A DNA stretch of 64,000 nucleotides from the IMG/VR virus record IMGVR_UViG_3300021400_001756, positions 3,744-67,743 of that record. One strand, written 5' to 3'. The position numbers and the translations under genes were made by a program. This stretch comes from a virus. Taxonomy: Duplodnaviria; Heunggongvirae; Uroviricota; Caudoviricetes. The notes under the pieces were generated by a model. The model was given only the letters and a program-made list of their open reading frames with translations, searched no databases and was not told the DNA's origin. This document shows, piece after piece, positions 1 through 64,000 of this stretch; position 1 is the first letter of the stretch, and each line of letters begins with the position of its first letter.

Positions 1-834
1 ATTGTTTAAAATTCTACCCTGATTTGCACTTAAAGCATCTTGACCAGATGTACTTGTTACACCATCTATAACATTTATATTTGTATGTTCTCCGTTACCA
101 TCTGTGATATTGTAAATAGTTCCATTAACTAAATCTCCGTTATTTTTTAATGTATTATATTCTGCTTGTGTTAATGAAATTATATTTGTAACTGTATCAT
201 CTAAACTATTTATTTTATGTGCAACTAAATTATCTACCTCTGTTTTTGTATAATAATTAGATAAATCAATTTTTTGTGAACCTAATAATTCCCATTGATT
301 ATTAACATATATATACTCTTCAAATATATTTCCTGTTTTTGGATTATCACTAGGTACTAGGTATACAGTTGTTGTAGAAATATTTGTAGTAGGTAATGTT
401 TGAACTACTAATATATTGAATTTTGGTATAGCACTTATTTTATTTTCTAAATCTCCAACAGTTTCATCTATTTGTGTTTTAGTGTAATAATTAGTTAAAT
501 CTGATGCAATACCACTCTCTACATCTGAAATTAAATTATCCACTTCCAGCTTAGTATAAACGTCTGATGGGGTTTGTCCTATTTCTGAAGCTAATTCATT
601 TATTGCATTTACTATACTTGTTTTATCTTGTGTAGTTAGATTAATTAAATTTCCTACACTATTTTTAAGTTGTGTTAGACTATTGTTTAAAACACGTCCT
701 TGATTAGCAGATAAAGCATCCACACTACTAGACGAGTTAAGATTATCTATTACAGTAACAGCACTTCCACTACTATTATCACTAGCATCTGCTATAATAT
801 ATTCTGTACCTTGTTTAATTATTCTTAAAGACAT
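1..834 (-). CDS. tail fiber protein, N-terminal 278 aa (start ATG at 834; 3' end runs off the window)
   Basis: The frame is open from the ATG at 834 down to position 1, with an aaggag RBS about 8 nt upstream. Internal repeats DL(T/S)NYYTKT(Q/E)(I/V)D are present. The DALSANQGR(V/I)LNN motif occurs twice and is also found in ORF 3452..3925. It was not in the ORF track, presumably because it is partial. Confidence 0.6.
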   Translation of the reverse strand, partial: MSLRIIKQGTEYIIADASDNSSGSAVTVIDNLNSSSSVDALSANQGRVLNNSLTQLKNSVGNLINLTTQDKTSIVNAINELASEIGQTPSDVYTKLEVDNLISDVESGIASDLTNYYTKTQIDETVGDLENKISAIPKFNILVVQTLPTTNISTTTVYLVPSDNPKTGNIFEEYIYVNNQWELLGSQKIDLSNYYTKTEVDNLVAHKINSLDDTVTNIISLTQAEYNTLKNNGDLVNGTIYNITDGNGEHTNINVIDGVTSTSGQDALSANQGRILNN

Positions 835-854
835 TTATTGTACTTAACTCCTTT

Positions 855-1268
855 CTAACAATGTTTAACTAATATACCATTTTTACCTACATAAAAATTA
901 TCATTATCAGCTATTTCTAAATTATATACATCATATTCCTTATTTATTTTATTTATATTCTCTAAAACTATATCTCCACTGCTAGTCACTAGTTTATTTC
1001 CAGGTCTTAAAAACTCTGTTCTTATTTCTGTTTTACCTACAAAGAATAATTCTTTATATGTAGTTAAAATCATCTCATTTTCAAAGTATAATCTATATAT
1101 AACGGATATATTATGTTTTGATACATTTATAATATCCTTATATTCTGTCTTTTCCTTTTCAAAGTTATATGTTAAAACTTTATCTCCACACTTTAAATCT
1201 TTAATTAGTTTTAATCCACTTTTTGTAACTATAAGTGTATCTCCTGTGAAACAATCTTTATTTATCAT
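855..1268 (-). CDS. free-standing Hint (intein-like) domain protein, 137 aa
   Basis: The N-terminal CFTGDTLI resembles intein block A, with Cys at position 6. The C-terminal VYNLEIADNDNFYVGKNGILVKHC resembles blocks F/G but ends in HC-stop rather than HN. It has its own RBS (aggag), and the upstream and downstream genes are not in frame with it. Confidence 0.55.
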   Translation of the reverse strand: MINKDCFTGDTLIVTKSGLKLIKDLKCGDKVLTYNFEKEKTEYKDIINVSKHNISVIYRLYFENEMILTTYKELFFVGKTEIRTEFLRPGNKLVTSSGDIVLENINKINKEYDVYNLEIADNDNFYVGKNGILVKHC

Positions 1269-1287
1269 GTTTTTACTCCTATAAATA

Positions 1288-2328
1288 TTAAAGTTGTTGA
1301 GCTACATTTTGAACATTCTTCTCTAACTGTTCATATGTAATCTCATCAACAGGTTTGCTAAACATTAACTCTATAAAATCATCTAATGTTGTTTTAAAAA
1401 TAATTCCCTGCAAATGATTACTCTTGCTATTATAAGCATTAGTATACATAGCTTTATAGTCATCTTCACTAATAAATTGCTGTATTTGTTTATAATAATC
1501 ATAATAAAATTTTCTACTTAACTCTTCTATAGCATTTAACGTTTCTTGTGGAACCTTTTTTGCTAAAGCTACATTATAGTATATAAAGCAACTAAATGCA
1601 GTTTCTAAAGCTGATGGTGCTATAGATTTAAGTGGAACGCCTTCTCGTTGTGCAACGTTGTAAGCATTGTGTAGGTTATAAATATACCCTGGTGTACATA
1701 TACCATATTCGTATTCATCCTTACCTCTTCTTGTTATGGACGCTTCATTATAATGCCACTCATAAGTAGGAATACTTAATATTTTACCACCTTCTGGACC
1801 CATATCTTTTTGAGCTATAAGATTGCACATACTATTAAAACCAACATCCTCATTAGCTCTAGTACTTGTAAATCTTATATTGTGTTGTTGTAAAAAACTT
1901 CTTCTATAAATGTGTCCAAATATCCAAACCAAATTAGCATTTACCATACCTTGTTCTTGATTTTTACCTATTTGTACAAAAGGACTTATAACAAACTTAG
2001 TACTAGTGTCTTTTATAGGTTTTGATAACAAACTTAAAGAGCAAGCTTCATAAAATGTATCATCTGCATCGATAAAAGTTATAAAGTCTTGTTTTGTGTT
2101 ATCTATACCATATTGTCTAGCATAGCCTGGACCTCTATTAGTCTCATATCCTATCTCTCTAATGTTTATAAGTGGTTTGAACATATCAACTATATCTTTA
2201 TAGTCTTTTCCGCCATCATTAACAATAGTTACAACTAACTCTTTTCTGTTTAATTGCATTGCTATACTACTAAGTGTTCGTATTATAGTATCTTGGCTGT
2301 TATATGCTGGAATTATTATATCAATCAT
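1288..2328 (-). CDS. family 2 glycosyltransferase
   Basis: The N-terminal IIIPAYN, VNDGGKDY and the DADD (DxD) motif are typical of the GT2 / GT-A fold. Confidence 0.8.
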   Translation of the reverse strand: MIDIIIPAYNSQDTIIRTLSSIAMQLNRKELVVTIVNDGGKDYKDIVDMFKPLINIREIGYETNRGPGYARQYGIDNTKQDFITFIDADDTFYEACSLSLLSKPIKDTSTKFVISPFVQIGKNQEQGMVNANLVWIFGHIYRRSFLQQHNIRFTSTRANEDVGFNSMCNLIAQKDMGPEGGKILSIPTYEWHYNEASITRRGKDEYEYGICTPGYIYNLHNAYNVAQREGVPLKSIAPSALETAFSCFIYYNVALAKKVPQETLNAIEELSRKFYYDYYKQIQQFISEDDYKAMYTNAYNSKSNHLQGIIFKTTLDDFIELMFSKPVDEITYEQLEKNVQNVAQQL

Positions 2329-2357
2329 TTTGTCTCTACCTCCAAAATTTCTTGTAT

Positions 2358-2373
2358 CAATAATATTTTACAC
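2358..2373 (-). promoter_or_regulatory. conserved late-promoter-like motif (minus sense GTGTAAAATATTATTGA)
   Basis: A recurring AT-rich motif about 30 nt upstream of the GT2 start. Confidence 0.4.
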
Positions 2374-2426
2374 AAATAAAAAGTATGTATATTTTATATA
2401 CATACTTTAATTTTCGTTATACTCTG

Positions 2427-3437
2427 TTAATATGTCCAACCAGCTTGAGTAAGTTCTGTCCATCTATTTTCATATCGTGTATTAGATATATTAGTACTTT
2501 GGAACGGACTAAATGCGTTACTTCCATTGACAAGTGTTTTAGTAGTTACACTAGTACAATTTAAAACAAAGTTTATTATATTTGTTACATCCATATCTGT
2601 TAAATTATTACACTTTTCAAACATACCTCCAATGTTTGTAATTTTATTTGGACTCCAATTGGAAATAGGTACGTTAGTTAAGTTATAACATAAACTAAAC
2701 ATCTTAGCTGTGTTAGTAACATTACTTACGTCCCAAGTTTCACATGAAGATGCATTTGCTAAATTATAACAGTATATACATAAGCTATCTAATCTTGTAG
2801 CACTATTTGTAACATTAAATTGAGGTAAATTACGTAATCCCACACATCCTCTTAATGTTTCTTGAAATGTAGTAGCATTAGCTGTATTTAGTGGAGGTAA
2901 ATCCATTACACTTTGACATCTAGCAAATGTTTGATACATATTCGTTACTTTACTTAAATTTAACTGAGGTACATGAACCAAAGCATAACAATTATAAAAA
3001 CATTGACTCATGTTACTTACATTATAAGTATTTACGTTAGGAAAAAACATTATATCTGGACTTTCGTAATATGCTCTATACATACTTGATTTATTATTAT
3101 TCCAGGTATTGTAAACATTTTTAGAATAGTTAACGTAGTAATCTAACTCTGTTGGAGCTGAGTTGTATCCAATTGCTTGCCAGTCATACATTACAGATTT
3201 GTTATCTACAATATTCTGTAATGTATTTATTTCATTATATAAATTTGTAATAAGTAAATTTTGTTGTTGTACAACAGGTTCTAAGTTACTAGTATCTCCC
3301 ATATTACTTATAATATTAGCATACTGTCTAAAAGGTGTATTTATCTGCACATCCTGCCCTTTATTCACTAAAGATTGTCTAATTAAATCTTTAGTTTCCG
3401 AAAGATATTCTATTTTACTAGCTATTGTATTATACAT
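2427..3437 (-). CDS. tail fiber / receptor-binding protein with BspA-type leucine-rich repeats
   Basis: There are six or more repeats of about 22 aa of the form NVTN(M/T)xxxFxxCxxLxxxP (LRR_5 / BspA-like). It lies in the distal tail module. Confidence 0.6.
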   Translation of the reverse strand: MYNTIASKIEYLSETKDLIRQSLVNKGQDVQINTPFRQYANIISNMGDTSNLEPVVQQQNLLITNLYNEINTLQNIVDNKSVMYDWQAIGYNSAPTELDYYVNYSKNVYNTWNNNKSSMYRAYYESPDIMFFPNVNTYNVSNMSQCFYNCYALVHVPQLNLSKVTNMYQTFARCQSVMDLPPLNTANATTFQETLRGCVGLRNLPQFNVTNSATRLDSLCIYCYNLANASSCETWDVSNVTNTAKMFSLCYNLTNVPISNWSPNKITNIGGMFEKCNNLTDMDVTNIINFVLNCTSVTTKTLVNGSNAFSPFQSTNISNTRYENRWTELTQAGWTY

Positions 3438-3451
3438 TAAAATCCTCCTAA

Positions 3452-3925
3452 TTAAAATTGCATATTATCTCCAACTTCGTATTCTCCGTTAATTAAGTCT
3501 AAAGCCTCTCCTATATCCCCTATCATATTATTAAGAATTCTACCTTGGTTTGCACTAAGAGCTTGAGTTGTAGATGTACTAGTTAAATTATCGACAATAA
3601 AAGTATTTTCTACACCATCATCCAATATTGCGTATAGTACGTCTTCTTCTAGTTCATTGTTATTTTGTAATTCATCATATTCTTGAGCAGTTAAAGATAT
3701 TATACCCTTAACACTTAAATCTTCACTAATAACAACATTACCAGGTAAATCAGAACCTAGTTGCTTCCAACGTGTTCCATCATATTGAAAATATTCTTTA
3801 CTTGTAGAGTTGTAATATAATTGTCCTAAAACACCTGTAGCTGGTTCTGTTGCTTGTACTTGAATTCTTACGTTTTTAATTTGATTATAATCCAAATCTA
3901 TATCCGATTTAAATGGTATCCCCAT
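3452..3925 (-). CDS. tail fiber-associated protein
   Basis: It shares the ALSANQGRILNN module with the partial fiber gene at 1..834 and lies between the baseplate J-like gene and the LRR fiber gene. Confidence 0.5.
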   Translation of the reverse strand: MGIPFKSDIDLDYNQIKNVRIQVQATEPATGVLGQLYYNSTSKEYFQYDGTRWKQLGSDLPGNVVISEDLSVKGIISLTAQEYDELQNNNELEEDVLYAILDDGVENTFIVDNLTSTSTTQALSANQGRILNNMIGDIGEALDLINGEYEVGDNMQF

Positions 3926-3941
3926 AAGTTTGTATTACCTC

Positions 3942-6137
3942 CTAGAATATACTTGTATTTGTATCTTGTATCTTTAATGATGACGCATCAAAATTAAATG
4001 TTTGTGTACTCAAATTTTTATATACAGCTATAGTAACTTTATTTTTTGTGTAGTTAACAATTAAGTCATCAGCTATTGGAGAGTTAAATTCTAGTGTGAC
4101 TTCTCCCGTTGTATAATCAATTTTACCGTTTCTTTGTAGTAAGTTCTCTGTATTATATATAGCTCCATTATTATTATCTCGTAATATATATTGTCCTCCA
4201 TTAACTCTTACCATTAAAGAACCAGGTAATATTGGAGCATTATCTAAAGTAAAATTATACACTAAGTCTTCTGATAGAACAGGGTTTTCTAATCTAGGTA
4301 CTTGTTTTGTATAGTACCCAATTAAATCCTCTTTATTAAGTTCATCTCCCTCTTCTGTTGTATATTTGATTGGGTCTAAATCTACCATTAAAATTCTATT
4401 ATCAACAGCTAATATAGTTTCTATTATTTCTTTATAATTTATAGCGGTATTAAAGTTTACTTTTTCCACAGAATAGTTAAATCTTAAGTCATTATTTATA
4501 TTAACAATCATTGTCTGTAATTCATCTAGTGTTAAAGGTTCTTTTGTATAAAAAGTTCCTGTAATTGTCCAGTAGAATTTTTGTATTGAATGTAAATCTA
4601 CTTGTAAATTTAATGGTAATATTTTGTATTGTTGCATATCTGATACTTCAGATAATATTAAAGATGTATATACTTCATCGTCCATGTCTTCATACTCAGG
4701 TGTTCTTAGTATATAAAGTTTAACAGTAAATGGGGATAATGTTTGTACACTATTTATAACTTGTTGTCCTATGTATCTACCTGCTGCTTCTACATCACCA
4801 TTTATAAAAGCTTCTAACATTTCTGCATCTTCATTTGATACAAAAGAGTCTTGGTTACAATCTGCTAATTGTTTTTGATATGGAGTAAGTGGATATTGAT
4901 TTGGTGCTTGTAAATAATTACGTAATAAATCTAAATCCTGCTCATTAATCTCACCATCCATATTTATATCTCCTACATAATGAGATATAGCAGTACCTGG
5001 GTCATTTGTTAAATCTGTAGCTCTAACATTAGCTACACCTGGTTCACGTAAACATGCTCTTTCAAAGTCTGCTAAAGTAATAAGTGTATCCAACGTATTG
5101 ATGTATTTAACAGATTCTTTTCTTGCTTCATCTGGAGTTTCTGGATTATATCCCCAACAACTATCATCATTAGTAAAATTTATAAATCCAGCAACATTAT
5201 ACATAGTAGTATTTGAACTTGTCTGTACTTTACTCCACACATTTCCAGTTAGTTTGGTAAGAGTGTTAGAAAATATTTGACCATTCTCACCGGCACTAAG
5301 TATATAGAAAATTTTAAACCTAGATACATTGTAGTTATCCCAATAATCTATTAACTCTAAATAAGGTCTATCATTAACATCTACGTCAAATTGGAAAAAT
5401 CTACCAACATCTGTAGTTAAATAAATATTTTCTTTTAATGTCCACTCGTTACCTGTATCATCAATCATTATAATATGGTCTTGGTCTATATTTGAATCCT
5501 TTAAATATATTCTATTATTTGTTATATCATCTACTGTATAATTATAACCATAAATTGTATGCCAAGCTTTACCTTCTTGAGCATAAGGCGAACTAGAACT
5601 TCTAACGGGAGTTACAGGTATACCTTGTATTAACTTGATTTTTGTCTCTTCACCATTATTAGTCATATTAGAAGGTAAATCGTAATAGTCAAATGTTGTA
5701 TATGTTATTTGACCATTGCTTGTAGTAAAGGTACAAAATCTAGGAATAGTTGCCATGTTAGAATATGTATTTATAACATTACAATAAAGTTCAGCTGACC
5801 TAAACCATTTCATTTTATAACCAATTAACTTATATATACTTGCAGCATTTTTTCGTAGAGTTACAGTACTAGGGTAAATCTCTAAAGATTCCATATCTTG
5901 TTGATAGTTTAACATATCACCCAATATTGCTATTAGTCTTACTAGAACCAATCCTGGGTCATTAGTATCCGTACTATTCCATTTTTGAGTAATAGTAGGA
6001 ATACTAGATATTAAATCATCCAATATTGTAGTGTAGTCTCTACTAGTGTAATCTATACGTTTAGCACTGTAATCTTCTTTTAAAACTTGATTTAATTGCG
6101 CCATTTGTAATACTATCATCCTTTCGTGTTTAATCAC
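3942..6137 (-). CDS. baseplate J (gp6)-like protein carrying an internal dockerin module
   Basis: It is 731 aa and sits immediately downstream of the gp25-like gene, which is the P2 W-J / T4 25-6 order. It contains the tandem calcium-binding repeats DINMDGEINEQDLDLLRNYL and DCNQDSFVSNEDAEMLEAFI, which make up a type I dockerin. The track start is GTG; an internal ATG start is possible. Confidence 0.6.
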   Translation of the reverse strand: MIKHERMIVLQMAQLNQVLKEDYSAKRIDYTSRDYTTILDDLISSIPTITQKWNSTDTNDPGLVLVRLIAILGDMLNYQQDMESLEIYPSTVTLRKNAASIYKLIGYKMKWFRSAELYCNVINTYSNMATIPRFCTFTTSNGQITYTTFDYYDLPSNMTNNGEETKIKLIQGIPVTPVRSSSSPYAQEGKAWHTIYGYNYTVDDITNNRIYLKDSNIDQDHIIMIDDTGNEWTLKENIYLTTDVGRFFQFDVDVNDRPYLELIDYWDNYNVSRFKIFYILSAGENGQIFSNTLTKLTGNVWSKVQTSSNTTMYNVAGFINFTNDDSCWGYNPETPDEARKESVKYINTLDTLITLADFERACLREPGVANVRATDLTNDPGTAISHYVGDINMDGEINEQDLDLLRNYLQAPNQYPLTPYQKQLADCNQDSFVSNEDAEMLEAFINGDVEAAGRYIGQQVINSVQTLSPFTVKLYILRTPEYEDMDDEVYTSLILSEVSDMQQYKILPLNLQVDLHSIQKFYWTITGTFYTKEPLTLDELQTMIVNINNDLRFNYSVEKVNFNTAINYKEIIETILAVDNRILMVDLDPIKYTTEEGDELNKEDLIGYYTKQVPRLENPVLSEDLVYNFTLDNAPILPGSLMVRVNGGQYILRDNNNGAIYNTENLLQRNGKIDYTTGEVTLEFNSPIADDLIVNYTKNKVTIAVYKNLSTQTFNFDASSLKIQDTNTSIF

Positions 6138-6149
6138 TAATATTTTACT
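6135..6149 (-). promoter_or_regulatory. conserved promoter-like motif (AGTAAAATATTAGTG)
   Basis: It abuts the annotated GTG start of the J-like gene. Confidence 0.35.
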
Positions 6150-6256
6150 TACTTTTTGTTAAACGTAATAAAGGATTTTTATATCTAAATAATAACTTTA
6201 TATTACTTAGTAATAAAAATCCTTTAAATTTGAACGTTATAGAGATAAAGCATAGT

Positions 6257-6647
6257 TTATCTATATGGATTATCCATAGGAGTTATATCCATATTGTATG
6301 TATTTATTTGATTGGTATCTTTTATAGTATATGTTAAATATATATTTAGTCTATCTACATCTTGAAATATTGTAATATCATCAGATGTCATTGTTATTCT
6401 AGGCTCATATTTAGATACAGCATTAAGTATGTCCTCTTTTACTAATTGCTGAATAATTATACCGTTATATCTAAAAACTCTTTCAATTAGTAAACAACCC
6501 CAATCTGGGTCACCTAACATTTCCCCGAGGTCTTGTTCTCAATAATATACCTAAACATTCATTTATTGATTTATTACCTGATGATAACATAGTCTTTTTA
6601 GATGACCTACTTATCATCTGTGGAAAACTAAATGTTGTTTGATTCAT
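6257..6647 (-). CDS. baseplate wedge protein gp25/GpW-like, split by an apparent -1 frameshift near 6521-6530
   Basis: The upstream 46-aa frame (ATG at about 6647, aggagg RBS) ends in ECLGILLRTRPRGNVR*. The downstream frame MLGDPDWGCLLIERVF...AVSKYEPRI continues the T4 gp25 alignment (SLLGIITTRKGSRPFDPEFGC...AVRNYEPRI). The junction lies in a cggggaaatg run. Confidence 0.65.
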
Positions 6648-6651
6648 ATAC

Positions 6652-8340
6652 TTATCCTCCTATAATCTTTCTAACTAACTCAATACCCGTATTCTTAATA
6701 GTATTTACTGTTTGTGTGAATATGTTTGTTCCATTATATATTTGACCTTCTACTATAGGTTGTGGGTCTATAGCTTCGCCATCTTTACGAATTTCAAAAT
6801 GTAAATGTGGTCCAGTACCAATACCTGTATTACCTACATATCCTATTACTTGTCCTGCTTTAACTTCAACTCCAACCGATATACCTGGAGCAAATCTACA
6901 CTGATGAGCATATCTTGTTTGATAGTTATTTGGGTGGTCTAAATAAATAACATTACCGTAACCCGATGCCCAACCTGCATAAGCTATTTTACCTGAACTA
7001 GATGCAATTATTTCTTTTCCCATAGCATTACCGCCTGAGATATCAATACCTTTATGATACGTACTAGCTCCAGCTGTTGGTGCTGACCTAGGTCCAAACT
7101 TTGATGTAATTGTAGTTAATTCTGTTACGGGCCAAAAGAATTTATTTCCATTAACTAGATTTGATAAGGCATTACCTATAAATCCAATAATACCATTACC
7201 TCCTGTTGGAGTAACACTAGTTAAAGAATTATCTGTTAATTTTCCAGCTGTATATAATTCTTTTATATACTCCAAAGTACGTCTTCTTCTAGACAAGTAA
7301 TTACCTGTACAACCCGACCAATAATTATAATACTGTTCGGCTTGTTGGTATAAATCTCCTGTACTATTTTGTATTGAATAAGCTTTATTCATACATCCTC
7401 TTAAATTAGGTGAACGTGAACTATTATTTATACCAGTACCATACTGATTCATTATATCTGAACACATAATTAGTAAGGAAGGACTAGTTACCTTAAAATC
7501 ATTTACTAACTTATCTACATAGTCTGTTTGTATATTACTACGAGCATAAGTTAATTGTGTTTGTCTACCTAAATCAGAGTTTATACACTCTTTTATAGCT
7601 CTATAAGCTGGATTACTTTGCCAAGGTTTATAACCTTCAAAATTATTTCTATGAGTATTACGTCCATTAGTTGTAACATCTTCCTCTAAACATCTATACA
7701 AATCACATCCAGCAGCACCTGCAAATAAAAACTTATTTTTCCAAGAAGTATCTGCCTTAGCTATTTCATACATTAAATCATATGCTAAACAATTGTGCCA
7801 CTGTATAATACCAATACTCCATCCACCGTTATCGTCCGGGTCAACAAAACCAAATGTATCATGGCCACCAGCGCTTTCTGGAATGTTATCTGGATAACTA
7901 TTATGAGGTATACCTACCTCATTTTCTAACATAATAGGCATAATAAGTTCTACCATACCACTAGCACCAATAGAACTATATGAACCCATAGCACCTGAAG
8001 TTCCAACGCCCATTAAAGCTATATTATTAGGGTCATACATATCTGCACCTAATATAACATAACTACCACTAACATTCTCCACAGTATTAACATATACTAT
8101 ACAACCTATAGCTAAATTACCTACTAAAGATACTGCCCATGGAAATAAATCTTTATATTCACTTTCCGTTTTATTTGGGTCTTCAAAATAAGTATTAAAT
8201 TGAGATTCTATATCTGATTGTATTGATGGAATATATACTTGTACCCTATTTTTGCCTTCGGGGTCTTGTGTTGTATCAGCATTTACTACTATAGCAGCGT
8301 ATATAGAATTTAAATATGTATTATCATTATAGACTTGCAT
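6652..8340 (-). CDS. tail-associated peptidoglycan hydrolase with C-terminal M23 (LytM) peptidase domain
   Basis: The C-terminus reads HKGIDISGG...YAHQ...GYVGNTGIGTGPHLHFE, which is the M23 HxxxD ... HxH signature. Its position just before the gp25-like gene matches a spike or tail lysin. Confidence 0.8.
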   Translation of the reverse strand: MQVYNDNTYLNSIYAAIVVNADTTQDPEGKNRVQVYIPSIQSDIESQFNTYFEDPNKTESEYKDLFPWAVSLVGNLAIGCIVYVNTVENVSGSYVILGADMYDPNNIALMGVGTSGAMGSYSSIGASGMVELIMPIMLENEVGIPHNSYPDNIPESAGGHDTFGFVDPDDNGGWSIGIIQWHNCLAYDLMYEIAKADTSWKNKFLFAGAAGCDLYRCLEEDVTTNGRNTHRNNFEGYKPWQSNPAYRAIKECINSDLGRQTQLTYARSNIQTDYVDKLVNDFKVTSPSLLIMCSDIMNQYGTGINNSSRSPNLRGCMNKAYSIQNSTGDLYQQAEQYYNYWSGCTGNYLSRRRRTLEYIKELYTAGKLTDNSLTSVTPTGGNGIIGFIGNALSNLVNGNKFFWPVTELTTITSKFGPRSAPTAGASTYHKGIDISGGNAMGKEIIASSSGKIAYAGWASGYGNVIYLDHPNNYQTRYAHQCRFAPGISVGVEVKAGQVIGYVGNTGIGTGPHLHFEIRKDGEAIDPQPIVEGQIYNGTNIFTQTVNTIKNTGIELVRKIIGG

Positions 8341-8374
8341 AATTTTTTATATACCTCCATAAAATTATAATGAT

Positions 8375-9790
8375 TTAAAATGAGCCGGATGCTCCACTAC
8401 CTCCGCTAGAACCTCCACCACCAGTTAATAAACTAAAACTCTCGTTGTCATCACTAGTTGTTTTATTATTTAGTTGTCTGTCTGTATTGTTTAAATTATC
8501 TACTCTAAATAAATTAAGTTCAGAAATATAAGTACCATTATTTGAAATTTTATCAGTCATACCTAAAATTATATAAATACCAGATTGTCTACTAGTTTTT
8601 TCTAAGATTCTAGGAACAATTTTAACTTCTGTGTTAATTACTGGGTCTGCAGGTATACCTAGTAATGTAAGTGTAGACTCGTAGTATTCCCAATTTTCTT
8701 CTTGCTTTTGACTTAATGCTTCTTTAATTTCTAAGTATTTTTTAACAGTTGAACTTCCATGTTCTCCTTTGGATATTTTAATCATTGTGGACTGTTTTTC
8801 TACATACTGGTCAACAGTTTTAACAGATAAATCTATTGCTCTTTCGTTATCCAACTCTTTCTCCACATCTGTTAGAGCATCCTCTAATTCTTTTCTATGT
8901 CTCAACCACAATGCTTTTTGTATAACATATTGTCGTAAATCTACCTTAGGATTCCACTGTAAGGCTAAATTAGACCAAAACGAACCAGTACTTTCTTCTT
9001 GTATACCCCACGTAAATCCTTTATTTAATCTGTAAACTGTATTTTCAACATCGTTCTCTTTAGTAAGTAATGGAGATACATGTGTTAGTCTAATAGTTTT
9101 TCCATCGGCTGTATCTGTTAAAAATAAGTACCAACGAGGTTGTTTATTTACAGGTATTTTACTCATATCATTATATTGACCACTCTCTATATCTGATTTA
9201 GTCATGTTATAAGTATCTAAGATATCTTGACAATACTTCCAAGGTGATATATCTTCTTTAGTATTACAAGCTACCTGTTGGTCTTCCATTTCGGAAAAAT
9301 ACTCATCAGGTATATCTATACGGTAATTATATATGTTATCTATATAATCATTAGTATCAGATAAATGGTTAGGAGGATTATTTTTATCCCCATAATACTT
9401 ATACAAAGTATCTACTACAACAGTTAATGGAGATATATTATCTTCTGTTGTTATTTGTTCAAACGTTGTTACATAAGAACAATCTTCACTTAGGATAGAT
9501 ACACCTTCAATAGTATAACTTATTAAACCTGTAGTTGTTTGTACTTGTGACCTAATATCCGTCATATATAATTCATATTTTGGTGAAACCAATGAATTAT
9601 CATTACCATCATATCCACTATATCCATATTGTATATAACACTTTAAACCATTGTGGTCGTCTTCTATTGTATGTGACATGGCTTTTACAATTAACTCATC
9701 TAAAGCCTCTATTTCATCGGAAGATTGTTGACCAAATTTAAATGGGTCATAGGTGAATTGTAAAGTAAAAGTATTTGTTGTACCGAGCAC
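8375..9790 (-). CDS. tail/baseplate structural protein (hypothetical), Gly/Ser-rich C-terminus
   Basis: A 471-aa ORF within the tail module. No recognised motif. Confidence 0.5.
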   Translation of the reverse strand: MLGTTNTFTLQFTYDPFKFGQQSSDEIEALDELIVKAMSHTIEDDHNGLKCYIQYGYSGYDGNDNSLVSPKYELYMTDIRSQVQTTTGLISYTIEGVSILSEDCSYVTTFEQITTEDNISPLTVVVDTLYKYYGDKNNPPNHLSDTNDYIDNIYNYRIDIPDEYFSEMEDQQVACNTKEDISPWKYCQDILDTYNMTKSDIESGQYNDMSKIPVNKQPRWYLFLTDTADGKTIRLTHVSPLLTKENDVENTVYRLNKGFTWGIQEESTGSFWSNLALQWNPKVDLRQYVIQKALWLRHRKELEDALTDVEKELDNERAIDLSVKTVDQYVEKQSTMIKISKGEHGSSTVKKYLEIKEALSQKQEENWEYYESTLTLLGIPADPVINTEVKIVPRILEKTSRQSGIYIILGMTDKISNNGTYISELNLFRVDNLNNTDRQLNNKTTSDDNESFSLLTGGGGSSGGSGASGSF

Positions 9791-10034
9791 CTACTTTCTC
9801 AACTTGCAAACTAACTAACAAGTTCTGTTCTTCACTTTGTGAACTAGTGTTAAAAATTAAGGGCTCACTATCTCCACCTATTTGAACTTTAATCCATGTA
9901 GTATATACAGACGTATTAGCAACCATATTACTAACACTATTTAAAACAGTATTAAAACGAGTATTTAATTTCTCTCTATCCATTGTAGCTACAACGTTAG
10001 AAAAATTTTTACTATACGTACGTCTAGTTACCAC
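9747..10034 (-). CDS. hypothetical tail protein
   Basis: A 95-aa ORF overlapping its neighbours by a few codons, suggesting an operon with translational coupling. Confidence 0.4.
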   Translation of the reverse strand: MVTRRTYSKNFSNVVATMDREKLNTRFNTVLNSVSNMVANTSVYTTWIKVQIGGDSEPLIFNTSSQSEEQNLLVSLQVEKVGARYNKYFYFTIHL

Positions 10035-10449
10035 TTAACACACCTCCTCTATTGTATAAAGAAAGCAGTGGTGGTATACGAAGCTTAGTGCCTATACTAA
10101 GTGTAAATGGGTCTATAATATAATTTGCTAATGCTATAACCCACCAATATCTAGCCGTACCGTAATAATCATTAGCTATAATATCCAATCTATTTTCTTC
10201 ACGTTGTGTTACAACAAAATAAGTATCCTCATTGGATTCATCTATGAACTTTTGAATCCAATTTTCGTCATATACATATTTAGTTTTTTCATCTCTTAAA
10301 CGTCTTATATTAGTATATCTACTTTCATTTGGATATAACCTAGGACTTAAATAAGGCCTTTGAGTAAATATCTCTCTTATATCTTGTAGATATGCTGGCG
10401 AAACATTTTTATATCTTATTGTATACTTTTTTCTATTACTTGTTGACAT
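10024..10449 (-). CDS. LysM-like tail protein (P2 gpX-like)
   Basis: The C-terminal segment VVTQREENRLDIIANDYYGTARYWWVIALANYIIDPFTLSIGTKLRIP has the LysM pattern. Confidence 0.5.
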   Translation of the reverse strand: MSTSNRKKYTIRYKNVSPAYLQDIREIFTQRPYLSPRLYPNESRYTNIRRLRDEKTKYVYDENWIQKFIDESNEDTYFVVTQREENRLDIIANDYYGTARYWWVIALANYIIDPFTLSIGTKLRIPPLLSLYNRGGVLSGN

Positions 10450-10458
10450 ACTTTACAC

Positions 10459-11304
10459 CTACCTTACATCCATTACTTGACCACCCATAGCATTGTCTGT
10501 TCTATAATTAGTTCTTGAACGCATATTATCTCTTTGTAATACATCTGCTCCAGCAGTAGCAATACTAGGAAAATTAGTATTATATGTATTTTGTGTGCTA
10601 GATGAACTATAGTTCTCTATTAAATCTCTAGCTGATACAATGAAATCTGGGTAACAATCCATACTAATATCTACACTATTCCAACCATAAAATGTATTTA
10701 TGATTGGTTTTTTCCATGTAGTAGAGTAGCTTGTTACATAACCCTTTAATATCATTTGTCCAAATATAAAATATGTAGTAGGTGGTATAAGTCCACTACT
10801 TGTATATTGAGGATAACATGCCATTTGTAACATTTTATTCATACTAACATACCAAGTTCTAGTATCGAATGGACCATCTGGAGATTGCTTTTGTTTACCC
10901 GCACTTTGATATGCTGGATGTCCTCCAACACTTAGCATTACATTATTAGTTAACGAATAACTACCTGTTAAAAAGTCCCTATGAAGGTCTAAAGAAAAGT
11001 TTACAGATTTTAAACTAGTATGTGCGTAAGCTGCAATACTTGATGACCTACCTAATGGGTCTTGTTTTTCCCAAGATGGTGATATAGATTCTGTTACTTG
11101 GTCTGGATATGCAGGTATCTCTATTAAATACTCATAATCTCCTCCAACACCAAATCTATTAGGTTTACCATACTTTAGTAACATATAACACTCAAATTGT
11201 TTAAATCCAGGTATACCATTTGTTCCCCAAGCAGGTCCCCAAGCTTCATAATATTCATATCTAGTTTGGGGTGATTGCTCTATAAAATCATCGTATTCTG
11301 GCAT
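10459..11304 (-). CDS. hypothetical tail/baseplate protein
   Basis: A 281-aa ORF in the tail module. Confidence 0.5.
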   Translation of the reverse strand: MPEYDDFIEQSPQTRYEYYEAWGPAWGTNGIPGFKQFECYMLLKYGKPNRFGVGGDYEYLIEIPAYPDQVTESISPSWEKQDPLGRSSSIAAYAHTSLKSVNFSLDLHRDFLTGSYSLTNNVMLSVGGHPAYQSAGKQKQSPDGPFDTRTWYVSMNKMLQMACYPQYTSSGLIPPTTYFIFGQMILKGYVTSYSTTWKKPIINTFYGWNSVDISMDCYPDFIVSARDLIENYSSSSTQNTYNTNFPSIATAGADVLQRDNMRSRTNYRTDNAMGGQVMDVR

Positions 11305-13367
11305 TATTTGCTCACCTCCGAAATATTTTCACTCATGTTTACATCTTGTTCTAGTATAGCTTCAGACTGTACATCTAACCAGCCCAACATAAAAGATATA
11401 TTATAATTACGTAAGTTTTTAGTTGTACCATCTACTTCAGATTCTAATAATTGATAATCCAATTTGTTTACTGTACCGTCTTTATTTATATCTGCTCTGT
11501 TAATTTGTGTTTTACTAACAGGGTTGCGTTCATTATTTAAATACTCTTGTATAATAGCCAAATCTTTACTATCAATTACACCATCGAAATTAACATCTGC
11601 CTTCTGTAATTGTTTTTCTGTTAAGCTTCCTGTACCATTTAGATAGTTACTTAGTAGTGTAAAATCTTCTTGTGTTATATAGCCATCTCCATTTATATCT
11701 GAATTTAAATACTCAATTACACTACGCTCTAAAATTAAATCATCTCTGTTTATTTTACCGTCTCTATTTAAATCACCTATATCATAATAAACAACAGATT
11801 CTTGAAATTGTGTAACTAAATTTCGCATATTATCACTATACTTACCTGGATAAAAATAACTTTTATCATAAGAATGTTCTGGATATTTATCTTTTAATAA
11901 TTTTTGTAGATAAGTTATATCTTCTGAATCACTGTATTTATGAATTGCAATACCTAATAAATAGTTAAAAAATTTATCGTGTATAACCCAATCATTTTCT
12001 GTAAATTCACTAAATGGTATATTAACATCTCTACTATAGTGTCCATCTATTATCAATAAATTTTCAACATTATCTCCAGTACCTTGTATAGAATCTGTTG
12101 TATCATATTTATATGTAACATACCCTAAAGATGGTTGTGAAGATTGACCTGTAATAAATTTATATAATTCTTTAGCATCATTTACATCTATTATACCATC
12201 CTTACTAGCTTTACCATCTACACCGGGAATAGGTATATCCATAACAGCTAATTGTTTAGGTGTTGGATTCCAATGTAGTTCTTCAGAACCAGGTCCTTCA
12301 GCTGTATATCTAGCAAGTAAGTGATAATCTATCATATCTATTTTACCATCAAAGTTAATATCTCCAACACGTAATAGCATTTCTCCTTGTTCATATCCAC
12401 TTAACGAGTTATAATCTGAAGGGCATTGTATACACACATAATTGGCGTTATATCCAGTTCCTTCAGCTTTACTAGTAGTTGTATATTGATAGCCTTCTCC
12501 AGGCTTTAAATCTAATTCTTGTACGTTTTGTAATATAAAACTAGGTATATTATCTCTTAATGTAGCACTACTACATCCAATAACTAAATGTTCTGTTTTA
12601 TTACTATTGTGTGCTATTGTTATTTTCTGTCCGGGTTTACATTTATATAAAGCTATTTTATGTGTTTTAGATGTATCTGGATGAGGTAAATTATCATACC
12701 CCTCTCCATTTCTTATAGCATAATTATACATAAATGAACCATCGAATTGATTTACAAAAACTAACATATCTTTGTTAGGGAAGTAATTTTTACGAGATGA
12801 CTTTTTAATTGTTATATATAATCGTGTATTAAGTATATAATTATCAAATACTTCCAAATCTTCATCATTTACTAAGCCATCTAAATTTATATCAGCTCTT
12901 TTAGTTATTTCTGAATCATATTGCTGTATACCATTAGCTATATTATATATAATTTCTCTATCTTGAGCATCAACAACACCATCTAAATTTATATCCATGT
13001 TAGTATCAAACCAATCAAATGTATCTCCTAATTCCCATCCAACACTAAGACAGTAATTTCTAATATCATTTAATTTTCTATGAATGTATTCAGAGCATTC
13101 CATGGATAATTGTTTAGATGCGTACACAATCTCATCATCTTTAAGTTGTATACTAAATAAAGAGTGTAGTTCCGGAAATAATTGTACTATTTCACGTTGT
13201 ACTTCTGTCATTAACTTAACATTAGGTAAATTTAAATAATTAATCAAAGTATATAAATCTTCTTTTTGAAATTTACCCAATATTTTATTAGACCTTCCGT
13301 ATTCGTTATTTAAAAATCTTTTAAGATATCTAACTAAGTAGTTATCCATACCAAATTTTATATTCAT
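11304..13367 (-). CDS. tail protein with multiple dockerin-type calcium-binding repeats
   Basis: It contains eight D-x-N-x-D-G-x-(I/V)-(D/N)-xx-D repeats (DINLDGVVDAQD, DINLDGLVNDED, DINFDGKIDMID, DLNRDGKINRDD, DINGDGYITQED, DVNFDGVIDSKD, DINKDGTVNKLD and others). These are arranged in pairs, each followed by LxxYL helices, which is the dockerin type I architecture. Confidence 0.6.
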   Translation of the reverse strand: MNIKFGMDNYLVRYLKRFLNNEYGRSNKILGKFQKEDLYTLINYLNLPNVKLMTEVQREIVQLFPELHSLFSIQLKDDEIVYASKQLSMECSEYIHRKLNDIRNYCLSVGWELGDTFDWFDTNMDINLDGVVDAQDREIIYNIANGIQQYDSEITKRADINLDGLVNDEDLEVFDNYILNTRLYITIKKSSRKNYFPNKDMLVFVNQFDGSFMYNYAIRNGEGYDNLPHPDTSKTHKIALYKCKPGQKITIAHNSNKTEHLVIGCSSATLRDNIPSFILQNVQELDLKPGEGYQYTTTSKAEGTGYNANYVCIQCPSDYNSLSGYEQGEMLLRVGDINFDGKIDMIDYHLLARYTAEGPGSEELHWNPTPKQLAVMDIPIPGVDGKASKDGIIDVNDAKELYKFITGQSSQPSLGYVTYKYDTTDSIQGTGDNVENLLIIDGHYSRDVNIPFSEFTENDWVIHDKFFNYLLGIAIHKYSDSEDITYLQKLLKDKYPEHSYDKSYFYPGKYSDNMRNLVTQFQESVVYYDIGDLNRDGKINRDDLILERSVIEYLNSDINGDGYITQEDFTLLSNYLNGTGSLTEKQLQKADVNFDGVIDSKDLAIIQEYLNNERNPVSKTQINRADINKDGTVNKLDYQLLESEVDGTTKNLRNYNISFMLGWLDVQSEAILEQDVNMSENISEVSK

Positions 13368-13413
13368 TTAAAATAGTGCTCCTTATATTATAAACATTTT
13401 TAATTCTGTAATC

Positions 13414-13430
13414 ACTAATATTTTACATAC
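13414..13430 (-). promoter_or_regulatory. conserved promoter-like motif (GTATGTAAAATATTAGTG)
   Basis: About 47 nt upstream of the dockerin-protein start. Confidence 0.4.
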
Positions 13431-13520
13431 TTTTAACATATCCGTATTTATAGGAAATAATAAAAATCTAACGTATTTTTTTTAATACATTAGATTTTAT
13501 TAACTTAATAAATGTATGTT

Positions 13521-16500
13521 TTAATCTTTTATTAAAGAGAATATGGATTTCATTTTTTTCATACTATTACGTGTATTTATATCGGTATCTGTTAAACTAG
13601 GATAACTATCTCCTTGTACAACTCTAATTAACTCATCTATTTTATTACACAATGTTGTAGTTTGGTCTTGTATAATAGTTTCAAAGTTGTAAGATTGATG
13701 TTTAGTATCTCTGTATTCCGATACTAAAGTTCTTAACTCGTTTGCCGTACTTGCTGTTAATACTGCTTCATCCTCATGTAATAATGCTGGGTAATTATCA
13801 TAAGGTACACGATTTAAACCTCTTCTTAATAAGTTAAAGTCTTTCTTAAGTGCTTCTTGCTGGTCATCTCTATCTGGAAAACCTAAATAATTGTAACCAT
13901 CTCCCGTCATTAAATGTACATCATACTTATGTAAAAATTTAAATATATCACGTAATTGCTCTGCACGAGTTATACCAGCTGTATGTAGAGCATCACCTAA
14001 TGCTGATTTATTGTTACTTAAATCTTCAAAATTTAATTCCTCACTGATAGGACCCATAATATCTGATTCCCCAGCTAAACCTTGATACATTGCCGCAATT
14101 TGTAAAGCCGCAGCTACACTCGCTACATTTATACCACTATAAGATTTCTCATGTAATAAAGAGGCTAACATTGCCAATAGTAATTTATTGTATTCTCGGT
14201 CTTTATGATTTCTTTTAAAATCCTCTAAGGCATTACCAGCTTCCTTAGAACCTGATAAATACCAATGTTTAGTTATACCATATTTTTTAGCTGTATTATC
14301 ATCTGACCAGTTAAACATTCTAAGTAATTGATTTTTATAGTATTCTGTACCATAATCCCCATTATTTCCAATGCTGTGGAACATTCCTCCTATTTCCGCC
14401 CCTACGTCTGAAACGCCAACAGCATTAAAAGATAACATATTATTATTGTGAGCCCCAGCTTCTTGACGTTCTCTTGCACCATATGCCTCCTTTGCTCCTT
14501 TAGTATTAGAAATAGTGCCAGACGCTACAGCATAATTTATAGCTTTTTGTTTTGCATCTTTATCCTTAGAATCTTCATCTTTTTTACGACTTTCTGCTGC
14601 AATTCCAGATGCAACAGCTGCTAAAGCTGCAACACCTACACCTACACCTGCTACAGCTAAACCTATTGGTCCTGTAGCTGCTAAACCAGAACCTATAGTT
14701 TTTATCAATCCGCCACTAGCTGCTAATCCCTTACCGCCGGAACCTCCAATCATACCTGCTATATTACCTATACCATCAGTAAATATCTTAGTGATGAGGA
14801 TGGTGCCAATACTTTTAATTGCATCTACTATTAAATCTCCTACAACACCCATCTTTGCTTGTAATTTTGCCATTTCTGTACTTATATTTTCCATAGTTAA
14901 CTCTTGCATCTCTTTTTCAGTGTTGTAAATACCATCAACTAAGTTTTGTGTTTCTTGTTCACTTGCTGCTACAACTTGTTCCTTAGTTAAGTTTGTTTGG
15001 TCTACCAAAGATGAACCAGTTATACCTTTCTCCTTTAATTGATACATTGCTCTTCTATTGCCAGGATTAATACCTAAAGCACTACCTACAATGTTAGTAG
15101 TTAATCCCTGTCTTGCATTACCGTATCCAGGAGCGTTACCCATTAACATCATATCTGCATCAACCATGACACCCATAGCATCATTCCATTTTGTTGGGTC
15201 CTCGTAGTCAATACCCTGAGCTATATTATTGATAACATGCATCTTTTGAGCAACTGTACCGTTTTGTATCATTGAATCAGAATAATTCATCATTTGGAAC
15301 AATTCTTTTCCATATGATTCTGCTACATCTTTACTAACTCCTTGTTTTATAAGAGAGTTCACATAAGCAGTAACTTCTGCTGAACCTTGTGCTAAATCTT
15401 CCAGTGCTTTATCAGATATTGGTTGTACCTCGTTAATAATGGTATTTAACATATCCTGAGTAGCATAATTATTACCGGCTATCTCTTTATTAAGTACATT
15501 TATTCCTCTAATATCCTTAACAAACCTATTATCCAATCTATTGTTGATAAGGCTAAATTCTGTACTTGTTGTATCCAAATAAGGTACTATTTTTTGAGTA
15601 ACTACTGTATCTAAAGCCGATTCAAATACTTGTCCCTCACTCATACCGGTTTTTGCTAAAACATCCCATTGCTCCATAACTGTGGATGTACCAACATTAT
15701 CTATTAAACCAGCAGATTTAATATTTCTGTTGGCATTGGTCCACTGACTTCTATATGTATCCCTATTTATATTCAAACGTGCGGCTACACTATCATAAGT
15801 ATTATTATAAGCATCTACTTGTTTTTGTGCACCACTAAAAAATAAATCCATAAATTTTTTAGCTACGCTAGATAAAAGTTTACCTGCTTCGTTAAGTACA
15901 TCTCCAGCTAAACTTAATTTTTTATTTGCATCATCTCTATTTTTATTAGCTTTTTTAGCTTCTGGACTTTTTAATCTATCTTCTTCTAATCGTCTTTCGG
16001 CAATTTCACGAACTTTTGACTCTTCTATGTTGTGTCCTTTATCTTGTAATCTTTTTAAAATTGCTTTAGTCTCATTATTTAAAACTTTTTCCTGTGAATT
16101 AAAGATACTTTTATCTCTAACATACGAACCCCAATTTAAAATACCATAATTTTTAAACTTAGGTCCTTGTTTATTAAGTTGTTCTTGTTTTAATCTTCTA
16201 GCTTCTTCAGCTCTTTCTTGTTGTCTTTGTCTTACTGTTTTTTGTGTAGTTTTTTGACCTTTCTCTAATTGTTGATTTTGCTGCTTAAGGATATTTAGTA
16301 ACACTAATGCTTCATTAGCTTCTTTTTGCATAGCTTTTAGAGAATTTTCATCTATACGAGCACCTTCTGTCTTAATTTTTATGCTCATACCCTCTAAACT
16401 ATTTATTATTTTTTGTTTTTTGTCAATCCAATTTTCTACCTCTTTACTAGATGAATCTGCGAAATTATCTAGTAGATTATTTAGTTGTGTTAACATATCT

Positions 16501-16580
16501 GCAGCTTTTTGTAAGTTGTCTATATCTACCATACTCCAACTTTTTCCAAGAGCTGATATTGATTGTTTTCCTTTAGGCAT
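13521..16580 (-). CDS. tail tape measure protein
   Basis: It is 1019 aa with an N-terminal coiled coil, a central Gly/Ala-rich hydrophobic segment and a long helical C-terminus, and lies upstream of the baseplate genes. Confidence 0.8.
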   Translation of the reverse strand: MPKGKQSISALGKSWSMVDIDNLQKAADMLTQLNNLLDNFADSSSKEVENWIDKKQKIINSLEGMSIKIKTEGARIDENSLKAMQKEANEALVLLNILKQQNQQLEKGQKTTQKTVRQRQQERAEEARRLKQEQLNKQGPKFKNYGILNWGSYVRDKSIFNSQEKVLNNETKAILKRLQDKGHNIEESKVREIAERRLEEDRLKSPEAKKANKNRDDANKKLSLAGDVLNEAGKLLSSVAKKFMDLFFSGAQKQVDAYNNTYDSVAARLNINRDTYRSQWTNANRNIKSAGLIDNVGTSTVMEQWDVLAKTGMSEGQVFESALDTVVTQKIVPYLDTTSTEFSLINNRLDNRFVKDIRGINVLNKEIAGNNYATQDMLNTIINEVQPISDKALEDLAQGSAEVTAYVNSLIKQGVSKDVAESYGKELFQMMNYSDSMIQNGTVAQKMHVINNIAQGIDYEDPTKWNDAMGVMVDADMMLMGNAPGYGNARQGLTTNIVGSALGINPGNRRAMYQLKEKGITGSSLVDQTNLTKEQVVAASEQETQNLVDGIYNTEKEMQELTMENISTEMAKLQAKMGVVGDLIVDAIKSIGTILITKIFTDGIGNIAGMIGGSGGKGLAASGGLIKTIGSGLAATGPIGLAVAGVGVGVAALAAVASGIAAESRKKDEDSKDKDAKQKAINYAVASGTISNTKGAKEAYGARERQEAGAHNNNMLSFNAVGVSDVGAEIGGMFHSIGNNGDYGTEYYKNQLLRMFNWSDDNTAKKYGITKHWYLSGSKEAGNALEDFKRNHKDREYNKLLLAMLASLLHEKSYSGINVASVAAALQIAAMYQGLAGESDIMGPISEELNFEDLSNNKSALGDALHTAGITRAEQLRDIFKFLHKYDVHLMTGDGYNYLGFPDRDDQQEALKKDFNLLRRGLNRVPYDNYPALLHEDEAVLTASTANELRTLVSEYRDTKHQSYNFETIIQDQTTTLCNKIDELIRVVQGDSYPSLTDTDINTRNSMKKMKSIFSLIKD

Positions 16581-16615
16581 TATTATTACTCCTTATCTCA
16601 ATAAAAATACTAATT

Positions 16616-16632
16616 TCAATAATATTTTACAC
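16616..16632 (-). promoter_or_regulatory. conserved promoter-like motif (GTGTAAAATATTATTGA)
   Basis: About 36 nt upstream of the tape-measure start. Confidence 0.4.
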
Positions 16633-16678
16633 TATTTTTGTATATGTAAATTTTTCAAAATATTTTACGTTAAGGTAT

Positions 16679-16707
16679 TTACATTTTTTAAAATATATGT
16701 TATACTA
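16679..16707 (+). promoter_or_regulatory. sigma-70-like promoter for the plus-strand island (TTTACA-N17-TATACT)
   Basis: Consensus-like -35 and -10 elements lie about 60 nt upstream of the aagggaggtg RBS and the ATG at 16768. Confidence 0.4.
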
Positions 16708-16767
16708 TATATAATAAAATAAATTATTGATTTAAACAAAGTTTATAATTTAAGGGAGGTGTAATAT

Positions 16768-17007
16768 ATGAAAGTGAAAGATGTATATAAAAAATACAAA
16801 GGATATACAATAATGTTATTTGGAAAACCTCTAAGTGAATCAAGTACACCATTTACACACTTACCTAAAAATAAAGACTTAAATGAATGTACTGTAGTAG
16901 ATATAAAAGTAGAAGAACGAAAGCAAACAATAATATCATTCAATATAAATTTAACAAAAGGTAAAAAAGAGGAATCTTTAGGAGATGTTTATTGTTATAT
17001 TAAATAA
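16768..17007 (+). CDS. hypothetical protein, first gene of the plus-strand island
   Basis: Strong RBS aagggaggtg, 79 aa. Confidence 0.55.
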   Translation: MKVKDVYKKYKGYTIMLFGKPLSESSTPFTHLPKNKDLNECTVVDIKVEERKQTIISFNINLTKGKKEESLGDVYCYIK

Positions 17008-17024
17008 AAAAGGGGGTGTTTATT

Positions 17025-17573
17025 ATGTATGACCCAAACAGACCACATGCAAATGATTATAAGTACAGAAATTTACCATTTCAAGAGAAATTAGCTCAAT
17101 CAGAAAGAGATGCAATGTTATATGATATTCAACAATCATTAAAAGCTCAACAAAATAATAATGCTAGTTCTACAAATTACTCAAGTTCTACCAGTCATTC
17201 AATTCCAACTGGAACTGGATATTATTTAACATCAAACAACTACACTAAAAAAGATTTAAGAAAATTGGACAGATTAGAAAGTTATTCATTCAGTTTACTT
17301 ACACCTACATTTTTAGCTTTATTTGCAACTGTGATAGTTGGAGTAACTGTAATGTTTAACTCAACAGCAGATGATAATTTACCATTTTATATTTCAGCAG
17401 GTTTTTTAGTAGTATTTGGAGGATTACACATTATAGTTAATGTAATTAAAGCTTATATGCAAACAGAATATTATATCGAAAAACATCATGATGAAGTAGT
17501 TAGAGAAAATAGAGAATTAGTTAAAAGAGCAAGACAACAGCAATTAGAAAGAGAATCAAGAAGGGAGGAATAG
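17025..17573 (+). CDS. membrane protein (two predicted transmembrane helices)
   Basis: A probable start at the second ATG, with an aggggg RBS. It has an S/T/N-rich N-terminal region, hydrophobic segments LLTPTFLALFATVIVGVTVMF and FYISAGFLVVFGGLHIIVNVI, and a charged C-terminus. Confidence 0.55.
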   Translation: MYDPNRPHANDYKYRNLPFQEKLAQSERDAMLYDIQQSLKAQQNNNASSTNYSSSTSHSIPTGTGYYLTSNNYTKKDLRKLDRLESYSFSLLTPTFLALFATVIVGVTVMFNSTADDNLPFYISAGFLVVFGGLHIIVNVIKAYMQTEYYIEKHHDEVVRENRELVKRARQQQLERESRREE

Positions 17574-17577
17574 CTAT

Positions 17578-17976
17578 ATGATTATAAGAGTTACATTTAA
17601 CAACAATGATTACCAAAATTTGTTGGAAAGTCAGTTTAAATATGGATTATCTACATCATTTTTAACAGTTAAATCTCAATATATTAGCAGTGAATCAGAA
17701 GAAGCTTTGAAAAAATACAAGGATATAAGTGTGTTGCAGGATAGTATATTTCATAAATTAAACAGTGAAAAGGAACTAACTTTAGAAGAAAAACAACAGT
17801 TAATAAATATTATTAAGGAAGCCTATAAAATCGTTATAGAAAGTCAATATAAAAATAGTAAATCTTATTTATTAAATAGCTTAACTGTAGATATCATAAA
17901 CAGTTTTAAAGATAAATGGGAGAATGGAGAAGTATTATATTACTTTTCATCGGCAGATAAATTTATTATAGAATAG
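17578..17976 (+). CDS. hypothetical protein
   Basis: A 132-aa ORF coupled to the upstream gene (the stop and start are 4 nt apart). Confidence 0.5.
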   Translation: MIIRVTFNNNDYQNLLESQFKYGLSTSFLTVKSQYISSESEEALKKYKDISVLQDSIFHKLNSEKELTLEEKQQLINIIKEAYKIVIESQYKNSKSYLLNSLTVDIINSFKDKWENGEVLYYFSSADKFIIE

Positions 17977-17989
17977 GAGGTGAATTGTT

Positions 17990-18153
17990 ATGACAGATAA
18001 AGAAAAATATATAGCTTATGAAAAAGTAAGAAGAAGTGGTGTAACAAATATGTTCGATATAATTACTGTAGAAGCATTAAGTGGTTTAAGTAAAGAAGAT
18101 ATAATTTATGTTATGAAAAACTACACAGAATTAAATAAAAAGTATAATTATTA
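17990..18153 (+). CDS. small hypothetical protein (about 54 aa)
   Basis: An aggaggtg RBS lies 7 nt upstream. It is below the track's size cut-off. Confidence 0.4.
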
Positions 18154-18182
18154 AAAATTACGTTATAAGAAGGTGAAAGTTT

Positions 18183-18603
18183 ATGAGACTATGGCATTAT
18201 AAATTAATCCCAGTATTACCTAATAAAATGTTGGTTAGTCAATGGCGTAAATGTATAGCTATTAAAAGACAATGGGAAAGACGGTACATTAAAAAACAAG
18301 TTGGTTAATTATGTTATGGACCACCCTAAAAGTTATTTTATAGACTATGTAATATATATAATAACTGAGATGGACAATAGAAAAATTAAATATCAAGGTA
18401 AATATTATTTAGAAATTCTTCATTTTTGTAAAAAAGTTAATGGAAATTATATGTATCCAGAACATAATAACAGATATCTGTTACAATGTTACTATAACTT
18501 ACAAGAACAATACGACCGTGGTATTATAAATGAGTTAGAATGGAACAGAATTAAAGAAACTGTCAATGTTGCTAAATGTTTAATGTACAGTAACGACACA
18601 TAA
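18183..18603 (+). CDS. TIGR02328-family (Pyr_excise-related) protein, interrupted by a +1 frameshift in an A6 run near 18291-18296
   Basis: The N-terminal frame reads MRLWHYKLIPVLPNKMLVSQWRKCIAIKRQWERRYIKKQVG*. The continuation LVNYVMDHPKSYF... is in the +1 frame (track ORF 18301..18603). Homologs, as I recall them, read MRLWHxxLIPxLPRQQLLGQHRE....VNYVFKHSP as one continuous protein. Confidence 0.55.
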
Positions 18604-18604
18604 T

Positions 18605-18645
18605 AAATTAAAAAAGTAAGTGTATTTAAACACCTACTTTTTATT
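18605..18645. terminator. bidirectional rho-independent terminator
   Basis: An imperfect hairpin agtaagtgt-attta-aacacctact is flanked by an A-run and a T-run, between convergent genes. Confidence 0.5.
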
Positions 18646-18888
18646 TTTTGCATTATCTAATGCTTTACGTTTTGCTTCATTTTCTTCTTTCTTTAATTCT
18701 ATAAGTTTATTGATAACATAAATTCGTTCATACTCATCCATATTATTTGTATCCTCAAAACTAATTCCAGAAGATAATTGACATATAACTATTTGTTGGT
18801 CTAGGATATCATTTAGGTCCTCTTTATTGTATTGATTTTTCTTTTCTTTGTACTCTTTATTTTTAGAATCATTAGATATCCTCATCAC
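18634..18888 (-). CDS. hypothetical protein (charged, coiled-coil)
   Basis: 84-aa ORF. Confidence 0.45.
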   Translation of the reverse strand: MMRISNDSKNKEYKEKKNQYNKEDLNDILDQQIVICQLSSGISFEDTNNMDEYERIYVINKLIELKKEENEAKRKALDNAKNKK

Positions 18889-19663
18889 TGGGATTGAATA
18901 GTTCGTATGTTATAGGTAAACCATGTGTTACTTCACTTTTACACTTAGGACAAAGTGTTTTTAAATCTTGAGATAAACCATAATCAGCACTTAACTTATT
19001 TATAGCTTTTCTTAGTGTTTTAAAGTCTACTATATCCATACTGTTAATATAATCTTCTTTTTCCTCTGCTAATAGTGTTTTACCATTAACCTTATCTATA
19101 TATATTAAATTAGTTTCTGTAAGTAACTTTTCTTGTCTATTAACATTAGGAAATCTATCGAAGAATTCTTCAAGAGTTTCTCCTAACTTAATAAGTTTAT
19201 TTAAATTTGGTACATCTAAATCTATTGTTTGTTTAGATATAGGTAACGTTACTTTTAGCTTATCTTTAATATCATCTGTTAAGTAATCTACAGGAACATC
19301 TGATAAATGAATTTCATGTATAAATTGAGCACCACAATGTGGACATGTAACTGTTACTTTGTATTTATCTGTTAATAAGCTTAATACCCTTAGTTTAAAT
19401 AATAAAAAGTTTGCATCCGATAACTTTAATTTTCCACAATCAACTGGAACTTGTGATACAATACAAGCATTTAATAAATCTTTAGTTACTTGTGTGTTGT
19501 CGTCACTTCTATATCTTAATTTTTCCTCAGCTGTTGTCATTCTTCTTAGTGTGATTGCTTCAGGTATACCATCCTCAGGTTTGTATAACAAACCTCTACT
19601 AGGTAATGTAAATGTATCCTGTTGTTTAATATTAGTTATTTCTGGCATAATGTCTTTTTCCAT
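18872..19663 (-). CDS. hypothetical protein with two CxxC pairs (zinc ribbon)
   Basis: CPHCG ... CPKCK. It lies directly downstream of the terminase large subunit gene. Confidence 0.5.
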   Translation of the reverse strand: MEKDIMPEITNIKQQDTFTLPSRGLLYKPEDGIPEAITLRRMTTAEEKLRYRSDDNTQVTKDLLNACIVSQVPVDCGKLKLSDANFLLFKLRVLSLLTDKYKVTVTCPHCGAQFIHEIHLSDVPVDYLTDDIKDKLKVTLPISKQTIDLDVPNLNKLIKLGETLEEFFDRFPNVNRQEKLLTETNLIYIDKVNGKTLLAEEKEDYINSMDIVDFKTLRKAINKLSADYGLSQDLKTLCPKCKSEVTHGLPITYELFNPSDEDI

Positions 19664-19723
19664 AATATCTCTAATCTACCTCCATTTAATTTTTTATATT
19701 ATTATACATATATAATAACATCT

Positions 19724-21850
19724 CTAGATTATAACCATTCCGTCACTAAACATATTATTATACATATTTAACAATTGTTCATCAGATAATTGTGAATCAC
19801 TATTTGTTTTTCTTATATTACTTAATATTTGATTATCTCGTTCTATTTGTTTATTTATATTTTGTTCTATTACATCCTCATCGTCTGTAACATCAATTGT
19901 TTGAAGTTTATTATTTTGAACGAATGAAAAATATTTATCTGCAACATTCTCATTAGGATTCAATGTTAATATATCCGAATTAGTATTACTTGTAAGTGTT
20001 ACGTTTTCCATATAATCTAGTTCATCTAAATTAACACTTAATACAGCATTATATATAGCTCCACCTATACTATCTGAAATATCTTTTCCAACAGATTTAA
20101 CTTTAGTTCCATCTTCTAATATTTTTATAGATTGTTTAGGGTGGTCTACTTTACCTGTAGCTTCATTTTTCTCTAGATTAGTTATTTCTCTAATTAGTTC
20201 CTGTATTTTTAATAATTTAATTCGTTGTTCCACTAAAACATTTCTAAATGTAGTGTATCCAATACATTCTTTATTCTTAATAATATCCATAGATACTTCT
20301 TTTACATCAAAACCATCTAATTTTAAACTTTGTAATAACATTAAGCTTTGGTATCCATCACAACTTACACCTACAATGTTCCAACCTAAATCATACTTTA
20401 AGTAGTGTATAAAATCTTTAACTTTTATCATACTTAATTCATCATTAGCTGGACATTGTATACCTACAGAGAACACGTGTCTAAATACCATTTCCTTTAA
20501 TAAACTTGTATCTCCTGTATCTGTATATCTTTCTTGGTTTTTATAACCTAGAACAGCAACTGCACTTATTCCTGTCATATCCCCACTTTTAGATAAGTCA
20601 CAGTGAATATAAATCTTTTTACTATATAACATAATTGGAACTAATTGAGGTAAGAAATAATCTTTAATTTGATTTTTATCCGCCATACCTGTTTTTATTA
20701 TTTCAGAACTAAATGGGTTTACTCCCTTACCTATACAAGGCTCTACTAATCTATAAGGTATATATTTATAACTGGATTGTACTGCTATACCACAAGTATC
20801 AATAAGTGTTCTATTTAAATCCATTTCAAATCTATGTAACATTTCTAAAGGGATATCTATTACTTCATATCCTTTCATTTCTGCCTCTTCAATCTCTTCT
20901 TTACTTACATTTGTGCCCATTATATAACTTGTTAACAATTCATTACCAACCGCTAATTTAAACCATTTACCACTAAACATACTTAATGGTTTTACTTCCC
21001 ACTGTTTATATCTACTTACATGCATTCCAGGTTGACCTTCGTTATCTCTAATGAAACTTTCTAATACAGCATTTGTAGATTTAGCAGAACTGATGAGGTA
21101 CATTCTACCTTGAATTCTACCACCTTTCATAAAACGTGAAGATAGACGTAAATATAACTGATTGTATATTTGCATCATTCCTGCTTGCATGTACTCAACA
21201 TTATCATTATCTCCAAAAGACATTTCATCTATGGCAACAAATTGAACAGCAACAGATAATGCGTGTTCCTCTGTAGAACCAATACCAAGTCTAATGTCTT
21301 TTTTAGGTTGATATACTAAATTTGTTCTTCCAGTAACAGTACCTCGTTCCATAAACCACGGACTCATTTGTAAAGCTTTTTGAAATTTACCCCACATTGT
21401 TTTTTCTGCTAATTTTAAATTAAGGTTAAAAAATAAAATCCAAATAGTTTCATTTGCTTCCAGATAATATCTGTTTGGATTTTTAAGACACATTAACTTA
21501 TACAATTCATAACATAAAGAGTATGTTGCCACAGTTGATTTACCTGTACCTGTACTTCCAGTTATTGCCCACTGGTCCACAAAGTTTATTGGATTGTGAA
21601 CATAATATAATTCTTTTTTCCAAGTTTCATAGATATCCTTACCGTAGTTAGTGTACTTACCTAAGTACTGCTCATTACTTAAAAATGTCCAAATATCTAC
21701 AGGTATTTCCTCATAATCATCATAATATAAATTATCTAATTTTTCGGATGAACCATTTTGTATTAAGTCACCCATAATAGATTTAAGTTCATTAATCTCA
21801 CTTTCACTTAATTGTGTTAGCGTTTTTAAATCTGTATCATTCTCTAACAA
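19724..21850 (-). CDS. terminase large subunit
   Basis: A Walker A motif ITGSTGTGKST and a Walker B motif VAIDEMSF are followed by the IHCDLSKSGDMTGISAV nuclease-like region. The architecture is co-linear with T4 gp17. It has a TTG start with a ggaggt RBS. Confidence 0.8.
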   Translation of the reverse strand: MLENDTDLKTLTQLSESEINELKSIMGDLIQNGSSEKLDNLYYDDYEEIPVDIWTFLSNEQYLGKYTNYGKDIYETWKKELYYVHNPINFVDQWAITGSTGTGKSTVATYSLCYELYKLMCLKNPNRYYLEANETIWILFFNLNLKLAEKTMWGKFQKALQMSPWFMERGTVTGRTNLVYQPKKDIRLGIGSTEEHALSVAVQFVAIDEMSFGDNDNVEYMQAGMMQIYNQLYLRLSSRFMKGGRIQGRMYLISSAKSTNAVLESFIRDNEGQPGMHVSRYKQWEVKPLSMFSGKWFKLAVGNELLTSYIMGTNVSKEEIEEAEMKGYEVIDIPLEMLHRFEMDLNRTLIDTCGIAVQSSYKYIPYRLVEPCIGKGVNPFSSEIIKTGMADKNQIKDYFLPQLVPIMLYSKKIYIHCDLSKSGDMTGISAVAVLGYKNQERYTDTGDTSLLKEMVFRHVFSVGIQCPANDELSMIKVKDFIHYLKYDLGWNIVGVSCDGYQSLMLLQSLKLDGFDVKEVSMDIIKNKECIGYTTFRNVLVEQRIKLLKIQELIREITNLEKNEATGKVDHPKQSIKILEDGTKVKSVGKDISDSIGGAIYNAVLSVNLDELDYMENVTLTSNTNSDILTLNPNENVADKYFSFVQNNKLQTIDVTDDEDVIEQNINKQIERDNQILSNIRKTNSDSQLSDEQLLNMYNNMFSDGMVII

Positions 21851-21882
21851 TATTTGTCTACCTCCAAAACATATCTTGTTTT

Positions 21883-21899
21883 CGTTAATATTTTACAAG
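21883..21899 (-). promoter_or_regulatory. conserved promoter-like motif (CTTGTAAAATATTAACG)
   Basis: About 33 nt upstream of the terminase TTG start. The same 17-mer occurs at 27852. Confidence 0.4.
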
Positions 21900-22169
21900 A
21901 TTTTATAGAATTTGAAATTTAGGTATTTACAAAACAAATCTATCATGTTATATTATCTATTGATGAACATACATTGTATACACAGAGTTAATTTATTATT
22001 TTTTAGTACTTAATAATTTATCTGTTAGTTCCAAAGGCTACAAATCTAGTTGTATTTATTTGTGTGTTTGTCGAATTATAACTTTGAAAGTTTACTATAA
22101 AATAGTTTTTGGGCCACTACATCAATAAGTTATGCAAGCTTTTATTCTATATAACGGTATACGAGTCCG

Positions 22170-22241
22170 AAAATCACAAAATTAAATTTCATGTGAACTA
22201 TTCCATTAAATCACGAAATTAAATATTCATGTGAACTATAT
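22170..22241. repeat. two tandem imperfect 36-bp direct repeats (aaatcacRaaattaaatWttcatgtgaactat...)
   Basis: Seen directly in the 600-bp non-coding gap between the tube and terminase genes. Confidence 0.6.
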
Positions 22242-22420
22242 TAGAACAAAAATTATTTATAGTAAAGCTTTCGTTTTTAAATTCATAAAGTGTGGTAATT
22301 TGTTGTAGGAGACAGACTATTACACTTTTTTAATTTTTAATAATGTAATTACATTATTTGTTGTTTAAAACTTGTTATTTTTGATTGTAGTACGAAATAA
22401 AGACATTTTTAAAGATAATA

Positions 22421-22452
22421 AAAAGGATACATTTTATTGTATCCTTTTTATT
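22421..22452 (-). terminator. rho-independent terminator after the tail tube gene
   Basis: A hairpin aaaggatac-N8-gtatccttt has T-runs on both sides. Confidence 0.55.
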
Positions 22453-22456
22453 TTTA

Positions 22457-23176
22457 TTAGTTTCGTAATTCTGTACTCATTGTACCTAAATAATTTGGAT
22501 TGTTGTAGTTTGTAAATGCCGCAGAAGTATTTTGATTATCTTTGTCATTTTCTGAAACAATCCAAGTATCAAAGTTAGGAGTTGTCCAAGGAATAGCTTT
22601 ATCATATACTATAGTTGTACTAAATTGTCTTTCCTCTGGATTTTGTCTATTAAATTGCCCTAGTGAGTAACTATTTATCCAACATCCCCTTAACTTCCAT
22701 GAAATTTGTCTAGTTCCATTTGGAGCCCATTTATATAAGATACCATCTTGTGAATAATATTCTTTGAAACCTATTTTATCATTTTGTACATTGTGTGCCA
22801 TTGCATACCAAGCTAATAAAATGTATTCTGTTTTCAAACCAATATAATCTGTAAATGATATTGAAGAATCACTTATACTTGGTGTACCTGCGTAGTTCAT
22901 TGTACCATTACCTGTTTTAATAGAAAGTTTTTCTATACTCATTTCAGGTCCAGCATAATCTCTTAATGAAAGTGCTAAAGCTTCACTTGCTTCTTCTGCC
23001 GTAGCTACCTTTTCACCGTCCATACTGTATAAGTCTCTTGTAAACTTAATTTTTAAAATAAAGTCTGAGCTTCTACCAGGTTCGAAATCGGCTTTATGAT
23101 TTAACATATAGGTTACACCAAGGTACTTCTCAATATCCTCATTCTTTAAATCTTCATCATGTTTAATTGCACCCAT
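22457..23176 (-). CDS. tail tube protein (putative)
   Basis: It lies immediately downstream of the sheath gene with an overlapping stop and start. The C-terminal region WKLRGCWINSYSLGQF...FSTTIVYD is reminiscent of the C-terminus of T4 gp19. Confidence 0.5.
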   Translation of the reverse strand: MGAIKHDEDLKNEDIEKYLGVTYMLNHKADFEPGRSSDFILKIKFTRDLYSMDGEKVATAEEASEALALSLRDYAGPEMSIEKLSIKTGNGTMNYAGTPSISDSSISFTDYIGLKTEYILLAWYAMAHNVQNDKIGFKEYYSQDGILYKWAPNGTRQISWKLRGCWINSYSLGQFNRQNPEERQFSTTIVYDKAIPWTTPNFDTWIVSENDKDNQNTSAAFTNYNNPNYLGTMSTELRN

Positions 23177-24753
23177 TAGCTCTCACCTCCTGTAGTTAAT
23201 GATACATTACCGTAAGCTACATTTAAGTAAATTTCAATAGCCTTAATTGTTGGTGTTAAGTATACATCTACTCTTACTTTTAGTTTTCTAGGTTCGTTTG
23301 CAGAACTTACATTAGTAATAGTGTAATCCATTACAGCTCCCTCTGTTTCCATTCTGTCTAATGAACTTCCAACTCTAAGTGCAAAGTTTTCAAATGCTTC
23401 AGTTAAGTTGTATTGATATTGTAGTTGTTGTGCTACATTATATATAATACGTCTTATTTCAATTACAGTTAAGTCTATACTTGATTCCATAAATGCATTA
23501 TCGTAATTTCCAGTTGCTTCTGGAATTAACAATGTACTATTTCCAGCTATAACATATCTTCCACCTTGCATTCTCATTATTGGGTTGATATTTACTTCTG
23601 TATCACTTTGCCATTGTTCTGATAAATCTGAACCAATTTCAAACTCAGGTTTTATTACGTTACTAACTTGACCACTAGTTATACCTGCTTTTGGTGTATA
23701 AGGCTCACCTCCAGCTGAAACAGCACTACCAACAACAGTTAAGAATGCATATGATGGTGGCATCCACAATTGATTAGAACCAACTTGCATATATTGCCAA
23801 GGTGAACAAATACTTGCACTTGGTATAGGTTGACTATCACTTAATTGTTGATATCCTAAAGCATTAGCATATTGTTGTTGTTCCTCAGCTGGTTTACCAT
23901 ATGGAATATCAATTAAAGCTCTACAGTCTTGTCTAAGTAAAGTTAAGTTTTTCATAGCCTCTGCTATTGGATATGTTGAAGAGTCTTCTGCGTCTGTATA
24001 TCCACCACTTGTTATAAATTTAGGTTGATACAAAATTTTATCTGTAATCATACTATAATATGCAGGTAGTTCTCTAACTACATTATCCTCATTGAAGTCT
24101 GTTCCGCCACTTAATTGAACATTTTGTACTGTTTGTGTATTAAATGTAGCTGGATTTGTATTAACAACTTCAATTTTTATTCTATCAAATTCTGTTGTTT
24201 TTAATCCTTTAATTAAATCTGTTGCAATTTCTAATTGAGTAGCTGTTGTATTAAATGTAACAACTTTCTTTTGCTCTAGTAATTGACTATTGTAATATAC
24301 ATCTATCCATATAGCTGTACTTGTGTTTCTCATTGTAACTGCCATACTGTTACCATAAGTTCCACCCCATTTTTCATATACTTTGAAATCAATTAAACTA
24401 GCAGGTGGGTCATCTTCACTTGCTGCAGCATGTTTAAATGATGCTTGAGCTGGAGTTACTGCTAATGTTTTAACAGTTTGTCCATCTACTGTAGTAGTTA
24501 CATAAGCAATTCTTTGGAAAATTACAGGTAAACCACTATTAAGTATACCAGCTACATACTCAAAAGTTTTTGAATCTACTGGGCTATGGTCACCACAAGC
24601 ATAAACAAAATCATTTAATGATTCAAATAGCATTGGTTGTCTTGGGTCACCTGTTATTGTAGTTCCAGGAATGTATACCCAGTTATCAATAAACGTAGTT
24701 GAGTTTCTTAATGTTCTAGATAAATTATTAGTGTTAATATTTATAAAACTCAT
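23176..24753 (-). CDS. tail sheath protein
   Basis: It is 525 aa. The C-terminal VNINPIMRMQGGRYVIAGNSTL matches the conserved sheath C-terminal INPI...G..VIWG..TL pattern. Confidence 0.65.
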   Translation of the reverse strand: MSFININTNNLSRTLRNSTTFIDNWVYIPGTTITGDPRQPMLFESLNDFVYACGDHSPVDSKTFEYVAGILNSGLPVIFQRIAYVTTTVDGQTVKTLAVTPAQASFKHAAASEDDPPASLIDFKVYEKWGGTYGNSMAVTMRNTSTAIWIDVYYNSQLLEQKKVVTFNTTATQLEIATDLIKGLKTTEFDRIKIEVVNTNPATFNTQTVQNVQLSGGTDFNEDNVVRELPAYYSMITDKILYQPKFITSGGYTDAEDSSTYPIAEAMKNLTLLRQDCRALIDIPYGKPAEEQQQYANALGYQQLSDSQPIPSASICSPWQYMQVGSNQLWMPPSYAFLTVVGSAVSAGGEPYTPKAGITSGQVSNVIKPEFEIGSDLSEQWQSDTEVNINPIMRMQGGRYVIAGNSTLLIPEATGNYDNAFMESSIDLTVIEIRRIIYNVAQQLQYQYNLTEAFENFALRVGSSLDRMETEGAVMDYTITNVSSANEPRKLKVRVDVYLTPTIKAIEIYLNVAYGNVSLTTGGES

Positions 24754-24775
24754 GTTTTACTCCTTTCTTATATTT

Positions 24776-26149
24776 TTATTTAAGTTTTTTAATTAACTTA
24801 CATTCTACTAAATTGTCTTTAGTAATAGTTAACATAGAAAAGTTACCTAAACTTTCATTTTTCATCTCTGTTGTTTTGTATTTAGCAACCCCTCTTGAAT
24901 CTACAATTTTGTTCATTTTAAATTCTATAGATTCCGTTTTATTTTCTTTTCCTTTTATGTTTCCTTTTACACAAATTCCATCATCTGATTCTGTTATAGA
25001 CTCTGTTTCAAATCCTTCCCAATTTGGGTCACACTCTTCACAATATTTTGAAAATTTCTCATCAAATAAATCAATTGTTAGTTCATCATCAGCTTCAACT
25101 TCTGTATCCTCTACTTCTGTTTCATCTGTAGCTTCTTCACATTCTCCATCTTCGCATACATCATTTTTTAGTGAATCTAATTCTGATTGTAGTTCACTTA
25201 ATTTATCTGTAAGTTCTTTAATTTTATCCTCTACAGTAGGTTCTTCTTGAACTTCTTGTGTATCATCAACTTCTTGTGTATCATCAACTTCTGTTGTATC
25301 TTCACTAACTTCTGTTTCAATTTCTTTTGATTCTTCAATTTCTTCAGTCTCTTCAACTTCTACAGTTTCTAGAGCATTATCAATGTTGTAATCTAAAGAA
25401 TCAACAACACTATCGTATACTTTATTAACTATTTCATTATCTTCAAAATCATTAACATCTATTTTATCTTTTAAATCTTGTCTCTTATTTATAATTTCAT
25501 ATGCTAAGAATTTCTTAAAGTCATATTCATCTTCTATCCATTCTTGTAACTTTTTAGATTCTGTACATTTTTCTGCTGTACCTTCTTTTTTACAAGATTC
25601 CTCTACTTCAAAAGATTCTTTATACCAATTTGTTATTTCATCTGTATTTATTGATGTTACATTAACTAAATCTGACCAAAAAGATTCTTCCATTCCTTGG
25701 TCTATATAATCTTGATGTATATCTTTAAGCATTTCATCATAATCTTTGTCTAAGCTAACTTCAACATCCTCTTTCTTAATTTTCTTTGATTCCTCAACAA
25801 CTTCCTCTGTTTCTCCTTCGACAACTTCCTCTGTTTCTTCTGGAGAAATGTCTTCAACTGGTGTATCTTCCACAGGAATTTCTTCGATAACTTCTGCTTG
25901 TTCTGCTGTATCTACAATTGCATCATCTGTTGTATTATCTACAACTGTAACAGTTTCATCGCCCATTATAATTTCAGTTTTTTTATCATCAATTGAAACT
26001 ACAGTATCGTCATTTGCTATTGCTATTGATTCTTCTAAATCTTTTTTATTGTTTTTTGATAATTTTTGTGGTTTTTCTATTTCGCAACTTTCTTCTAATT
26101 TACCTTGTAAAGCTAATTTAGTTGCCTCTAGTAAACTAATTTTTGACAT
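24776..26149 (-). CDS. highly acidic virion-associated protein carrying the conserved N-terminal leader (LLEATKLALQGKLEE)
   Basis: The N-terminus MSKISLLEATKLALQGKLEESCE matches the leader of the 42.6-48.4 kb cassette. The central region is D/E-rich with an 18-bp tandem repeat (TQEVDD x3). Confidence 0.55.
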   Translation of the reverse strand: MSKISLLEATKLALQGKLEESCEIEKPQKLSKNNKKDLEESIAIANDDTVVSIDDKKTEIIMGDETVTVVDNTTDDAIVDTAEQAEVIEEIPVEDTPVEDISPEETEEVVEGETEEVVEESKKIKKEDVEVSLDKDYDEMLKDIHQDYIDQGMEESFWSDLVNVTSINTDEITNWYKESFEVEESCKKEGTAEKCTESKKLQEWIEDEYDFKKFLAYEIINKRQDLKDKIDVNDFEDNEIVNKVYDSVVDSLDYNIDNALETVEVEETEEIEESKEIETEVSEDTTEVDDTQEVDDTQEVQEEPTVEDKIKELTDKLSELQSELDSLKNDVCEDGECEEATDETEVEDTEVEADDELTIDLFDEKFSKYCEECDPNWEGFETESITESDDGICVKGNIKGKENKTESIEFKMNKIVDSRGVAKYKTTEMKNESLGNFSMLTITKDNLVECKLIKKLK

Positions 26150-26181
26150 TGTTACATGTACTCCTTTCCTTAAAAATAATT

Positions 26182-26925
26182 TTAGTTTAAAACTGTAAAT
26201 ATATCTCTATTGTCATCTAAATATTGTCTAACACTTTGAACTTCTGCGTTACCCTCCGATAACAAGGTGTCTCCATCCAATTCAAATTTAGTAGAACTAG
26301 ACTTATACTTACTTCTAATTCTACCTAATATAATCTTACATTGACCTAAAGCTAACTTTCTTATTTGTGTTTCCCAGTAGTCCTCTCTTATATCTTCAAT
26401 ACAAAGATATTCCGGTTTAAAGTTAATTGTTACAAAACTAGGTATACTTTGATTAGCTGTTAAATATAATTTTTGGTTTGGTTTATCCCAAATAAATTGC
26501 ATATCAGTTGCTAAAATGTTTAAATTCCTTTTAGTCATTATAGCATTCATATATCCGTCCATATTGTACATCCCAAGCGATGTTACAGTACTTGTAGTTG
26601 GAACAGCAAAAATGGAACCAGTTAAAATGCTATCTTGTGCTCTCATAACAGATTCTACAGAATGTATATTATATCCAGCTAAATCTATGCAATTAGCATA
26701 GGGTACAGTAACAGTATATAAATCAGATATATAATGCTTAACTTCTTCAAATGAATCATCTACAACTTGTTTTATGTCTTTAGGTGTTAGTTCTAAGTCT
26801 AATACAGGAACGCCCAACTGTGTTTCAATGTATTTAACAATTGCTTTAGTTCTTTTTTTCATACGAGGATATGTACGAGGTTTTACTAAATCATTATCTT
26901 TATATATGTTATCTGTATTATCCAT
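26182..26925 (-). CDS. hypothetical virion protein (possible tail completion / neck)
   Basis: A 247-aa ORF upstream of the sheath operon. Confidence 0.4.
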   Translation of the reverse strand: MDNTDNIYKDNDLVKPRTYPRMKKRTKAIVKYIETQLGVPVLDLELTPKDIKQVVDDSFEEVKHYISDLYTVTVPYANCIDLAGYNIHSVESVMRAQDSILTGSIFAVPTTSTVTSLGMYNMDGYMNAIMTKRNLNILATDMQFIWDKPNQKLYLTANQSIPSFVTINFKPEYLCIEDIREDYWETQIRKLALGQCKIILGRIRSKYKSSSTKFELDGDTLLSEGNAEVQSVRQYLDDNRDIFTVLN

Positions 26926-27131
26926 GTGTACTATAACCTCCCTTATCTACTTTATAGTAGAAAATTATAAGTTTGTTGTTTTATTGTACGCCCTACTATC
27001 AATTAGTATCCATGAGGTAGAGCACGGACTTAATTGGTAAGACTATATACAATAAAACAACAAAAATTTATATCAACTTATTAAAATAAATTTATTAAGT
27101 TAATAACAAAACAATTATTACTGTCTATACA

Positions 27132-27350
27132 CTATTCACCTTTAGCTACTTCAACAGTTAAACCAGTTGCAGTATTTGCTAATGCAGCATAGTATGCAGC
27201 TTCTTCACTTGAACCTGCTGTTAATACAACAACATCTGCAGGTTTTAGTACTTCGATGAAATTAACTCTAAAATATCTAAATCCTACATCCTCTGTTCCA
27301 TTATTTGTAATTGTTACCGTTGCTGGTACTTCAAAATTCTTAGTTGCCAT
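27132..27350 (-). CDS. small Ala/Val-rich hypothetical protein
   Basis: A 72-aa ORF with its own RBS, followed by a 17-bp perfect inverted repeat. Confidence 0.45.
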   Translation of the reverse strand: MATKNFEVPATVTITNNGTEDVGFRYFRVNFIEVLKPADVVVLTAGSSEEAAYYAALANTATGLTVEVAKGE

Positions 27351-27482
27351 AACTAATACCTCCTCTATAATATTTTGATAGATTTGAATCTATCTAATTA
27401 TCTCCTATATAATTATTGTGTTAGTTTGGATAATAAAATCTAAACAAGGAATAACTATAAAAGAGTTTTATTATTGTTCTAC

Positions 27483-27501
27483 CTCAATAATATTTTACTA
27501 G
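27483..27501 (-). promoter_or_regulatory. conserved promoter-like motif (CTAGTAAAATATTATTGAG)
   Basis: Upstream of the 72-aa gene. Confidence 0.35.
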
Positions 27502-27519
27502 TGTAAAGTTAAATTTTTT

Positions 27520-27750
27520 CTAGTACAAAAATTGTGAAAGTGTACTAACTTTAGCTTTTTTAGCTTTTTCACTTTTTATTTTTGTTTTTTCTTCTACAAT
27601 CTCTGTTGTTTCACTTGGTTGTTCATCTGCTGCAGATTCAATTATATCATTTATAACTGCATCTTCCTCTGTAATATTTTCAGCCTCATTGTTTACAATT
27701 TCATCTATATTTGTAAATTCTGATTCTTCTACTTTATTTTTCTTACGCAT
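27520..27750 (-). CDS. small acidic hypothetical protein
   Basis: 76-aa ORF. Confidence 0.45.
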   Translation of the reverse strand: MRKKNKVEESEFTNIDEIVNNEAENITEEDAVINDIIESAADEQPSETTEIVEEKTKIKSEKAKKAKVSTLSQFLY

Positions 27751-27851
27751 AAAATACCTCCTATTTGCTACTAAAATCCATTTTAAAGGACTTTTATATT
27801 AGTTTAATATAGTTTGTTTATTGTTTTATAATTTATTCACAAACTACATAT

Positions 27852-27868
27852 CGTTAATATTTTACAAG
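27852..27868 (-). promoter_or_regulatory. conserved promoter-like motif (CTTGTAAAATATTAACG)
   Basis: Upstream of the 76-aa gene. Confidence 0.35.
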
Positions 27869-27934
27869 TAAAGACATAAAAAAGTTGTATGTTTAATTAC
27901 ATACAACTAATAATTTAACTTTATTCAATTTACT

Positions 27935-29308
27935 TTAGAAATAACTTTCTTCAGATTTATCATTTCTAACTTGTTTAAAAACAGGAAATCTTAAACTTAC
28001 ACTAGAATCTTTTTTGTTTGTAGTTTCCTCAAAGTATTGTACTTCTATAATTTTATTCAATATATCTTGTTTGTTTTGCCACCAATATTCTCTTTGTTCT
28101 TTAGTTAGTCCACTACCTACACTAACGTTGAACCCTTTATAGTTAACAACTAAGGCTCCTAATTTACCTTTATTTAAACCACTGCCTTCTTCCACATCAA
28201 TAACTTTTAAGTCTACAGTGTACATTTTCTTTACCTTTAACATATTTTTACTTCTTTTATACTCATAATTAGCATTAGCAATGTTAATCATTAGCCCTTC
28301 TTGTCCTAAACCTATAACTTTATCTAATAAGTTATTAACAATATTTTCATTCATTTTACCTTGATATAGTATTGGTGTATTTTTTATATTAGGACAGTCT
28401 TGTAAATTGTTTATTAAGTTTTCTAGATGACTTTTTCTATAAGATGTTGGTTGTTTAAAATCGGTGAATGTATCAAAACTATCTAAACTTGTATAATCGT
28501 ATAACCATATATTTATGTTTTTCTTATCTTCCATATCAGAATTTACAATAGAAGCAGTTTTCTTAAATAATTCTTTAGACTCTATTTTTGGTACATATAT
28601 ACCATCTATCATATTATTTTCTTCAACAGTATTAGAAAATAAATCATTGTGTTTATTAAGTTTGTAATCTAATAATAGCTCCCCATCATACATTCCATTA
28701 GGTAATTTACTTAATTGATTTTGTAAATCTATTAAACCTTCATATACTTTACCATTTCTAGAGTACAGTAATACATTTCCATCTTGTACTCTTGCTGAAC
28801 ATCTTTGTCCATCAAATTTTTGTGTAACAATTATATCTAAATTCTCTTTATATATTCTATCTAAGTTATCATATAAACGTTCTCCTTGTTGAACTTCATA
28901 TACTGGAATTAAATCCTTCCACACTTTATTTATACTTTTTACATTAACACCTAGAGTTAAATCTTTAGTTATTATGTCTTTATATAATTGTTGATATTGC
29001 TCCGGTTGATTTTTTATAAATTGCTGAACTTTGTAACATATTTGATTTGAACCTGTATTGTTAACTCTCAAAAATTTAAATAAATCAATAATATTATCTA
29101 TCTTATTTTCACTAATATTTAATGTCATATCAGGCAAATCTTTATTTATCTTTTTACCTGATATTCCATAAACATAGAATGGGTTATATGTATAAAATAA
29201 AATATCCTTTAGTTCTTGATTATCTATATTTTGTTTTAATATTTCTAATTTATCATTTGTTCCACTTGTATTTTGAATTGATAATAATATGTCTAAAACA
29301 CTTTCCAA
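27935..29308 (-). CDS. ATP-dependent DNA ligase
   Basis: Motif I KFDGQR (KxDGxR) is followed by DGELLL (III), EGLMINI (IV) and LKVKK (V). It is 457 aa with an N-terminal DNA-binding domain. Confidence 0.75.
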   Translation of the reverse strand: MESVLDILLSIQNTSGTNDKLEILKQNIDNQELKDILFYTYNPFYVYGISGKKINKDLPDMTLNISENKIDNIIDLFKFLRVNNTGSNQICYKVQQFIKNQPEQYQQLYKDIITKDLTLGVNVKSINKVWKDLIPVYEVQQGERLYDNLDRIYKENLDIIVTQKFDGQRCSARVQDGNVLLYSRNGKVYEGLIDLQNQLSKLPNGMYDGELLLDYKLNKHNDLFSNTVEENNMIDGIYVPKIESKELFKKTASIVNSDMEDKKNINIWLYDYTSLDSFDTFTDFKQPTSYRKSHLENLINNLQDCPNIKNTPILYQGKMNENIVNNLLDKVIGLGQEGLMINIANANYEYKRSKNMLKVKKMYTVDLKVIDVEEGSGLNKGKLGALVVNYKGFNVSVGSGLTKEQREYWWQNKQDILNKIIEVQYFEETTNKKDSSVSLRFPVFKQVRNDKSEESYF

Positions 29309-29324
29309 TAACTTTCAACTCCCT

Positions 29325-29675
29325 CTAATTATTTTTAATAAATTCTGTTAATCTTTTAATTACATCTTGTGCTGTGTGTCCATCATAAGGATGTAATGAT
29401 TTAGGTACTTCAGGTATTTTAAATAAATCCCAATCTTTTAATTCGTAATGATTACTTATTTGTTGTCCATTTGGTAGAATAGCTACAACTATAAACCAGT
29501 TACCATCAAAACATTCAACATTGTCATAATGTTTTTTACTTTTGTATACTATGATATCTTTCCTAAACTTGTACCATTCATTAAAAAGTGCTGCGTTATA
29601 TAACTTTCTAAAATCGTACAATTCATTAAATGTGTGATAACCATCACTTACATTTCCCATATCTTCTTTATTCAT
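29325..29675 (-). CDS. hypothetical protein
   Basis: 116-aa ORF. Confidence 0.5.
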   Translation of the reverse strand: MNKEDMGNVSDGYHTFNELYDFRKLYNAALFNEWYKFRKDIIVYKSKKHYDNVECFDGNWFIVVAILPNGQQISNHYELKDWDLFKIPEVPKSLHPYDGHTAQDVIKRLTEFIKNN

Positions 29676-29830
29676 AATTTTATCCCCATTCTATTTAACA
29701 TTTATTTGTTTATCTTCTATATAGTATTTACAGTCTACATATCCATTACAATACTGTTATAAATAATCGATATTATAGTTATAAATATTATAATCGTTAG
29801 AAAATATAATTAAATTATAAACCGTATCAA

Positions 29831-29995
29831 TTATTCCTCTAATTTAAAATTTTCTATAAATACTTTACCACATTTATAACATCTGTACTTAATAAAATAA
29901 TGTTTATTAGAATCAACATAAGGTTGTACTATTGGATTTTCCAAATCTAATTGATGTTCACAAAATAAGGGTTTAATAAGTTTAATTATATTCAT
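29831..29995 (-). CDS. small Cys-containing hypothetical protein (about 54 aa)
   Basis: The ATG at about 29995 has an aggagagag RBS. It has CxH ... CxxC spacing and is below the track cut-off. Confidence 0.3.
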   Translation of the reverse strand: MNIIKLIKPLFCEHQLDLENPIVQPYVDSNKHYFIKYRCYKCGKVFIENFKLEE

Positions 29996-30020
29996 ATATT
30001 TAACTCTCTCCTCTACTGTA

Positions 30021-30551
30021 TTACATACCTTCTAATGTATATTTCATATGCTTTAGAATGTCTTGTCTGCCAGCCCTTTCGAGTGCAATTAGAAACTTTT
30101 GTTCATCTACTTTTCTATTTGAATCTCTAGCTATTTCGGCTAACATTAGTATTAAATAAGAACAATCTCCATATATTAAATCGTCAAATGTTGCCATTTT
30201 AAAATGTTTGTCAAGAACTCCATTATACTTAGCTCTTTGAGCATATTTAACTCTTCTTTGTCTCCAATCTTTGTGGTCACATTTAAAATCTCTACAGACA
30301 TAAGGTCTTACTTCATAAATTTTACACATGTTATCTTCACCTAGAAAACAACACTTAGCATTCATATTATTTTCATTGATTCTATTTGTTGGTTGTATAT
30401 TATGTACCTTAACATAGTCTTTTATTACCTGTACTTCTTTTTCCGTTAAGGGTATTATTATACTACAACATTCTCCACAATTAGAACATTTATGATTTAT
30501 TGTATTAGGTTGTGGGTCCCTATCTGTAAATATATCTGAATATTCAATCAT
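30021..30551 (-). CDS. YkgJ-family Cys-cluster (putative zinc/iron-binding) protein
   Basis: CSNCGECC ... CCFLGEDNMC ... CRDFKC, the PF03692-type CxxCxxCC pattern. Confidence 0.6.
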   Translation of the reverse strand: MIEYSDIFTDRDPQPNTINHKCSNCGECCSIIIPLTEKEVQVIKDYVKVHNIQPTNRINENNMNAKCCFLGEDNMCKIYEVRPYVCRDFKCDHKDWRQRRVKYAQRAKYNGVLDKHFKMATFDDLIYGDCSYLILMLAEIARDSNRKVDEQKFLIALERAGRQDILKHMKYTLEGM

Positions 30552-30605
30552 TATATCTCCTCCAAACTTAATACAAATTATAACATATATTTTAAAAAAT
30601 GTAAA

Positions 30606-31439
30606 CTATTTATTATCAAATATTGAATCATCTTTAATAAATACATAACTATCTACACCACATCTATGCTCTAATTCTTCTATATATTCTTTGAGACATT
30701 TTAAAGCATTATATTTATCACTAACTTCTCGAGTAATATTAGGTAAATCTACACAACTATAATTATATAACTCTTGTGTGATATATTGTTTTCCTTTGTC
30801 TATAATTAACTTATGTTTCTCTGTATGTGTTTGTATGTACCCACCTTGATTCCACTTAAAGTTAAAATCAGTTCTTTTTATTTTACACATATGTCCATCT
30901 TCATCATAAAACACTATACCTTCTATATAATTATCATGTAAATATTGTTTTATACCTTCGTAGTCAAAGGGTACACCATCCAATTTAATACTACCATGTT
31001 TAATTAGTTTATCTTTTTTAAGGTTATAAGGATTAGAACTAAAGTGTGGACCAACAATTTCATACGTACCATCCTCCCACTCATCTTGCTCTTCTAATGC
31101 TTGAATGTACCAATTATCATCAAATTGTTTATTGTCCTTTTCACACAATAGCCAGTGAGGAAAGTGACCTGTAATTGGGTCCGCCTTCTCTTGACAAGGA
31201 ATAGCTCCTTTAGGTAATATCTTTCCAGGTTTTAAATCATATCTCCTATAAATTTTGTTATTTTTAATTAAACAACAACTTCCATCTATTTTTTCAGTTG
31301 CCCACCTATGTTTAGATGTATCGTATAACCATAAACAATTAGGATTGATTTCATTTTCACATCTACGATAATCAACTATCTGACCATTTAACGTACCTTG
31401 TAAAAACGTTCTTTTAAATAAAGAATCCATCTTTCTCAT
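30606..31439 (-). CDS. RNA-ligase-like covalent nucleotidyltransferase (KxDG)
   Basis: Motif I reads EKIDGS, with no Arg after DG, which favours an RNA ligase over a DNA ligase. It is followed by GTYEIVG, EGIVFY (motif IV) and KIKR (motif V). It is 277 aa. Confidence 0.5.
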   Translation of the reverse strand: MRKMDSLFKRTFLQGTLNGQIVDYRRCENEINPNCLWLYDTSKHRWATEKIDGSCCLIKNNKIYRRYDLKPGKILPKGAIPCQEKADPITGHFPHWLLCEKDNKQFDDNWYIQALEEQDEWEDGTYEIVGPHFSSNPYNLKKDKLIKHGSIKLDGVPFDYEGIKQYLHDNYIEGIVFYDEDGHMCKIKRTDFNFKWNQGGYIQTHTEKHKLIIDKGKQYITQELYNYSCVDLPNITREVSDKYNALKCLKEYIEELEHRCGVDSYVFIKDDSIFDNK

Positions 31440-31483
31440 ATTTAATACAACCTCCTATATAGATATTAACATCTATAGAAGAA

Positions 31484-31522
31484 TAAAAAAAATACGTTCA
31501 ATTGAACGTATTTAATTTTTTT
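31484..31522. terminator. bidirectional rho-independent terminator
   Basis: A perfect palindrome aatacgttcaattgaacgtatt is flanked by A8 and T7 runs, just downstream of the SPFH gene. Confidence 0.6.
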
Positions 31523-32444
31523 ATTTATTTAATGTAAGTAAGGAGTTAATTCCATCATTTAACATTGTAGTAGGTAATTGTCCATTCCACTTGTTAATTA
31601 AATTTTGTTGTACCTCTAATTCCTTTAGTCTAAGTGTATTTTCTGTTATTTGACTGTTCTGTAATCTCATTACCTCTGCATCCTTTTCTGCTACAGATAT
31701 CTCTTTTTCATTTTGAATTTTTTGTTTTTCTAGTTCTGCTTTAGCTGTTTCCACTTCTTGTTGTTTAACAGCTTTAGTTTCAATAGCTTGGTCAAATGTA
31801 TCACTAAAGTCTATATTTGTAATGTTAAACTCTGTTACGTCAAAACCTCTATTTTGTATTTTATTAAATAGTGTTTCATGTATTTTAGATGAAACTTCTG
31901 CTCTTTTAGTAATTAACTCCTCAGCTGTATATTGTGCCATAACAGATTTTATACTCTCTTGTATTGCTGGACTAATTATAATATTTTCATAATCTGTTCC
32001 AACTTCTTTATATAGTTTATTTGCTGTATTTTTGTTAACATTATAGTTTACAGCTATAGTTACTTTAACTGTTTGTAAATCTTTAGACGAACTCTCACTT
32101 GTTACTTCTATTTTCTTGGTTTTACAATCTATAAGTATTATCTTTTCTATGTAAGGTGCTTTAAAATTAAAACCCTCACTAATGGTGTTATCTTGTACCT
32201 TACCAAATCTAGTTTTTACACCAACACATCCTGTAGGAACAGTTTTAATAGAATTAAAAAAAGTAATTATACCAAAAATTATTAAACCTACTATTATTAT
32301 AACTTTTAACCATTGTTTAAATTTTTTGGAAAATTCATGTAAATCTATCATATCAGATTTACGATAATCAGGTAACTCATTCCACTCCTTTTCAGTTAAT
32401 TTAAAAATTTTTTCATATTCAGGTTTGTAATCATACTTTGCCAT
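31521..32444 (-). CDS. SPFH / band-7 (prohibitin/HflK-like) membrane protein
   Basis: An N-terminal TM helix is followed by the SPFH core (GCVGVKTRFGKV...NAKT... ) and a C-terminal coiled coil. Confidence 0.65.
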   Translation of the reverse strand: MAKYDYKPEYEKIFKLTEKEWNELPDYRKSDMIDLHEFSKKFKQWLKVIIIVGLIIFGIITFFNSIKTVPTGCVGVKTRFGKVQDNTISEGFNFKAPYIEKIILIDCKTKKIEVTSESSSKDLQTVKVTIAVNYNVNKNTANKLYKEVGTDYENIIISPAIQESIKSVMAQYTAEELITKRAEVSSKIHETLFNKIQNRGFDVTEFNITNIDFSDTFDQAIETKAVKQQEVETAKAELEKQKIQNEKEISVAEKDAEVMRLQNSQITENTLRLKELEVQQNLINKWNGQLPTTMLNDGINSLLTLNK

Positions 32445-32497
32445 ACAATAATCTACCTCCTTATTATAATTTAATTGTTACATAATATTCTTACAGT

Positions 32498-32962
32498 TTA
32501 AATTTCTTCTACAATATTTTTATTCATTATTAAGATACTATCACAATCCCAACCATATAATTGATAATATAACTCTATATCACTTGAAATTATAACTTCA
32601 ATAGCGTCATAGATTTGAGATAGTTGTTCAAAATCTAATAATGTCCAATTGGAAAGTGAACATAAAGAATTATAATCTGAGTTACTTTGATGTGGTAAAT
32701 CTTCTAATTGTGATACATTGGTTATAGTTAATACTTTGGCACTGGGTTTTAGTTTGAATTTAAAATATAAGTTATCTAGGTTAAATTTATCTGTGTAATA
32801 ATTGTTTTGCTGTACCCAATCTAACCAACTAAATTTACTATTCACACAACTAGCCCAAAATCCACCTAAGGGTTTAGTTAAAAAACAGTTATTTTTGATG
32901 GGTAACATTTTATTAGAATCAAAATGTGAATGTCCATAGTGGATATAAATTTTATTATTCAT
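32498..32962 (-). CDS. hypothetical protein
   Basis: A 154-aa ORF downstream of the tRNA array. Confidence 0.5.
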   Translation of the reverse strand: MNNKIYIHYGHSHFDSNKMLPIKNNCFLTKPLGGFWASCVNSKFSWLDWVQQNNYYTDKFNLDNLYFKFKLKPSAKVLTITNVSQLEDLPHQSNSDYNSLCSLSNWTLLDFEQLSQIYDAIEVIISSDIELYYQLYGWDCDSILIMNKNIVEEI

Positions 32963-32983
32963 ACCTAACTCCTAAAAATATTG

Positions 32984-33059
<76 letters not shown>

Positions 33060-33069
33060 GTCATTTAAA

Positions 33070-33155
33070 TGGTGGGCAGTTCTAGATTCGAACTAGAGAA
33101 CTCAAATGAGACCAGATTTACAGTCTGGCGGTTTTAACCACTCACCCAACTGCCC
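33070..33155 (-). tRNA. tRNA-Tyr (anticodon GTA), class II long variable arm
   Basis: Acceptor gggcagt/actgccc, anticodon loop ctgtaaa, a long variable arm and an encoded CCA. Confidence 0.65.
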
Positions 33156-33164
33156 AAAAACAAA

Positions 33165-33240
<76 letters not shown>

Positions 33241-33954
33241 ATATAAACTGTGTTAACTTTTTGACGTCCAAAAGTTAATATACATACCCACAGTTAAGTA
33301 TTGGGTTATAGAGGACTAACCCTCAATCCTGTAACATTTTAAAACCAGGTTCACTGGAAGTTGTACACACTTAGAATCACTTACTATCGGAAAGTAACTC
33401 TCAGAAACCGTTATTCATCTTGAATAATAGTCAACTTACAATTATATTCTATGATTTTTCGTTTGTAGTAACGAAGTGTATCTTTAGCACATAGTTACCA
33501 TAGACTACACCAAATCTATGCCCTCCTCGGTCAGGCGCCGTCAATATACTTTAAGTGTTTCATATTGATGAAGTACGGTTATTTACGTGGTTCCCACGAG
33601 AGCTTTATATTCTTTATAAAGTTGAACGGCTTCGATGCTCTGCTCCTAACAATCTTATCTATAATATAATTATAAAATTACATGTTGTACTACATATAAA
33701 TACTACATTTCTTTCTAAACATATATTATAGATTGGAGTAATAGTTTTTGAAATGAACTATTAAAGAAACATTTCTTATTTCAATAAGAGGTTATTCTGT
33801 CTCTCCAGAATGTCACGTTGCTACTTAATACACTGCTTACTCACCACAACGTTTATACCGAGCACTCTTGCCGTGTGTACTTGACTCTTGGACTTTATCC
33901 TACTTTACCAAGAATAGACTATACGGAGTGTTACTGTATAGGTAGGGCCTAAAG

Positions 33955-34029
33955 TGGTGACGCTACTGTGAGTTGAACACAGCACTTTGGAATGAAAATC
34001 CAATGGCTTAACCGACTGCCCCTAGCGCC
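33955..34029 (-). tRNA. tRNA-Glu (anticodon TTC)
   Basis: Acceptor ggcgcta/tagcgtc and anticodon loop ttttcat. Position 8 is G, the D-stem is weak, and the CCA is encoded. Confidence 0.55.
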
Positions 34030-34047
34030 ATATATTAAATTAAAATA

Positions 34048-34123
34048 TGGTCCGGGTAGCAGGATTCGAACCTGCGACCCCATGGTCCCAAACCACGTGC
34101 GCTACCAACTGCGCTACACCCGG
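34048..34123 (-). tRNA. tRNA-Pro (anticodon TGG)
   Basis: cgggtgtagcgcagttggtagcgc ... anticodon loop tttggga, with an encoded CCA. Confidence 0.7.
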
Positions 34124-34453
34124 ATATAAGAGATATATGTGTCCTCCCTGATACATTTAATTAGCCTTCGGCCAAGTCAATTAAAAACATATCCAGCATA
34201 CATCTCTCTTAGTAAGGAACTGTTTTACTATAAACTATATGTATTTTAATCCTCGCAAAACAAAAATACACAAATAATAAAACAACATGCACATATTAGT
34301 GGAGGTATTTTCTTGTACGTGAAAATACTATAAATATCTAAAGAGTTGAACGAACCTCTCCAAACTGTTAGCCACTCCTCTAACCAAAATAACAAATAAA
34401 ACTCTTATTAGTTAAGAAAATGAACAACTATGGATAAAAACTTAACTAATAAG

Positions 34454-34529
34454 TGGGTGCAGGAATAGGATTCGAACCTATGACCTTCAGGTTATGGGCC
34501 TGACGAGATAACCACTTCTCTACCCTGCA
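34454..34529 (-). tRNA. tRNA with CAT anticodon (Met, or Ile2 if lysidinylated)
   Basis: Anticodon loop cccataa and T-loop ttcgaat, with an encoded CCA. The anticodon stem lacks the initiator-type three G:C pairs. Confidence 0.65.
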
Positions 34530-34777
34530 GTATATTTTTTATATATTTTACAGTATTATAACCTTATACTTAATACTGTATTACTATAATAACATCTTAA
34601 CCTTATTATAAAATTAGAGATATTATTAAACCAATTTAATAATAAGTACAAAAATACAAAATTTCTATCATAAAAACATTTTTAATTTTTTATAAATGTT
34701 ATATTATAATAACTAGTTTTTAACTAAATAATATAATTAAAATGAAGCAATTAAACTTATATTATTAAGTTAGGTAT

Positions 34778-34851
34778 GGTTGGACGAGTTAGATTCGAAC
34801 TAACGCATGCATGAGTCAAAGTCATGTGCCTTACCACTTGGCTACCGTCCA
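34778..34851 (-). tRNA. tRNA-Gln (anticodon TTG)
   Basis: tggacggtagccaagtggtaaggc ... anticodon loop ctttgac, with an encoded CCA. Confidence 0.7.
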
Positions 34852-34990
34852 ATGTATAACTTCCATTTTTATTTTTACGAAGTGTTGAAAGTATAGCTAT
34901 CACTTTTACTATAAATTGCTTTGACCTCTATATTGTGATAAGCAATAAAACCAATTAGAGTAGTAAAGATGTTATAGTCATCTCTGCTTA

Positions 34991-35057
34991 TCTTGTGTAG
35001 GAATTGAACCCACATAACTGTCGTCACAGTTGTTCTACCATTAAACTAACAAGATAT
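34991..35057 (-). tRNA. tRNA-like element / probable tRNA pseudogene with a truncated anticodon arm
   Basis: It has a perfect 7-bp acceptor stem (atcttgt/acaagat), a canonical D-arm (tagtttaatggtagaac) and T-arm (gtgggttcaattcctac). The anticodon region is only a 6-bp stem with a GACG tetraloop, the total is about 67 nt, and there is no CCA. Confidence 0.35.
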
Positions 35058-35136
35058 AAATCTTATAAAATTGTGTAAGGTAGGTTAGGGTTCCTACCTT
35101 ACGGACGTTAATAATTTTGATAGCACTAACACTATC

Positions 35137-35228
35137 TGGCGTGGTAAGAAGGATTCGAACCTTCGGAAACTTTATAAGCTTCGCAACCTTAGCAGGGTTG
35201 TGGTTTAAGCCAACTCACCCATTACCAC
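35137..35228 (-). tRNA. tRNA-Ser (anticodon GCT), class II
   Basis: Acceptor gtggtaa/ttaccac, anticodon loop ctgctaa, a long variable arm and an encoded CCA. Confidence 0.7.
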
Positions 35229-35270
35229 ATATATAAAAGTGTGTATGAAAATTTATTTAGTTTATGTAAT

Positions 35271-35279
35271 ATTATATCA
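35271..35279 (-). promoter_or_regulatory. candidate extended -10 (TGATATAAT) for the tRNA array
   Basis: The minus-sense TGATATAAT lies about 45 nt upstream of the 5' end of tRNA-Ser. A second TGTTATAAT lies about 65 nt further up. Confidence 0.3.
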
Positions 35280-35471
35280 TCTACAAGGTAGAAATTGTAT
35301 AAAAATATTAAGCATATAATATATAATAACTTTATATATTATAACATCTTAGGGTTTTTTAAATTTTTAGAACAGATTAATTTTTATAAATTTTTATTAC
35401 ACACTTACATTTGTAATATAACATAAATATATGTAAAAAACAAGTATATTTTAAAAAAAGTAAATATTTAT

Positions 35472-35726
35472 TTATTCTTCTAATTTATGTTTTTTAACAT
35501 TCATGTTTTTGGTATTACTTACATTACTGTTTTTTAAATACTCTCCCATAAAATACGTATTTATTAGTATAGATAATGTTGGAAAAATTAGACACCACCA
35601 AACATTATATTTATAAGCAATATACGTCCAAGCATATAATAACGCAGCATCTACAACTCCTCTAGTACCTATATAAAGTATATTTGTAAAAAAACGTTCT
35701 GTGCTAATATCTGTTTTATCTTTCAT
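35472..35726 (-). CDS. small membrane protein (two TM helices)
   Basis: 84 aa with hydrophobic segments. Confidence 0.5.
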   Translation of the reverse strand: MKDKTDISTERFFTNILYIGTRGVVDAALLYAWTYIAYKYNVWWCLIFPTLSILINTYFMGEYLKNSNVSNTKNMNVKKHKLEE

Positions 35727-35733
35727 ATGTTAA

Positions 35734-36339
35734 TTATCCTCCATATTTTAATTTATTTAGATATTCATAACCTGCAGTAACTAATTGTCCAAAAGCATTC
35801 CAATCAATATTATCTTTCAATCTATCTTCGCAACTATTTACTTGGTATATGCCATCATCAAGATTAAGAACAAAATTAGCAATTGTATAACAAGTACCAT
35901 CTTCAATTCTCTTAACTATCTCTATTTCATTTTTATCTGCAGGTTTATTTATAAAAACACAATGTCTTAACTCTAAATCACCTACAGCTTTAATAGTAGT
36001 TGAATCAGAGTTACAACTATCTTCATATTCTTTACCTAATAGTTGAACTAATTTATTTTTTATATCTACAACAGATGTATTCTCATTTAAATTGTATAAA
36101 ACTTCTTCGTATATAACATCCTTACTTATATAAAATTCGTCCTTATTTTCTAAAGTAAATTTAGCAATATTTATAGCTTCCATTAAATCTCCAACACTAA
36201 ATGGGATTTGTAAATTACTTATAGATAAAGGTATTAAATTTGTTTTTAAAAAACCATGAAAATCATCTAATATTTGTACAGCTCTATTATCTAACATTCT
36301 GATTAACCTCCAATTAAGATTGTAGAATATCTGAAACAA
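35734..36339 (-). CDS. hypothetical protein
   Basis: 201-aa ORF. Confidence 0.5.
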   Translation of the reverse strand: MFQIFYNLNWRLIRMLDNRAVQILDDFHGFLKTNLIPLSISNLQIPFSVGDLMEAINIAKFTLENKDEFYISKDVIYEEVLYNLNENTSVVDIKNKLVQLLGKEYEDSCNSDSTTIKAVGDLELRHCVFINKPADKNEIEIVKRIEDGTCYTIANFVLNLDDGIYQVNSCEDRLKDNIDWNAFGQLVTAGYEYLNKLKYGG

Positions 36340-36583
36340 TTATATAATAACCAGTTCTTCTTATTACAATATTTTCTCTTAAATTATTTAATACACTTTG
36401 AGCTAACTCTAAATCTCTATACTTACCTAAAGTAACTTTTTGGCTATTTGGACTTTCGTCTACTAGTGCTACAACTTCATTATATTCTGTTTGTGTTTGC
36501 TCAGTATCTTCTACATACATTTTTATAACGTATTTAAAATTTATAAGTACATTATCCTGAGTTTGTATTATAAATGTATCCAT
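36314..36583 (-). CDS. hypothetical protein
   Basis: 89-aa ORF. Confidence 0.45.
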   Translation of the reverse strand: MDTFIIQTQDNVLINFKYVIKMYVEDTEQTQTEYNEVVALVDESPNSQKVTLGKYRDLELAQSVLNNLRENIVIRRTGYYIIVSDILQS

Positions 36584-36584
36584 A

Positions 36585-36875
36585 TTATTTTTTACTCCTT
36601 TCTACAATTCGTCTTCCATAAAACATAAACCCATAATTAGCAATAGGTTGTATTTTATATCCCATCTTTCTTATGGAATTTACAAGTTTATTAACTTGTT
36701 TTTTATTAACACTACCTCCAAAACATTTATGTGCTATCTGTTTATATGTTAGAGGGTTACATTCCTTAAAATACTCCAATAGCAATGTATCTGGTGTAGC
36801 ATTGTTATGATTTAAATTCTTAACATCTATCATAAATAATAACATCCTTTGTATATTTAATTTAACTAATCCCAC
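36585..36875 (-). CDS. hypothetical protein, possible winged-helix DNA-binding protein
   Basis: 96 aa; LTYKQIAHKCFGGSVNKKQVNKLVNSIRKMGY resembles an HTH. Confidence 0.4.
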   Translation of the reverse strand: MGLVKLNIQRMLLFMIDVKNLNHNNATPDTLLLEYFKECNPLTYKQIAHKCFGGSVNKKQVNKLVNSIRKMGYKIQPIANYGFMFYGRRIVERSKK

Positions 36876-37228
36876 AAATCATAATGATATTTTTCTAATA
36901 ATCTATATGCTTCTTCTTTATATTTTAACATCTCTTCGGATTTTTCATCCCACCAAGTTATAAATTCTTTATCTCCTACATTGTAAGGACATTTATAAAT
37001 ATCCTCATCTAAATGTTCAAAACAATATGCAATCCTAGTCAATATAAGTAACCACATGTGTGCATCATTATTGGGATTAAATCGCTCTACATCTCCTCTA
37101 TCTCGCAGAATTTTTTCTATAATTGGTATATAGGATTTTACCCAGTCTTTTGGAAATTCTGTTATATTTGTTCGTTCTTTAATGTTCATAGGATATCCTA
37201 TACTATTATCTCTTAAACACAATATCAT
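36866..37228 (-). CDS. hypothetical protein
   Basis: 120-aa ORF. Confidence 0.45.
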   Translation of the reverse strand: MILCLRDNSIGYPMNIKERTNITEFPKDWVKSYIPIIEKILRDRGDVERFNPNNDAHMWLLILTRIAYCFEHLDEDIYKCPYNVGDKEFITWWDEKSEEMLKYKEEAYRLLEKYHYDLWD

Positions 37229-37383
37229 ACCTACAAATTGATGACTTAACCAACTATTTATATTATAACAGTCTGTATAAGAAAAACCTCTTTTAGCTCT
37301 TTGTATTTTAACTTTAATATCATCTATAAAGCTTTCTATTTTATATTTTAATCCGCATATATTTTTCTCCTACAATAAATATT

Positions 37384-38370
37384 TTATATTTCGCTATACA
37401 AGGAAATATATTTGTCTATGTTAACTGGACTATAGTTATTAACATCTACACCCACATTAAATGCATTTTTAATTGGATATTCTAACTCATTAGAGTGTAT
37501 GTGTCCAAATAAGTGAATTGCACCTTTGTTAGCTTTATTAAAACATTGTATTGGATAATGACTTAAAACAAATTTATGATTTTTATAATCAAACTCCTTA
37601 TAATCTACTATTTCATCAAATAAAGATAAATCAGCATCTTTATCCATCCATATGTTTTCGTGGTTACCTTTAACTAAAACTTTATGTCCATTTAAACGTT
37701 TTAATATCTCATTAGTTTCTAAACCTGATTTAAAAGATAAATCTCCTAGAATGTATACTATGTCATTATTACTCACAACACTATTCCAATTATTTATTAG
37801 TTTTTCGTCGTGTTTATCTATCCATAACTTAATTACTTCATTTTCTATTCCTAACCAATCATCATCTACTAAGTTACACATTTCCTCTTGTGATGTGCCC
37901 AAATCAGTAATATATTTAACTATACTAGTTTGTTCATTAGTACCCATCATTTCCCAACGTTTATATTCATATTTTAATATATTGTTATGTCCAAAATGTA
38001 AATCAGATGTAACGAAAACATGTTTAAAATTTGTTGGGTAAACTTTTTTTGTACATGTTGCTTTTGGAATATTTAAATGTTGTTTAAATACATCTATAGT
38101 AATTTTATCAAGTATTTTATCTATGGATTCCTTATTATCTGAGTATATATTCTGTATAGCGCTATTCATTTTATTTAAAGTTTCTTCTGTTACTTTATTA
38201 GCTAAATCTACTGCTTCTTGTAAACTATATTGATTAAACTTAGCTTTTTCCAAACTCTCTTTATTGTTATGTGTAACTAAACACTCTGAGTAAGGTTTGC
38301 CTTCTATGTAATTATCAATAAACTCTGATAAACGTAGTATATGATGTAATTGTTTACCGGTCATATCCAA
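37384..38370 (-). CDS. calcineurin-like metallophosphoesterase
   Basis: VFVTSDLHFGH (motif I/II), ILGDLSF, GNHEN, HYP and GHIH make up the MPE signature. It is the first gene of a three-gene overlapping operon. Confidence 0.7.
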   Translation of the reverse strand: MDMTGKQLHHILRLSEFIDNYIEGKPYSECLVTHNNKESLEKAKFNQYSLQEAVDLANKVTEETLNKMNSAIQNIYSDNKESIDKILDKITIDVFKQHLNIPKATCTKKVYPTNFKHVFVTSDLHFGHNNILKYEYKRWEMMGTNEQTSIVKYITDLGTSQEEMCNLVDDDWLGIENEVIKLWIDKHDEKLINNWNSVVSNNDIVYILGDLSFKSGLETNEILKRLNGHKVLVKGNHENIWMDKDADLSLFDEIVDYKEFDYKNHKFVLSHYPIQCFNKANKGAIHLFGHIHSNELEYPIKNAFNVGVDVNNYSPVNIDKYISLYSEI

Positions 38371-38908
38371 ATTTATTTATCTTATCCATTAAAGATGGAT
38401 AAGGATGACATAATGCCTTTAATTTTTGTACACTCATATTGCCTATCATCTTTAAAGCAAGTATGGGGTCATATCTAGCAATAAGTTCATTGTTAGCTAA
38501 TAAAGTCATTATAGATTCCCTGTAATTTTTATTTATTATTCTATATTTTGAAAATAGTATTTCTATGTAATTGATGTTTTGCTTTTTAAAACATTCAAAC
38601 ATTAATCTAATATCTTTAACATCACAATGCTCCGAAGGTTCACACACAATACCGTTATGAACTGTTGGAACTAGTAAAGTTATAGATGTAGGTTTTTCAT
38701 TTAATATTATATCTTCTAATGTAGGTAAAATTATAGCCTTTGTATCCACATCACTTGTATACTCTTCAGTGTAGTAATCTAAATTATAATTTTGACTTCC
38801 CTGTAATGCTATATAAACTATATCATTATTAGGAAACTGCTCTTTAACATAATTTAGATGTTGTTTTAATCTTTTAAAAATCATTGTATCGTGTTCATTA
38901 TTTGTCAT
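38354..38908 (-). CDS. Pol-beta-superfamily nucleotidyltransferase (minimal NTase)
   Basis: ALQGSQNYNLDYYTEEYTSDVDTKAII carries the GS ... DxD motif. It overlaps the upstream gene by 17 nt. Confidence 0.5.
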   Translation of the reverse strand: MTNNEHDTMIFKRLKQHLNYVKEQFPNNDIVYIALQGSQNYNLDYYTEEYTSDVDTKAIILPTLEDIILNEKPTSITLLVPTVHNGIVCEPSEHCDVKDIRLMFECFKKQNINYIEILFSKYRIINKNYRESIMTLLANNELIARYDPILALKMIGNMSVQKLKALCHPYPSLMDKINKFGYDR

Positions 38909-39401
38909 TGTATTTAATCACTTCCTTTAGTTTTTGTTGTATAATACCCATGTAATCTAATGTTAAACCCGTTTGCCCATTTACATATATTAAAACATCT
39001 TTATATTGCTCTAAATCAAAAGTATCATCATCTATAACTATAAAAGGCAATTTGCAATTATGTTTATTTATATAAGATGTAATTTCATCTTGTCTTATAC
39101 AATTAGATGATGCGGGTGTAACTCCAATTATATTAGGTTTGATTTGGTTTATATCAAAAATAAAATTCCACTGTTCTAAGCTAAACTCATATCTCCTTGT
39201 ACTACTTAAAACAATAGAATATTTACACTTATCATATAAATAATTTAAACATTTAACACCATCTTCACTAAATATGTAGCGTTGTAATATGTTTCTATAG
39301 TGAAAACTATTATCTTCATTAACAAATTTGTTATGTATATACTTTAAGTAATTACAAGGAGTTAATACACCGTCGAGGTCTAAAAATATAATGTAATTCA
39401 T
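38898..39401 (-). CDS. HAD-superfamily phosphatase
   Basis: Motif I FLDLDGVLT, motif II VLSST and motif IV VIDDDTFD are present. It overlaps the upstream gene by 11 nt. Confidence 0.7.
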   Translation of the reverse strand: MNYIIFLDLDGVLTPCNYLKYIHNKFVNEDNSFHYRNILQRYIFSEDGVKCLNYLYDKCKYSIVLSSTRRYEFSLEQWNFIFDINQIKPNIIGVTPASSNCIRQDEITSYINKHNCKLPFIVIDDDTFDLEQYKDVLIYVNGQTGLTLDYMGIIQQKLKEVIKYNDK

Positions 39402-39402
39402 A

Positions 39403-40287
39403 TTAACTCCTTTCTATACTTGTAGGTTGTAGTGTAATTGTTTGTTGTCTAAATTCTTTATTCTTACCTTTTACATAGGATTTAACAAATACAACCTTAC
39501 CATCTTTATATCTTCTATAGTGTCCTTGTACTTGAAATGAATGTGAATATGTGTATCCCTGTCTATGTTGTATTAGTTTTTTAACAGTTGTTTTACGTAT
39601 CTTGTTAAAATCATATATAGGTGTATTTATACATCTATGTTGCTTAACTTGTACTACACGCTTATCCTTAGTAGACTCTATATAATCTTTATTTGTTTTT
39701 TCGTAATAATAACTTGTTTTGTGTGTAGTTGTAGCCATATACCACAAACTAGTTACTAGTAAATCTACCACAACCTTATTAAGTTCATTTTGTATGTCAT
39801 TCAATGTATGTAATTTTGGAAAATTATCAAAAGGCGATATTGGGTCCATATCCTCAACATTCTTCATACTAGGTGTAGCTAGTTGAATATCCATACCACT
39901 AAACAATTCATTATTACTATTGTAATTTAGTATTTTTAATTTATCGTCTTCAAATCTAAAGTGTGCTGTAAATTTTCTAGTGGACATTATTTGCTCTTTT
40001 AGAATATTTTCTATTTCTCTGTATGTTTTACTATAGTGTTTAGCATTATCAATAATAATATCTTTATATTTAGATAAATCATCGTCCAGTATTTCGTTTT
40101 CAATAATAAAATATCCCTCATTAAATGTTCGTGGAACATCTTTTAGAAATCTAACGTCTTCATTCCACCATTCAATAAACATAGGTATTTTATTCTTAGG
40201 TAAAATAATTTGAGGTAATTTATTTCTTATATGTAAATGTTGATATTTAGGGTCTACACGTAAATTTACATTTTGTACATTAGTCAT
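39403..40287 (-). CDS. hypothetical protein with a basic C-terminus
   Basis: 294-aa ORF. Confidence 0.5.
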   Translation of the reverse strand: MTNVQNVNLRVDPKYQHLHIRNKLPQIILPKNKIPMFIEWWNEDVRFLKDVPRTFNEGYFIIENEILDDDLSKYKDIIIDNAKHYSKTYREIENILKEQIMSTRKFTAHFRFEDDKLKILNYNSNNELFSGMDIQLATPSMKNVEDMDPISPFDNFPKLHTLNDIQNELNKVVVDLLVTSLWYMATTTHKTSYYYEKTNKDYIESTKDKRVVQVKQHRCINTPIYDFNKIRKTTVKKLIQHRQGYTYSHSFQVQGHYRRYKDGKVVFVKSYVKGKNKEFRQQTITLQPTSIERS

Positions 40288-40303
40288 CTACATCATCTCC
40301 TCA

Positions 40304-40498
40304 CTACCAGTTAATCTTATTTTTATTTTTATTATACTCCTTAACAAGTTGCTTTATTAACTTATTAACTTTGTTTTTAGGTATTGTTCCTAACTCCATA
40401 TACTTATATACTTTGTTGATTAATTTGGGTTTTCTTATATACTTCATCATCTCATTTAAATTAGATATATTTATGTCTTGCCAATTTTCATCAAACAT
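40304..40498 (-). CDS. small hypothetical protein
   Basis: 64-aa ORF. Confidence 0.4.
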   Translation of the reverse strand: MFDENWQDINISNLNEMMKYIRKPKLINKVYKYMELGTIPKNKVNKLIKQLVKEYNKNKNKINW

Positions 40499-40716
40499 TA
40501 TTCTTGTTCCTCCTTAGCCTTAATATTGTCCTGTAGTTGGTCGTACTTTCTTTGATAATAACACATTTGAGCAGTTAATGTTGTTTCTTTACGTTTGTAA
40601 CATAACTTTTCACAAACTAAAATGATATTCCATATAAGTAAAGCTTGTGTTGTTATAAAGAATATTAAAGCTGTTGTGAACCAATTATTCTCCATTAAAA
40701 TCACCTCCACTGTCAC
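40498..40716 (-). CDS. small membrane protein
   Basis: 72 aa with one hydrophobic helix. Confidence 0.4.
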   Translation of the reverse strand: MTVEVILMENNWFTTALIFFITTQALLIWNIILVCEKLCYKRKETTLTAQMCYYQRKYDQLQDNIKAKEEQE

Positions 40717-40867
40717 TATCGTTGTTAAACCTAAATCCTGCTGGAGTTCGTTTTTGTAATTTCATATTATACTCACTGTTATTAGTTACAATTGTTATAT
40801 ATGCTTCTTTGTAGTCCAACTGTTCAACTAACTTTTGTATTTTATTTAATATTGTAGTCTCTCTCAT
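40685..40867 (-). CDS. small hypothetical protein
   Basis: 60-aa ORF. Confidence 0.35.
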   Translation of the reverse strand: MRETTILNKIQKLVEQLDYKEAYITIVTNNSEYNMKLQKRTPAGFRFNNDSDSGGDFNGE

Positions 40868-40886
40868 TTATAATACCTTCCTATGT

Positions 40887-41147
40887 TTATTTATATCCCA
40901 TACCTTCGTATTTAAAAAAGGTTGTAAATTCTATTTTACCACATTTTGGACAAATACTAACTATTTCATCTCCTTGAATATTTTCAAAAACTGTAGTTTT
41001 ATCAAATCTATTAAGAAGTATATAGTTATGCTTACAAAATAATTGTGCTAATTTGTTTTTATGTTGTACATTAACTAAAGAATAAGGTTTACTGGTTAAT
41101 AAAGGCATTCTATAACCGTATTTATCTTTATTCATTTTAAATAACAC
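40887..41147 (-). CDS. small hypothetical protein with a CPKCG zinc-ribbon motif
   Basis: 86-aa ORF. Confidence 0.45.
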   Translation of the reverse strand: MLFKMNKDKYGYRMPLLTSKPYSLVNVQHKNKLAQLFCKHNYILLNRFDKTTVFENIQGDEIVSICPKCGKIEFTTFFKYEGMGYK

Positions 41148-41257
41148 CTCCTATTTATAATATATGTCCATATCGTGTTAGGTTCAATTTTAAAACACTT
41201 TTATAGTTTAATAATAACTTTACATTATATTATATTAAATATAGCTTAAATCTCAAT

Positions 41258-41653
41258 TTAAAACTTTGGTAAGTATTTAGGGTTCCACCCCTCCAGTTCA
41301 TCATATATGTATGTGTTATACATATACTCCAGTTGGTCTTTATATGTTTTTAGTTTTGTAAGATTTTCTATATCTGTTTTTAACATATTAAATTCATCTA
41401 AAGTGTAAATTTTATGTACATCGCATAGATAATACTTACGTGAATCTTCTAAGTTTGTTACATGCACTTTGTATCGTCTTTTAATATCATCTATATTATC
41501 CAAATTTATGGTTAAAGAATCAGGCAATTTATATGCTCCACGTTTACTTATAAAGTTACGAATAAATCCCTTAACATATCTATAAGGTTCTACCTTGGTT
41601 GGAGGTAATAGTACGTATACCTCATCATTAACATTTAGTGTATATTCTTTCAT
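41258..41653 (-). CDS. hypothetical protein
   Basis: 131-aa ORF. Confidence 0.5.
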   Translation of the reverse strand: MKEYTLNVNDEVYVLLPPTKVEPYRYVKGFIRNFISKRGAYKLPDSLTINLDNIDDIKRRYKVHVTNLEDSRKYYLCDVHKIYTLDEFNMLKTDIENLTKLKTYKDQLEYMYNTYIYDELEGWNPKYLPKF

Positions 41654-41676
41654 TTTAATAACACCCCCTCTAATAA

Positions 41677-41961
41677 CTAAGCATTTACAATACTGTAAAC
41701 ATTATTATGATGTTTTCTAATATTGTAATCTCCATAACTATTTGTAGCTGTTTCCAAAGTAATTATATAGTCTAATTTATATCCCATCTCTTCTATATCA
41801 CATTTTTTACAGTATTTAATAAATTCGTATATCTCTGCCAACTGTTTTTGTATATCGTTATCTTGATTAATTTTAAATGCTTTAACTTCCTCATATTCAA
41901 ATGTTTTTACAGTTATTGTTACAACATCCTCATTACCTATTTTTAACATACTAATATCCAC
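41677..41961 (-). CDS. hypothetical protein
   Basis: 94-aa ORF. Confidence 0.45.
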   Translation of the reverse strand: MDISMLKIGNEDVVTITVKTFEYEEVKAFKINQDNDIQKQLAEIYEFIKYCKKCDIEEMGYKLDYIITLETATNSYGDYNIRKHHNNVYSIVNA

Positions 41962-42167
41962 TCCTTCATTTTATTATATATTTGGTTAATAGCTTTAGTA
42001 CTCTTACAACATAAACGTAGTTCATTAAGTTCTCCTACTAAAAATTCATGTTTTATTTGAGATATATCTGATATGTTGTAGCAGAATGTTTTATAGTTCT
42101 CAAACCATTTTAATATATTATCTTTATTGTATAAATTTATAACATCTTGTGTTTTCATACAAATCAC
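41943..42167 (-). CDS. hypothetical protein
   Basis: 74-aa ORF. Confidence 0.4.
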   Translation of the reverse strand: MICMKTQDVINLYNKDNILKWFENYKTFCYNISDISQIKHEFLVGELNELRLCCKSTKAINQIYNKMKEWILVC

Positions 42168-42170
42168 TCC

Positions 42171-42422
42171 TTATTTAGAACTATTACAAAATTCATCTAG
42201 TTCTATTTCAGTGTAAGCTGAATCATATAGTTGTCCTGTACAACTATCTATTTTTGGACAATTATTTATATCCGTTTTACCAAGTTTTTCAAAAGCATCT
42301 ACTATTTGTTTTGCTGTATAGTTTTTATATAATTCTCTTTCAAGTTTATACATCTCTTTAATAATTGTTTCAGGTCGTTTCATAATTAACCATCCTCCTA
42401 TTCTATATAATATTAAAAACAA
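42171..42422 (-). CDS. hypothetical protein
   Basis: 83-aa ORF. Confidence 0.45.
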   Translation of the reverse strand: MFLILYRIGGWLIMKRPETIIKEMYKLERELYKNYTAKQIVDAFEKLGKTDINNCPKIDSCTGQLYDSAYTEIELDEFCNSSK

Positions 42423-42483
42423 AAACTATTTATTATAAAATAAGTATAACATATATTTTAAAAAATGTAAATAACAAAATAAT

Positions 42484-42517
42484 AAAAAAAATAAAGTGTA
42501 TTCTAAAAATACACTTT
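42484..42517 (-). terminator. rho-independent terminator after cargo gene 7
   Basis: A hairpin aaagtgtat-tctaaaa-atacacttt is followed on the minus strand by a T8 run. Confidence 0.6.
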
Positions 42518-42633
42518 AAAATCTTATTTGTATAATAAAAACAGTTCATTTAACTTATTTTCCATATCCACATCTATTTAAAAATAATACAATTATTTAG
42601 TTTTAGTGTACTTAATTATTATACCTTTTTAAT

Positions 42634-43329
42634 CTATACATATCTTTTATTGTGTTCTAGGTCATATTTAAACAGATTTATAATTTTATCTATGTTATTA
42701 CACCAACCATAATATGGATATTTGATTTGTGGTTTACCACTTCTTATACCCTTAAAATGAAGTGTTACACCTGTATTATCAGAGTCGAAAAGTGTTGGAT
42801 AAGGAGTACCCGTATTTATTCTAAAATCTACACCAGTTTCATCTAATAACCTTTGATGAACATTTGAAATATACGATGCTACAATATCCGTTTCTGAATT
42901 TAAAGGTTCTGTACAAATAAAACTAAGCGTATCATGGTCGTCATTGTTATATATATATCCAATCTGATATGTTAAATTTTTATTGTCCTTGTTAACTCCC
43001 CACTCAGCTATATAATTGTAATAAAATTGATGGTTTGGACAATCTGACCTAGTTTTAATATAGTTCATTTGTTTTAAAATATTATCTACTTTCACACCTT
43101 CAATATATAAGTCACTTATATGTGCAGTATAATAATATGATTGTGTATTATTTTTAATATCTGTATCTACTTTAGATGTAAACTTTAGATTAGGTTTTCC
43201 AGCTAATTCTTTGAAAGTTTGTGCTTCTCTTTTTGCTAACTCCCTACCGTCAATATCTTCTTTACCTTCTACAAGTTTTCCTTGTAAAGCTAACATAGTG
43301 TTTTCTACCAATCTATCCTTTTGATTCAT
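42634..43329 (-). CDS. leader-tagged variable protein 7 (MNQKDRLVENTMLALQGKLVEGKE...)
   Basis: It carries the conserved 21-aa N-terminal leader and a unique 210-aa C-terminal domain. Confidence 0.6.
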   Translation of the reverse strand: MNQKDRLVENTMLALQGKLVEGKEDIDGRELAKREAQTFKELAGKPNLKFTSKVDTDIKNNTQSYYYTAHISDLYIEGVKVDNILKQMNYIKTRSDCPNHQFYYNYIAEWGVNKDNKNLTYQIGYIYNNDDHDTLSFICTEPLNSETDIVASYISNVHQRLLDETGVDFRINTGTPYPTLFDSDNTGVTLHFKGIRSGKPQIKYPYYGWCNNIDKIINLFKYDLEHNKRYV

Positions 43330-43418
43330 ATTTTATCTCCTTATAAATCTAGTATCTAATATTATTTTACTTATTTTAGTATATAAGGAAAGGAAGTATT
43401 TTTCAATACTCCCGTTAT

Positions 43419-43455
43419 ATAATAAAAAATAAAGTGTACCTAAATTGTACACTTT
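43419..43455 (-). terminator. rho-independent terminator after cargo gene 6
   Basis: A hairpin aaagtgtac-ctaaatt-gtacacttt is followed on the minus strand by a T-run. Its stem is related to that of the 42484 terminator. Confidence 0.6.
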
Positions 43456-43468
43456 ATAATATAAAATA

Positions 43469-44272
43469 TTATCCATTATTTTCCCAATAAGTTGTTAGTT
43501 TATTAGCAATAGCATCTAAATCTTGACTAACTTCACGGTATAATTTTAGTTCTTCCTTATCCACACCTGCTTCAAAGCTATCTTCTAAACTAAATAGTTC
43601 AAAGTATGTAACTAAATCATTTAATGTATCTAAAGCATCTGTGTTAGACATTGAACCAAACTCTGTTTCATCTGTAAAGTTGAAAGCTATACCCTCAGTT
43701 TTTAATTGTTTTGATTCTGCAGCACATAAAGATTCTTTAAATAAATAATTTTTACCAGTTATTCTCCAAACACAGTTTAAAAGGTCTTCTATGTTAGCCT
43801 TATTAGCTATTTTTTCTTCATAATCTAAGGGGTCTTCTATCATATTGCAATTATCATCTACATTTTCTTCAGATATCCAATTAGTATAACTTAATAAATA
43901 ATTAGCTAACACATTTTTATATTCTTCTTTAGATAAAATATCTTTTATATCAACTAAAGTTTTAGGAAATAATCTAGATTCATTAAGTTGGATTTCTTCC
44001 CAATTATCAGCACCATTATTTCCAAATTTAGACTCTCTTTCTATAAAATCGAAAACATCTTCATAACTAGAAAACTTTCTAGCTTTTTCTATATCTTTTA
44101 CCCAGTAATAATTATTATTTGATTTCTCAGATAAATATCTATTTGTTTTATTATTTCTAATAACCCAAATTTCTGACTTAGATTCTTCTATTCTTCTAGT
44201 ATCTTGAGCTTCAGTTAATTTATTTTGTAAAGCTAGCATTGTGTTTTCTGTTAGTCTGTCTTTTTCATTCAT
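43469..44272 (-). CDS. leader-tagged variable protein 6 (MNEKDRLTENTMLALQNKLTEAQD...)
   Basis: Conserved leader with a unique C-terminal domain. Confidence 0.6.
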   Translation of the reverse strand: MNEKDRLTENTMLALQNKLTEAQDTRRIEESKSEIWVIRNNKTNRYLSEKSNNNYYWVKDIEKARKFSSYEDVFDFIERESKFGNNGADNWEEIQLNESRLFPKTLVDIKDILSKEEYKNVLANYLLSYTNWISEENVDDNCNMIEDPLDYEEKIANKANIEDLLNCVWRITGKNYLFKESLCAAESKQLKTEGIAFNFTDETEFGSMSNTDALDTLNDLVTYFELFSLEDSFEAGVDKEELKLYREVSQDLDAIANKLTTYWENNG

Positions 44273-44325
44273 AATTTTCCTCCTATATTTTAAAATTTAT
44301 TAAATTAACACGTACTTTTTCACAT
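44250..44325 (-). repeat. about 75-bp repeat copy A (5' end plus UTR of cargo gene 6)
   Basis: It is identical to 46498..46573. It contains the RBS and ttttaaaatat, and overlaps the stop of gene 5. Confidence 0.7.
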
Positions 44326-45183
44326 TTCATAGAATGATTTTTTAGTTAAACCACTATTATATTTATAATTTTTTCCAACTACTTTGCAAATTATAACCTC
44401 TCCATCACCATAATCTTGATTTTGAAAATAGTTAATTATAGTTTTTATCTTCTCTTCATCAGTTTCTTCAGCATCATAATAATCTTCTGGATTTAATCCT
44501 AATATATCAGTCATTACATACTCAAACGCTTCTAAATCAGTATCAAAATATTCTACTGTGTTACAATAATCGTCGTCTACATCTTCTCTAGTTTCTTCTC
44601 TTCTTTCACGAGTTGCAGTGTTTAAATAATAAACTATATTATATTTTAAATTTCCTTTAGATGGTTTATTACTTAGTTCATTTAGAGCATTTTCTACAAA
44701 TGTTGTAAGATTTTTATTTACTATATTTACAGTTTTATCAATTAAATTTTTACATTGTTTAATTAACTCTAACCCATTTTCATTTGTTACAGGTTTACGA
44801 TATACAGAATCATCCTTTAACTCTGGATATTTATAATAAAAATCATTAGCTATATCGTTTGTTAAATCTCCATATTTCTCATAAACTCTATATAATTGTT
44901 TATCTTCGTCAGATATTAGTTTATCTACTTCATCCTCGATATATGAAAAAGATGAATAATATATATAATATGTATCATCATATAAACGTTGTATCACATC
45001 TATTTGATTGTTTAAATATACACACTCAATTATTCCAGTGCCTTTAACACAACTAGGTTTCAAATTACATTGTTTAAACCAATTCATAATTGTAGTTTCA
45101 CTTAATTTAGATTCATTATCTTCAGTTAATTTACCTTGTAAAGCTAGCATTGTGTTTTCTGTTAATTTATCCTTTTGATTCAT
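44320..45183 (-). CDS. leader-tagged variable protein 5 (MNQKDKLTENTMLALQGKLTEDNE...)
   Basis: Conserved leader with a unique C-terminal domain. Confidence 0.6.
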   Translation of the reverse strand: MNQKDKLTENTMLALQGKLTEDNESKLSETTIMNWFKQCNLKPSCVKGTGIIECVYLNNQIDVIQRLYDDTYYIYYSSFSYIEDEVDKLISDEDKQLYRVYEKYGDLTNDIANDFYYKYPELKDDSVYRKPVTNENGLELIKQCKNLIDKTVNIVNKNLTTFVENALNELSNKPSKGNLKYNIVYYLNTATRERREETREDVDDDYCNTVEYFDTDLEAFEYVMTDILGLNPEDYYDAEETDEEKIKTIINYFQNQDYGDGEVIICKVVGKNYKYNSGLTKKSFYEM

Positions 45184-45194
45184 ATCTGCCTCCT

Positions 45195-45944
45195 TTAACT
45201 TATTATTTTAAATATATCTTCATCCCACATTAAATATGATTTATCTCCAAAAGGTCTACCATCTCTATATGTAGAATGTGTATCAATAAATATAAAATTG
45301 TTTTCATCCAATACTGTTTTAACAGGTGTATGTCCTATAATTTGATATGGTACTATAGGTTTTTCTATTTTATTATAGTATATATGTTCTGTATAATCTG
45401 CCCATACAAAGGAACTAAATGGACAATTTCCACCTCTACTACTTGATACTACAGATAACATATATAAATTATTAAGTTTATCATTATTTATATTTTCTAA
45501 TTGTTTTTGCCAATTATTTTCTTCATCTAACATATTTTTAATATAATCGTTAGTTATTCCTGCATGTGTACATACATAATCTTTATCATTACATTTTACA
45601 ACTGTATAGAAATTTAATTTATCAATATTCTCTTTTAGTTTATTAGTCATTACATCATCTAAATTATAATCATGTCCTGAGCACTCATACCCTAAATAAC
45701 TTAACTCATGATTTCCTAAGAGAAATGTATATTTATTGGGTTCATTTTCTTTTAAATTAAAAACTGTATTTAATGTCTCTAAAGAATTATGATTATCTGT
45801 TAACCAATCATCTACATAATCACCCATAAATATTATTCTATTAAATTTATATTTTTCATCTAATCGTTTTACATCTTCAAATATGTAAGAATGATTGTGC
45901 ACATCTCCTACAAATAGATATTTCATTATTATATACTCCTCCAT
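45195..45944 (-). CDS. calcineurin-like metallophosphatase (lambda-PPase-like)
   Basis: GDVHN, GDYVDD and GNHE motifs. It has no leader and is embedded in the cargo cassette. Confidence 0.65.
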   Translation of the reverse strand: MEEYIIMKYLFVGDVHNHSYIFEDVKRLDEKYKFNRIIFMGDYVDDWLTDNHNSLETLNTVFNLKENEPNKYTFLLGNHELSYLGYECSGHDYNLDDVMTNKLKENIDKLNFYTVVKCNDKDYVCTHAGITNDYIKNMLDEENNWQKQLENINNDKLNNLYMLSVVSSSRGGNCPFSSFVWADYTEHIYYNKIEKPIVPYQIIGHTPVKTVLDENNFIFIDTHSTYRDGRPFGDKSYLMWDEDIFKIIS

Positions 45945-46040
45945 TTAAGTTAATAAAATATAACTTAACTTTTATAATAATTATCTTTATATCAAATATT
46001 ATATCCTTTTATGTTATAATTAAATCCGTTATTATATAGA

Positions 46041-46520
46041 TTATTTAAAATTTTTTAATACCTCTCTGTAATCTTCACCATCTTCGGAATGATAGTTTGT
46101 TTGTGTTCTAACATATTCAGCATTATTTATACAACGTTTAAAATAGTCATCAACTATTTTCTTAGGAGTATAATTTATTATAAATGCTGTTGCATCGTCT
46201 TCATGATTTTCATTAAGAAAAGCAACTATATTATTTTGACCCATTGTTTCACTGTATTCTTTTAATTCAAAATCATTTAATATTTTTTTTCGACATTTAG
46301 TTGGAAGCTTATTAAAAAAGTACATAGCGACTCTTTTGTCTTTAATATATCTTGAATTTCCATATGGGTCAGCATATACTATTAAATACAGTATTTTATC
46401 CGCAATAACTTTACTTTCTTTTTCATTATATGTAATAGTTTCTTCACTTTTTGATTCCTTAGTTAGTTTACCTTGTAGAGCTAATACAGTGGCTTCTTGT
46501 AGTCTGTCTTTTTCATTCAT
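46041..46520 (-). CDS. leader-tagged variable protein 4 (MNEKDRLQEATVLALQGKLTKESK...)
   Basis: Conserved leader. Its 5' region is identical at the DNA level to that of gene 6. Confidence 0.6.
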   Translation of the reverse strand: MNEKDRLQEATVLALQGKLTKESKSEETITYNEKESKVIADKILYLIVYADPYGNSRYIKDKRVAMYFFNKLPTKCRKKILNDFELKEYSETMGQNNIVAFLNENHEDDATAFIINYTPKKIVDDYFKRCINNAEYVRTQTNYHSEDGEDYREVLKNFK

Positions 46521-46573
46521 AATTTTCCTCCTATATTTTAAAATTTATTAAATTAACACGTACTTTTTCACAT
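46498..46573 (-). repeat. about 75-bp repeat copy B (5' end plus UTR of cargo gene 4)
   Basis: It is identical to 44250..44325. Confidence 0.7.
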
Positions 46574-46628
46574 ATATTTATAACTTTCTTTTTCTGTTGG
46601 ATAGTCTGTTAATTCATTAGGTATTCTA

Positions 46629-47135
46629 TTAGTTTTCTAATTTATTTCGCATTTCACTCATTCGGTCTGCAGTAAATTTAGGGTTAGCATAAGATTTAAC
46701 TTTTGATAAAGATAATCTATGTTCAAACCCTGCTCTTATTTCATCCAGTTGTTCTTCATTAAATTTACCACTTTCTTCACATTGTTTTAAGAACTCTTCG
46801 TTCTTATTTTGATTACTGTACTGTCTCTTAACATAATCAAATAATAGTGCTGTAGCATTCCAAGCTGTACTTTCGTAACAATCGTAATTATCACAAATAT
46901 TATCTAGCCAATCTGGACCCCAAGCATTTAACTCATCTATAAAACAACCTAAATCATCATTACTTTTTTTATAAGCACGAAATAGGTCTGTCATATCATA
47001 TTCAAATTCTTCTTTAAGGTCCCTATATATGTCGTTAGCTCCTTCAGTTAATTTTGTTTTTAATCTTTTACCTTCTACAAGTTTACCTTGTAAAGCTAGC
47101 ATTGTAGCTTCTGTTAATTTGTCTTTTTCATTCAT
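46629..47135 (-). CDS. leader-tagged variable protein 3 (MNEKDKLTEATMLALQGKLVEGKR...)
   Basis: Conserved leader with a unique C-terminal domain. Confidence 0.6.
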   Translation of the reverse strand: MNEKDKLTEATMLALQGKLVEGKRLKTKLTEGANDIYRDLKEEFEYDMTDLFRAYKKSNDDLGCFIDELNAWGPDWLDNICDNYDCYESTAWNATALLFDYVKRQYSNQNKNEEFLKQCEESGKFNEEQLDEIRAGFEHRLSLSKVKSYANPKFTADRMSEMRNKLEN

Positions 47136-47149
47136 TCTTTAATCCTCCT

Positions 47150-47722
47150 TTAATATAAAAAAGCTAATGGGTCAAATGAATTTGCTGGATATAAACGTTC
47201 TCCATAAACACCATTTAAAACTTTTTGTAATTCTTGTTTTAATTCCTTTATAGAAGTATAACCAGAAACATCTTCATATTCATATACATTTCCAGTACTA
47301 GTATCAGCAATTATATATGTTTTATAATTTTCTACAGAATATGGGTCTGTATATCTACCTAAAAGATAGGGAGGTAAATTTGTACTCATTTTATAATAAT
47401 CTTTTTGATTATTTACCTCGTGCCAACCAGAATTATTTCCATAGAAGAATTTATTATTTTCATATTTACACCACTTATTTTTAGTAAAATATTCGTTCTT
47501 TAAAAATGTAATAAATAATTCATTTACACTATTATCTTTATATTGTCCTTTAACATTTTTAGCATCTAGTTTTTCTGCTTCTTTTTGTGCAGTTTTTAAA
47601 TCTGTAAATTCTTTATCCATTACAGTATCATCTTTAAGTACAATCTTATATATGTATGGATTATTTTCTCCTTCTGTTAAGACTTTTATAGTAGCCTCCA
47701 GCAGTTTGTCTTTTTGATTCAT
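47150..47722 (-). CDS. leader-tagged variable protein 2, degenerate leader (MNQKDKLLEATIKVLTEGEN...)
   Basis: The leader has a 3-residue deletion relative to the consensus. Confidence 0.55.
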   Translation of the reverse strand: MNQKDKLLEATIKVLTEGENNPYIYKIVLKDDTVMDKEFTDLKTAQKEAEKLDAKNVKGQYKDNSVNELFITFLKNEYFTKNKWCKYENNKFFYGNNSGWHEVNNQKDYYKMSTNLPPYLLGRYTDPYSVENYKTYIIADTSTGNVYEYEDVSGYTSIKELKQELQKVLNGVYGERLYPANSFDPLAFLY

Positions 47723-47723
47723 T

Positions 47724-48332
47724 TTATCTCCTTTCTAAATATTTTGGATTTGACGATGGTATAATTTTGTAATCAATAATTTCGCCATCTGAAGTAAAAG
47801 TACGTTTATATGTTTCTCCATCATGTTTAGCTAAATCCAAGGTTTTATAAATATATGCAGTTTTAATATCATCATTCAAAGTTTTATCTGGTTGTATATA
47901 TTTAAGCTTGTCATTATTAGCTATCTTTATACCAACTATGTAGTAATCAATTAAACCCAATTCATATTTAATATCAATTATGTTCTTATCTACATAATTT
48001 TTAATATATTTAATATAATCCTCACTATTATCTTTATTAAGATAATCTACTCTAATTATCTCTTGATTTTTTTCGTTTTTATCTTTTACAGTTAATTGTA
48101 TATAACTATTTTTGTTAGTGTTAACCCTATTTCTAAAATTTAAGGTACAATCTAAATCATTATATTTAAAACGTATATAATGTCCTTGTTCATGTTGACT
48201 AAGGATTGTATAATTATTAAACGTATTTTTAAAATTGTTAATGGCTTTAAACTTATCTATATAAATACCCTCACATAATTTACCTTGTAAACCAAGCATA
48301 GTAGCTTCTGTTAATTTGTCTTTAATATTCAT
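47724..48332 (-). CDS. leader-tagged variable protein 1 (MNIKDKLTEATMLGLQGKLCEG...)
   Basis: The start is probably the second ATG, about 30 nt inside track ORF 47724..48362. A gggag RBS lies 10 nt upstream of it, and the promoter-like motif abuts the first ATG. Confidence 0.55.
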   Translation of the reverse strand: MNIKDKLTEATMLGLQGKLCEGIYIDKFKAINNFKNTFNNYTILSQHEQGHYIRFKYNDLDCTLNFRNRVNTNKNSYIQLTVKDKNEKNQEIIRVDYLNKDNSEDYIKYIKNYVDKNIIDIKYELGLIDYYIVGIKIANNDKLKYIQPDKTLNDDIKTAYIYKTLDLAKHDGETYKRTFTSDGEIIDYKIIPSSNPKYLERR

Positions 48333-48363
48333 ATAATTATATTCTCCCTTCAATATAAACATC

Positions 48364-48381
48364 TAATAATATTTTACATCA
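48364..48381 (-). promoter_or_regulatory. conserved promoter-like motif (GATGTAAAATATTATTAG)
   Basis: About 32 nt upstream of the probable start of cargo gene 1. Confidence 0.4.
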
Positions 48382-48575
48382 AATCTTGAGCCCATACATA
48401 GGTAACACTTCCACAACCATACACCTTCACATAACCCTCTTGAATAATTAAATATTCATTATCAGTCTCATATTAGTACAATTATAACATATATGTATAT
48501 TAACATCAATTATAGAGATAAAATAAAAGGACATACTTAATTGTATGTCCTCTAAATTTATTGTTTAAGTGAATA

Positions 48576-49979
48576 TTAAACAGTAACACGTCCTCTAATG
48601 TAAAGGTTAGCGTTAACCATCTTGTTACCATATATACTTACAAATCCTTGTTGTGTTGTAAAGTCTCCTAGTGTAGTTGGAGCTGTATATGTGATTGGCA
48701 TATAGTTACCTACAACATATCCGCTCATCCAGAAGTCATTTCCAATTCCACCTAAGTAGAAATCGTTTGGTCCCATAGCTGGTGATTGATATACTTTAAG
48801 TGTTCCTAAAGTACCTGCTAAGAATGAACCACCGTTTTGTGGTACTTCATTACCTACAAAGTTTACACATTTTTGTAAGTAAGCTACAACGTTAGCTCCA
48901 GCTACAACATGGTTAGCAATTAAGTTACCATTTGTGTTTTGATAAATCTCAGCTGCTGCTAAGTTTAATGCTAATTGTAGTGATTGAGCATGTTCTACAT
49001 CACTTACACCTGGTCTTGGAGTTGAGCTCCATACTATAGCATTTCCACCAGCTGCATTTGCGAATATATCACCAATAACTACTCTCTCTTGTTCCTTATT
49101 CATTTCATTAGCAACTTGTTGTTCAAATACCATAGGCATGTTAACACCATATTCTTTGTTAACTCTATAAGCTGCTGTTAGTGCATATACTGCTCTTAAC
49201 TTATGCTCTTGAGCTTCAATAATAACTGGGTTAATTCCCATTGTGATGTCTCCAACTTGTTGTTTATTGTGTCCATCTAATTCTGGGTATAAATAGTTAG
49301 GAACTACTTCATTACTATATGTATAAGAAATAGTTGTATCAGCTGCTACTGCACTTGTGAATGTAACTTCACCTGTTGCAAAGTTAATTGTTGTTCCATC
49401 TGATAATGTTGAAACTCCAGCTGCTGGTGTTACTTGTTCATCAGTAACAATTGTTCCTGCTTTATTTATAGAAACTGATTTAGGTACAATTGGAGTAAAT
49501 GGTGCTAAATATTTTGTTATACCAGCTGTAATAGGTTGGTCTTTAATAATTCTTCCATCATAGTTAGCATCTGTTTTTCCTGCTCCTGTTGAATCGATGA
49601 TTAAATCACCTGCTTTAACTGCACCTTTGTCTGTTCCATATCTTAATTCAAGAACTGGTAATAGTTGAGCTGCTGTGCTCATTGCTTGCATAGATACGAT
49701 TTCAGGTAAGATTGTGTTTTGAACTGCAATACTTACAATATTGAATGCATCTCTTTTGAAGTTTCCTACATTTGATGTTTGTGTATATCCTTCAAATAAA
49801 TTTCCTTTTTGAATGTTTTCAAATAATTGTGCTGCATAATATTTATCATATGCTGACATTGGTTTTGCACCACTAACTTGTCTAGCATTTTCTAATAGTC
49901 CAATTCTCTTAGAGTATTTTTGAACTAATGGATTTTCTCTAACTTCTTTGTTTAGAGATTCTCTAGTAATTGTTTTCAT
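48576..49979 (-). CDS. major capsid protein (T4 gp23-like superfamily)
   Basis: It is 467 aa and lies immediately downstream of the protease/scaffold gene. The N-terminal 30-aa segment ends in RIGLLE-NARQ, a possible propeptide cleavage site. Confidence 0.65.
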   Translation of the reverse strand: MKTITRESLNKEVRENPLVQKYSKRIGLLENARQVSGAKPMSAYDKYYAAQLFENIQKGNLFEGYTQTSNVGNFKRDAFNIVSIAVQNTILPEIVSMQAMSTAAQLLPVLELRYGTDKGAVKAGDLIIDSTGAGKTDANYDGRIIKDQPITAGITKYLAPFTPIVPKSVSINKAGTIVTDEQVTPAAGVSTLSDGTTINFATGEVTFTSAVAADTTISYTYSNEVVPNYLYPELDGHNKQQVGDITMGINPVIIEAQEHKLRAVYALTAAYRVNKEYGVNMPMVFEQQVANEMNKEQERVVIGDIFANAAGGNAIVWSSTPRPGVSDVEHAQSLQLALNLAAAEIYQNTNGNLIANHVVAGANVVAYLQKCVNFVGNEVPQNGGSFLAGTLGTLKVYQSPAMGPNDFYLGGIGNDFWMSGYVVGNYMPITYTAPTTLGDFTTQQGFVSIYGNKMVNANLYIRGRVTV

Positions 49980-50023
49980 AATACTTCTCTCCTTCTATTA
50001 TTTTTGTTTCAATGTGCAAATTT

Positions 50024-50036
50024 TAAATAATATTTT
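50024..50036 (-). promoter_or_regulatory. variant promoter-like motif (CAAAATATTATTT) upstream of the capsid gene
   Basis: It is preceded, in the minus sense, by the hairpin gttgcta-N8-tagcaac. Confidence 0.3.
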
Positions 50037-50287
50037 GTTGCTATGCTTGTCTAGCAACTTGCTATAATTAAAATTTTATATTTTTTATAATTTTTAAAGT
50101 TTATACTACTGCTAGTTGTTATCTATATCTTAAATAACTAAATTTATATAAATTCAATATTTAATGCTATTAAAATGTATTATAAGCTACTTTATAACTA
50201 TATATATCTTATAATAGTATTCCTTTAGAACTTATATTGTTTTAATAGTGTTTTATATTATTAAATATTGTAATTTAATATCTAATA

Positions 50288-51784
50288 TTATCTGTGTGTT
50301 AATACGTTGTATAATGCTCTCTCTTCTTCTGAAAGGTTTTCACTGTTTTGTTCATTATCTGTAAATTTACCCAAAGCAGAAACCGAATTAAATGAAACAT
50401 TTGATAATCTCTCTTGTGCTTCCAATGCTTTAGCATTTTCTTCTTTTAATCTTTTAATTTCCATTTCTAATTTAGTTACTTTTGCCTCTTCTAGTTTTTT
50501 ACCTTCAGTTAATTTAATAGCATTTTGTTCTTTTTCAGATAATAATTTGTTAACTTGTTCTTGTAACATTTTGTTATCTGTTAATATTTTACTTTTATCT
50601 TTTACACTTTCTGTTAATTTTAGATTTTCTTTAATTAAATTATTAACTTGTTGTTGTAATTTAGTATTATTTTCTTCTAAGTTTGTTAATTTTTCTAAAT
50701 ATTCTTTTTCAGCTTTTTCTAGTTTTAACTCTGTTACTTTCTTTACGTTTCTTAATAACTCTTTATTTTCAACTAATTGTTTTTGTATTTCCTCTGTTTT
50801 ATCCTCAACGTCTTTCTTTGTCTTAGATAGAGCTGTATTACTCTCTTCTAATTTAGTTGAAATATCTTTGTTTATATCTTTTTGTTCTTTTAATTTTAAT
50901 TTAAGCATATTTTTTGAATTTACATAGTAGTTATTAGTTTCTAGTAATTTTTTGTTTTCCATACTAAGTGATTCATTTGCTTTTAATGATTCACTTAATT
51001 GGTTATTTAATTCTGCAACTTTATTATTAAGTAATCTTATTGCAATTGGTCTATTAACTTCAATAAATTTATTACTTGCTGATACTTTTGATTCTGTAAA
51101 TGACTGTAATTTTGATTCAATTTTATTTTGAACTTCTTGCTTATTATCTACAGCTATACTATCTACTACAGTCTTAATTTGATTTAATTGATTTTCTGTT
51201 TCACAATCATCAATTTCTCTATTTAAACTCTCCAATAATTTGGATACATGTTTACTTTCTGTTAAAGAAACTCTTGCTTTTGTATTAGCTGGAGTTACAA
51301 CAACATCAAATGTTATAAAGTCATAAGTTTCTGGGTCGATAATGTTTTTACCTTCAGAATAAATTTCTTCACCCATACCACGAGAGCTGATACCTAACTT
51401 TGCACCACTATCAGCTAATGCTTTTACTATTCTACCTGTAGGTGTATCTAATATCTCAGCTTCGCCGTATATAACACCTTCCTCAGGTCTTTTTTCCAAT
51501 TTTGTAATTGTTATAGCAGCGTTTTTTGCTAATGTTTCACATCTATCACCTTCTGGGTGGTCTAATTCACCAAAAAGTGTTTTTGTTTCCAATGCTTCCA
51601 TTACATCCTCTGAACCGAATACTCTATTATCCCATAACTCTTCAGTATATAATCTATCTGAATTTCGTGTTCCGTGTTTATAATCGGCAAACACACCTTT
51701 TAATTTACCTAATATACCTGATTTATTTGTGTTTTCAAATTCAGTTGATGAAGATTGAGCTTCTATTATAGTAGCTTTTCCCAT
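50288..51784 (-). CDS. prohead protease fused to coiled-coil scaffolding domain
   Basis: The N-terminal roughly 200 aa (LFGELDHPEGDR ... AKLGISSRGMG) match the HK97/T4-type prohead serine protease pattern with a His ... Ser dyad. The C-terminal roughly 280 aa are a K/E-rich coiled coil. Confidence 0.6.
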   Translation of the reverse strand: MGKATIIEAQSSSTEFENTNKSGILGKLKGVFADYKHGTRNSDRLYTEELWDNRVFGSEDVMEALETKTLFGELDHPEGDRCETLAKNAAITITKLEKRPEEGVIYGEAEILDTPTGRIVKALADSGAKLGISSRGMGEEIYSEGKNIIDPETYDFITFDVVVTPANTKARVSLTESKHVSKLLESLNREIDDCETENQLNQIKTVVDSIAVDNKQEVQNKIESKLQSFTESKVSASNKFIEVNRPIAIRLLNNKVAELNNQLSESLKANESLSMENKKLLETNNYYVNSKNMLKLKLKEQKDINKDISTKLEESNTALSKTKKDVEDKTEEIQKQLVENKELLRNVKKVTELKLEKAEKEYLEKLTNLEENNTKLQQQVNNLIKENLKLTESVKDKSKILTDNKMLQEQVNKLLSEKEQNAIKLTEGKKLEEAKVTKLEMEIKRLKEENAKALEAQERLSNVSFNSVSALGKFTDNEQNSENLSEEERALYNVLTHR

Positions 51785-51855
51785 ATCTCTAATTCTCTCC
51801 TCTTATATAAAAGTATATCTAACAACGAATAGAATAGAAGAATATTCTTTTCCGT

Positions 51856-51870
51856 TCAATAATATTTTAC
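51856..51870 (-). promoter_or_regulatory. conserved promoter-like motif (GTAAAATATTATTGA)
   Basis: About 72 nt upstream of the protease/scaffold start. Confidence 0.4.
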
Positions 51871-52009
51871 TTTGAAAATATTTTAAAATATGTAAAGATA
51901 ACAAAAGACAGTGATTAGATAATTTAATCACTGTCTTTAATTGTATATTATATTCGCTTACCTTATTAAAAGTATAAATAACTTTTATTTATAGTTATAC
52001 AAAAAGTAA

Positions 52010-54463
52010 TTATTCTTCATTGTCATCTTGTAACTTTAATAAAAAGTTCTCTCTATAGTCCATTTCGTTTTCTATAGCTTCATCATCATTAGCTACATAT
52101 ATAGCATTTCTTGCTATCTCCTTTAATAATTCTATTGGCATTGTAGTATAATTATTAGCTACAAAATCATAAGGTGCTTTTTTAAATTTTTCTAAGTATT
52201 CTTTATATTCTTCTTGTTCCTCATCAGTCATTCTATCTACTAACTCGTTGTATATTTGTTCATCTTTATTTGCTACGTATATGCCGTTAAGTGCTAGTTC
52301 TTTTAAATAATATCTATCATCTGTATTATATGTTCTATCATATAAGCCTTCTTTTAATTTTTTAGATTCATCTAATTCATCTTCTTCATCTTCTGGGTCA
52401 TACCAACTGCCATCACAAGATATTTGTTGAGAACCATATTTATCCGAATATAAAGTCCAACCTATATTTTTTGTTAAAACTCCTTCATCTATAAATCTTC
52501 TAGGATTTAATCCAGCATCTTCAAAAGCTTCTTCTATTTCTTGAAATATTCCACTATCATAAGTGTCTCCTTCTTGAAGTTTTTTACTTTCTAATTTAGA
52601 ACTAACTTTATCAGAACCGTTTTTTGTACTTTCTCTAATCCATATTGTAGAGCCTGTATTGTTTAGTCCTAATTCAGCCTCAGGATATTTTGATTTTATA
52701 TATGCTTCAACATCATCATAAAACTTACGTGTAAAATTAACAATACCTGAATCTATATAATCTGTAGGAGCTAATTTTAAATCAATTACATTACCATATG
52801 TTCTCATATCACCGTCAATTCTAACTGTAACTGCATCTCCAACAAGTGATTTAATATAATCTACATCACTATCGTCCCAATTATAAACATTAATTCCATC
52901 ACCAACTTGTTTTTTATAAACTTCAGTTTTATATGGTTTTAAATAGAACCATACACCTGCACCATTTTCGGTTATTTCACCTTGTAATTGATTATATTTA
53001 TCTTCTACAGTTTTCTTTATATCTTTTGCTGTATTCTCAGATTTACCATTTCTACTTACGATTATAATCTTATTTCCTCTACCATCCTTAGTATATGATT
53101 GAACTGACCAAGCATTACCTTTATGTACATCTAAATCATATATAAACTTACTTATATTTGGAAGTCTACGGTTTACTTGATTTTTATTTTTATCTTCATT
53201 TATTTTAGTTAATTCCACTATAGTGTCTTCCTCTCCGCTAAAATCAGATTCTATACAACTTTTAAGTTCATTTACAATATCTTCGTACTCTTCTGAATCT
53301 TCATCCATCTCATATACGTCTGGGTATTCTTGCTCTATAGCTTCAATTTCTGCATTAACTATATTTTTATCCATATCATTAACAAATTTATCTGCCCACA
53401 CATTTATCTCACTAACTGTAGTCATTGAATCTAATTCCTCTAATAAGTCTCCAATTGTAATAGACTCACTAAGTTTTTTAGACTCATCTAAATCATCTTC
53501 ATCATAATCATCATCTGTGTCTTCTTCCCAGTCATCTTCTTCCTTATCGTCCCAATGTTCATCAAACTCAAAAGGACCATCACACTCATAAATGTCTCCC
53601 TGCTTATTTGAATTATTAGCTTGTTCAAGGAATTCTTCTGCTAAAAACTCATCAGCTAACTTCTTTAATAAATCTTCGTATTCAGAGTCTGTAGAAACAC
53701 CTTCAATAGACATTAAAATTTCTTGTGTTCCATCTACATATTCGTATAACCAATTTGCATAACTAGATAAGTCATTAGCCCATCCGTTCATTCCAGACAT
53801 TACATTATCGTATACATCTCCATCATTATACCATTTATATACTAACTTAGTTATAGCAGTTACTATTTGTGTTGCAAAAGTATCTCCTTGTCCCTCTACA
53901 GGTAAATACTTATCTTCTATTGATTTGAACTTATCATAGTAACTCCAATTAACGGATTCATCCATCTTCTTTTTAGTATTGGTTTTTAAATTTTCTTGTT
54001 TATCTTTATTTTTAACCCTAAATTCTCTGTAAATCAAGTTATCTTCTTTTCCTTGGGATTTAAGTTCATCACCCATTTTTCTCATTTCCTCATAGCCTTT
54101 AGCTTCTTCGCTGGCACTAAATACTTTAAGAACCTTATTATTAGATGTATCTATTATTCTAAATTCTTTAGATGTTTTAGACTCACCTAGTTTTTCTGGT
54201 TTAACATCTTCATCTGGAATAAAATTCTCTGATTGTATAAACAACTCTTTAGCTGTATCTTCCCATAAATCTTTATCTTCTAAACTTCCATATTGTTCAA
54301 TACATTTATCATCTATTAAACCTTTATATTGTATTTTATATGATTCAAAATCAGCTTTATTATTTAATTTAGTTTGTTTGTTATTATTAGTACTAATTTC
54401 TAGTACAGTATGATTTTGTAAATCTTTAACAATACTCTCTTTCTTAATATCACGTTTTGACAT
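52010..54463 (-). CDS. large acidic head-module protein (possible portal; uncertain)
   Basis: It is 817 aa and lies upstream of the protease-scaffold-capsid genes, where a portal is usually encoded. It has a poly-acidic tract (DDWEEDTDDDYDEDDLDE) and a C-terminal internal repeat (YLKELALNGIYVANKDE / LLKEIARNAIYVANDDE). Confidence 0.35.
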   Translation of the reverse strand: MSKRDIKKESIVKDLQNHTVLEISTNNNKQTKLNNKADFESYKIQYKGLIDDKCIEQYGSLEDKDLWEDTAKELFIQSENFIPDEDVKPEKLGESKTSKEFRIIDTSNNKVLKVFSASEEAKGYEEMRKMGDELKSQGKEDNLIYREFRVKNKDKQENLKTNTKKKMDESVNWSYYDKFKSIEDKYLPVEGQGDTFATQIVTAITKLVYKWYNDGDVYDNVMSGMNGWANDLSSYANWLYEYVDGTQEILMSIEGVSTDSEYEDLLKKLADEFLAEEFLEQANNSNKQGDIYECDGPFEFDEHWDDKEEDDWEEDTDDDYDEDDLDESKKLSESITIGDLLEELDSMTTVSEINVWADKFVNDMDKNIVNAEIEAIEQEYPDVYEMDEDSEEYEDIVNELKSCIESDFSGEEDTIVELTKINEDKNKNQVNRRLPNISKFIYDLDVHKGNAWSVQSYTKDGRGNKIIIVSRNGKSENTAKDIKKTVEDKYNQLQGEITENGAGVWFYLKPYKTEVYKKQVGDGINVYNWDDSDVDYIKSLVGDAVTVRIDGDMRTYGNVIDLKLAPTDYIDSGIVNFTRKFYDDVEAYIKSKYPEAELGLNNTGSTIWIRESTKNGSDKVSSKLESKKLQEGDTYDSGIFQEIEEAFEDAGLNPRRFIDEGVLTKNIGWTLYSDKYGSQQISCDGSWYDPEDEEDELDESKKLKEGLYDRTYNTDDRYYLKELALNGIYVANKDEQIYNELVDRMTDEEQEEYKEYLEKFKKAPYDFVANNYTTMPIELLKEIARNAIYVANDDEAIENEMDYRENFLLKLQDDNEE

Positions 54464-54515
54464 AATAAAAATATCTCCTTCCCTAAATATTATTATAAGA
54501 ATTGCTCATTGAAAT

Positions 54516-54534
54516 TCAATAATATTTTACAAGG
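54516..54534 (-). promoter_or_regulatory. conserved promoter-like motif (CTTGTAAAATATTATTGA)
   Basis: About 53 nt upstream of the 817-aa gene. Confidence 0.4.
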
Positions 54535-55180
54535 TTTTTAACTGTTTAAGTATATCTGTAATCTCAAATAGTATACCTTGAAGTTTAGATTCTAATTCTT
54601 GTTTTATAATATCTTTTTCTTTCTCCAACTTATTTTCCATATTTATTATTAAGTCATTCACATCTTGGTCAGTACTTATATTTTTTCTAAAATCGTATGT
54701 AATAAGTAATCTAATATTATAGTCCTTTAATGCTCTTATTAAAGCACCCAATACCCAAATTACTTCTGTAGTATAGACAGCACATATATATTTTTCTTGT
54801 CCGTCTCTATCCGTAACTAGTTTTAATTTATGATTTTTATTACCTTTGTACAAACTGCTTGTTATAAAACTGTCATCTGTAAATAGTTCTGGTTTAAAAC
54901 AATAATTATAAGTAAAATTTCCTTTATTTATTGTAGTTTTTAAAAGTCTATTAAAGTTATTTTCAAAAGCTGTTGTGTTCTTATCTATATAAGGTGTAAC
55001 TAATTCCACTATTTTTCTTAAAGCTCTTGACCAAGCTGTAGCAATCCACTCTTCATGTAATACATCATCCACGTATAATTTAACAGATTCAATTCTCGTA
55101 TGTTCGTATCCATTCTCATAATCATAATTAAATGTGTTAGGACCTATATCCAAAACATAACTCATAATATCTACCTCCAA
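54527..55180 (-). CDS. hypothetical protein
   Basis: 217-aa ORF. Confidence 0.5.
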   Translation of the reverse strand: MEVDIMSYVLDIGPNTFNYDYENGYEHTRIESVKLYVDDVLHEEWIATAWSRALRKIVELVTPYIDKNTTAFENNFNRLLKTTINKGNFTYNYCFKPELFTDDSFITSSLYKGNKNHKLKLVTDRDGQEKYICAVYTTEVIWVLGALIRALKDYNIRLLITYDFRKNISTDQDVNDLIINMENKLEKEKDIIKQELESKLQGILFEITDILKQLKTL

Positions 55181-55299
55181 TTTTTATTTTTTAAGTAAAA
55201 AATTTACTTACTGTTCGTATTATATTACTTAATTTTTATTTTGTAAATAGGTAAAATAAAAATACCATAATTTTATTTTATGGTATTTTTATTTAACTT

Positions 55300-56142
55300 T
55301 TATTTAACTACGTAACCTTTTATATATTGCCTTCCAAAATTATTACAAGCTGAATGGGAATCAAAATAAACATCTATTTTATTACCTTTTATAGCTCCAC
55401 CTCTATCCTGTACTATATAAGTACCTAAACCCTCTAAATGTATTTTAGTTCCAAATGGGTACTGTGAGCCTGCTGCTATAGTTATACCTTGTACAGGAGT
55501 AGCTCCACTAGCTGTTTGATTACCCCAACCTTCGCTACACTCTTTACAACCACAATAAGCAGATACATTAAATGTAATATATTCCACATCCTCTGTAGAG
55601 TTATCCACAGAGTTATCCACAGTTTCCACAGGTTGTTGTGTATAACTTTCTGTTAAAGAGTTACTTCGTCTTGAAGATACATTCTTTACTTTAGTATCTA
55701 AAGTATCTATTTTATCATCCAAATCAGTTTGAGTTTTATCTATTTGTTCTTTGTATGTATTTAAATTAGATTCTAAAGTGTTTACATTCTCTTGTAAATT
55801 ATTTATATTTTGTTGTATATTATTTAACTCATTTTGTATATTCTGTAATTGTGTACTTTGTGTGTTATATAGTTGTTCCTGATAATTAACTTTATTATAT
55901 ATAAGTGATATAATTATAATTATTATAATTGAAATTATAATATTTTTATAAAACTTTTTTATAAACTTAATTATATTTTTTATAATAATTAGTATCATAA
56001 AATCCCATATAACCCATTTTATACCATACAGTATTAAAAATCCAAGTATTAGTATCCATACAATTATATCTGTTATAATTGATTGTATAATACCTGGTTT
56101 ATCCTTTTTGGACTTATTCTTTTTAGTGTTATTTTTATTCAT
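55300..56142 (-). CDS. membrane-anchored protein with C-terminal 3D (MltA/YuiC-like) domain
   Basis: An N-terminal TM segment is followed by a coiled coil. The C-terminal YCGCKECSEGWGNQTASG ... DRGGAI ... IDVYFDSH matches the 3D-domain pattern. Confidence 0.55.
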   Translation of the reverse strand: MNKNNTKKNKSKKDKPGIIQSIITDIIVWILILGFLILYGIKWVIWDFMILIIIKNIIKFIKKFYKNIIISIIIIIIISLIYNKVNYQEQLYNTQSTQLQNIQNELNNIQQNINNLQENVNTLESNLNTYKEQIDKTQTDLDDKIDTLDTKVKNVSSRRSNSLTESYTQQPVETVDNSVDNSTEDVEYITFNVSAYCGCKECSEGWGNQTASGATPVQGITIAAGSQYPFGTKIHLEGLGTYIVQDRGGAIKGNKIDVYFDSHSACNNFGRQYIKGYVVK

Positions 56143-56162
56143 ATAAAATACATCACACCTTT

Positions 56163-56177
56163 CTAATAATATTTTAT
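56163..56177 (-). promoter_or_regulatory. conserved promoter-like motif (ATAAAATATTATTAG)
   Basis: About 21 nt upstream of the 3D-domain gene. Confidence 0.35.
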
Positions 56178-56192
56178 ATTTTATAATAACAT

Positions 56193-56591
56193 CTAATTTG
56201 TAGATTGTTCTGCTAATATAAATGAGTTGATTTTATTTTTAACTTTGGTATATTGTGTTTTTAAATATTTAATGTGGTCTACAATTTCTTGTTTTTCCTT
56301 ATTAGTTTTATCTTCATTAAAAATATTATCTTTATATAATTGTTCTGCTATATTTAATTCACACTCAATATCATTTAATTTTGTAGTTAATTTTACAAAT
56401 TCTTGTTCATGTTCTTTTTTAGCTTCTAATTCTGCTTTTTGTTGTGTAGCTAATCTAATTGCCTCATCAAACTCCTTATCAAATTGAGAATCTTTTATTT
56501 TCTCTAAATACTCCTTAGTGGACATACATTTTCCTTGTACATCTATAATATATTTACCCATAATAAATATACCTCCCTTGTTTAACTCCAT
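56193..56591 (-). CDS. hypothetical coiled-coil protein
   Basis: 132-aa ORF. Confidence 0.45.
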   Translation of the reverse strand: MELNKGGIFIMGKYIIDVQGKCMSTKEYLEKIKDSQFDKEFDEAIRLATQQKAELEAKKEHEQEFVKLTTKLNDIECELNIAEQLYKDNIFNEDKTNKEKQEIVDHIKYLKTQYTKVKNKINSFILAEQSTN

Positions 56592-57127
56592 AATTTATTC
56601 TGTTCCATTTGATTATTTCTTAGTTGTGCTTTTATTTTTTGGGAATGAACTGTAACCCTTTGACTAATATTAGCTTTAGGTTCCTTCTCATTATATATAC
56701 TAACTAATTTATTAAATTGATGCCTACTTAACTTAACTTCATCACAATACTCACCTATAGTTAACATTTTCTTTAAATAGTTATCTACAATTTGTTTAAT
56801 CTCAGTGTCTGTAAAGTGAGAATATGCTTTATGACGCTTATTTAATTTAGTTCTAATATCATATCTATTTGACTCAGCTTGTTTAACTAAATTTTCATCT
56901 AGTCTACAATTATCACATATAAAAGTAATCATATATGGATTACCTTCATTATGTAATATTTTACCGGGTTGACCACATATACAGCATCTTCTATCAATAC
57001 CACTATTTCTAGCAACTAAATTTGCTATTTTTGTTCTTAGTTTACGCTTATTGTATGCTCTATCTCGTTCTGCTTGAGTTTTTAATTTTGGTTGTCTAAT
57101 ATATAGTTTTTCATCCATATTAATCAC
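56582..57127 (-). CDS. zinc-finger plus HTH protein (candidate late regulator or small terminase-like protein)
   Basis: CCICGQ ... CDNCR cysteine pairs, followed by a C-terminal HTH-like segment LTIGEYCDEVKLSRHQFNKL. Confidence 0.4.
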   Translation of the reverse strand: MINMDEKLYIRQPKLKTQAERDRAYNKRKLRTKIANLVARNSGIDRRCCICGQPGKILHNEGNPYMITFICDNCRLDENLVKQAESNRYDIRTKLNKRHKAYSHFTDTEIKQIVDNYLKKMLTIGEYCDEVKLSRHQFNKLVSIYNEKEPKANISQRVTVHSQKIKAQLRNNQMEQNKLWS

Positions 57128-57220
57128 CTCCCTACATATAATTTTTATATTTAATGTTTATTTATGTCTTAACTCTAATTAGGTTCCAATTTAAACAATT
57201 TTTATACATTAAACAACTTA

Positions 57221-57685
57221 CTATATTGTTTTAGCATCTAATTCGTTTAATTTTAAATCTAATTGTTCTACTTTACTTGTATATTCTTCTAATAATGTAT
57301 TAAGTCTATCTATTTTTTCTCTATATAATTTATTATAGTCGTATTCCTTAAATTTTATACCTATACTCTTTAATTCCTCTAAATACTCATTTGGATTACA
57401 TTCACCTGTTTTATATGTATCTATAGTAGCTAATAAATCTGCCATAAAGTCCGGTATATCCTCTGCCTTTATTTGTACTTCCTCACTGTAATAAAGTGTA
57501 TAAGCTAAAGCTATTAACATATTAGTTATAGAATCTTCTATTTCTTCTTTATAAGCATTATTGTATACTATTCTTAACTCAGATGAAATTTGTGTTTCGT
57601 AATCTTTAGCCCACTCAACTAATTTTGCTTTATCCTTCTCTCTAGCTGCCTTTTCCAATCTTCTTATTTCACTACGATTAACCAT
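57221..57685 (-). CDS. hypothetical protein
   Basis: 154-aa ORF. Confidence 0.5.
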   Translation of the reverse strand: MVNRSEIRRLEKAAREKDKAKLVEWAKDYETQISSELRIVYNNAYKEEIEDSITNMLIALAYTLYYSEEVQIKAEDIPDFMADLLATIDTYKTGECNPNEYLEELKSIGIKFKEYDYNKLYREKIDRLNTLLEEYTSKVEQLDLKLNELDAKTI

Positions 57686-57846
57686 TTGTAATTACCACAC
57701 TCCCACAAACAATATTTGTATAAATATATTATATAATAAATTTTAAAATTTGTAAATAACTTTATTAAAATAAAAATAAGATGTTACTACAAACAATATA
57801 TTGTAAATATAGTAACATCTTTTTATATTATAAAATTTGGAGTATA

Positions 57847-58329
57847 TTAAACTTCTTCATCCGTTTCTACAGTTTGTTCGTCATTAACTTCGACATCTGT
57901 ATTAGTATCATTAAACATATCATTTAATTCATCTTCTTCATTTTCTTCATCATTAACTTCATCACGTCTATTTTCATCGGCTTGTATTTTACCTACCATT
58001 ACAAAGTTACCAGGTTGTTCTAAACATACCGGACAGTTATCTTCACTTCCTAAAATATCTTTAGTTACAAACGTATTTCCACATATTGGACAAGTTTGTA
58101 AGTAACATCCTAAATAATCTTCCATAAATGGTATTTGTCCTTCAGGTGTATCTTCTATAATTTCTTGAGCATTTTCAATAACTTCTGTGTAATCCTCTTC
58201 AGATATTTCTGGGTCAGTTACAACCAAGATACCATCTACTACACCTTCTACCTCTACATCATCTTCTTTTGGAATTTCATTAACTAAAGCTTGTATTGTT
58301 GCTTGTGTTACATTTAAATTATTTGCCAT
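57847..58329 (-). CDS. acidic zinc-ribbon protein
   Basis: CPICGN ... CPVC, with D/E-rich termini. Confidence 0.5.
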   Translation of the reverse strand: MANNLNVTQATIQALVNEIPKEDDVEVEGVVDGILVVTDPEISEEDYTEVIENAQEIIEDTPEGQIPFMEDYLGCYLQTCPICGNTFVTKDILGSEDNCPVCLEQPGNFVMVGKIQADENRRDEVNDEENEEDELNDMFNDTNTDVEVNDEQTVETDEEV

Positions 58330-58352
58330 TTTATAAATACCTCCATCTCAAA

Positions 58353-59675
58353 TTATAAACTTGCTAACGTTGTGTATAAATCTGTAAACGCATTCATATT
58401 ATCTATAGTTAATGGTATATTTCCACCAAGTGTACTACTTAATTTATCGTTCTCATTTTGTACTGGAACTAACAAACTACCACCTTTCTTATCTATAGGA
58501 ATTTGTATTAACCCCTCACCATTACTATAGGAAACACCTACATCATACCCATCTTTTGATAATTCGTTATATATCTTAGATAATCTTAACACTAATTTAC
58601 CTTCAGGTGTACTTGCATCAAAATCATCTGCAGTTAATAAACTATCTATTACTTGCTTACTTTTTTGATTGTCTTCTACAAGATATCTAACACTTTCAGT
58701 TTTTATATCACTATTATTTACAACTTCAAAACCATATTCTACTAATTGGTTTAGTAGTTTGACTTGACTTAATCTGTAATCATCTTTATCCGCAGCAAAA
58801 TCTACAATTTGTGTATCTGTTAAGTTTGGAAGCAATTCTTTAAGTTTTGTGAATTGAGTTTTTATTTCTAATTGTAATTCTTTTGCTCTATCACTATTAA
58901 CTCCTAAATTTTGTTTTAAAAATACTAAATTAGTTCCCATACTAGCACATATACTTCTTATTTGCTGTTCTTTAAATTTTTCTTCGCTGTTATTTTCTGA
59001 ATTTGAATTATCTTCTACTAGAGTTTGTTTAGACTCATTTAAGTCAGTAAATTGTGCTATCATATTCTCTACAGCACCTCTTACATAGTCTGCTTCTATA
59101 CCAATTTCATCTTCATAATCTGTATTTGTTACTTCACTTCTACGTCTAATATAATCTGCACACTTTGTTTCTTGTTCATTTGCTATGTCATAACATATAT
59201 CATACACACCATTATCTATTATATCTTCATCTACTAATCTTTCTAGTTCATCTTTTAATTCTACAAAGTTAGAAACATTTAAACTAGTTAATGCATCTTT
59301 AACATTTTTATTAGATTCTGTTTTTATTTCTTTACTCTCTGTGTGTAACTCATATGCTTCAATATTGTCTACAAGTTGCTTATCTTTAAATTTTGTTATT
59401 AAAGAATCTTTATACCAAACTTGACCATTATTAAATGCTTCACGTATCCACATTTCTATTGCATCTTCTTCTGTAATAGCTCCATCGCCTATATAATTTA
59501 GTATTTCAGATGTTATTCTTTTAATTTCACGTTCGTCTGTAACTTCTCCATACTCATCTAGTTTAATGTAGTTATCTACAGATACACCAAATAAGCCTAC
59601 TATTGGGTCATGTTCTGTTGTAAACCACATGTCTTTATCATTAAGCATTAAAATTAGTTTACTTATTATATCCAT
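58353..59675 (-). CDS. hypothetical protein
   Basis: 440-aa ORF. Confidence 0.5.
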   Translation of the reverse strand: MDIISKLILMLNDKDMWFTTEHDPIVGLFGVSVDNYIKLDEYGEVTDEREIKRITSEILNYIGDGAITEEDAIEMWIREAFNNGQVWYKDSLITKFKDKQLVDNIEAYELHTESKEIKTESNKNVKDALTSLNVSNFVELKDELERLVDEDIIDNGVYDICYDIANEQETKCADYIRRRSEVTNTDYEDEIGIEADYVRGAVENMIAQFTDLNESKQTLVEDNSNSENNSEEKFKEQQIRSICASMGTNLVFLKQNLGVNSDRAKELQLEIKTQFTKLKELLPNLTDTQIVDFAADKDDYRLSQVKLLNQLVEYGFEVVNNSDIKTESVRYLVEDNQKSKQVIDSLLTADDFDASTPEGKLVLRLSKIYNELSKDGYDVGVSYSNGEGLIQIPIDKKGGSLLVPVQNENDKLSSTLGGNIPLTIDNMNAFTDLYTTLASL

Positions 59676-59704
59676 TATTCATTTTACCTCCAACTTTGTT
59701 AATT

Positions 59705-59720
59705 ACTAATATTTTACACA
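59705..59720 (-). promoter_or_regulatory. conserved promoter-like motif (GTGTAAAATATTAGT)
   Basis: About 30 nt upstream of the 440-aa gene. Confidence 0.4.
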
Positions 59721-59770
59721 TAAAAGGGATTATATTTAACTTATTAAATATAATCCCAGTTATTTTATAT

Positions 59771-60061
59771 TTATTTATTTAATTTATTTACCCATCTAGT
59801 TAAGTAATTAGCTAAAACATTACTTACAGATATTTTATACTGTCTTAGCATTACATTAGTTTTAACTGAGAATTCCATATTCCATATATTGTATCCTACA
59901 GTATACGTCTGGTCCTTACTAAATGCTATTTTTATAAATTTACCGTCTCTGCCAAAATTAACTAATACATAATCGTTACTATTTTTAGCACTCTTAATTT
60001 GCTTTTCCATTTCATTTAAATTAAGTTGCTCTTTGGGTTTTAAGTTAATTACATATTTCAT
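59771..60061 (-). CDS. hypothetical protein
   Basis: 96-aa ORF. Confidence 0.45.
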   Translation of the reverse strand: MKYVINLKPKEQLNLNEMEKQIKSAKNSNDYVLVNFGRDGKFIKIAFSKDQTYTVGYNIWNMEFSVKTNVMLRQYKISVSNVLANYLTRWVNKLNK

Positions 60062-60074
60062 CTTTAATATCTCC

Positions 60075-60419
60075 TTATTGTATATCCCAAACTGTTACTA
60101 TACATTTATCATAGTCTTTAATTTTATAAACTAGTTCATAGTTGTTACCCAAATAATCTTTTAAGTATAAACTATATGTATCTTCTGGATTTACAACGTA
60201 TTCTATACCCGTAGTTTCATCTAATACTATATCCACATAATTTCTAAACTCATCTTCTACATATATTTCGTTATACTCTCTTATATCATCCCACACGTAC
60301 TCATCGTTTATAAAATCTTTTTTTAAGTTGAAAATTTGTTGTAACTTAGTATTAAGTTCATTTGTAGTAAAAGATTTATCCAACATCTCTTCTAACTGTT
60401 CCATTATTGTTTTGTCCAT
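60075..60419 (-). CDS. hypothetical protein
   Basis: 114-aa ORF. Confidence 0.45.
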   Translation of the reverse strand: MDKTIMEQLEEMLDKSFTTNELNTKLQQIFNLKKDFINDEYVWDDIREYNEIYVEDEFRNYVDIVLDETTGIEYVVNPEDTYSLYLKDYLGNNYELVYKIKDYDKCIVTVWDIQ

Positions 60420-60437
60420 ATATTCATTACCTCCATG

Positions 60438-63038
60438 TTATATAGAAACTGCTCCAAATTCAGTAAATGTGTAATCCATACTTATATCTGACCCGTAATC
60501 TTCAAAGTCAAAGTAAGTTTCTAACCCTTCTTCATTACCTCCATTGTACATATCTGTAATATACATATCAACATATTCATCTAAATATTCGTCAATTGTG
60601 TCATCATCTACATCATCTATAGAATTTGCATCTTCCTCTTGTAATACATAATCTTGAAACATTTCATCTTGACGTAAATCATCACGTACTAAATCCTCAT
60701 CTATATATTGTCGAATAGTATCTAAAGTTAAAGCACTAAGTAATCCACCCGCATCTGATACTACTTGTTGACCCAGCTCTTCGTCATCGGAAACACCACT
60801 ATAGTAAACATAACTACCACTATTTAATATATCCATAGCTTCATCTACATTACATGAATCCGATTCCATTATTGCTTGTAATATTTCTTGGTCTTGACAT
60901 CTACAGTATGTTCTAACATCCTCAATAAAATTTAATACATCTGTATCATCTGTAACATCTTTACATACACAAGGTGTAAATGTAGTTTCCCAATCTATAT
61001 CGTTTATGAAAGGTTCTTCCTCTCCATGTGATTTGTAAAACTCTTCTGCTTCATCAATATTCATCCAACCTCCGCCAATAGATTCGGCTTCAGCACCATT
61101 CTCATTATAATTCTTCCATGTGTTCATATATAATTTAATATCGTTTTCTTGTACATCTTTCCAAGATTCAGTACCTTCAGTTAATTTAGATTCAACTTGT
61201 TTAATCTTTACAGGTTTTAATACTGTTTGTCCATCTTCCATAGTTATAATCATTGGGTCTTGTTCTGAAAAACCTAAATTCTTGTAGTAATTAACTACGT
61301 CTTCTCTATTTTTACCCCAATAATTAACTTCCACATCTATGGTATGTCCTACAGTTGTTTTATAATCATCATCCATTGCGTCTAATTCTTCTTGTGTAAT
61401 ATATTGTATATCTTTAGACTCCTGTATTTTACATTCTTGTATCCACTCTGGTTTGATATCATAATACTTTAGTTCTTCATCTGTTAAAGGTCTATTTGTA
61501 TATATTGCTGTCTTAAAGTTTGGTAATACTTCTGCTCTTACAAAAACTCCACTAGGTAATGTTCCAGGCCCTATACCATGATTTGTTATATATCTGTATT
61601 CCTTTACCTCTTGTTCCTCTGAAGACTCAGTTTTACTGTCTATCTTTTCATCTACAATATGTTTAACATTTGCTATAAATTCATCTACAGTTAAACCTTT
61701 ACGTTCTATTTTAGTAGGTGAATCATCTTTATATGCCGAATAACTTCCTCCAGGTATTTCTTCCATAGTAGAACTTTCACTATATTGTAAATCTGTACCT
61801 TCTATTTGTCCTGACCCAGTTTGAGTAATTTTATCTCCAGAATAATTTAATCTTATATAGTTGTAAATACCATCAGGTAATGAGTAAGCTAAACGTATTT
61901 TTACAGATACAGTGTCATCAACATTTATAATAGCTGTTTTATACTGTTCATCAAATCTACCAAAAGCATCACCTTGTAATGTAATACCTAGTTTAGAATT
62001 TAATCTAGATTCCAAATCTTTATATATTGTATCCATTTGTTTCTTTAATTCTAAATTATTATTTATATATGTACGGTCTACTTCCTCTGTTTTAATTTGT
62101 TTCGAGTTCCATTTTCTAAGTTGGTCTACTGTTACTTCCAATTTAGATGGTATTTCAAGTGTTACAAAATGATTATCTGTTATATCTATTATTGGAGCTT
62201 CTGTAAATTCTCCTGGAGTATATGAACCATATTTATAAGGAACCTTTACTACATCTCCAACCTTAAATTCTACACTAGCTTCCTCTGCTTTAATTTGTTT
62301 ACTTTCATTTACTTTTACATATCCATTATTATCTAATATTGATTGTAGTGATTCATCACTATCTGTTCCTCTACATTCGTAAGTACCTCTAGTGAAGTCC
62401 ACAGGCATACCTATATCAAATTGTGGGGTTCCAGCTTTTGTATAGTCAGTTATTCTAATCATTGCTCCTTGTCCATTTATATAAACATCACCTTTTTTAA
62501 ATTTCCCATTAGAAGATGTTAGAACTTTTTCTGTTTTAACCTTTTTAGTTTCATTTAATTGATATATGATATCAGATATTTGACCTGCTTTATATTGTGT
62601 AGTACCTTCTCCATCAATTATTTCCATACATCTTGTATATGTTGGTTCACTGTAATATCTTATTTCACCTATTATATCCTTTAGTTCGTTATCTGTTTGT
62701 GCGTCTAAAACTTTTTTACTAAATGTTGTTTTCTCGAATGTATTTAATTTCTCTGTTGTTTTTTGTTTAGCTTCGTCTAAATTTTCTAATTCTTCATCTT
62801 CCATTTCTGTTAAATCTTCATCATTGTTTAAATATATCTTATCATCTAAATGAACTGTACTAACTAAACTCCAACATGTCTCTAAATCGTCTCCATCACG
62901 TTTACAAATGTCTATCATATCTACAACGTCTGCATGTAAATTAGGATTAACTATTTCATCTGCTAATGTATACATTTCATCATAAGACTCTGCTTGTTCC
63001 ATTGCATCTATTATTTCTCTAAATTCCACATTACTCAC
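60438..63038 (-). CDS. large acidic hypothetical protein (866 aa)
   Basis: A long ORF with a strongly acidic C-terminal third. Confidence 0.5.
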   Translation of the reverse strand: MSNVEFREIIDAMEQAESYDEMYTLADEIVNPNLHADVVDMIDICKRDGDDLETCWSLVSTVHLDDKIYLNNDEDLTEMEDEELENLDEAKQKTTEKLNTFEKTTFSKKVLDAQTDNELKDIIGEIRYYSEPTYTRCMEIIDGEGTTQYKAGQISDIIYQLNETKKVKTEKVLTSSNGKFKKGDVYINGQGAMIRITDYTKAGTPQFDIGMPVDFTRGTYECRGTDSDESLQSILDNNGYVKVNESKQIKAEEASVEFKVGDVVKVPYKYGSYTPGEFTEAPIIDITDNHFVTLEIPSKLEVTVDQLRKWNSKQIKTEEVDRTYINNNLELKKQMDTIYKDLESRLNSKLGITLQGDAFGRFDEQYKTAIINVDDTVSVKIRLAYSLPDGIYNYIRLNYSGDKITQTGSGQIEGTDLQYSESSTMEEIPGGSYSAYKDDSPTKIERKGLTVDEFIANVKHIVDEKIDSKTESSEEQEVKEYRYITNHGIGPGTLPSGVFVRAEVLPNFKTAIYTNRPLTDEELKYYDIKPEWIQECKIQESKDIQYITQEELDAMDDDYKTTVGHTIDVEVNYWGKNREDVVNYYKNLGFSEQDPMIITMEDGQTVLKPVKIKQVESKLTEGTESWKDVQENDIKLYMNTWKNYNENGAEAESIGGGWMNIDEAEEFYKSHGEEEPFINDIDWETTFTPCVCKDVTDDTDVLNFIEDVRTYCRCQDQEILQAIMESDSCNVDEAMDILNSGSYVYYSGVSDDEELGQQVVSDAGGLLSALTLDTIRQYIDEDLVRDDLRQDEMFQDYVLQEEDANSIDDVDDDTIDEYLDEYVDMYITDMYNGGNEEGLETYFDFEDYGSDISMDYTFTEFGAVSI

Positions 63039-63966
63039 CTGCCTTCATTTTAATTATTGTTTCAGCTACATCCTCAGCTAATTCTTCATTATTAGTTTTA
63101 TCTAATACAACTAGTTTAGCTTCATCACTATCTAAGTCTTTTAAGTCGTTAACCCAACTCATCAAATCATTAAATTCATAATTAGACTCTGTTACTTTAG
63201 ATTCATTAACAATTTCCATTATAGTTCTTATATCTTGTTCTTTATTTTCTTGTAATGATTCTTGTTTTATATTTTTAATTTTATCTACTCTTTCTTTTAA
63301 ATCTTTTAACCAATAACTAACCTTTTTGAAATTTTCTTCAGAATCGTATCCTAAATTTCTTCTTCTTGAAATTTGGTCTGTTTTAGATTTTCTTTCCCAA
63401 GACCATGTATCTATTTCATTCTTTATGTGTTGTAAATCTTCTTTCATTACTTTTATATCCCACTCAGAAGTATTTAATAAATCTTCAGGCTCCAAACTTT
63501 TTATAGACTGTTTAGCTTCCTCAAATTCTCTTTTTGCTTTTTCTAAATATTTATCAGTATAAGCTTTATAATCATCATCAGATACATCTTTAACATTTTT
63601 TAAAGCATTATCGTATTCGGCTTTAACTCTTTTACATATTTCAACTACATCTGCTAAATCAACCTTATCTTCGGCTACATAATTATATTTATCGCAATCT
63701 TTGTATGAAGGTAATTTACTATATTCATTATAAGTTAATCCATCTAAATAATCTACCCTTATAGCTAAAAATACATTTCCGTCATCCTTTAGATATGAAA
63801 TTGGTATACCGTTGCATCGATACATTCTAAATCTATTGCCATCGTCCGAAAAATCTAATTCTGGAGCTCTTTCAATTCCATACTTTTTAAAGTTAAGTCT
63901 ATCCTCAGTTAATTTAGTTTCTTCCAAGCCTAGTCTAGTTTTCTTTTCGTACCCTCTATTTAACAT
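63031..63966 (-). CDS. hypothetical protein
   Basis: 311 aa. The N-terminus LGLEETKLTEDR weakly resembles the cargo leader. Confidence 0.5.
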   Translation of the reverse strand: MLNRGYEKKTRLGLEETKLTEDRLNFKKYGIERAPELDFSDDGNRFRMYRCNGIPISYLKDDGNVFLAIRVDYLDGLTYNEYSKLPSYKDCDKYNYVAEDKVDLADVVEICKRVKAEYDNALKNVKDVSDDDYKAYTDKYLEKAKREFEEAKQSIKSLEPEDLLNTSEWDIKVMKEDLQHIKNEIDTWSWERKSKTDQISRRRNLGYDSEENFKKVSYWLKDLKERVDKIKNIKQESLQENKEQDIRTIMEIVNESKVTESNYEFNDLMSWVNDLKDLDSDEAKLVVLDKTNNEELAEDVAETIIKMKAGE

Positions 63967-64000
63967 ATTATCAATTTCTTTTTTAGCTGTCCCATTTGTT

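Follow-up and report, generated by a model that had tools for sequence, protein, structure and literature searches.

In an uncultured large phage, a conserved 21-residue N-terminus is carried by a series of otherwise unrelated proteins. In our assessment, which agrees here with the sequence-only reading, it is probably a capsid-targeting address comparable in action to that of the internal proteins of phage T4. The principle is already known from phage T4, while the tag described here is new, as are its cargo and the lineage of the phage.

A cassette of tagged genes beside the head genes

In the window, by which we mean the whole 64,000-nucleotide stretch analysed, seven consecutive minus-strand genes (42634-48332) open with MN.KD(K/R)L.E(A/N)T(M/V)LALQGKL.E. 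Immediately upstream of them are the genes for a gp23-type capsid protein and a prohead protease of the gp21 type (Peptidase_S77), and we refer to the seven as cargo genes 1 to 7 after their putative role:

52010..54463, minus strand: head-region protein of 817 aa that may carry a diverged leader (MSKRDIKKESIVKDLQNHTVLE); exact promoter motif upstream
50288..51784, minus strand: prohead protease, T4 gp21 type (PF03420, E 2.8e-12; PHROG_207, E 3.9e-36)
48576..49979, minus strand: major capsid protein, gp23 type (PF07068, E 1.9e-22)
47724..48332, minus strand: cargo gene 1, 202 aa from ATG 48332; leader MNIKDKLTEATMLGLQGKLCE at 48270-48332
47150..47722, minus strand: cargo gene 2, 190 aa; shorter leader variant MNQKDKLLEATIKVLTE at 47672-47722
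46629..47135, minus strand: cargo gene 3, 168 aa; leader at 47073-47135
46041..46520, minus strand: cargo gene 4, 159 aa; leader at 46458-46520; second site LTK, not LxE
45195..45944, minus strand: metallophosphatase without leader (PF00149, E 2.2e-14; PHROG_246)
44320..45183, minus strand: cargo gene 5, 287 aa; leader at 45121-45183
43469..44272, minus strand: cargo gene 6, 267 aa; leader at 44210-44272; mature part pI 4.4
42634..43329, minus strand: cargo gene 7, 231 aa; leader at 43267-43329

The leader is present on all seven genes for which the sequence-only reading had claimed it, with start codons at 48332, 47722, 47135, 46520, 45183, 44272 and 43329, and a GGAG-type ribosome-binding site precedes every one, again as claimed. 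The most likely start of cargo gene 1 is the internal ATG 48332, which is preceded by a GGGAG ribosome-binding site, and not the first ATG of the open reading frame (48362), which lies only 3 nt from a promoter-like motif. The leaderless metallophosphatase noted among these genes is likewise real. It probably starts at Met7 (45926) and, as a conserved gene, anchors the locus: its orthologues (49% identity in related contig L004, 59% in L015/L029) begin MKVLFVGD or MKYLFVGD and occupy the equivalent place with respect to the capsid gene.

A profile made from six of the leaders was used for a six-frame search of the window. The six source leaders score E 1e-15 to 1e-16 each, values that are circular because the profile was made from them. 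Cargo gene 2, outside the profile, is an independent match at E 3.8e-5, and a second one lies outside the range described earlier:

24776..26149, minus strand: eighth tagged gene, 457 aa; leader MSKISLLEATKLALQGKLEE at 26090-26149 (profile E 7.5e-5, residues 6-20)

The original count of seven was therefore correct for the cassette and one short for the window, where nothing beyond the eight tagged genes scored better than E=2.9.

The mature parts that follow the cassette leaders (138-266 aa) are mostly acidic, although that of cargo gene 1 has a pI of 8.8. The claim that they diverge completely is borne out, as BLASTP shows no similarity among them; the best pairwise match reached E 0.008 over 26 aa in a seven-sequence database. 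A word-indexed search of a 5.8-billion-protein database returned no homologues of the mature parts, and no cassette member matched any anti-defence family. The C-terminal ~110 aa of cargo protein 5 form a widespread uncharacterised domain, with 59 homologues among 1.84 billion representatives; its AlphaFold model (pLDDT 92) gave no fold match in PDB or BFVD. The single-sequence structure prediction for cargo protein 7 (pLDDT 37) was unusable.

Transcription units

48365..48377, minus strand: promoter-like motif GTAAAATATTATT, exact match, before the first cassette gene
43392..43457, minus strand: two terminator-like hairpins after cargo gene 6, ending the long cassette transcription unit
43358..43370, minus strand: promoter-like motif, 1 mismatch, before the last cassette gene
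42479..42522, minus strand: AT-rich hairpin downstream of cargo gene 7, resembling the terminator at 43417-43460

Allowing at most 1 mismatch, the promoter-like motif occurs 11 times in the window where 2.3 occurrences would be expected; all copies are intergenic, on the minus strand and upstream of genes. The motif also precedes genes for tail proteins, for the 817-aa protein of the head region and for the protease, and its timing class is read only from which genes follow it. A TAAAATA-type motif had been attributed to most cassette genes; the full motif stands before the first and last only, so the proposal that every gene is expressed independently holds only in part. Most of the cassette appears to form one long transcription unit, with a single-gene unit for the last gene. 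Strong terminators had been placed after two genes, and hairpins do follow cargo gene 6, as well as the capsid gene (48526-48553). Cargo gene 7 is followed by a weaker AT-rich copy, which belongs to direct repeat family D5 (75% identity) and is too poor in G+C to pass the threshold of the terminator scan.

Conservation of the leader peptide

One way to account for the shared start is that conservation acts mainly on nucleic acid, with a promoter, 5' UTR and start cassette spread by recombination and the peptide incidental to it. Cargo genes 4 and 6 are 89% identical over 113 nt of 5' UTR and leader, so this module was recombined or duplicated recently. Outside that pair, however, leader DNA is 64-80% identical between copies while the peptide is kept, and 73 codon pairs differ synonymously. 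Leu7, Leu13 and Leu19 never vary although three different codons encode each of them, which places the conservation at the protein level and not only in the DNA. Distant phages also keep the peptide on different DNA. We consider this explanation very improbable.

Within the peptide, whose core comprises 13 residues, LxEAT(M/I)LALQGKL, positions L7, E9, L19 and E21 are invariant with one exception at E21. They form two L-x-E motifs, and the x positions (8 and 20) rank among the most variable. The leader had been described as ending in KLxE; most cassette genes agree, and cargo gene 4, ending in KLTK, does not. Cargo gene 3 carries a second KLTEG 10 residues past its leader. Modelled as a single helix, the leader is not significantly amphipathic, which counts against an address role.

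These motifs match the specificity of T4 gp21, which cuts after L/I-X-E and acts on tags of 10-19 residues (PMC9026906). The protease of the window keeps H85, S140 and D168 of T4 gp21, and its N-terminal IIE8 aligns with T4 LIE9. Its C-terminal extension of ~320 aa, K/E/L-rich and with two KLTE sites, is presumably a scaffold. Outside the cassette, KL[TVC]E occurs 6 times against 1.15 expected (4/2000 shuffles reach 6), and 5 times in head-region proteins against 0.48 expected (0/2000 shuffles), a post hoc comparison because the motif was defined from the leaders before other proteins were tested. Of the head-region sites, two belong to the extension of the protease, and two more fall at residues 18-24 in other proteins of that region.

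The capsid protein offers three candidate propeptide cuts, LLE30, LFE54 and LFE63/G (a slash marks the cut). The gp23 propeptide is 65 residues long (PMC5694885), and T4 gp23 Glu65, an invariant alignment column, falls on LFE63. Judging by this alignment, maturation most likely takes place at LFE63/G, in place of the LLE30 site proposed in the sequence-only reading.

The tag in related phages

A search of related phages for the leader shows that the tag is clade-wide and not special to the cassette. All matches to the tag pattern (18/18; 15 from IMG/VR and 3 from 185,579 species genomes) lie at the N-termini of open reading frames for phage proteins on phage-like contigs. The 31 tagged proteins form 17 BLAST-unrelated groups, placing the leader on at least 17 unrelated protein families in related metagenomic phages. 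The shorter variant of cargo gene 2 also recurs there (L034 9677, L004 8681). Several relatives encode tagged proteins beside protease or capsid genes (L004, L015/L029, L016, L034), and polyvalent-protein-associated domains are found beside the head genes of two of them, ART-PolyVal in L004 and LPD11 in L034. The conserved domain of cargo protein 5 follows other short N-termini ending in L-x-E elsewhere (MKFKLVE/A, ...SLVE/S, ...SLRE/S), and one of its homologues also carries ArdA. Residues 166-303 of the 817-aa protein share 70% identity with a 303-aa protein of L004 that carries the leader; the common domain begins right after KMDE in the former and after the leader's KITE in the latter, and we tentatively include the 817-aa protein in the tag family.

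This distribution bears on the possibility that the cassette is a fast-diverging paralogous family of cytoplasmic, non-virion proteins, acting for example in host takeover, whose N-terminus is an interaction helix. Small ORFan genes in tandem are common among phage accessory genes, the homologue-free mature parts would suit such a family, and the leader region is predicted to be helical, with low confidence. Yet the tag sits on demonstrably unrelated domains (that of cargo protein 5, the acidic family of the eighth gene and that of the 817-aa protein), which indicates domain shuffling and not divergence. It is always at the extreme N-terminus, its terminal motif fits the specificity of the neighbouring protease family, and the first and last cassette genes bear the promoter-like motif of structural genes. 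We judge this origin quite unlikely.

The eighth tagged protein is very acidic (pI 4.1, 31% D+E) and is the most conserved tagged protein across the clade, with the tag on all of its homologues P0004-P0008. Its gene is flanked by a neck gene resembling that of T4 gp13 and by the tail sheath gene, a position close to that of the neck whisker gene in T4. Since this conserved protein adjoins neck and sheath genes and not head genes, an attachment role outside the capsid is possible: the tag might be a retained docking peptide that anchors interchangeable accessory proteins at the neck or collar or on the capsid exterior. Adaptors at the N-termini of tail fibres and tailspikes act in this way, and they typically join a modular N-terminus to a variable C-terminus. 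A structural adaptor of 21 residues would nevertheless be very short, and the cargo proteins are small and non-repetitive, with no fibre-like or receptor-binding family matches among them. Docking also leaves unexplained the invariant L and E of two L-x-E motifs with a free x, the recurrence of KL(T/V)E in the protease/scaffold protein, and the acidic-protein homologues, in which insertions shift the sequence after GKL yet [LIV]-x-E is always present. Most non-acidic tagged genes in relatives, moreover, adjoin protease and capsid genes. We therefore hold a docking role to be unlikely.

Proposed route of the tagged proteins

For the capsid address tag, we infer core binding, cleavage, packaging and ejection in turn. 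All the indirect tests made here agree with this reading, among them the type of the neighbouring capsid and protease, the L-x-E motifs of the leader, the enrichment of its terminal motif in head proteins and the strictly N-terminal place of the tag in phage proteins. Tagged proteins would be synthesised alongside the head proteins, and through the tag they would bind the scaffolding core of the procapsid during assembly. This core is presumably formed by the long extension at the C-terminus of the protease, and the conserved acidic protein that also carries the tag may take part in it. Once the shell has closed, the gp21-type serine protease would cut after Glu in L-x-E, with predicted leader cuts after Glu9 (LxE/A) and/or Glu21 (KLxE before G, A or D). 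The mature proteins would be kept in the head and would presumably reach the host cell along with the DNA. Since the tag would turn whatever open reading frame follows it into cargo, the region from the capsid gene to the metallophosphatase and the stretch just beyond it would have become a variable hotspot.

Comparison with known systems

The sequence-only reading regarded such a cassette as undescribed, an assessment that the T-even phages overturn: at least 10 of their internal proteins share only an N-terminal packaging leader, are encoded at variable hotspots and inhibit restriction enzymes (PMC12373910, PMC3012670, PMC9026906). The adjacent T4 genes ipII and ipIII encode proteins that share MKTYQEFIAE and nothing else. 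As with the capsid-targeting sequences of T4 Ip1, Ip2, Ip3 and Alt, a short N-terminal leader is here the sole common part of unrelated proteins, ending at an L/I-x-E for a gp21-type protease, although cleavage here is predicted. Clustering at variable hotspots and a gp23-type capsid are also shared, as is the expected packaging and co-injection with DNA, read here from the genes.

Several differences count against the address reading: the tag, at ~21 residues with two L-x-E motifs, is about twice the T4 minimal length of 10, cargo gene 4 lacks the second L-x-E, and the cargo is mostly acidic whereas T4 internal proteins are basic. The tag has no sequence similarity to that of T4, with negative scores. 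In T4 the three Ip genes are split between two loci, in contrast to seven in tandem and at least one dispersed copy here, and the protease here is fused to a long scaffold-like extension.

In the giant phages phiKZ, 201phi2-1 and SPN3US, a gp21-related protease processes multiple head-internal proteins after x-x-E, propeptides often have several cleavage sites, and SPN3US gp53 and gp54 are paralogues with identical N-termini that have diverged elsewhere (PMC5694885, PMC9026906). Those propeptides are mostly longer than 100 residues with the motif S/A/G-x-E, and the proteins sharing N-termini are recognisable paralogues, unlike the unrelated proteins here.

Early anti-defence, by analogy with T4 Ip1-3, is our leading guess for the cargo. 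Polyvalent proteins, P1 DarA/DarB and ArdA-type DNA mimics are similarly delivered with the DNA against host defence and are often acidic and modular, a link drawn here from neighbourhood and composition only; no loading of P1 Dar proteins via a short cleaved leader is known.

A related head module is found in the isolated Streptococcus phage GXN1, where five open reading frames start MRL(V/I)(K/R)LxE; three of the five come directly after the capsid gene. The capsid protein of the window is ~30% or less identical to that of any sequenced isolate, and the phage represents a distant, uncultured lineage linked to Clostridia.

A cassette of leader-tagged genes beside the head genes

The window is AT-rich, with about 24-35% G+C per 2-kb window (mostly 25-31%), and nearly all of its coding is on the minus strand. 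The genes considered here are the following:

52010-54463, minus strand, gene of an 817-aa head-region protein
50288-51784, minus strand, head protease gene (gp21 type)
48576-49979, minus strand, capsid gene (gp23 type)
42634-48332, minus strand, cassette of leader-tagged genes
24776-26149, minus strand, gene of a 457-aa acidic protein

Eight closely packed minus-strand genes lie between 48332 and 42634, and seven of the eight open with a common peptide, referred to here as the leader or tag: MNIKDKLTEATMLGLQGKLCE, MNQKDKLLEATIKVLTE (a shorter variant), MNEKDKLTEATMLALQGKLVE, MNEKDRLQEATVLALQGKLTK, MNQKDKLTENTMLALQGKLTE, MNEKDRLTENTMLALQNKLTE and MNQKDRLVENTMLALQGKLVE. We call the tagged proteins cargo, numbered 1 to 7 from the start at 48332 downwards, and what follows the leader the mature part. 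The leaderless eighth gene encodes a metallophosphatase (PF00149, E 2.2e-14). A profile search recovered six leaders at E values of about 1e-15 to 1e-16, a circular result because the same six built the profile; the shorter variant, absent from the profile, was matched at E 3.8e-5. The leaders align and the mature parts (138-266 residues) have no BLASTP similarity to one another, which confirms the sequence-only reading of seven unrelated minus-strand proteins with a common N-terminal leader. None of the seven matched a family in Pfam or PHROG. A GGAG-type ribosome-binding site precedes every cassette gene. For the first gene, the most likely start is 48332 rather than the first ATG of the ORF, because the upstream ATG is separated from a promoter-like motif by 3 nt, whereas 48332 has a ribosome-binding site in front of it.

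Conservation of the leader as a peptide

The leader copies are 64-80% identical at the DNA level, with the exception of genes 4 and 6, in which 113 nt of 5' UTR plus leader (46461-46573 and 44213-44325) are 89% identical. This similarity suggests that a promoter-leader module recombined recently, through duplication or gene conversion, and such events could drive the swapping of cargo. Leu7, Leu13 and Leu19 are invariant, three different codons being used for each, and synonymous differences are present in 73 codon pairs among six leaders. The leader is conserved as a peptide, not only as DNA; conservation of the cassette purely at the nucleic-acid level is contradicted by these codon data and is very improbable.

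The most variable leader positions are 3, 8, 10, 20 and 22. Positions 8 and 20 are the middles of two triplets with a constant Leu and Glu, L7-x-E9 and L19-x-E21, as would be expected if selection acts on L-x-E itself. The first triplet occurs in all seven cassette leaders and, as the equivalent L6-L-E8, in the acidic protein. The second is found in six of the seven (L19-x-E21, or L15-T-E17 in gene 2) and as L18-E-E20 in the acidic protein; gene 4 carries LTK at this place. An amphipathic helix was also considered for the leader and dropped, its hydrophobic moment being no higher than in shuffled sequences.

Neighboring head genes and candidate cleavage sites

The capsid gene, directly upstream of the cassette, belongs to the T4 gp23 family (PF07068, E 1.9e-22), and the protease gene, also upstream, to the T4 gp21 family (Peptidase_S77, PF03420, E 2.8e-12; PHROG_207, E 3.9e-36); a comparison of the protease with PDB sequences gave no match. 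In an alignment with T4 gp21, His85, Ser140 and Asp168 are invariant, and the N-terminal IIE8 of the window protease stands opposite T4 LIE9. The protease also carries a roughly 320-residue C-terminal extension rich in K/E/L, presumably a scaffold.

The T4 gp21 protease cleaves after the Glu of a short motif, L/I-X-E (PMC9026906), and the T4 gp23 propeptide comprises 65 residues, ending at Glu65 (PMC5694885). The Glu65 column is invariant in our alignment and falls on LFE63↓G of the window capsid protein (arrow, candidate cut). The capsid propeptide had earlier been read as ending in LLE; LLE30 stands as a further candidate site but is probably not the maturation cut, since LFE63↓G is what fits the Glu65 column. 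Both T4-type components, a serine protease of the gp21 family and a capsid protein of the gp23 family whose propeptide is predicted to be cleavable, are encoded in the same genome.

Outside the cassette, KL(T/V/C)E was seen 6 times in the whole window against 1.15 expected (reached in 4 of 2000 residue shuffles) and 5 times in the head-module region at 50-64 kb against 0.48 expected (reached in 0 of 2000); these counts are post hoc, as the motif was first taken from the leaders, yet they come from independent proteins. Two of the sites lie within the C-terminal extension of the protease. KLTE or KLVE is also present at residues 18-24 of two head-region genes, whose products may likewise be N-terminally processed and whose N-termini otherwise differ:

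63031-63966, minus strand, N-terminus MLNRGYEKKTRLGLEETKLTE↓D
57221-57685, minus strand, N-terminus MVNRSEIRRLEKAAREKDKAKLVE↓W

A third gene of this region (60438-63038, minus strand) encodes an 866-aa protein that has an internal KLTEG and weakly resembles ArdA at its C-terminus (E 0.0036, which does not reach the Pfam cut-off).

Expression signals

A 13-nt promoter-like motif, GTAAAATATTATT, has 11 copies in the window at no more than one mismatch, against 2.3 expected. All 11 are intergenic, on the minus (coding) strand, and 20-75 nt upstream of a start codon, at 2359, 6136, 13414, 16618, 27486, 43358, 48365, 51858, 54518, 56165 and 59705. The motif precedes the genes of the protease and the 817-aa protein, several tail genes, and the first (48365-48377) and last (43358-43370) cassette genes; from this placement, it is probably the promoter of late or structural genes in this phage. 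Hairpins that resemble terminators stand behind the capsid gene (48526-48553) and gene 6 (43392-43457), and a related AT-rich one behind gene 7. Judged by the positions of motifs and hairpins, genes 1-6 and the phosphatase appear to form a single long unit, with gene 7 as a unit of its own. The independent expression proposed for these genes holds in part: each has its own ribosome-binding site and gene 7 would be a separate unit, but genes 1-6 and the phosphatase would share one. A motif common to structural genes that drives both units would fit co-expression with head assembly, in a timing class that we infer.

Comparison with known packaged proteins

The internal proteins of T4 carry N-terminal propeptides of 10-19 residues, the capsid-targeting sequences, which attach the proteins to the core of the scaffold until gp21 cuts them off; ten residues of this tag are enough for loading foreign proteins (PMC9026906). 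An Asp at the cleavage position in T4 prevents processing but leaves targeting intact. T-even phages have at least ten internal proteins, found via the leader and with no other sequence in common, which are encoded in variable hotspots; the GmrSD restriction enzyme that is blocked differs between Ip1, Ip2 and Ip3 (PMC12373910, PMC3012670). The leader-bearing T4 proteins are injected restriction inhibitors, each directed at one host defence (PMC12373910). In the T4 genome, the adjacent ipII and ipIII have MKTYQEFIAE in common and then diverge.

IPII and IPIII gave negative bit scores against our leader profile and have no sequence similarity to it; the T4 and window leaders are alike in format only, with L/I-x-E↓A at residues 7-10. 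The window tag has roughly double the length of the T4 tag and contains two L-x-E motifs and a conserved core of 13 residues. The lineage is also distant and uncultured, the cargo mostly acidic and the array unusually large. The inner-body proteins of giant phages (phiKZ-like) are paralogous, with propeptides of more than 100 aa cut at S/A/G-x-E (PMC5694885), whereas the window has a leader of 17-21 aa, an L-x-E motif and cargo that are not paralogues.

Our findings suggest that the leader is probably a capsid-targeting address tag that would be removed by the neighboring protease. The sequence-only reading took such a cassette to be undescribed, which does not hold: T-even internal proteins follow the same principle (PMC12373910, PMC3012670), and the cassette is therefore not an undescribed idea. 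The concept is unchanged, and a T-even speciality is extended to distant phages with T4-type heads. The mechanism would not surprise a specialist; its use, which is testable, is that the tag marks many ORFan families of uncultured phages as probable injected proteins.

Tagged genes outside the cassette

The N-terminus of the acidic protein (MSKISLLEATKLALQGKLEE; 457 residues, 26149-24776, 22 kb away) matches the leader profile at E 7.5e-5. A short N-terminal peptide (17-21 aa) is thereby common to seven tandem genes and one distant gene whose products are otherwise unrelated. The protein has a pI of 4.1 and 31% Asp+Glu. All homologues from metagenomes, the most distant of them about 38-41% identical, are tagged, and after GKL they shift by insertions yet always keep [LIV]-x-E (KLNLTE↓G, KLELKE↓N, ELIVE↓D, KLVLEE). 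The gene lies next to the tail sheath gene on one side and a neck gene resembling T4 gp13 on the other, a position that would suit the main rival explanation, in which the tag is kept and docks the protein at, for example, the neck. That explanation leaves the L-x-E logic unaccounted for, and we regard it as unlikely beside an address tag that is removed. The acidic protein could be a core or scaffold component not recognised before, or an injected DNA mimic. The middle region of the protein is mosaic, and many related phages from metagenomes have kept the protein together with its tag.

The 817-aa protein, encoded just upstream of the protease, is tentatively a ninth tagged case, its N-terminus (MSKRDIKKESIVKDLQNHTVLE) resembling the shorter leader variant. 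Over residues 166-303, it shares 70% identity with a tagged protein of 303 residues encoded on L004, a related metagenomic phage contig. The common domain starts directly after KMDE in the 817-aa protein and directly after the leader's KITE in the L004 protein; this start after x-x-E in both hints at polyprotein-like processing. As possible paralogues, the 817-aa and acidic proteins show no significant similarity within the window; a 40-residue stretch of the former matches acidic-family genes of relatives.

The tag across related phages

Searched as a degenerate DNA pattern, the core LxE.T.LALQGKL occurs in 15 places in IMG/VR and in 3 places in 185,579 bacterial and archaeal species, one genome each. 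The latter three are phage-like contigs, two binned in uncultured Clostridia MAGs and one in an uncultured Desulfovibrionaceae MAG. Wherever a hit locus overlaps recognisable genes, it has homologues of window structural genes. Homologues of the leader outside head-protein contexts had been named as evidence that would count against the proposed role; what we found were matches at an ORF N-terminus (18 of 18), in phage-like loci. Three tagged genes lie on one 208-kb viral contig, and the 31 tagged proteins form 17 BLAST-unrelated groups. If the tagged genes were instead a cytoplasmic paralogue family, the same tag would not be expected to be shuffled onto unrelated domains, and we consider this explanation improbable.

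Other searches were less productive. A strict DNA pattern including the MN.KD(K/R)L start had a single IMG/VR match, MNKKDKFGELTSK, which was rejected as a chance hit; a 45-residue leader alignment retrieved three short fragments only from a large protein search; and none of 50,697 phage records compared with the region by megablast gave a match.

Location of tagged genes, often beside the head genes, in related metagenomic phage contigs
L015/L029: between the protease and capsid genes
L016: just upstream of the protease gene
L004, L034: downstream of the capsid gene

The interval from the capsid gene to the conserved metallophosphatase gene holds just one small untagged ORF in L015, homing-endonuclease-like genes plus two tagged genes in L004, and four tagged genes in the window; because its content differs between relatives, it behaves as a hotspot. 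Among more distant capsid relatives (L006-L009, 47% identity), the leader cassette is absent after the capsid gene, and in LIS04 neck genes come straight after it.

Two unusual ORFs were observed in these contigs. In L004 (ena:ERZ27271058:k141_364273, 10001-10162), a 53-aa ORF joins a perfect leader to a piece of capsid sequence from the same phage (RAVYALTAAYKINKEY), an exact copy of an internal stretch of its capsid protein; this ORF, one of the two tagged genes in the interval, is probably a recombination scar in the hotspot. In L015 (4526-5020, minus strand), the ORF after the metallophosphatase has the leader-like MRRDITEATKLALQNKLQE at residues 75-93 and not at its start, so that either the real start is an internal Met or two genes are fused.

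Cargo proteins

The seven mature parts, submitted as one concatenated query to a word-indexed search, had no homologue among 5.8 billion proteins. This negative is weak, as the search has limited sensitivity and failed to detect the cargo 5 homologues described next; the remaining six cargos were searched to this depth only. For cargo 5 (44320-45183, minus strand), an exhaustive HMMER search found 59 homologues sharing the C-terminal ~110 residues. Homologues P0010, P0011, P0013 and P0015 bear the same tag. Others are untagged, and a third group has a different short N-terminus ending in L-x-E, namely MKFKLVE↓A, MNLYEKLNRLDDSLVE↓S or MNIFESLNKIDDRKSLRE↓S; in other phages, the domain occurs behind at least three other L-x-E-ending leader types. 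The model of the domain is confident (pLDDT 92), and no known fold match was found for it. It is unnamed and widespread (44323-44688, minus strand), with the signature YxITYYLNTAxxERRPxT...DLEAFEY...YFxxQDxGDG. A single-sequence AlphaFold model of cargo 7 was unusable (pLDDT 37).

The mature parts are mostly acidic (pI 4.4-6.1; one has pI 8.8). An ArdA anti-restriction domain is present in one cargo 5 homologue, and in relatives polyvalent-protein-associated domains are encoded beside head genes. By analogy with T4, an anti-defence role of the cargo would be a guess. Known anti-defence families (ArdA, Ocr-like, ADP-ribosyltransferases and others) had no significant cargo match in Pfam, PHROG and PDB sequence searches. 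The best PDB sequence match of the seven proteins, cargo 5 with CSF-1 (E 0.0025), was set aside as it looks compositional.

A second leader, unrelated to that of T4, on at least 17 families provides a handle where host or virion is unavailable: the tag predicts which ORFans are virion cargo and nominates candidates for new anti-defence activities. The short tag could also load foreign proteins into such capsids, as the T4 tag already did.

A second leader family and clues to the host

Streptococcus phage vB_SagM-GXN1 (PQ819873.1) has a capsid protein 28% identical to that of the window and the same protease type. Five of its unannotated ORFs, starting at 98803, 122094, 132585, 132841 and 134401, begin with MRL(V/I)(K/R)LxE and differ after that; the capsid gene is closely followed by three of them, and no further ORF in the 176 kb fits even a looser form of this pattern. 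At 8 residues, the GXN1 leader is near the T4 leader in size. It appears to be a second leader family, with a shorter peptide, and thus an independent replicate; because GXN1 has the same head module and can be cultured, the leader idea is directly testable.

The 21-aa tag of the window, MRLVRLTE of GXN1 and the other leader types on the same cargo domain raise the possibility, which we hold with less than even confidence, that L-x-E-terminated N-terminal address tags form a general, lineage-specific "postcode" system in phages with T4-type heads. In that case, the packaged and injected proteome of uncultured phages could be listed from tag detection alone, and the at least 17 unrelated families of this clade would be candidates for first-strike effectors against host defence, with new folds.

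The tag-bearing clade is probably associated with Clostridia, given the MAG bins and a dockerin-bearing tail-region protein. The latter, of 687 aa (11304-13367, minus strand), has four dockerin type I repeats (PF00404, E 1.2e-37), an arrangement also seen in relatives. These features point to a cellulosome-producing Clostridia host, perhaps with cohesin-mediated adsorption. The window also contains 8-9 clustered tRNA genes (32984-35228, minus strand), assigned by ARAGORN to Thr, Tyr, Asn, Glu, Pro, Met, Gln and Ser, to which Rfam adds one tRNA at 34989-35055.
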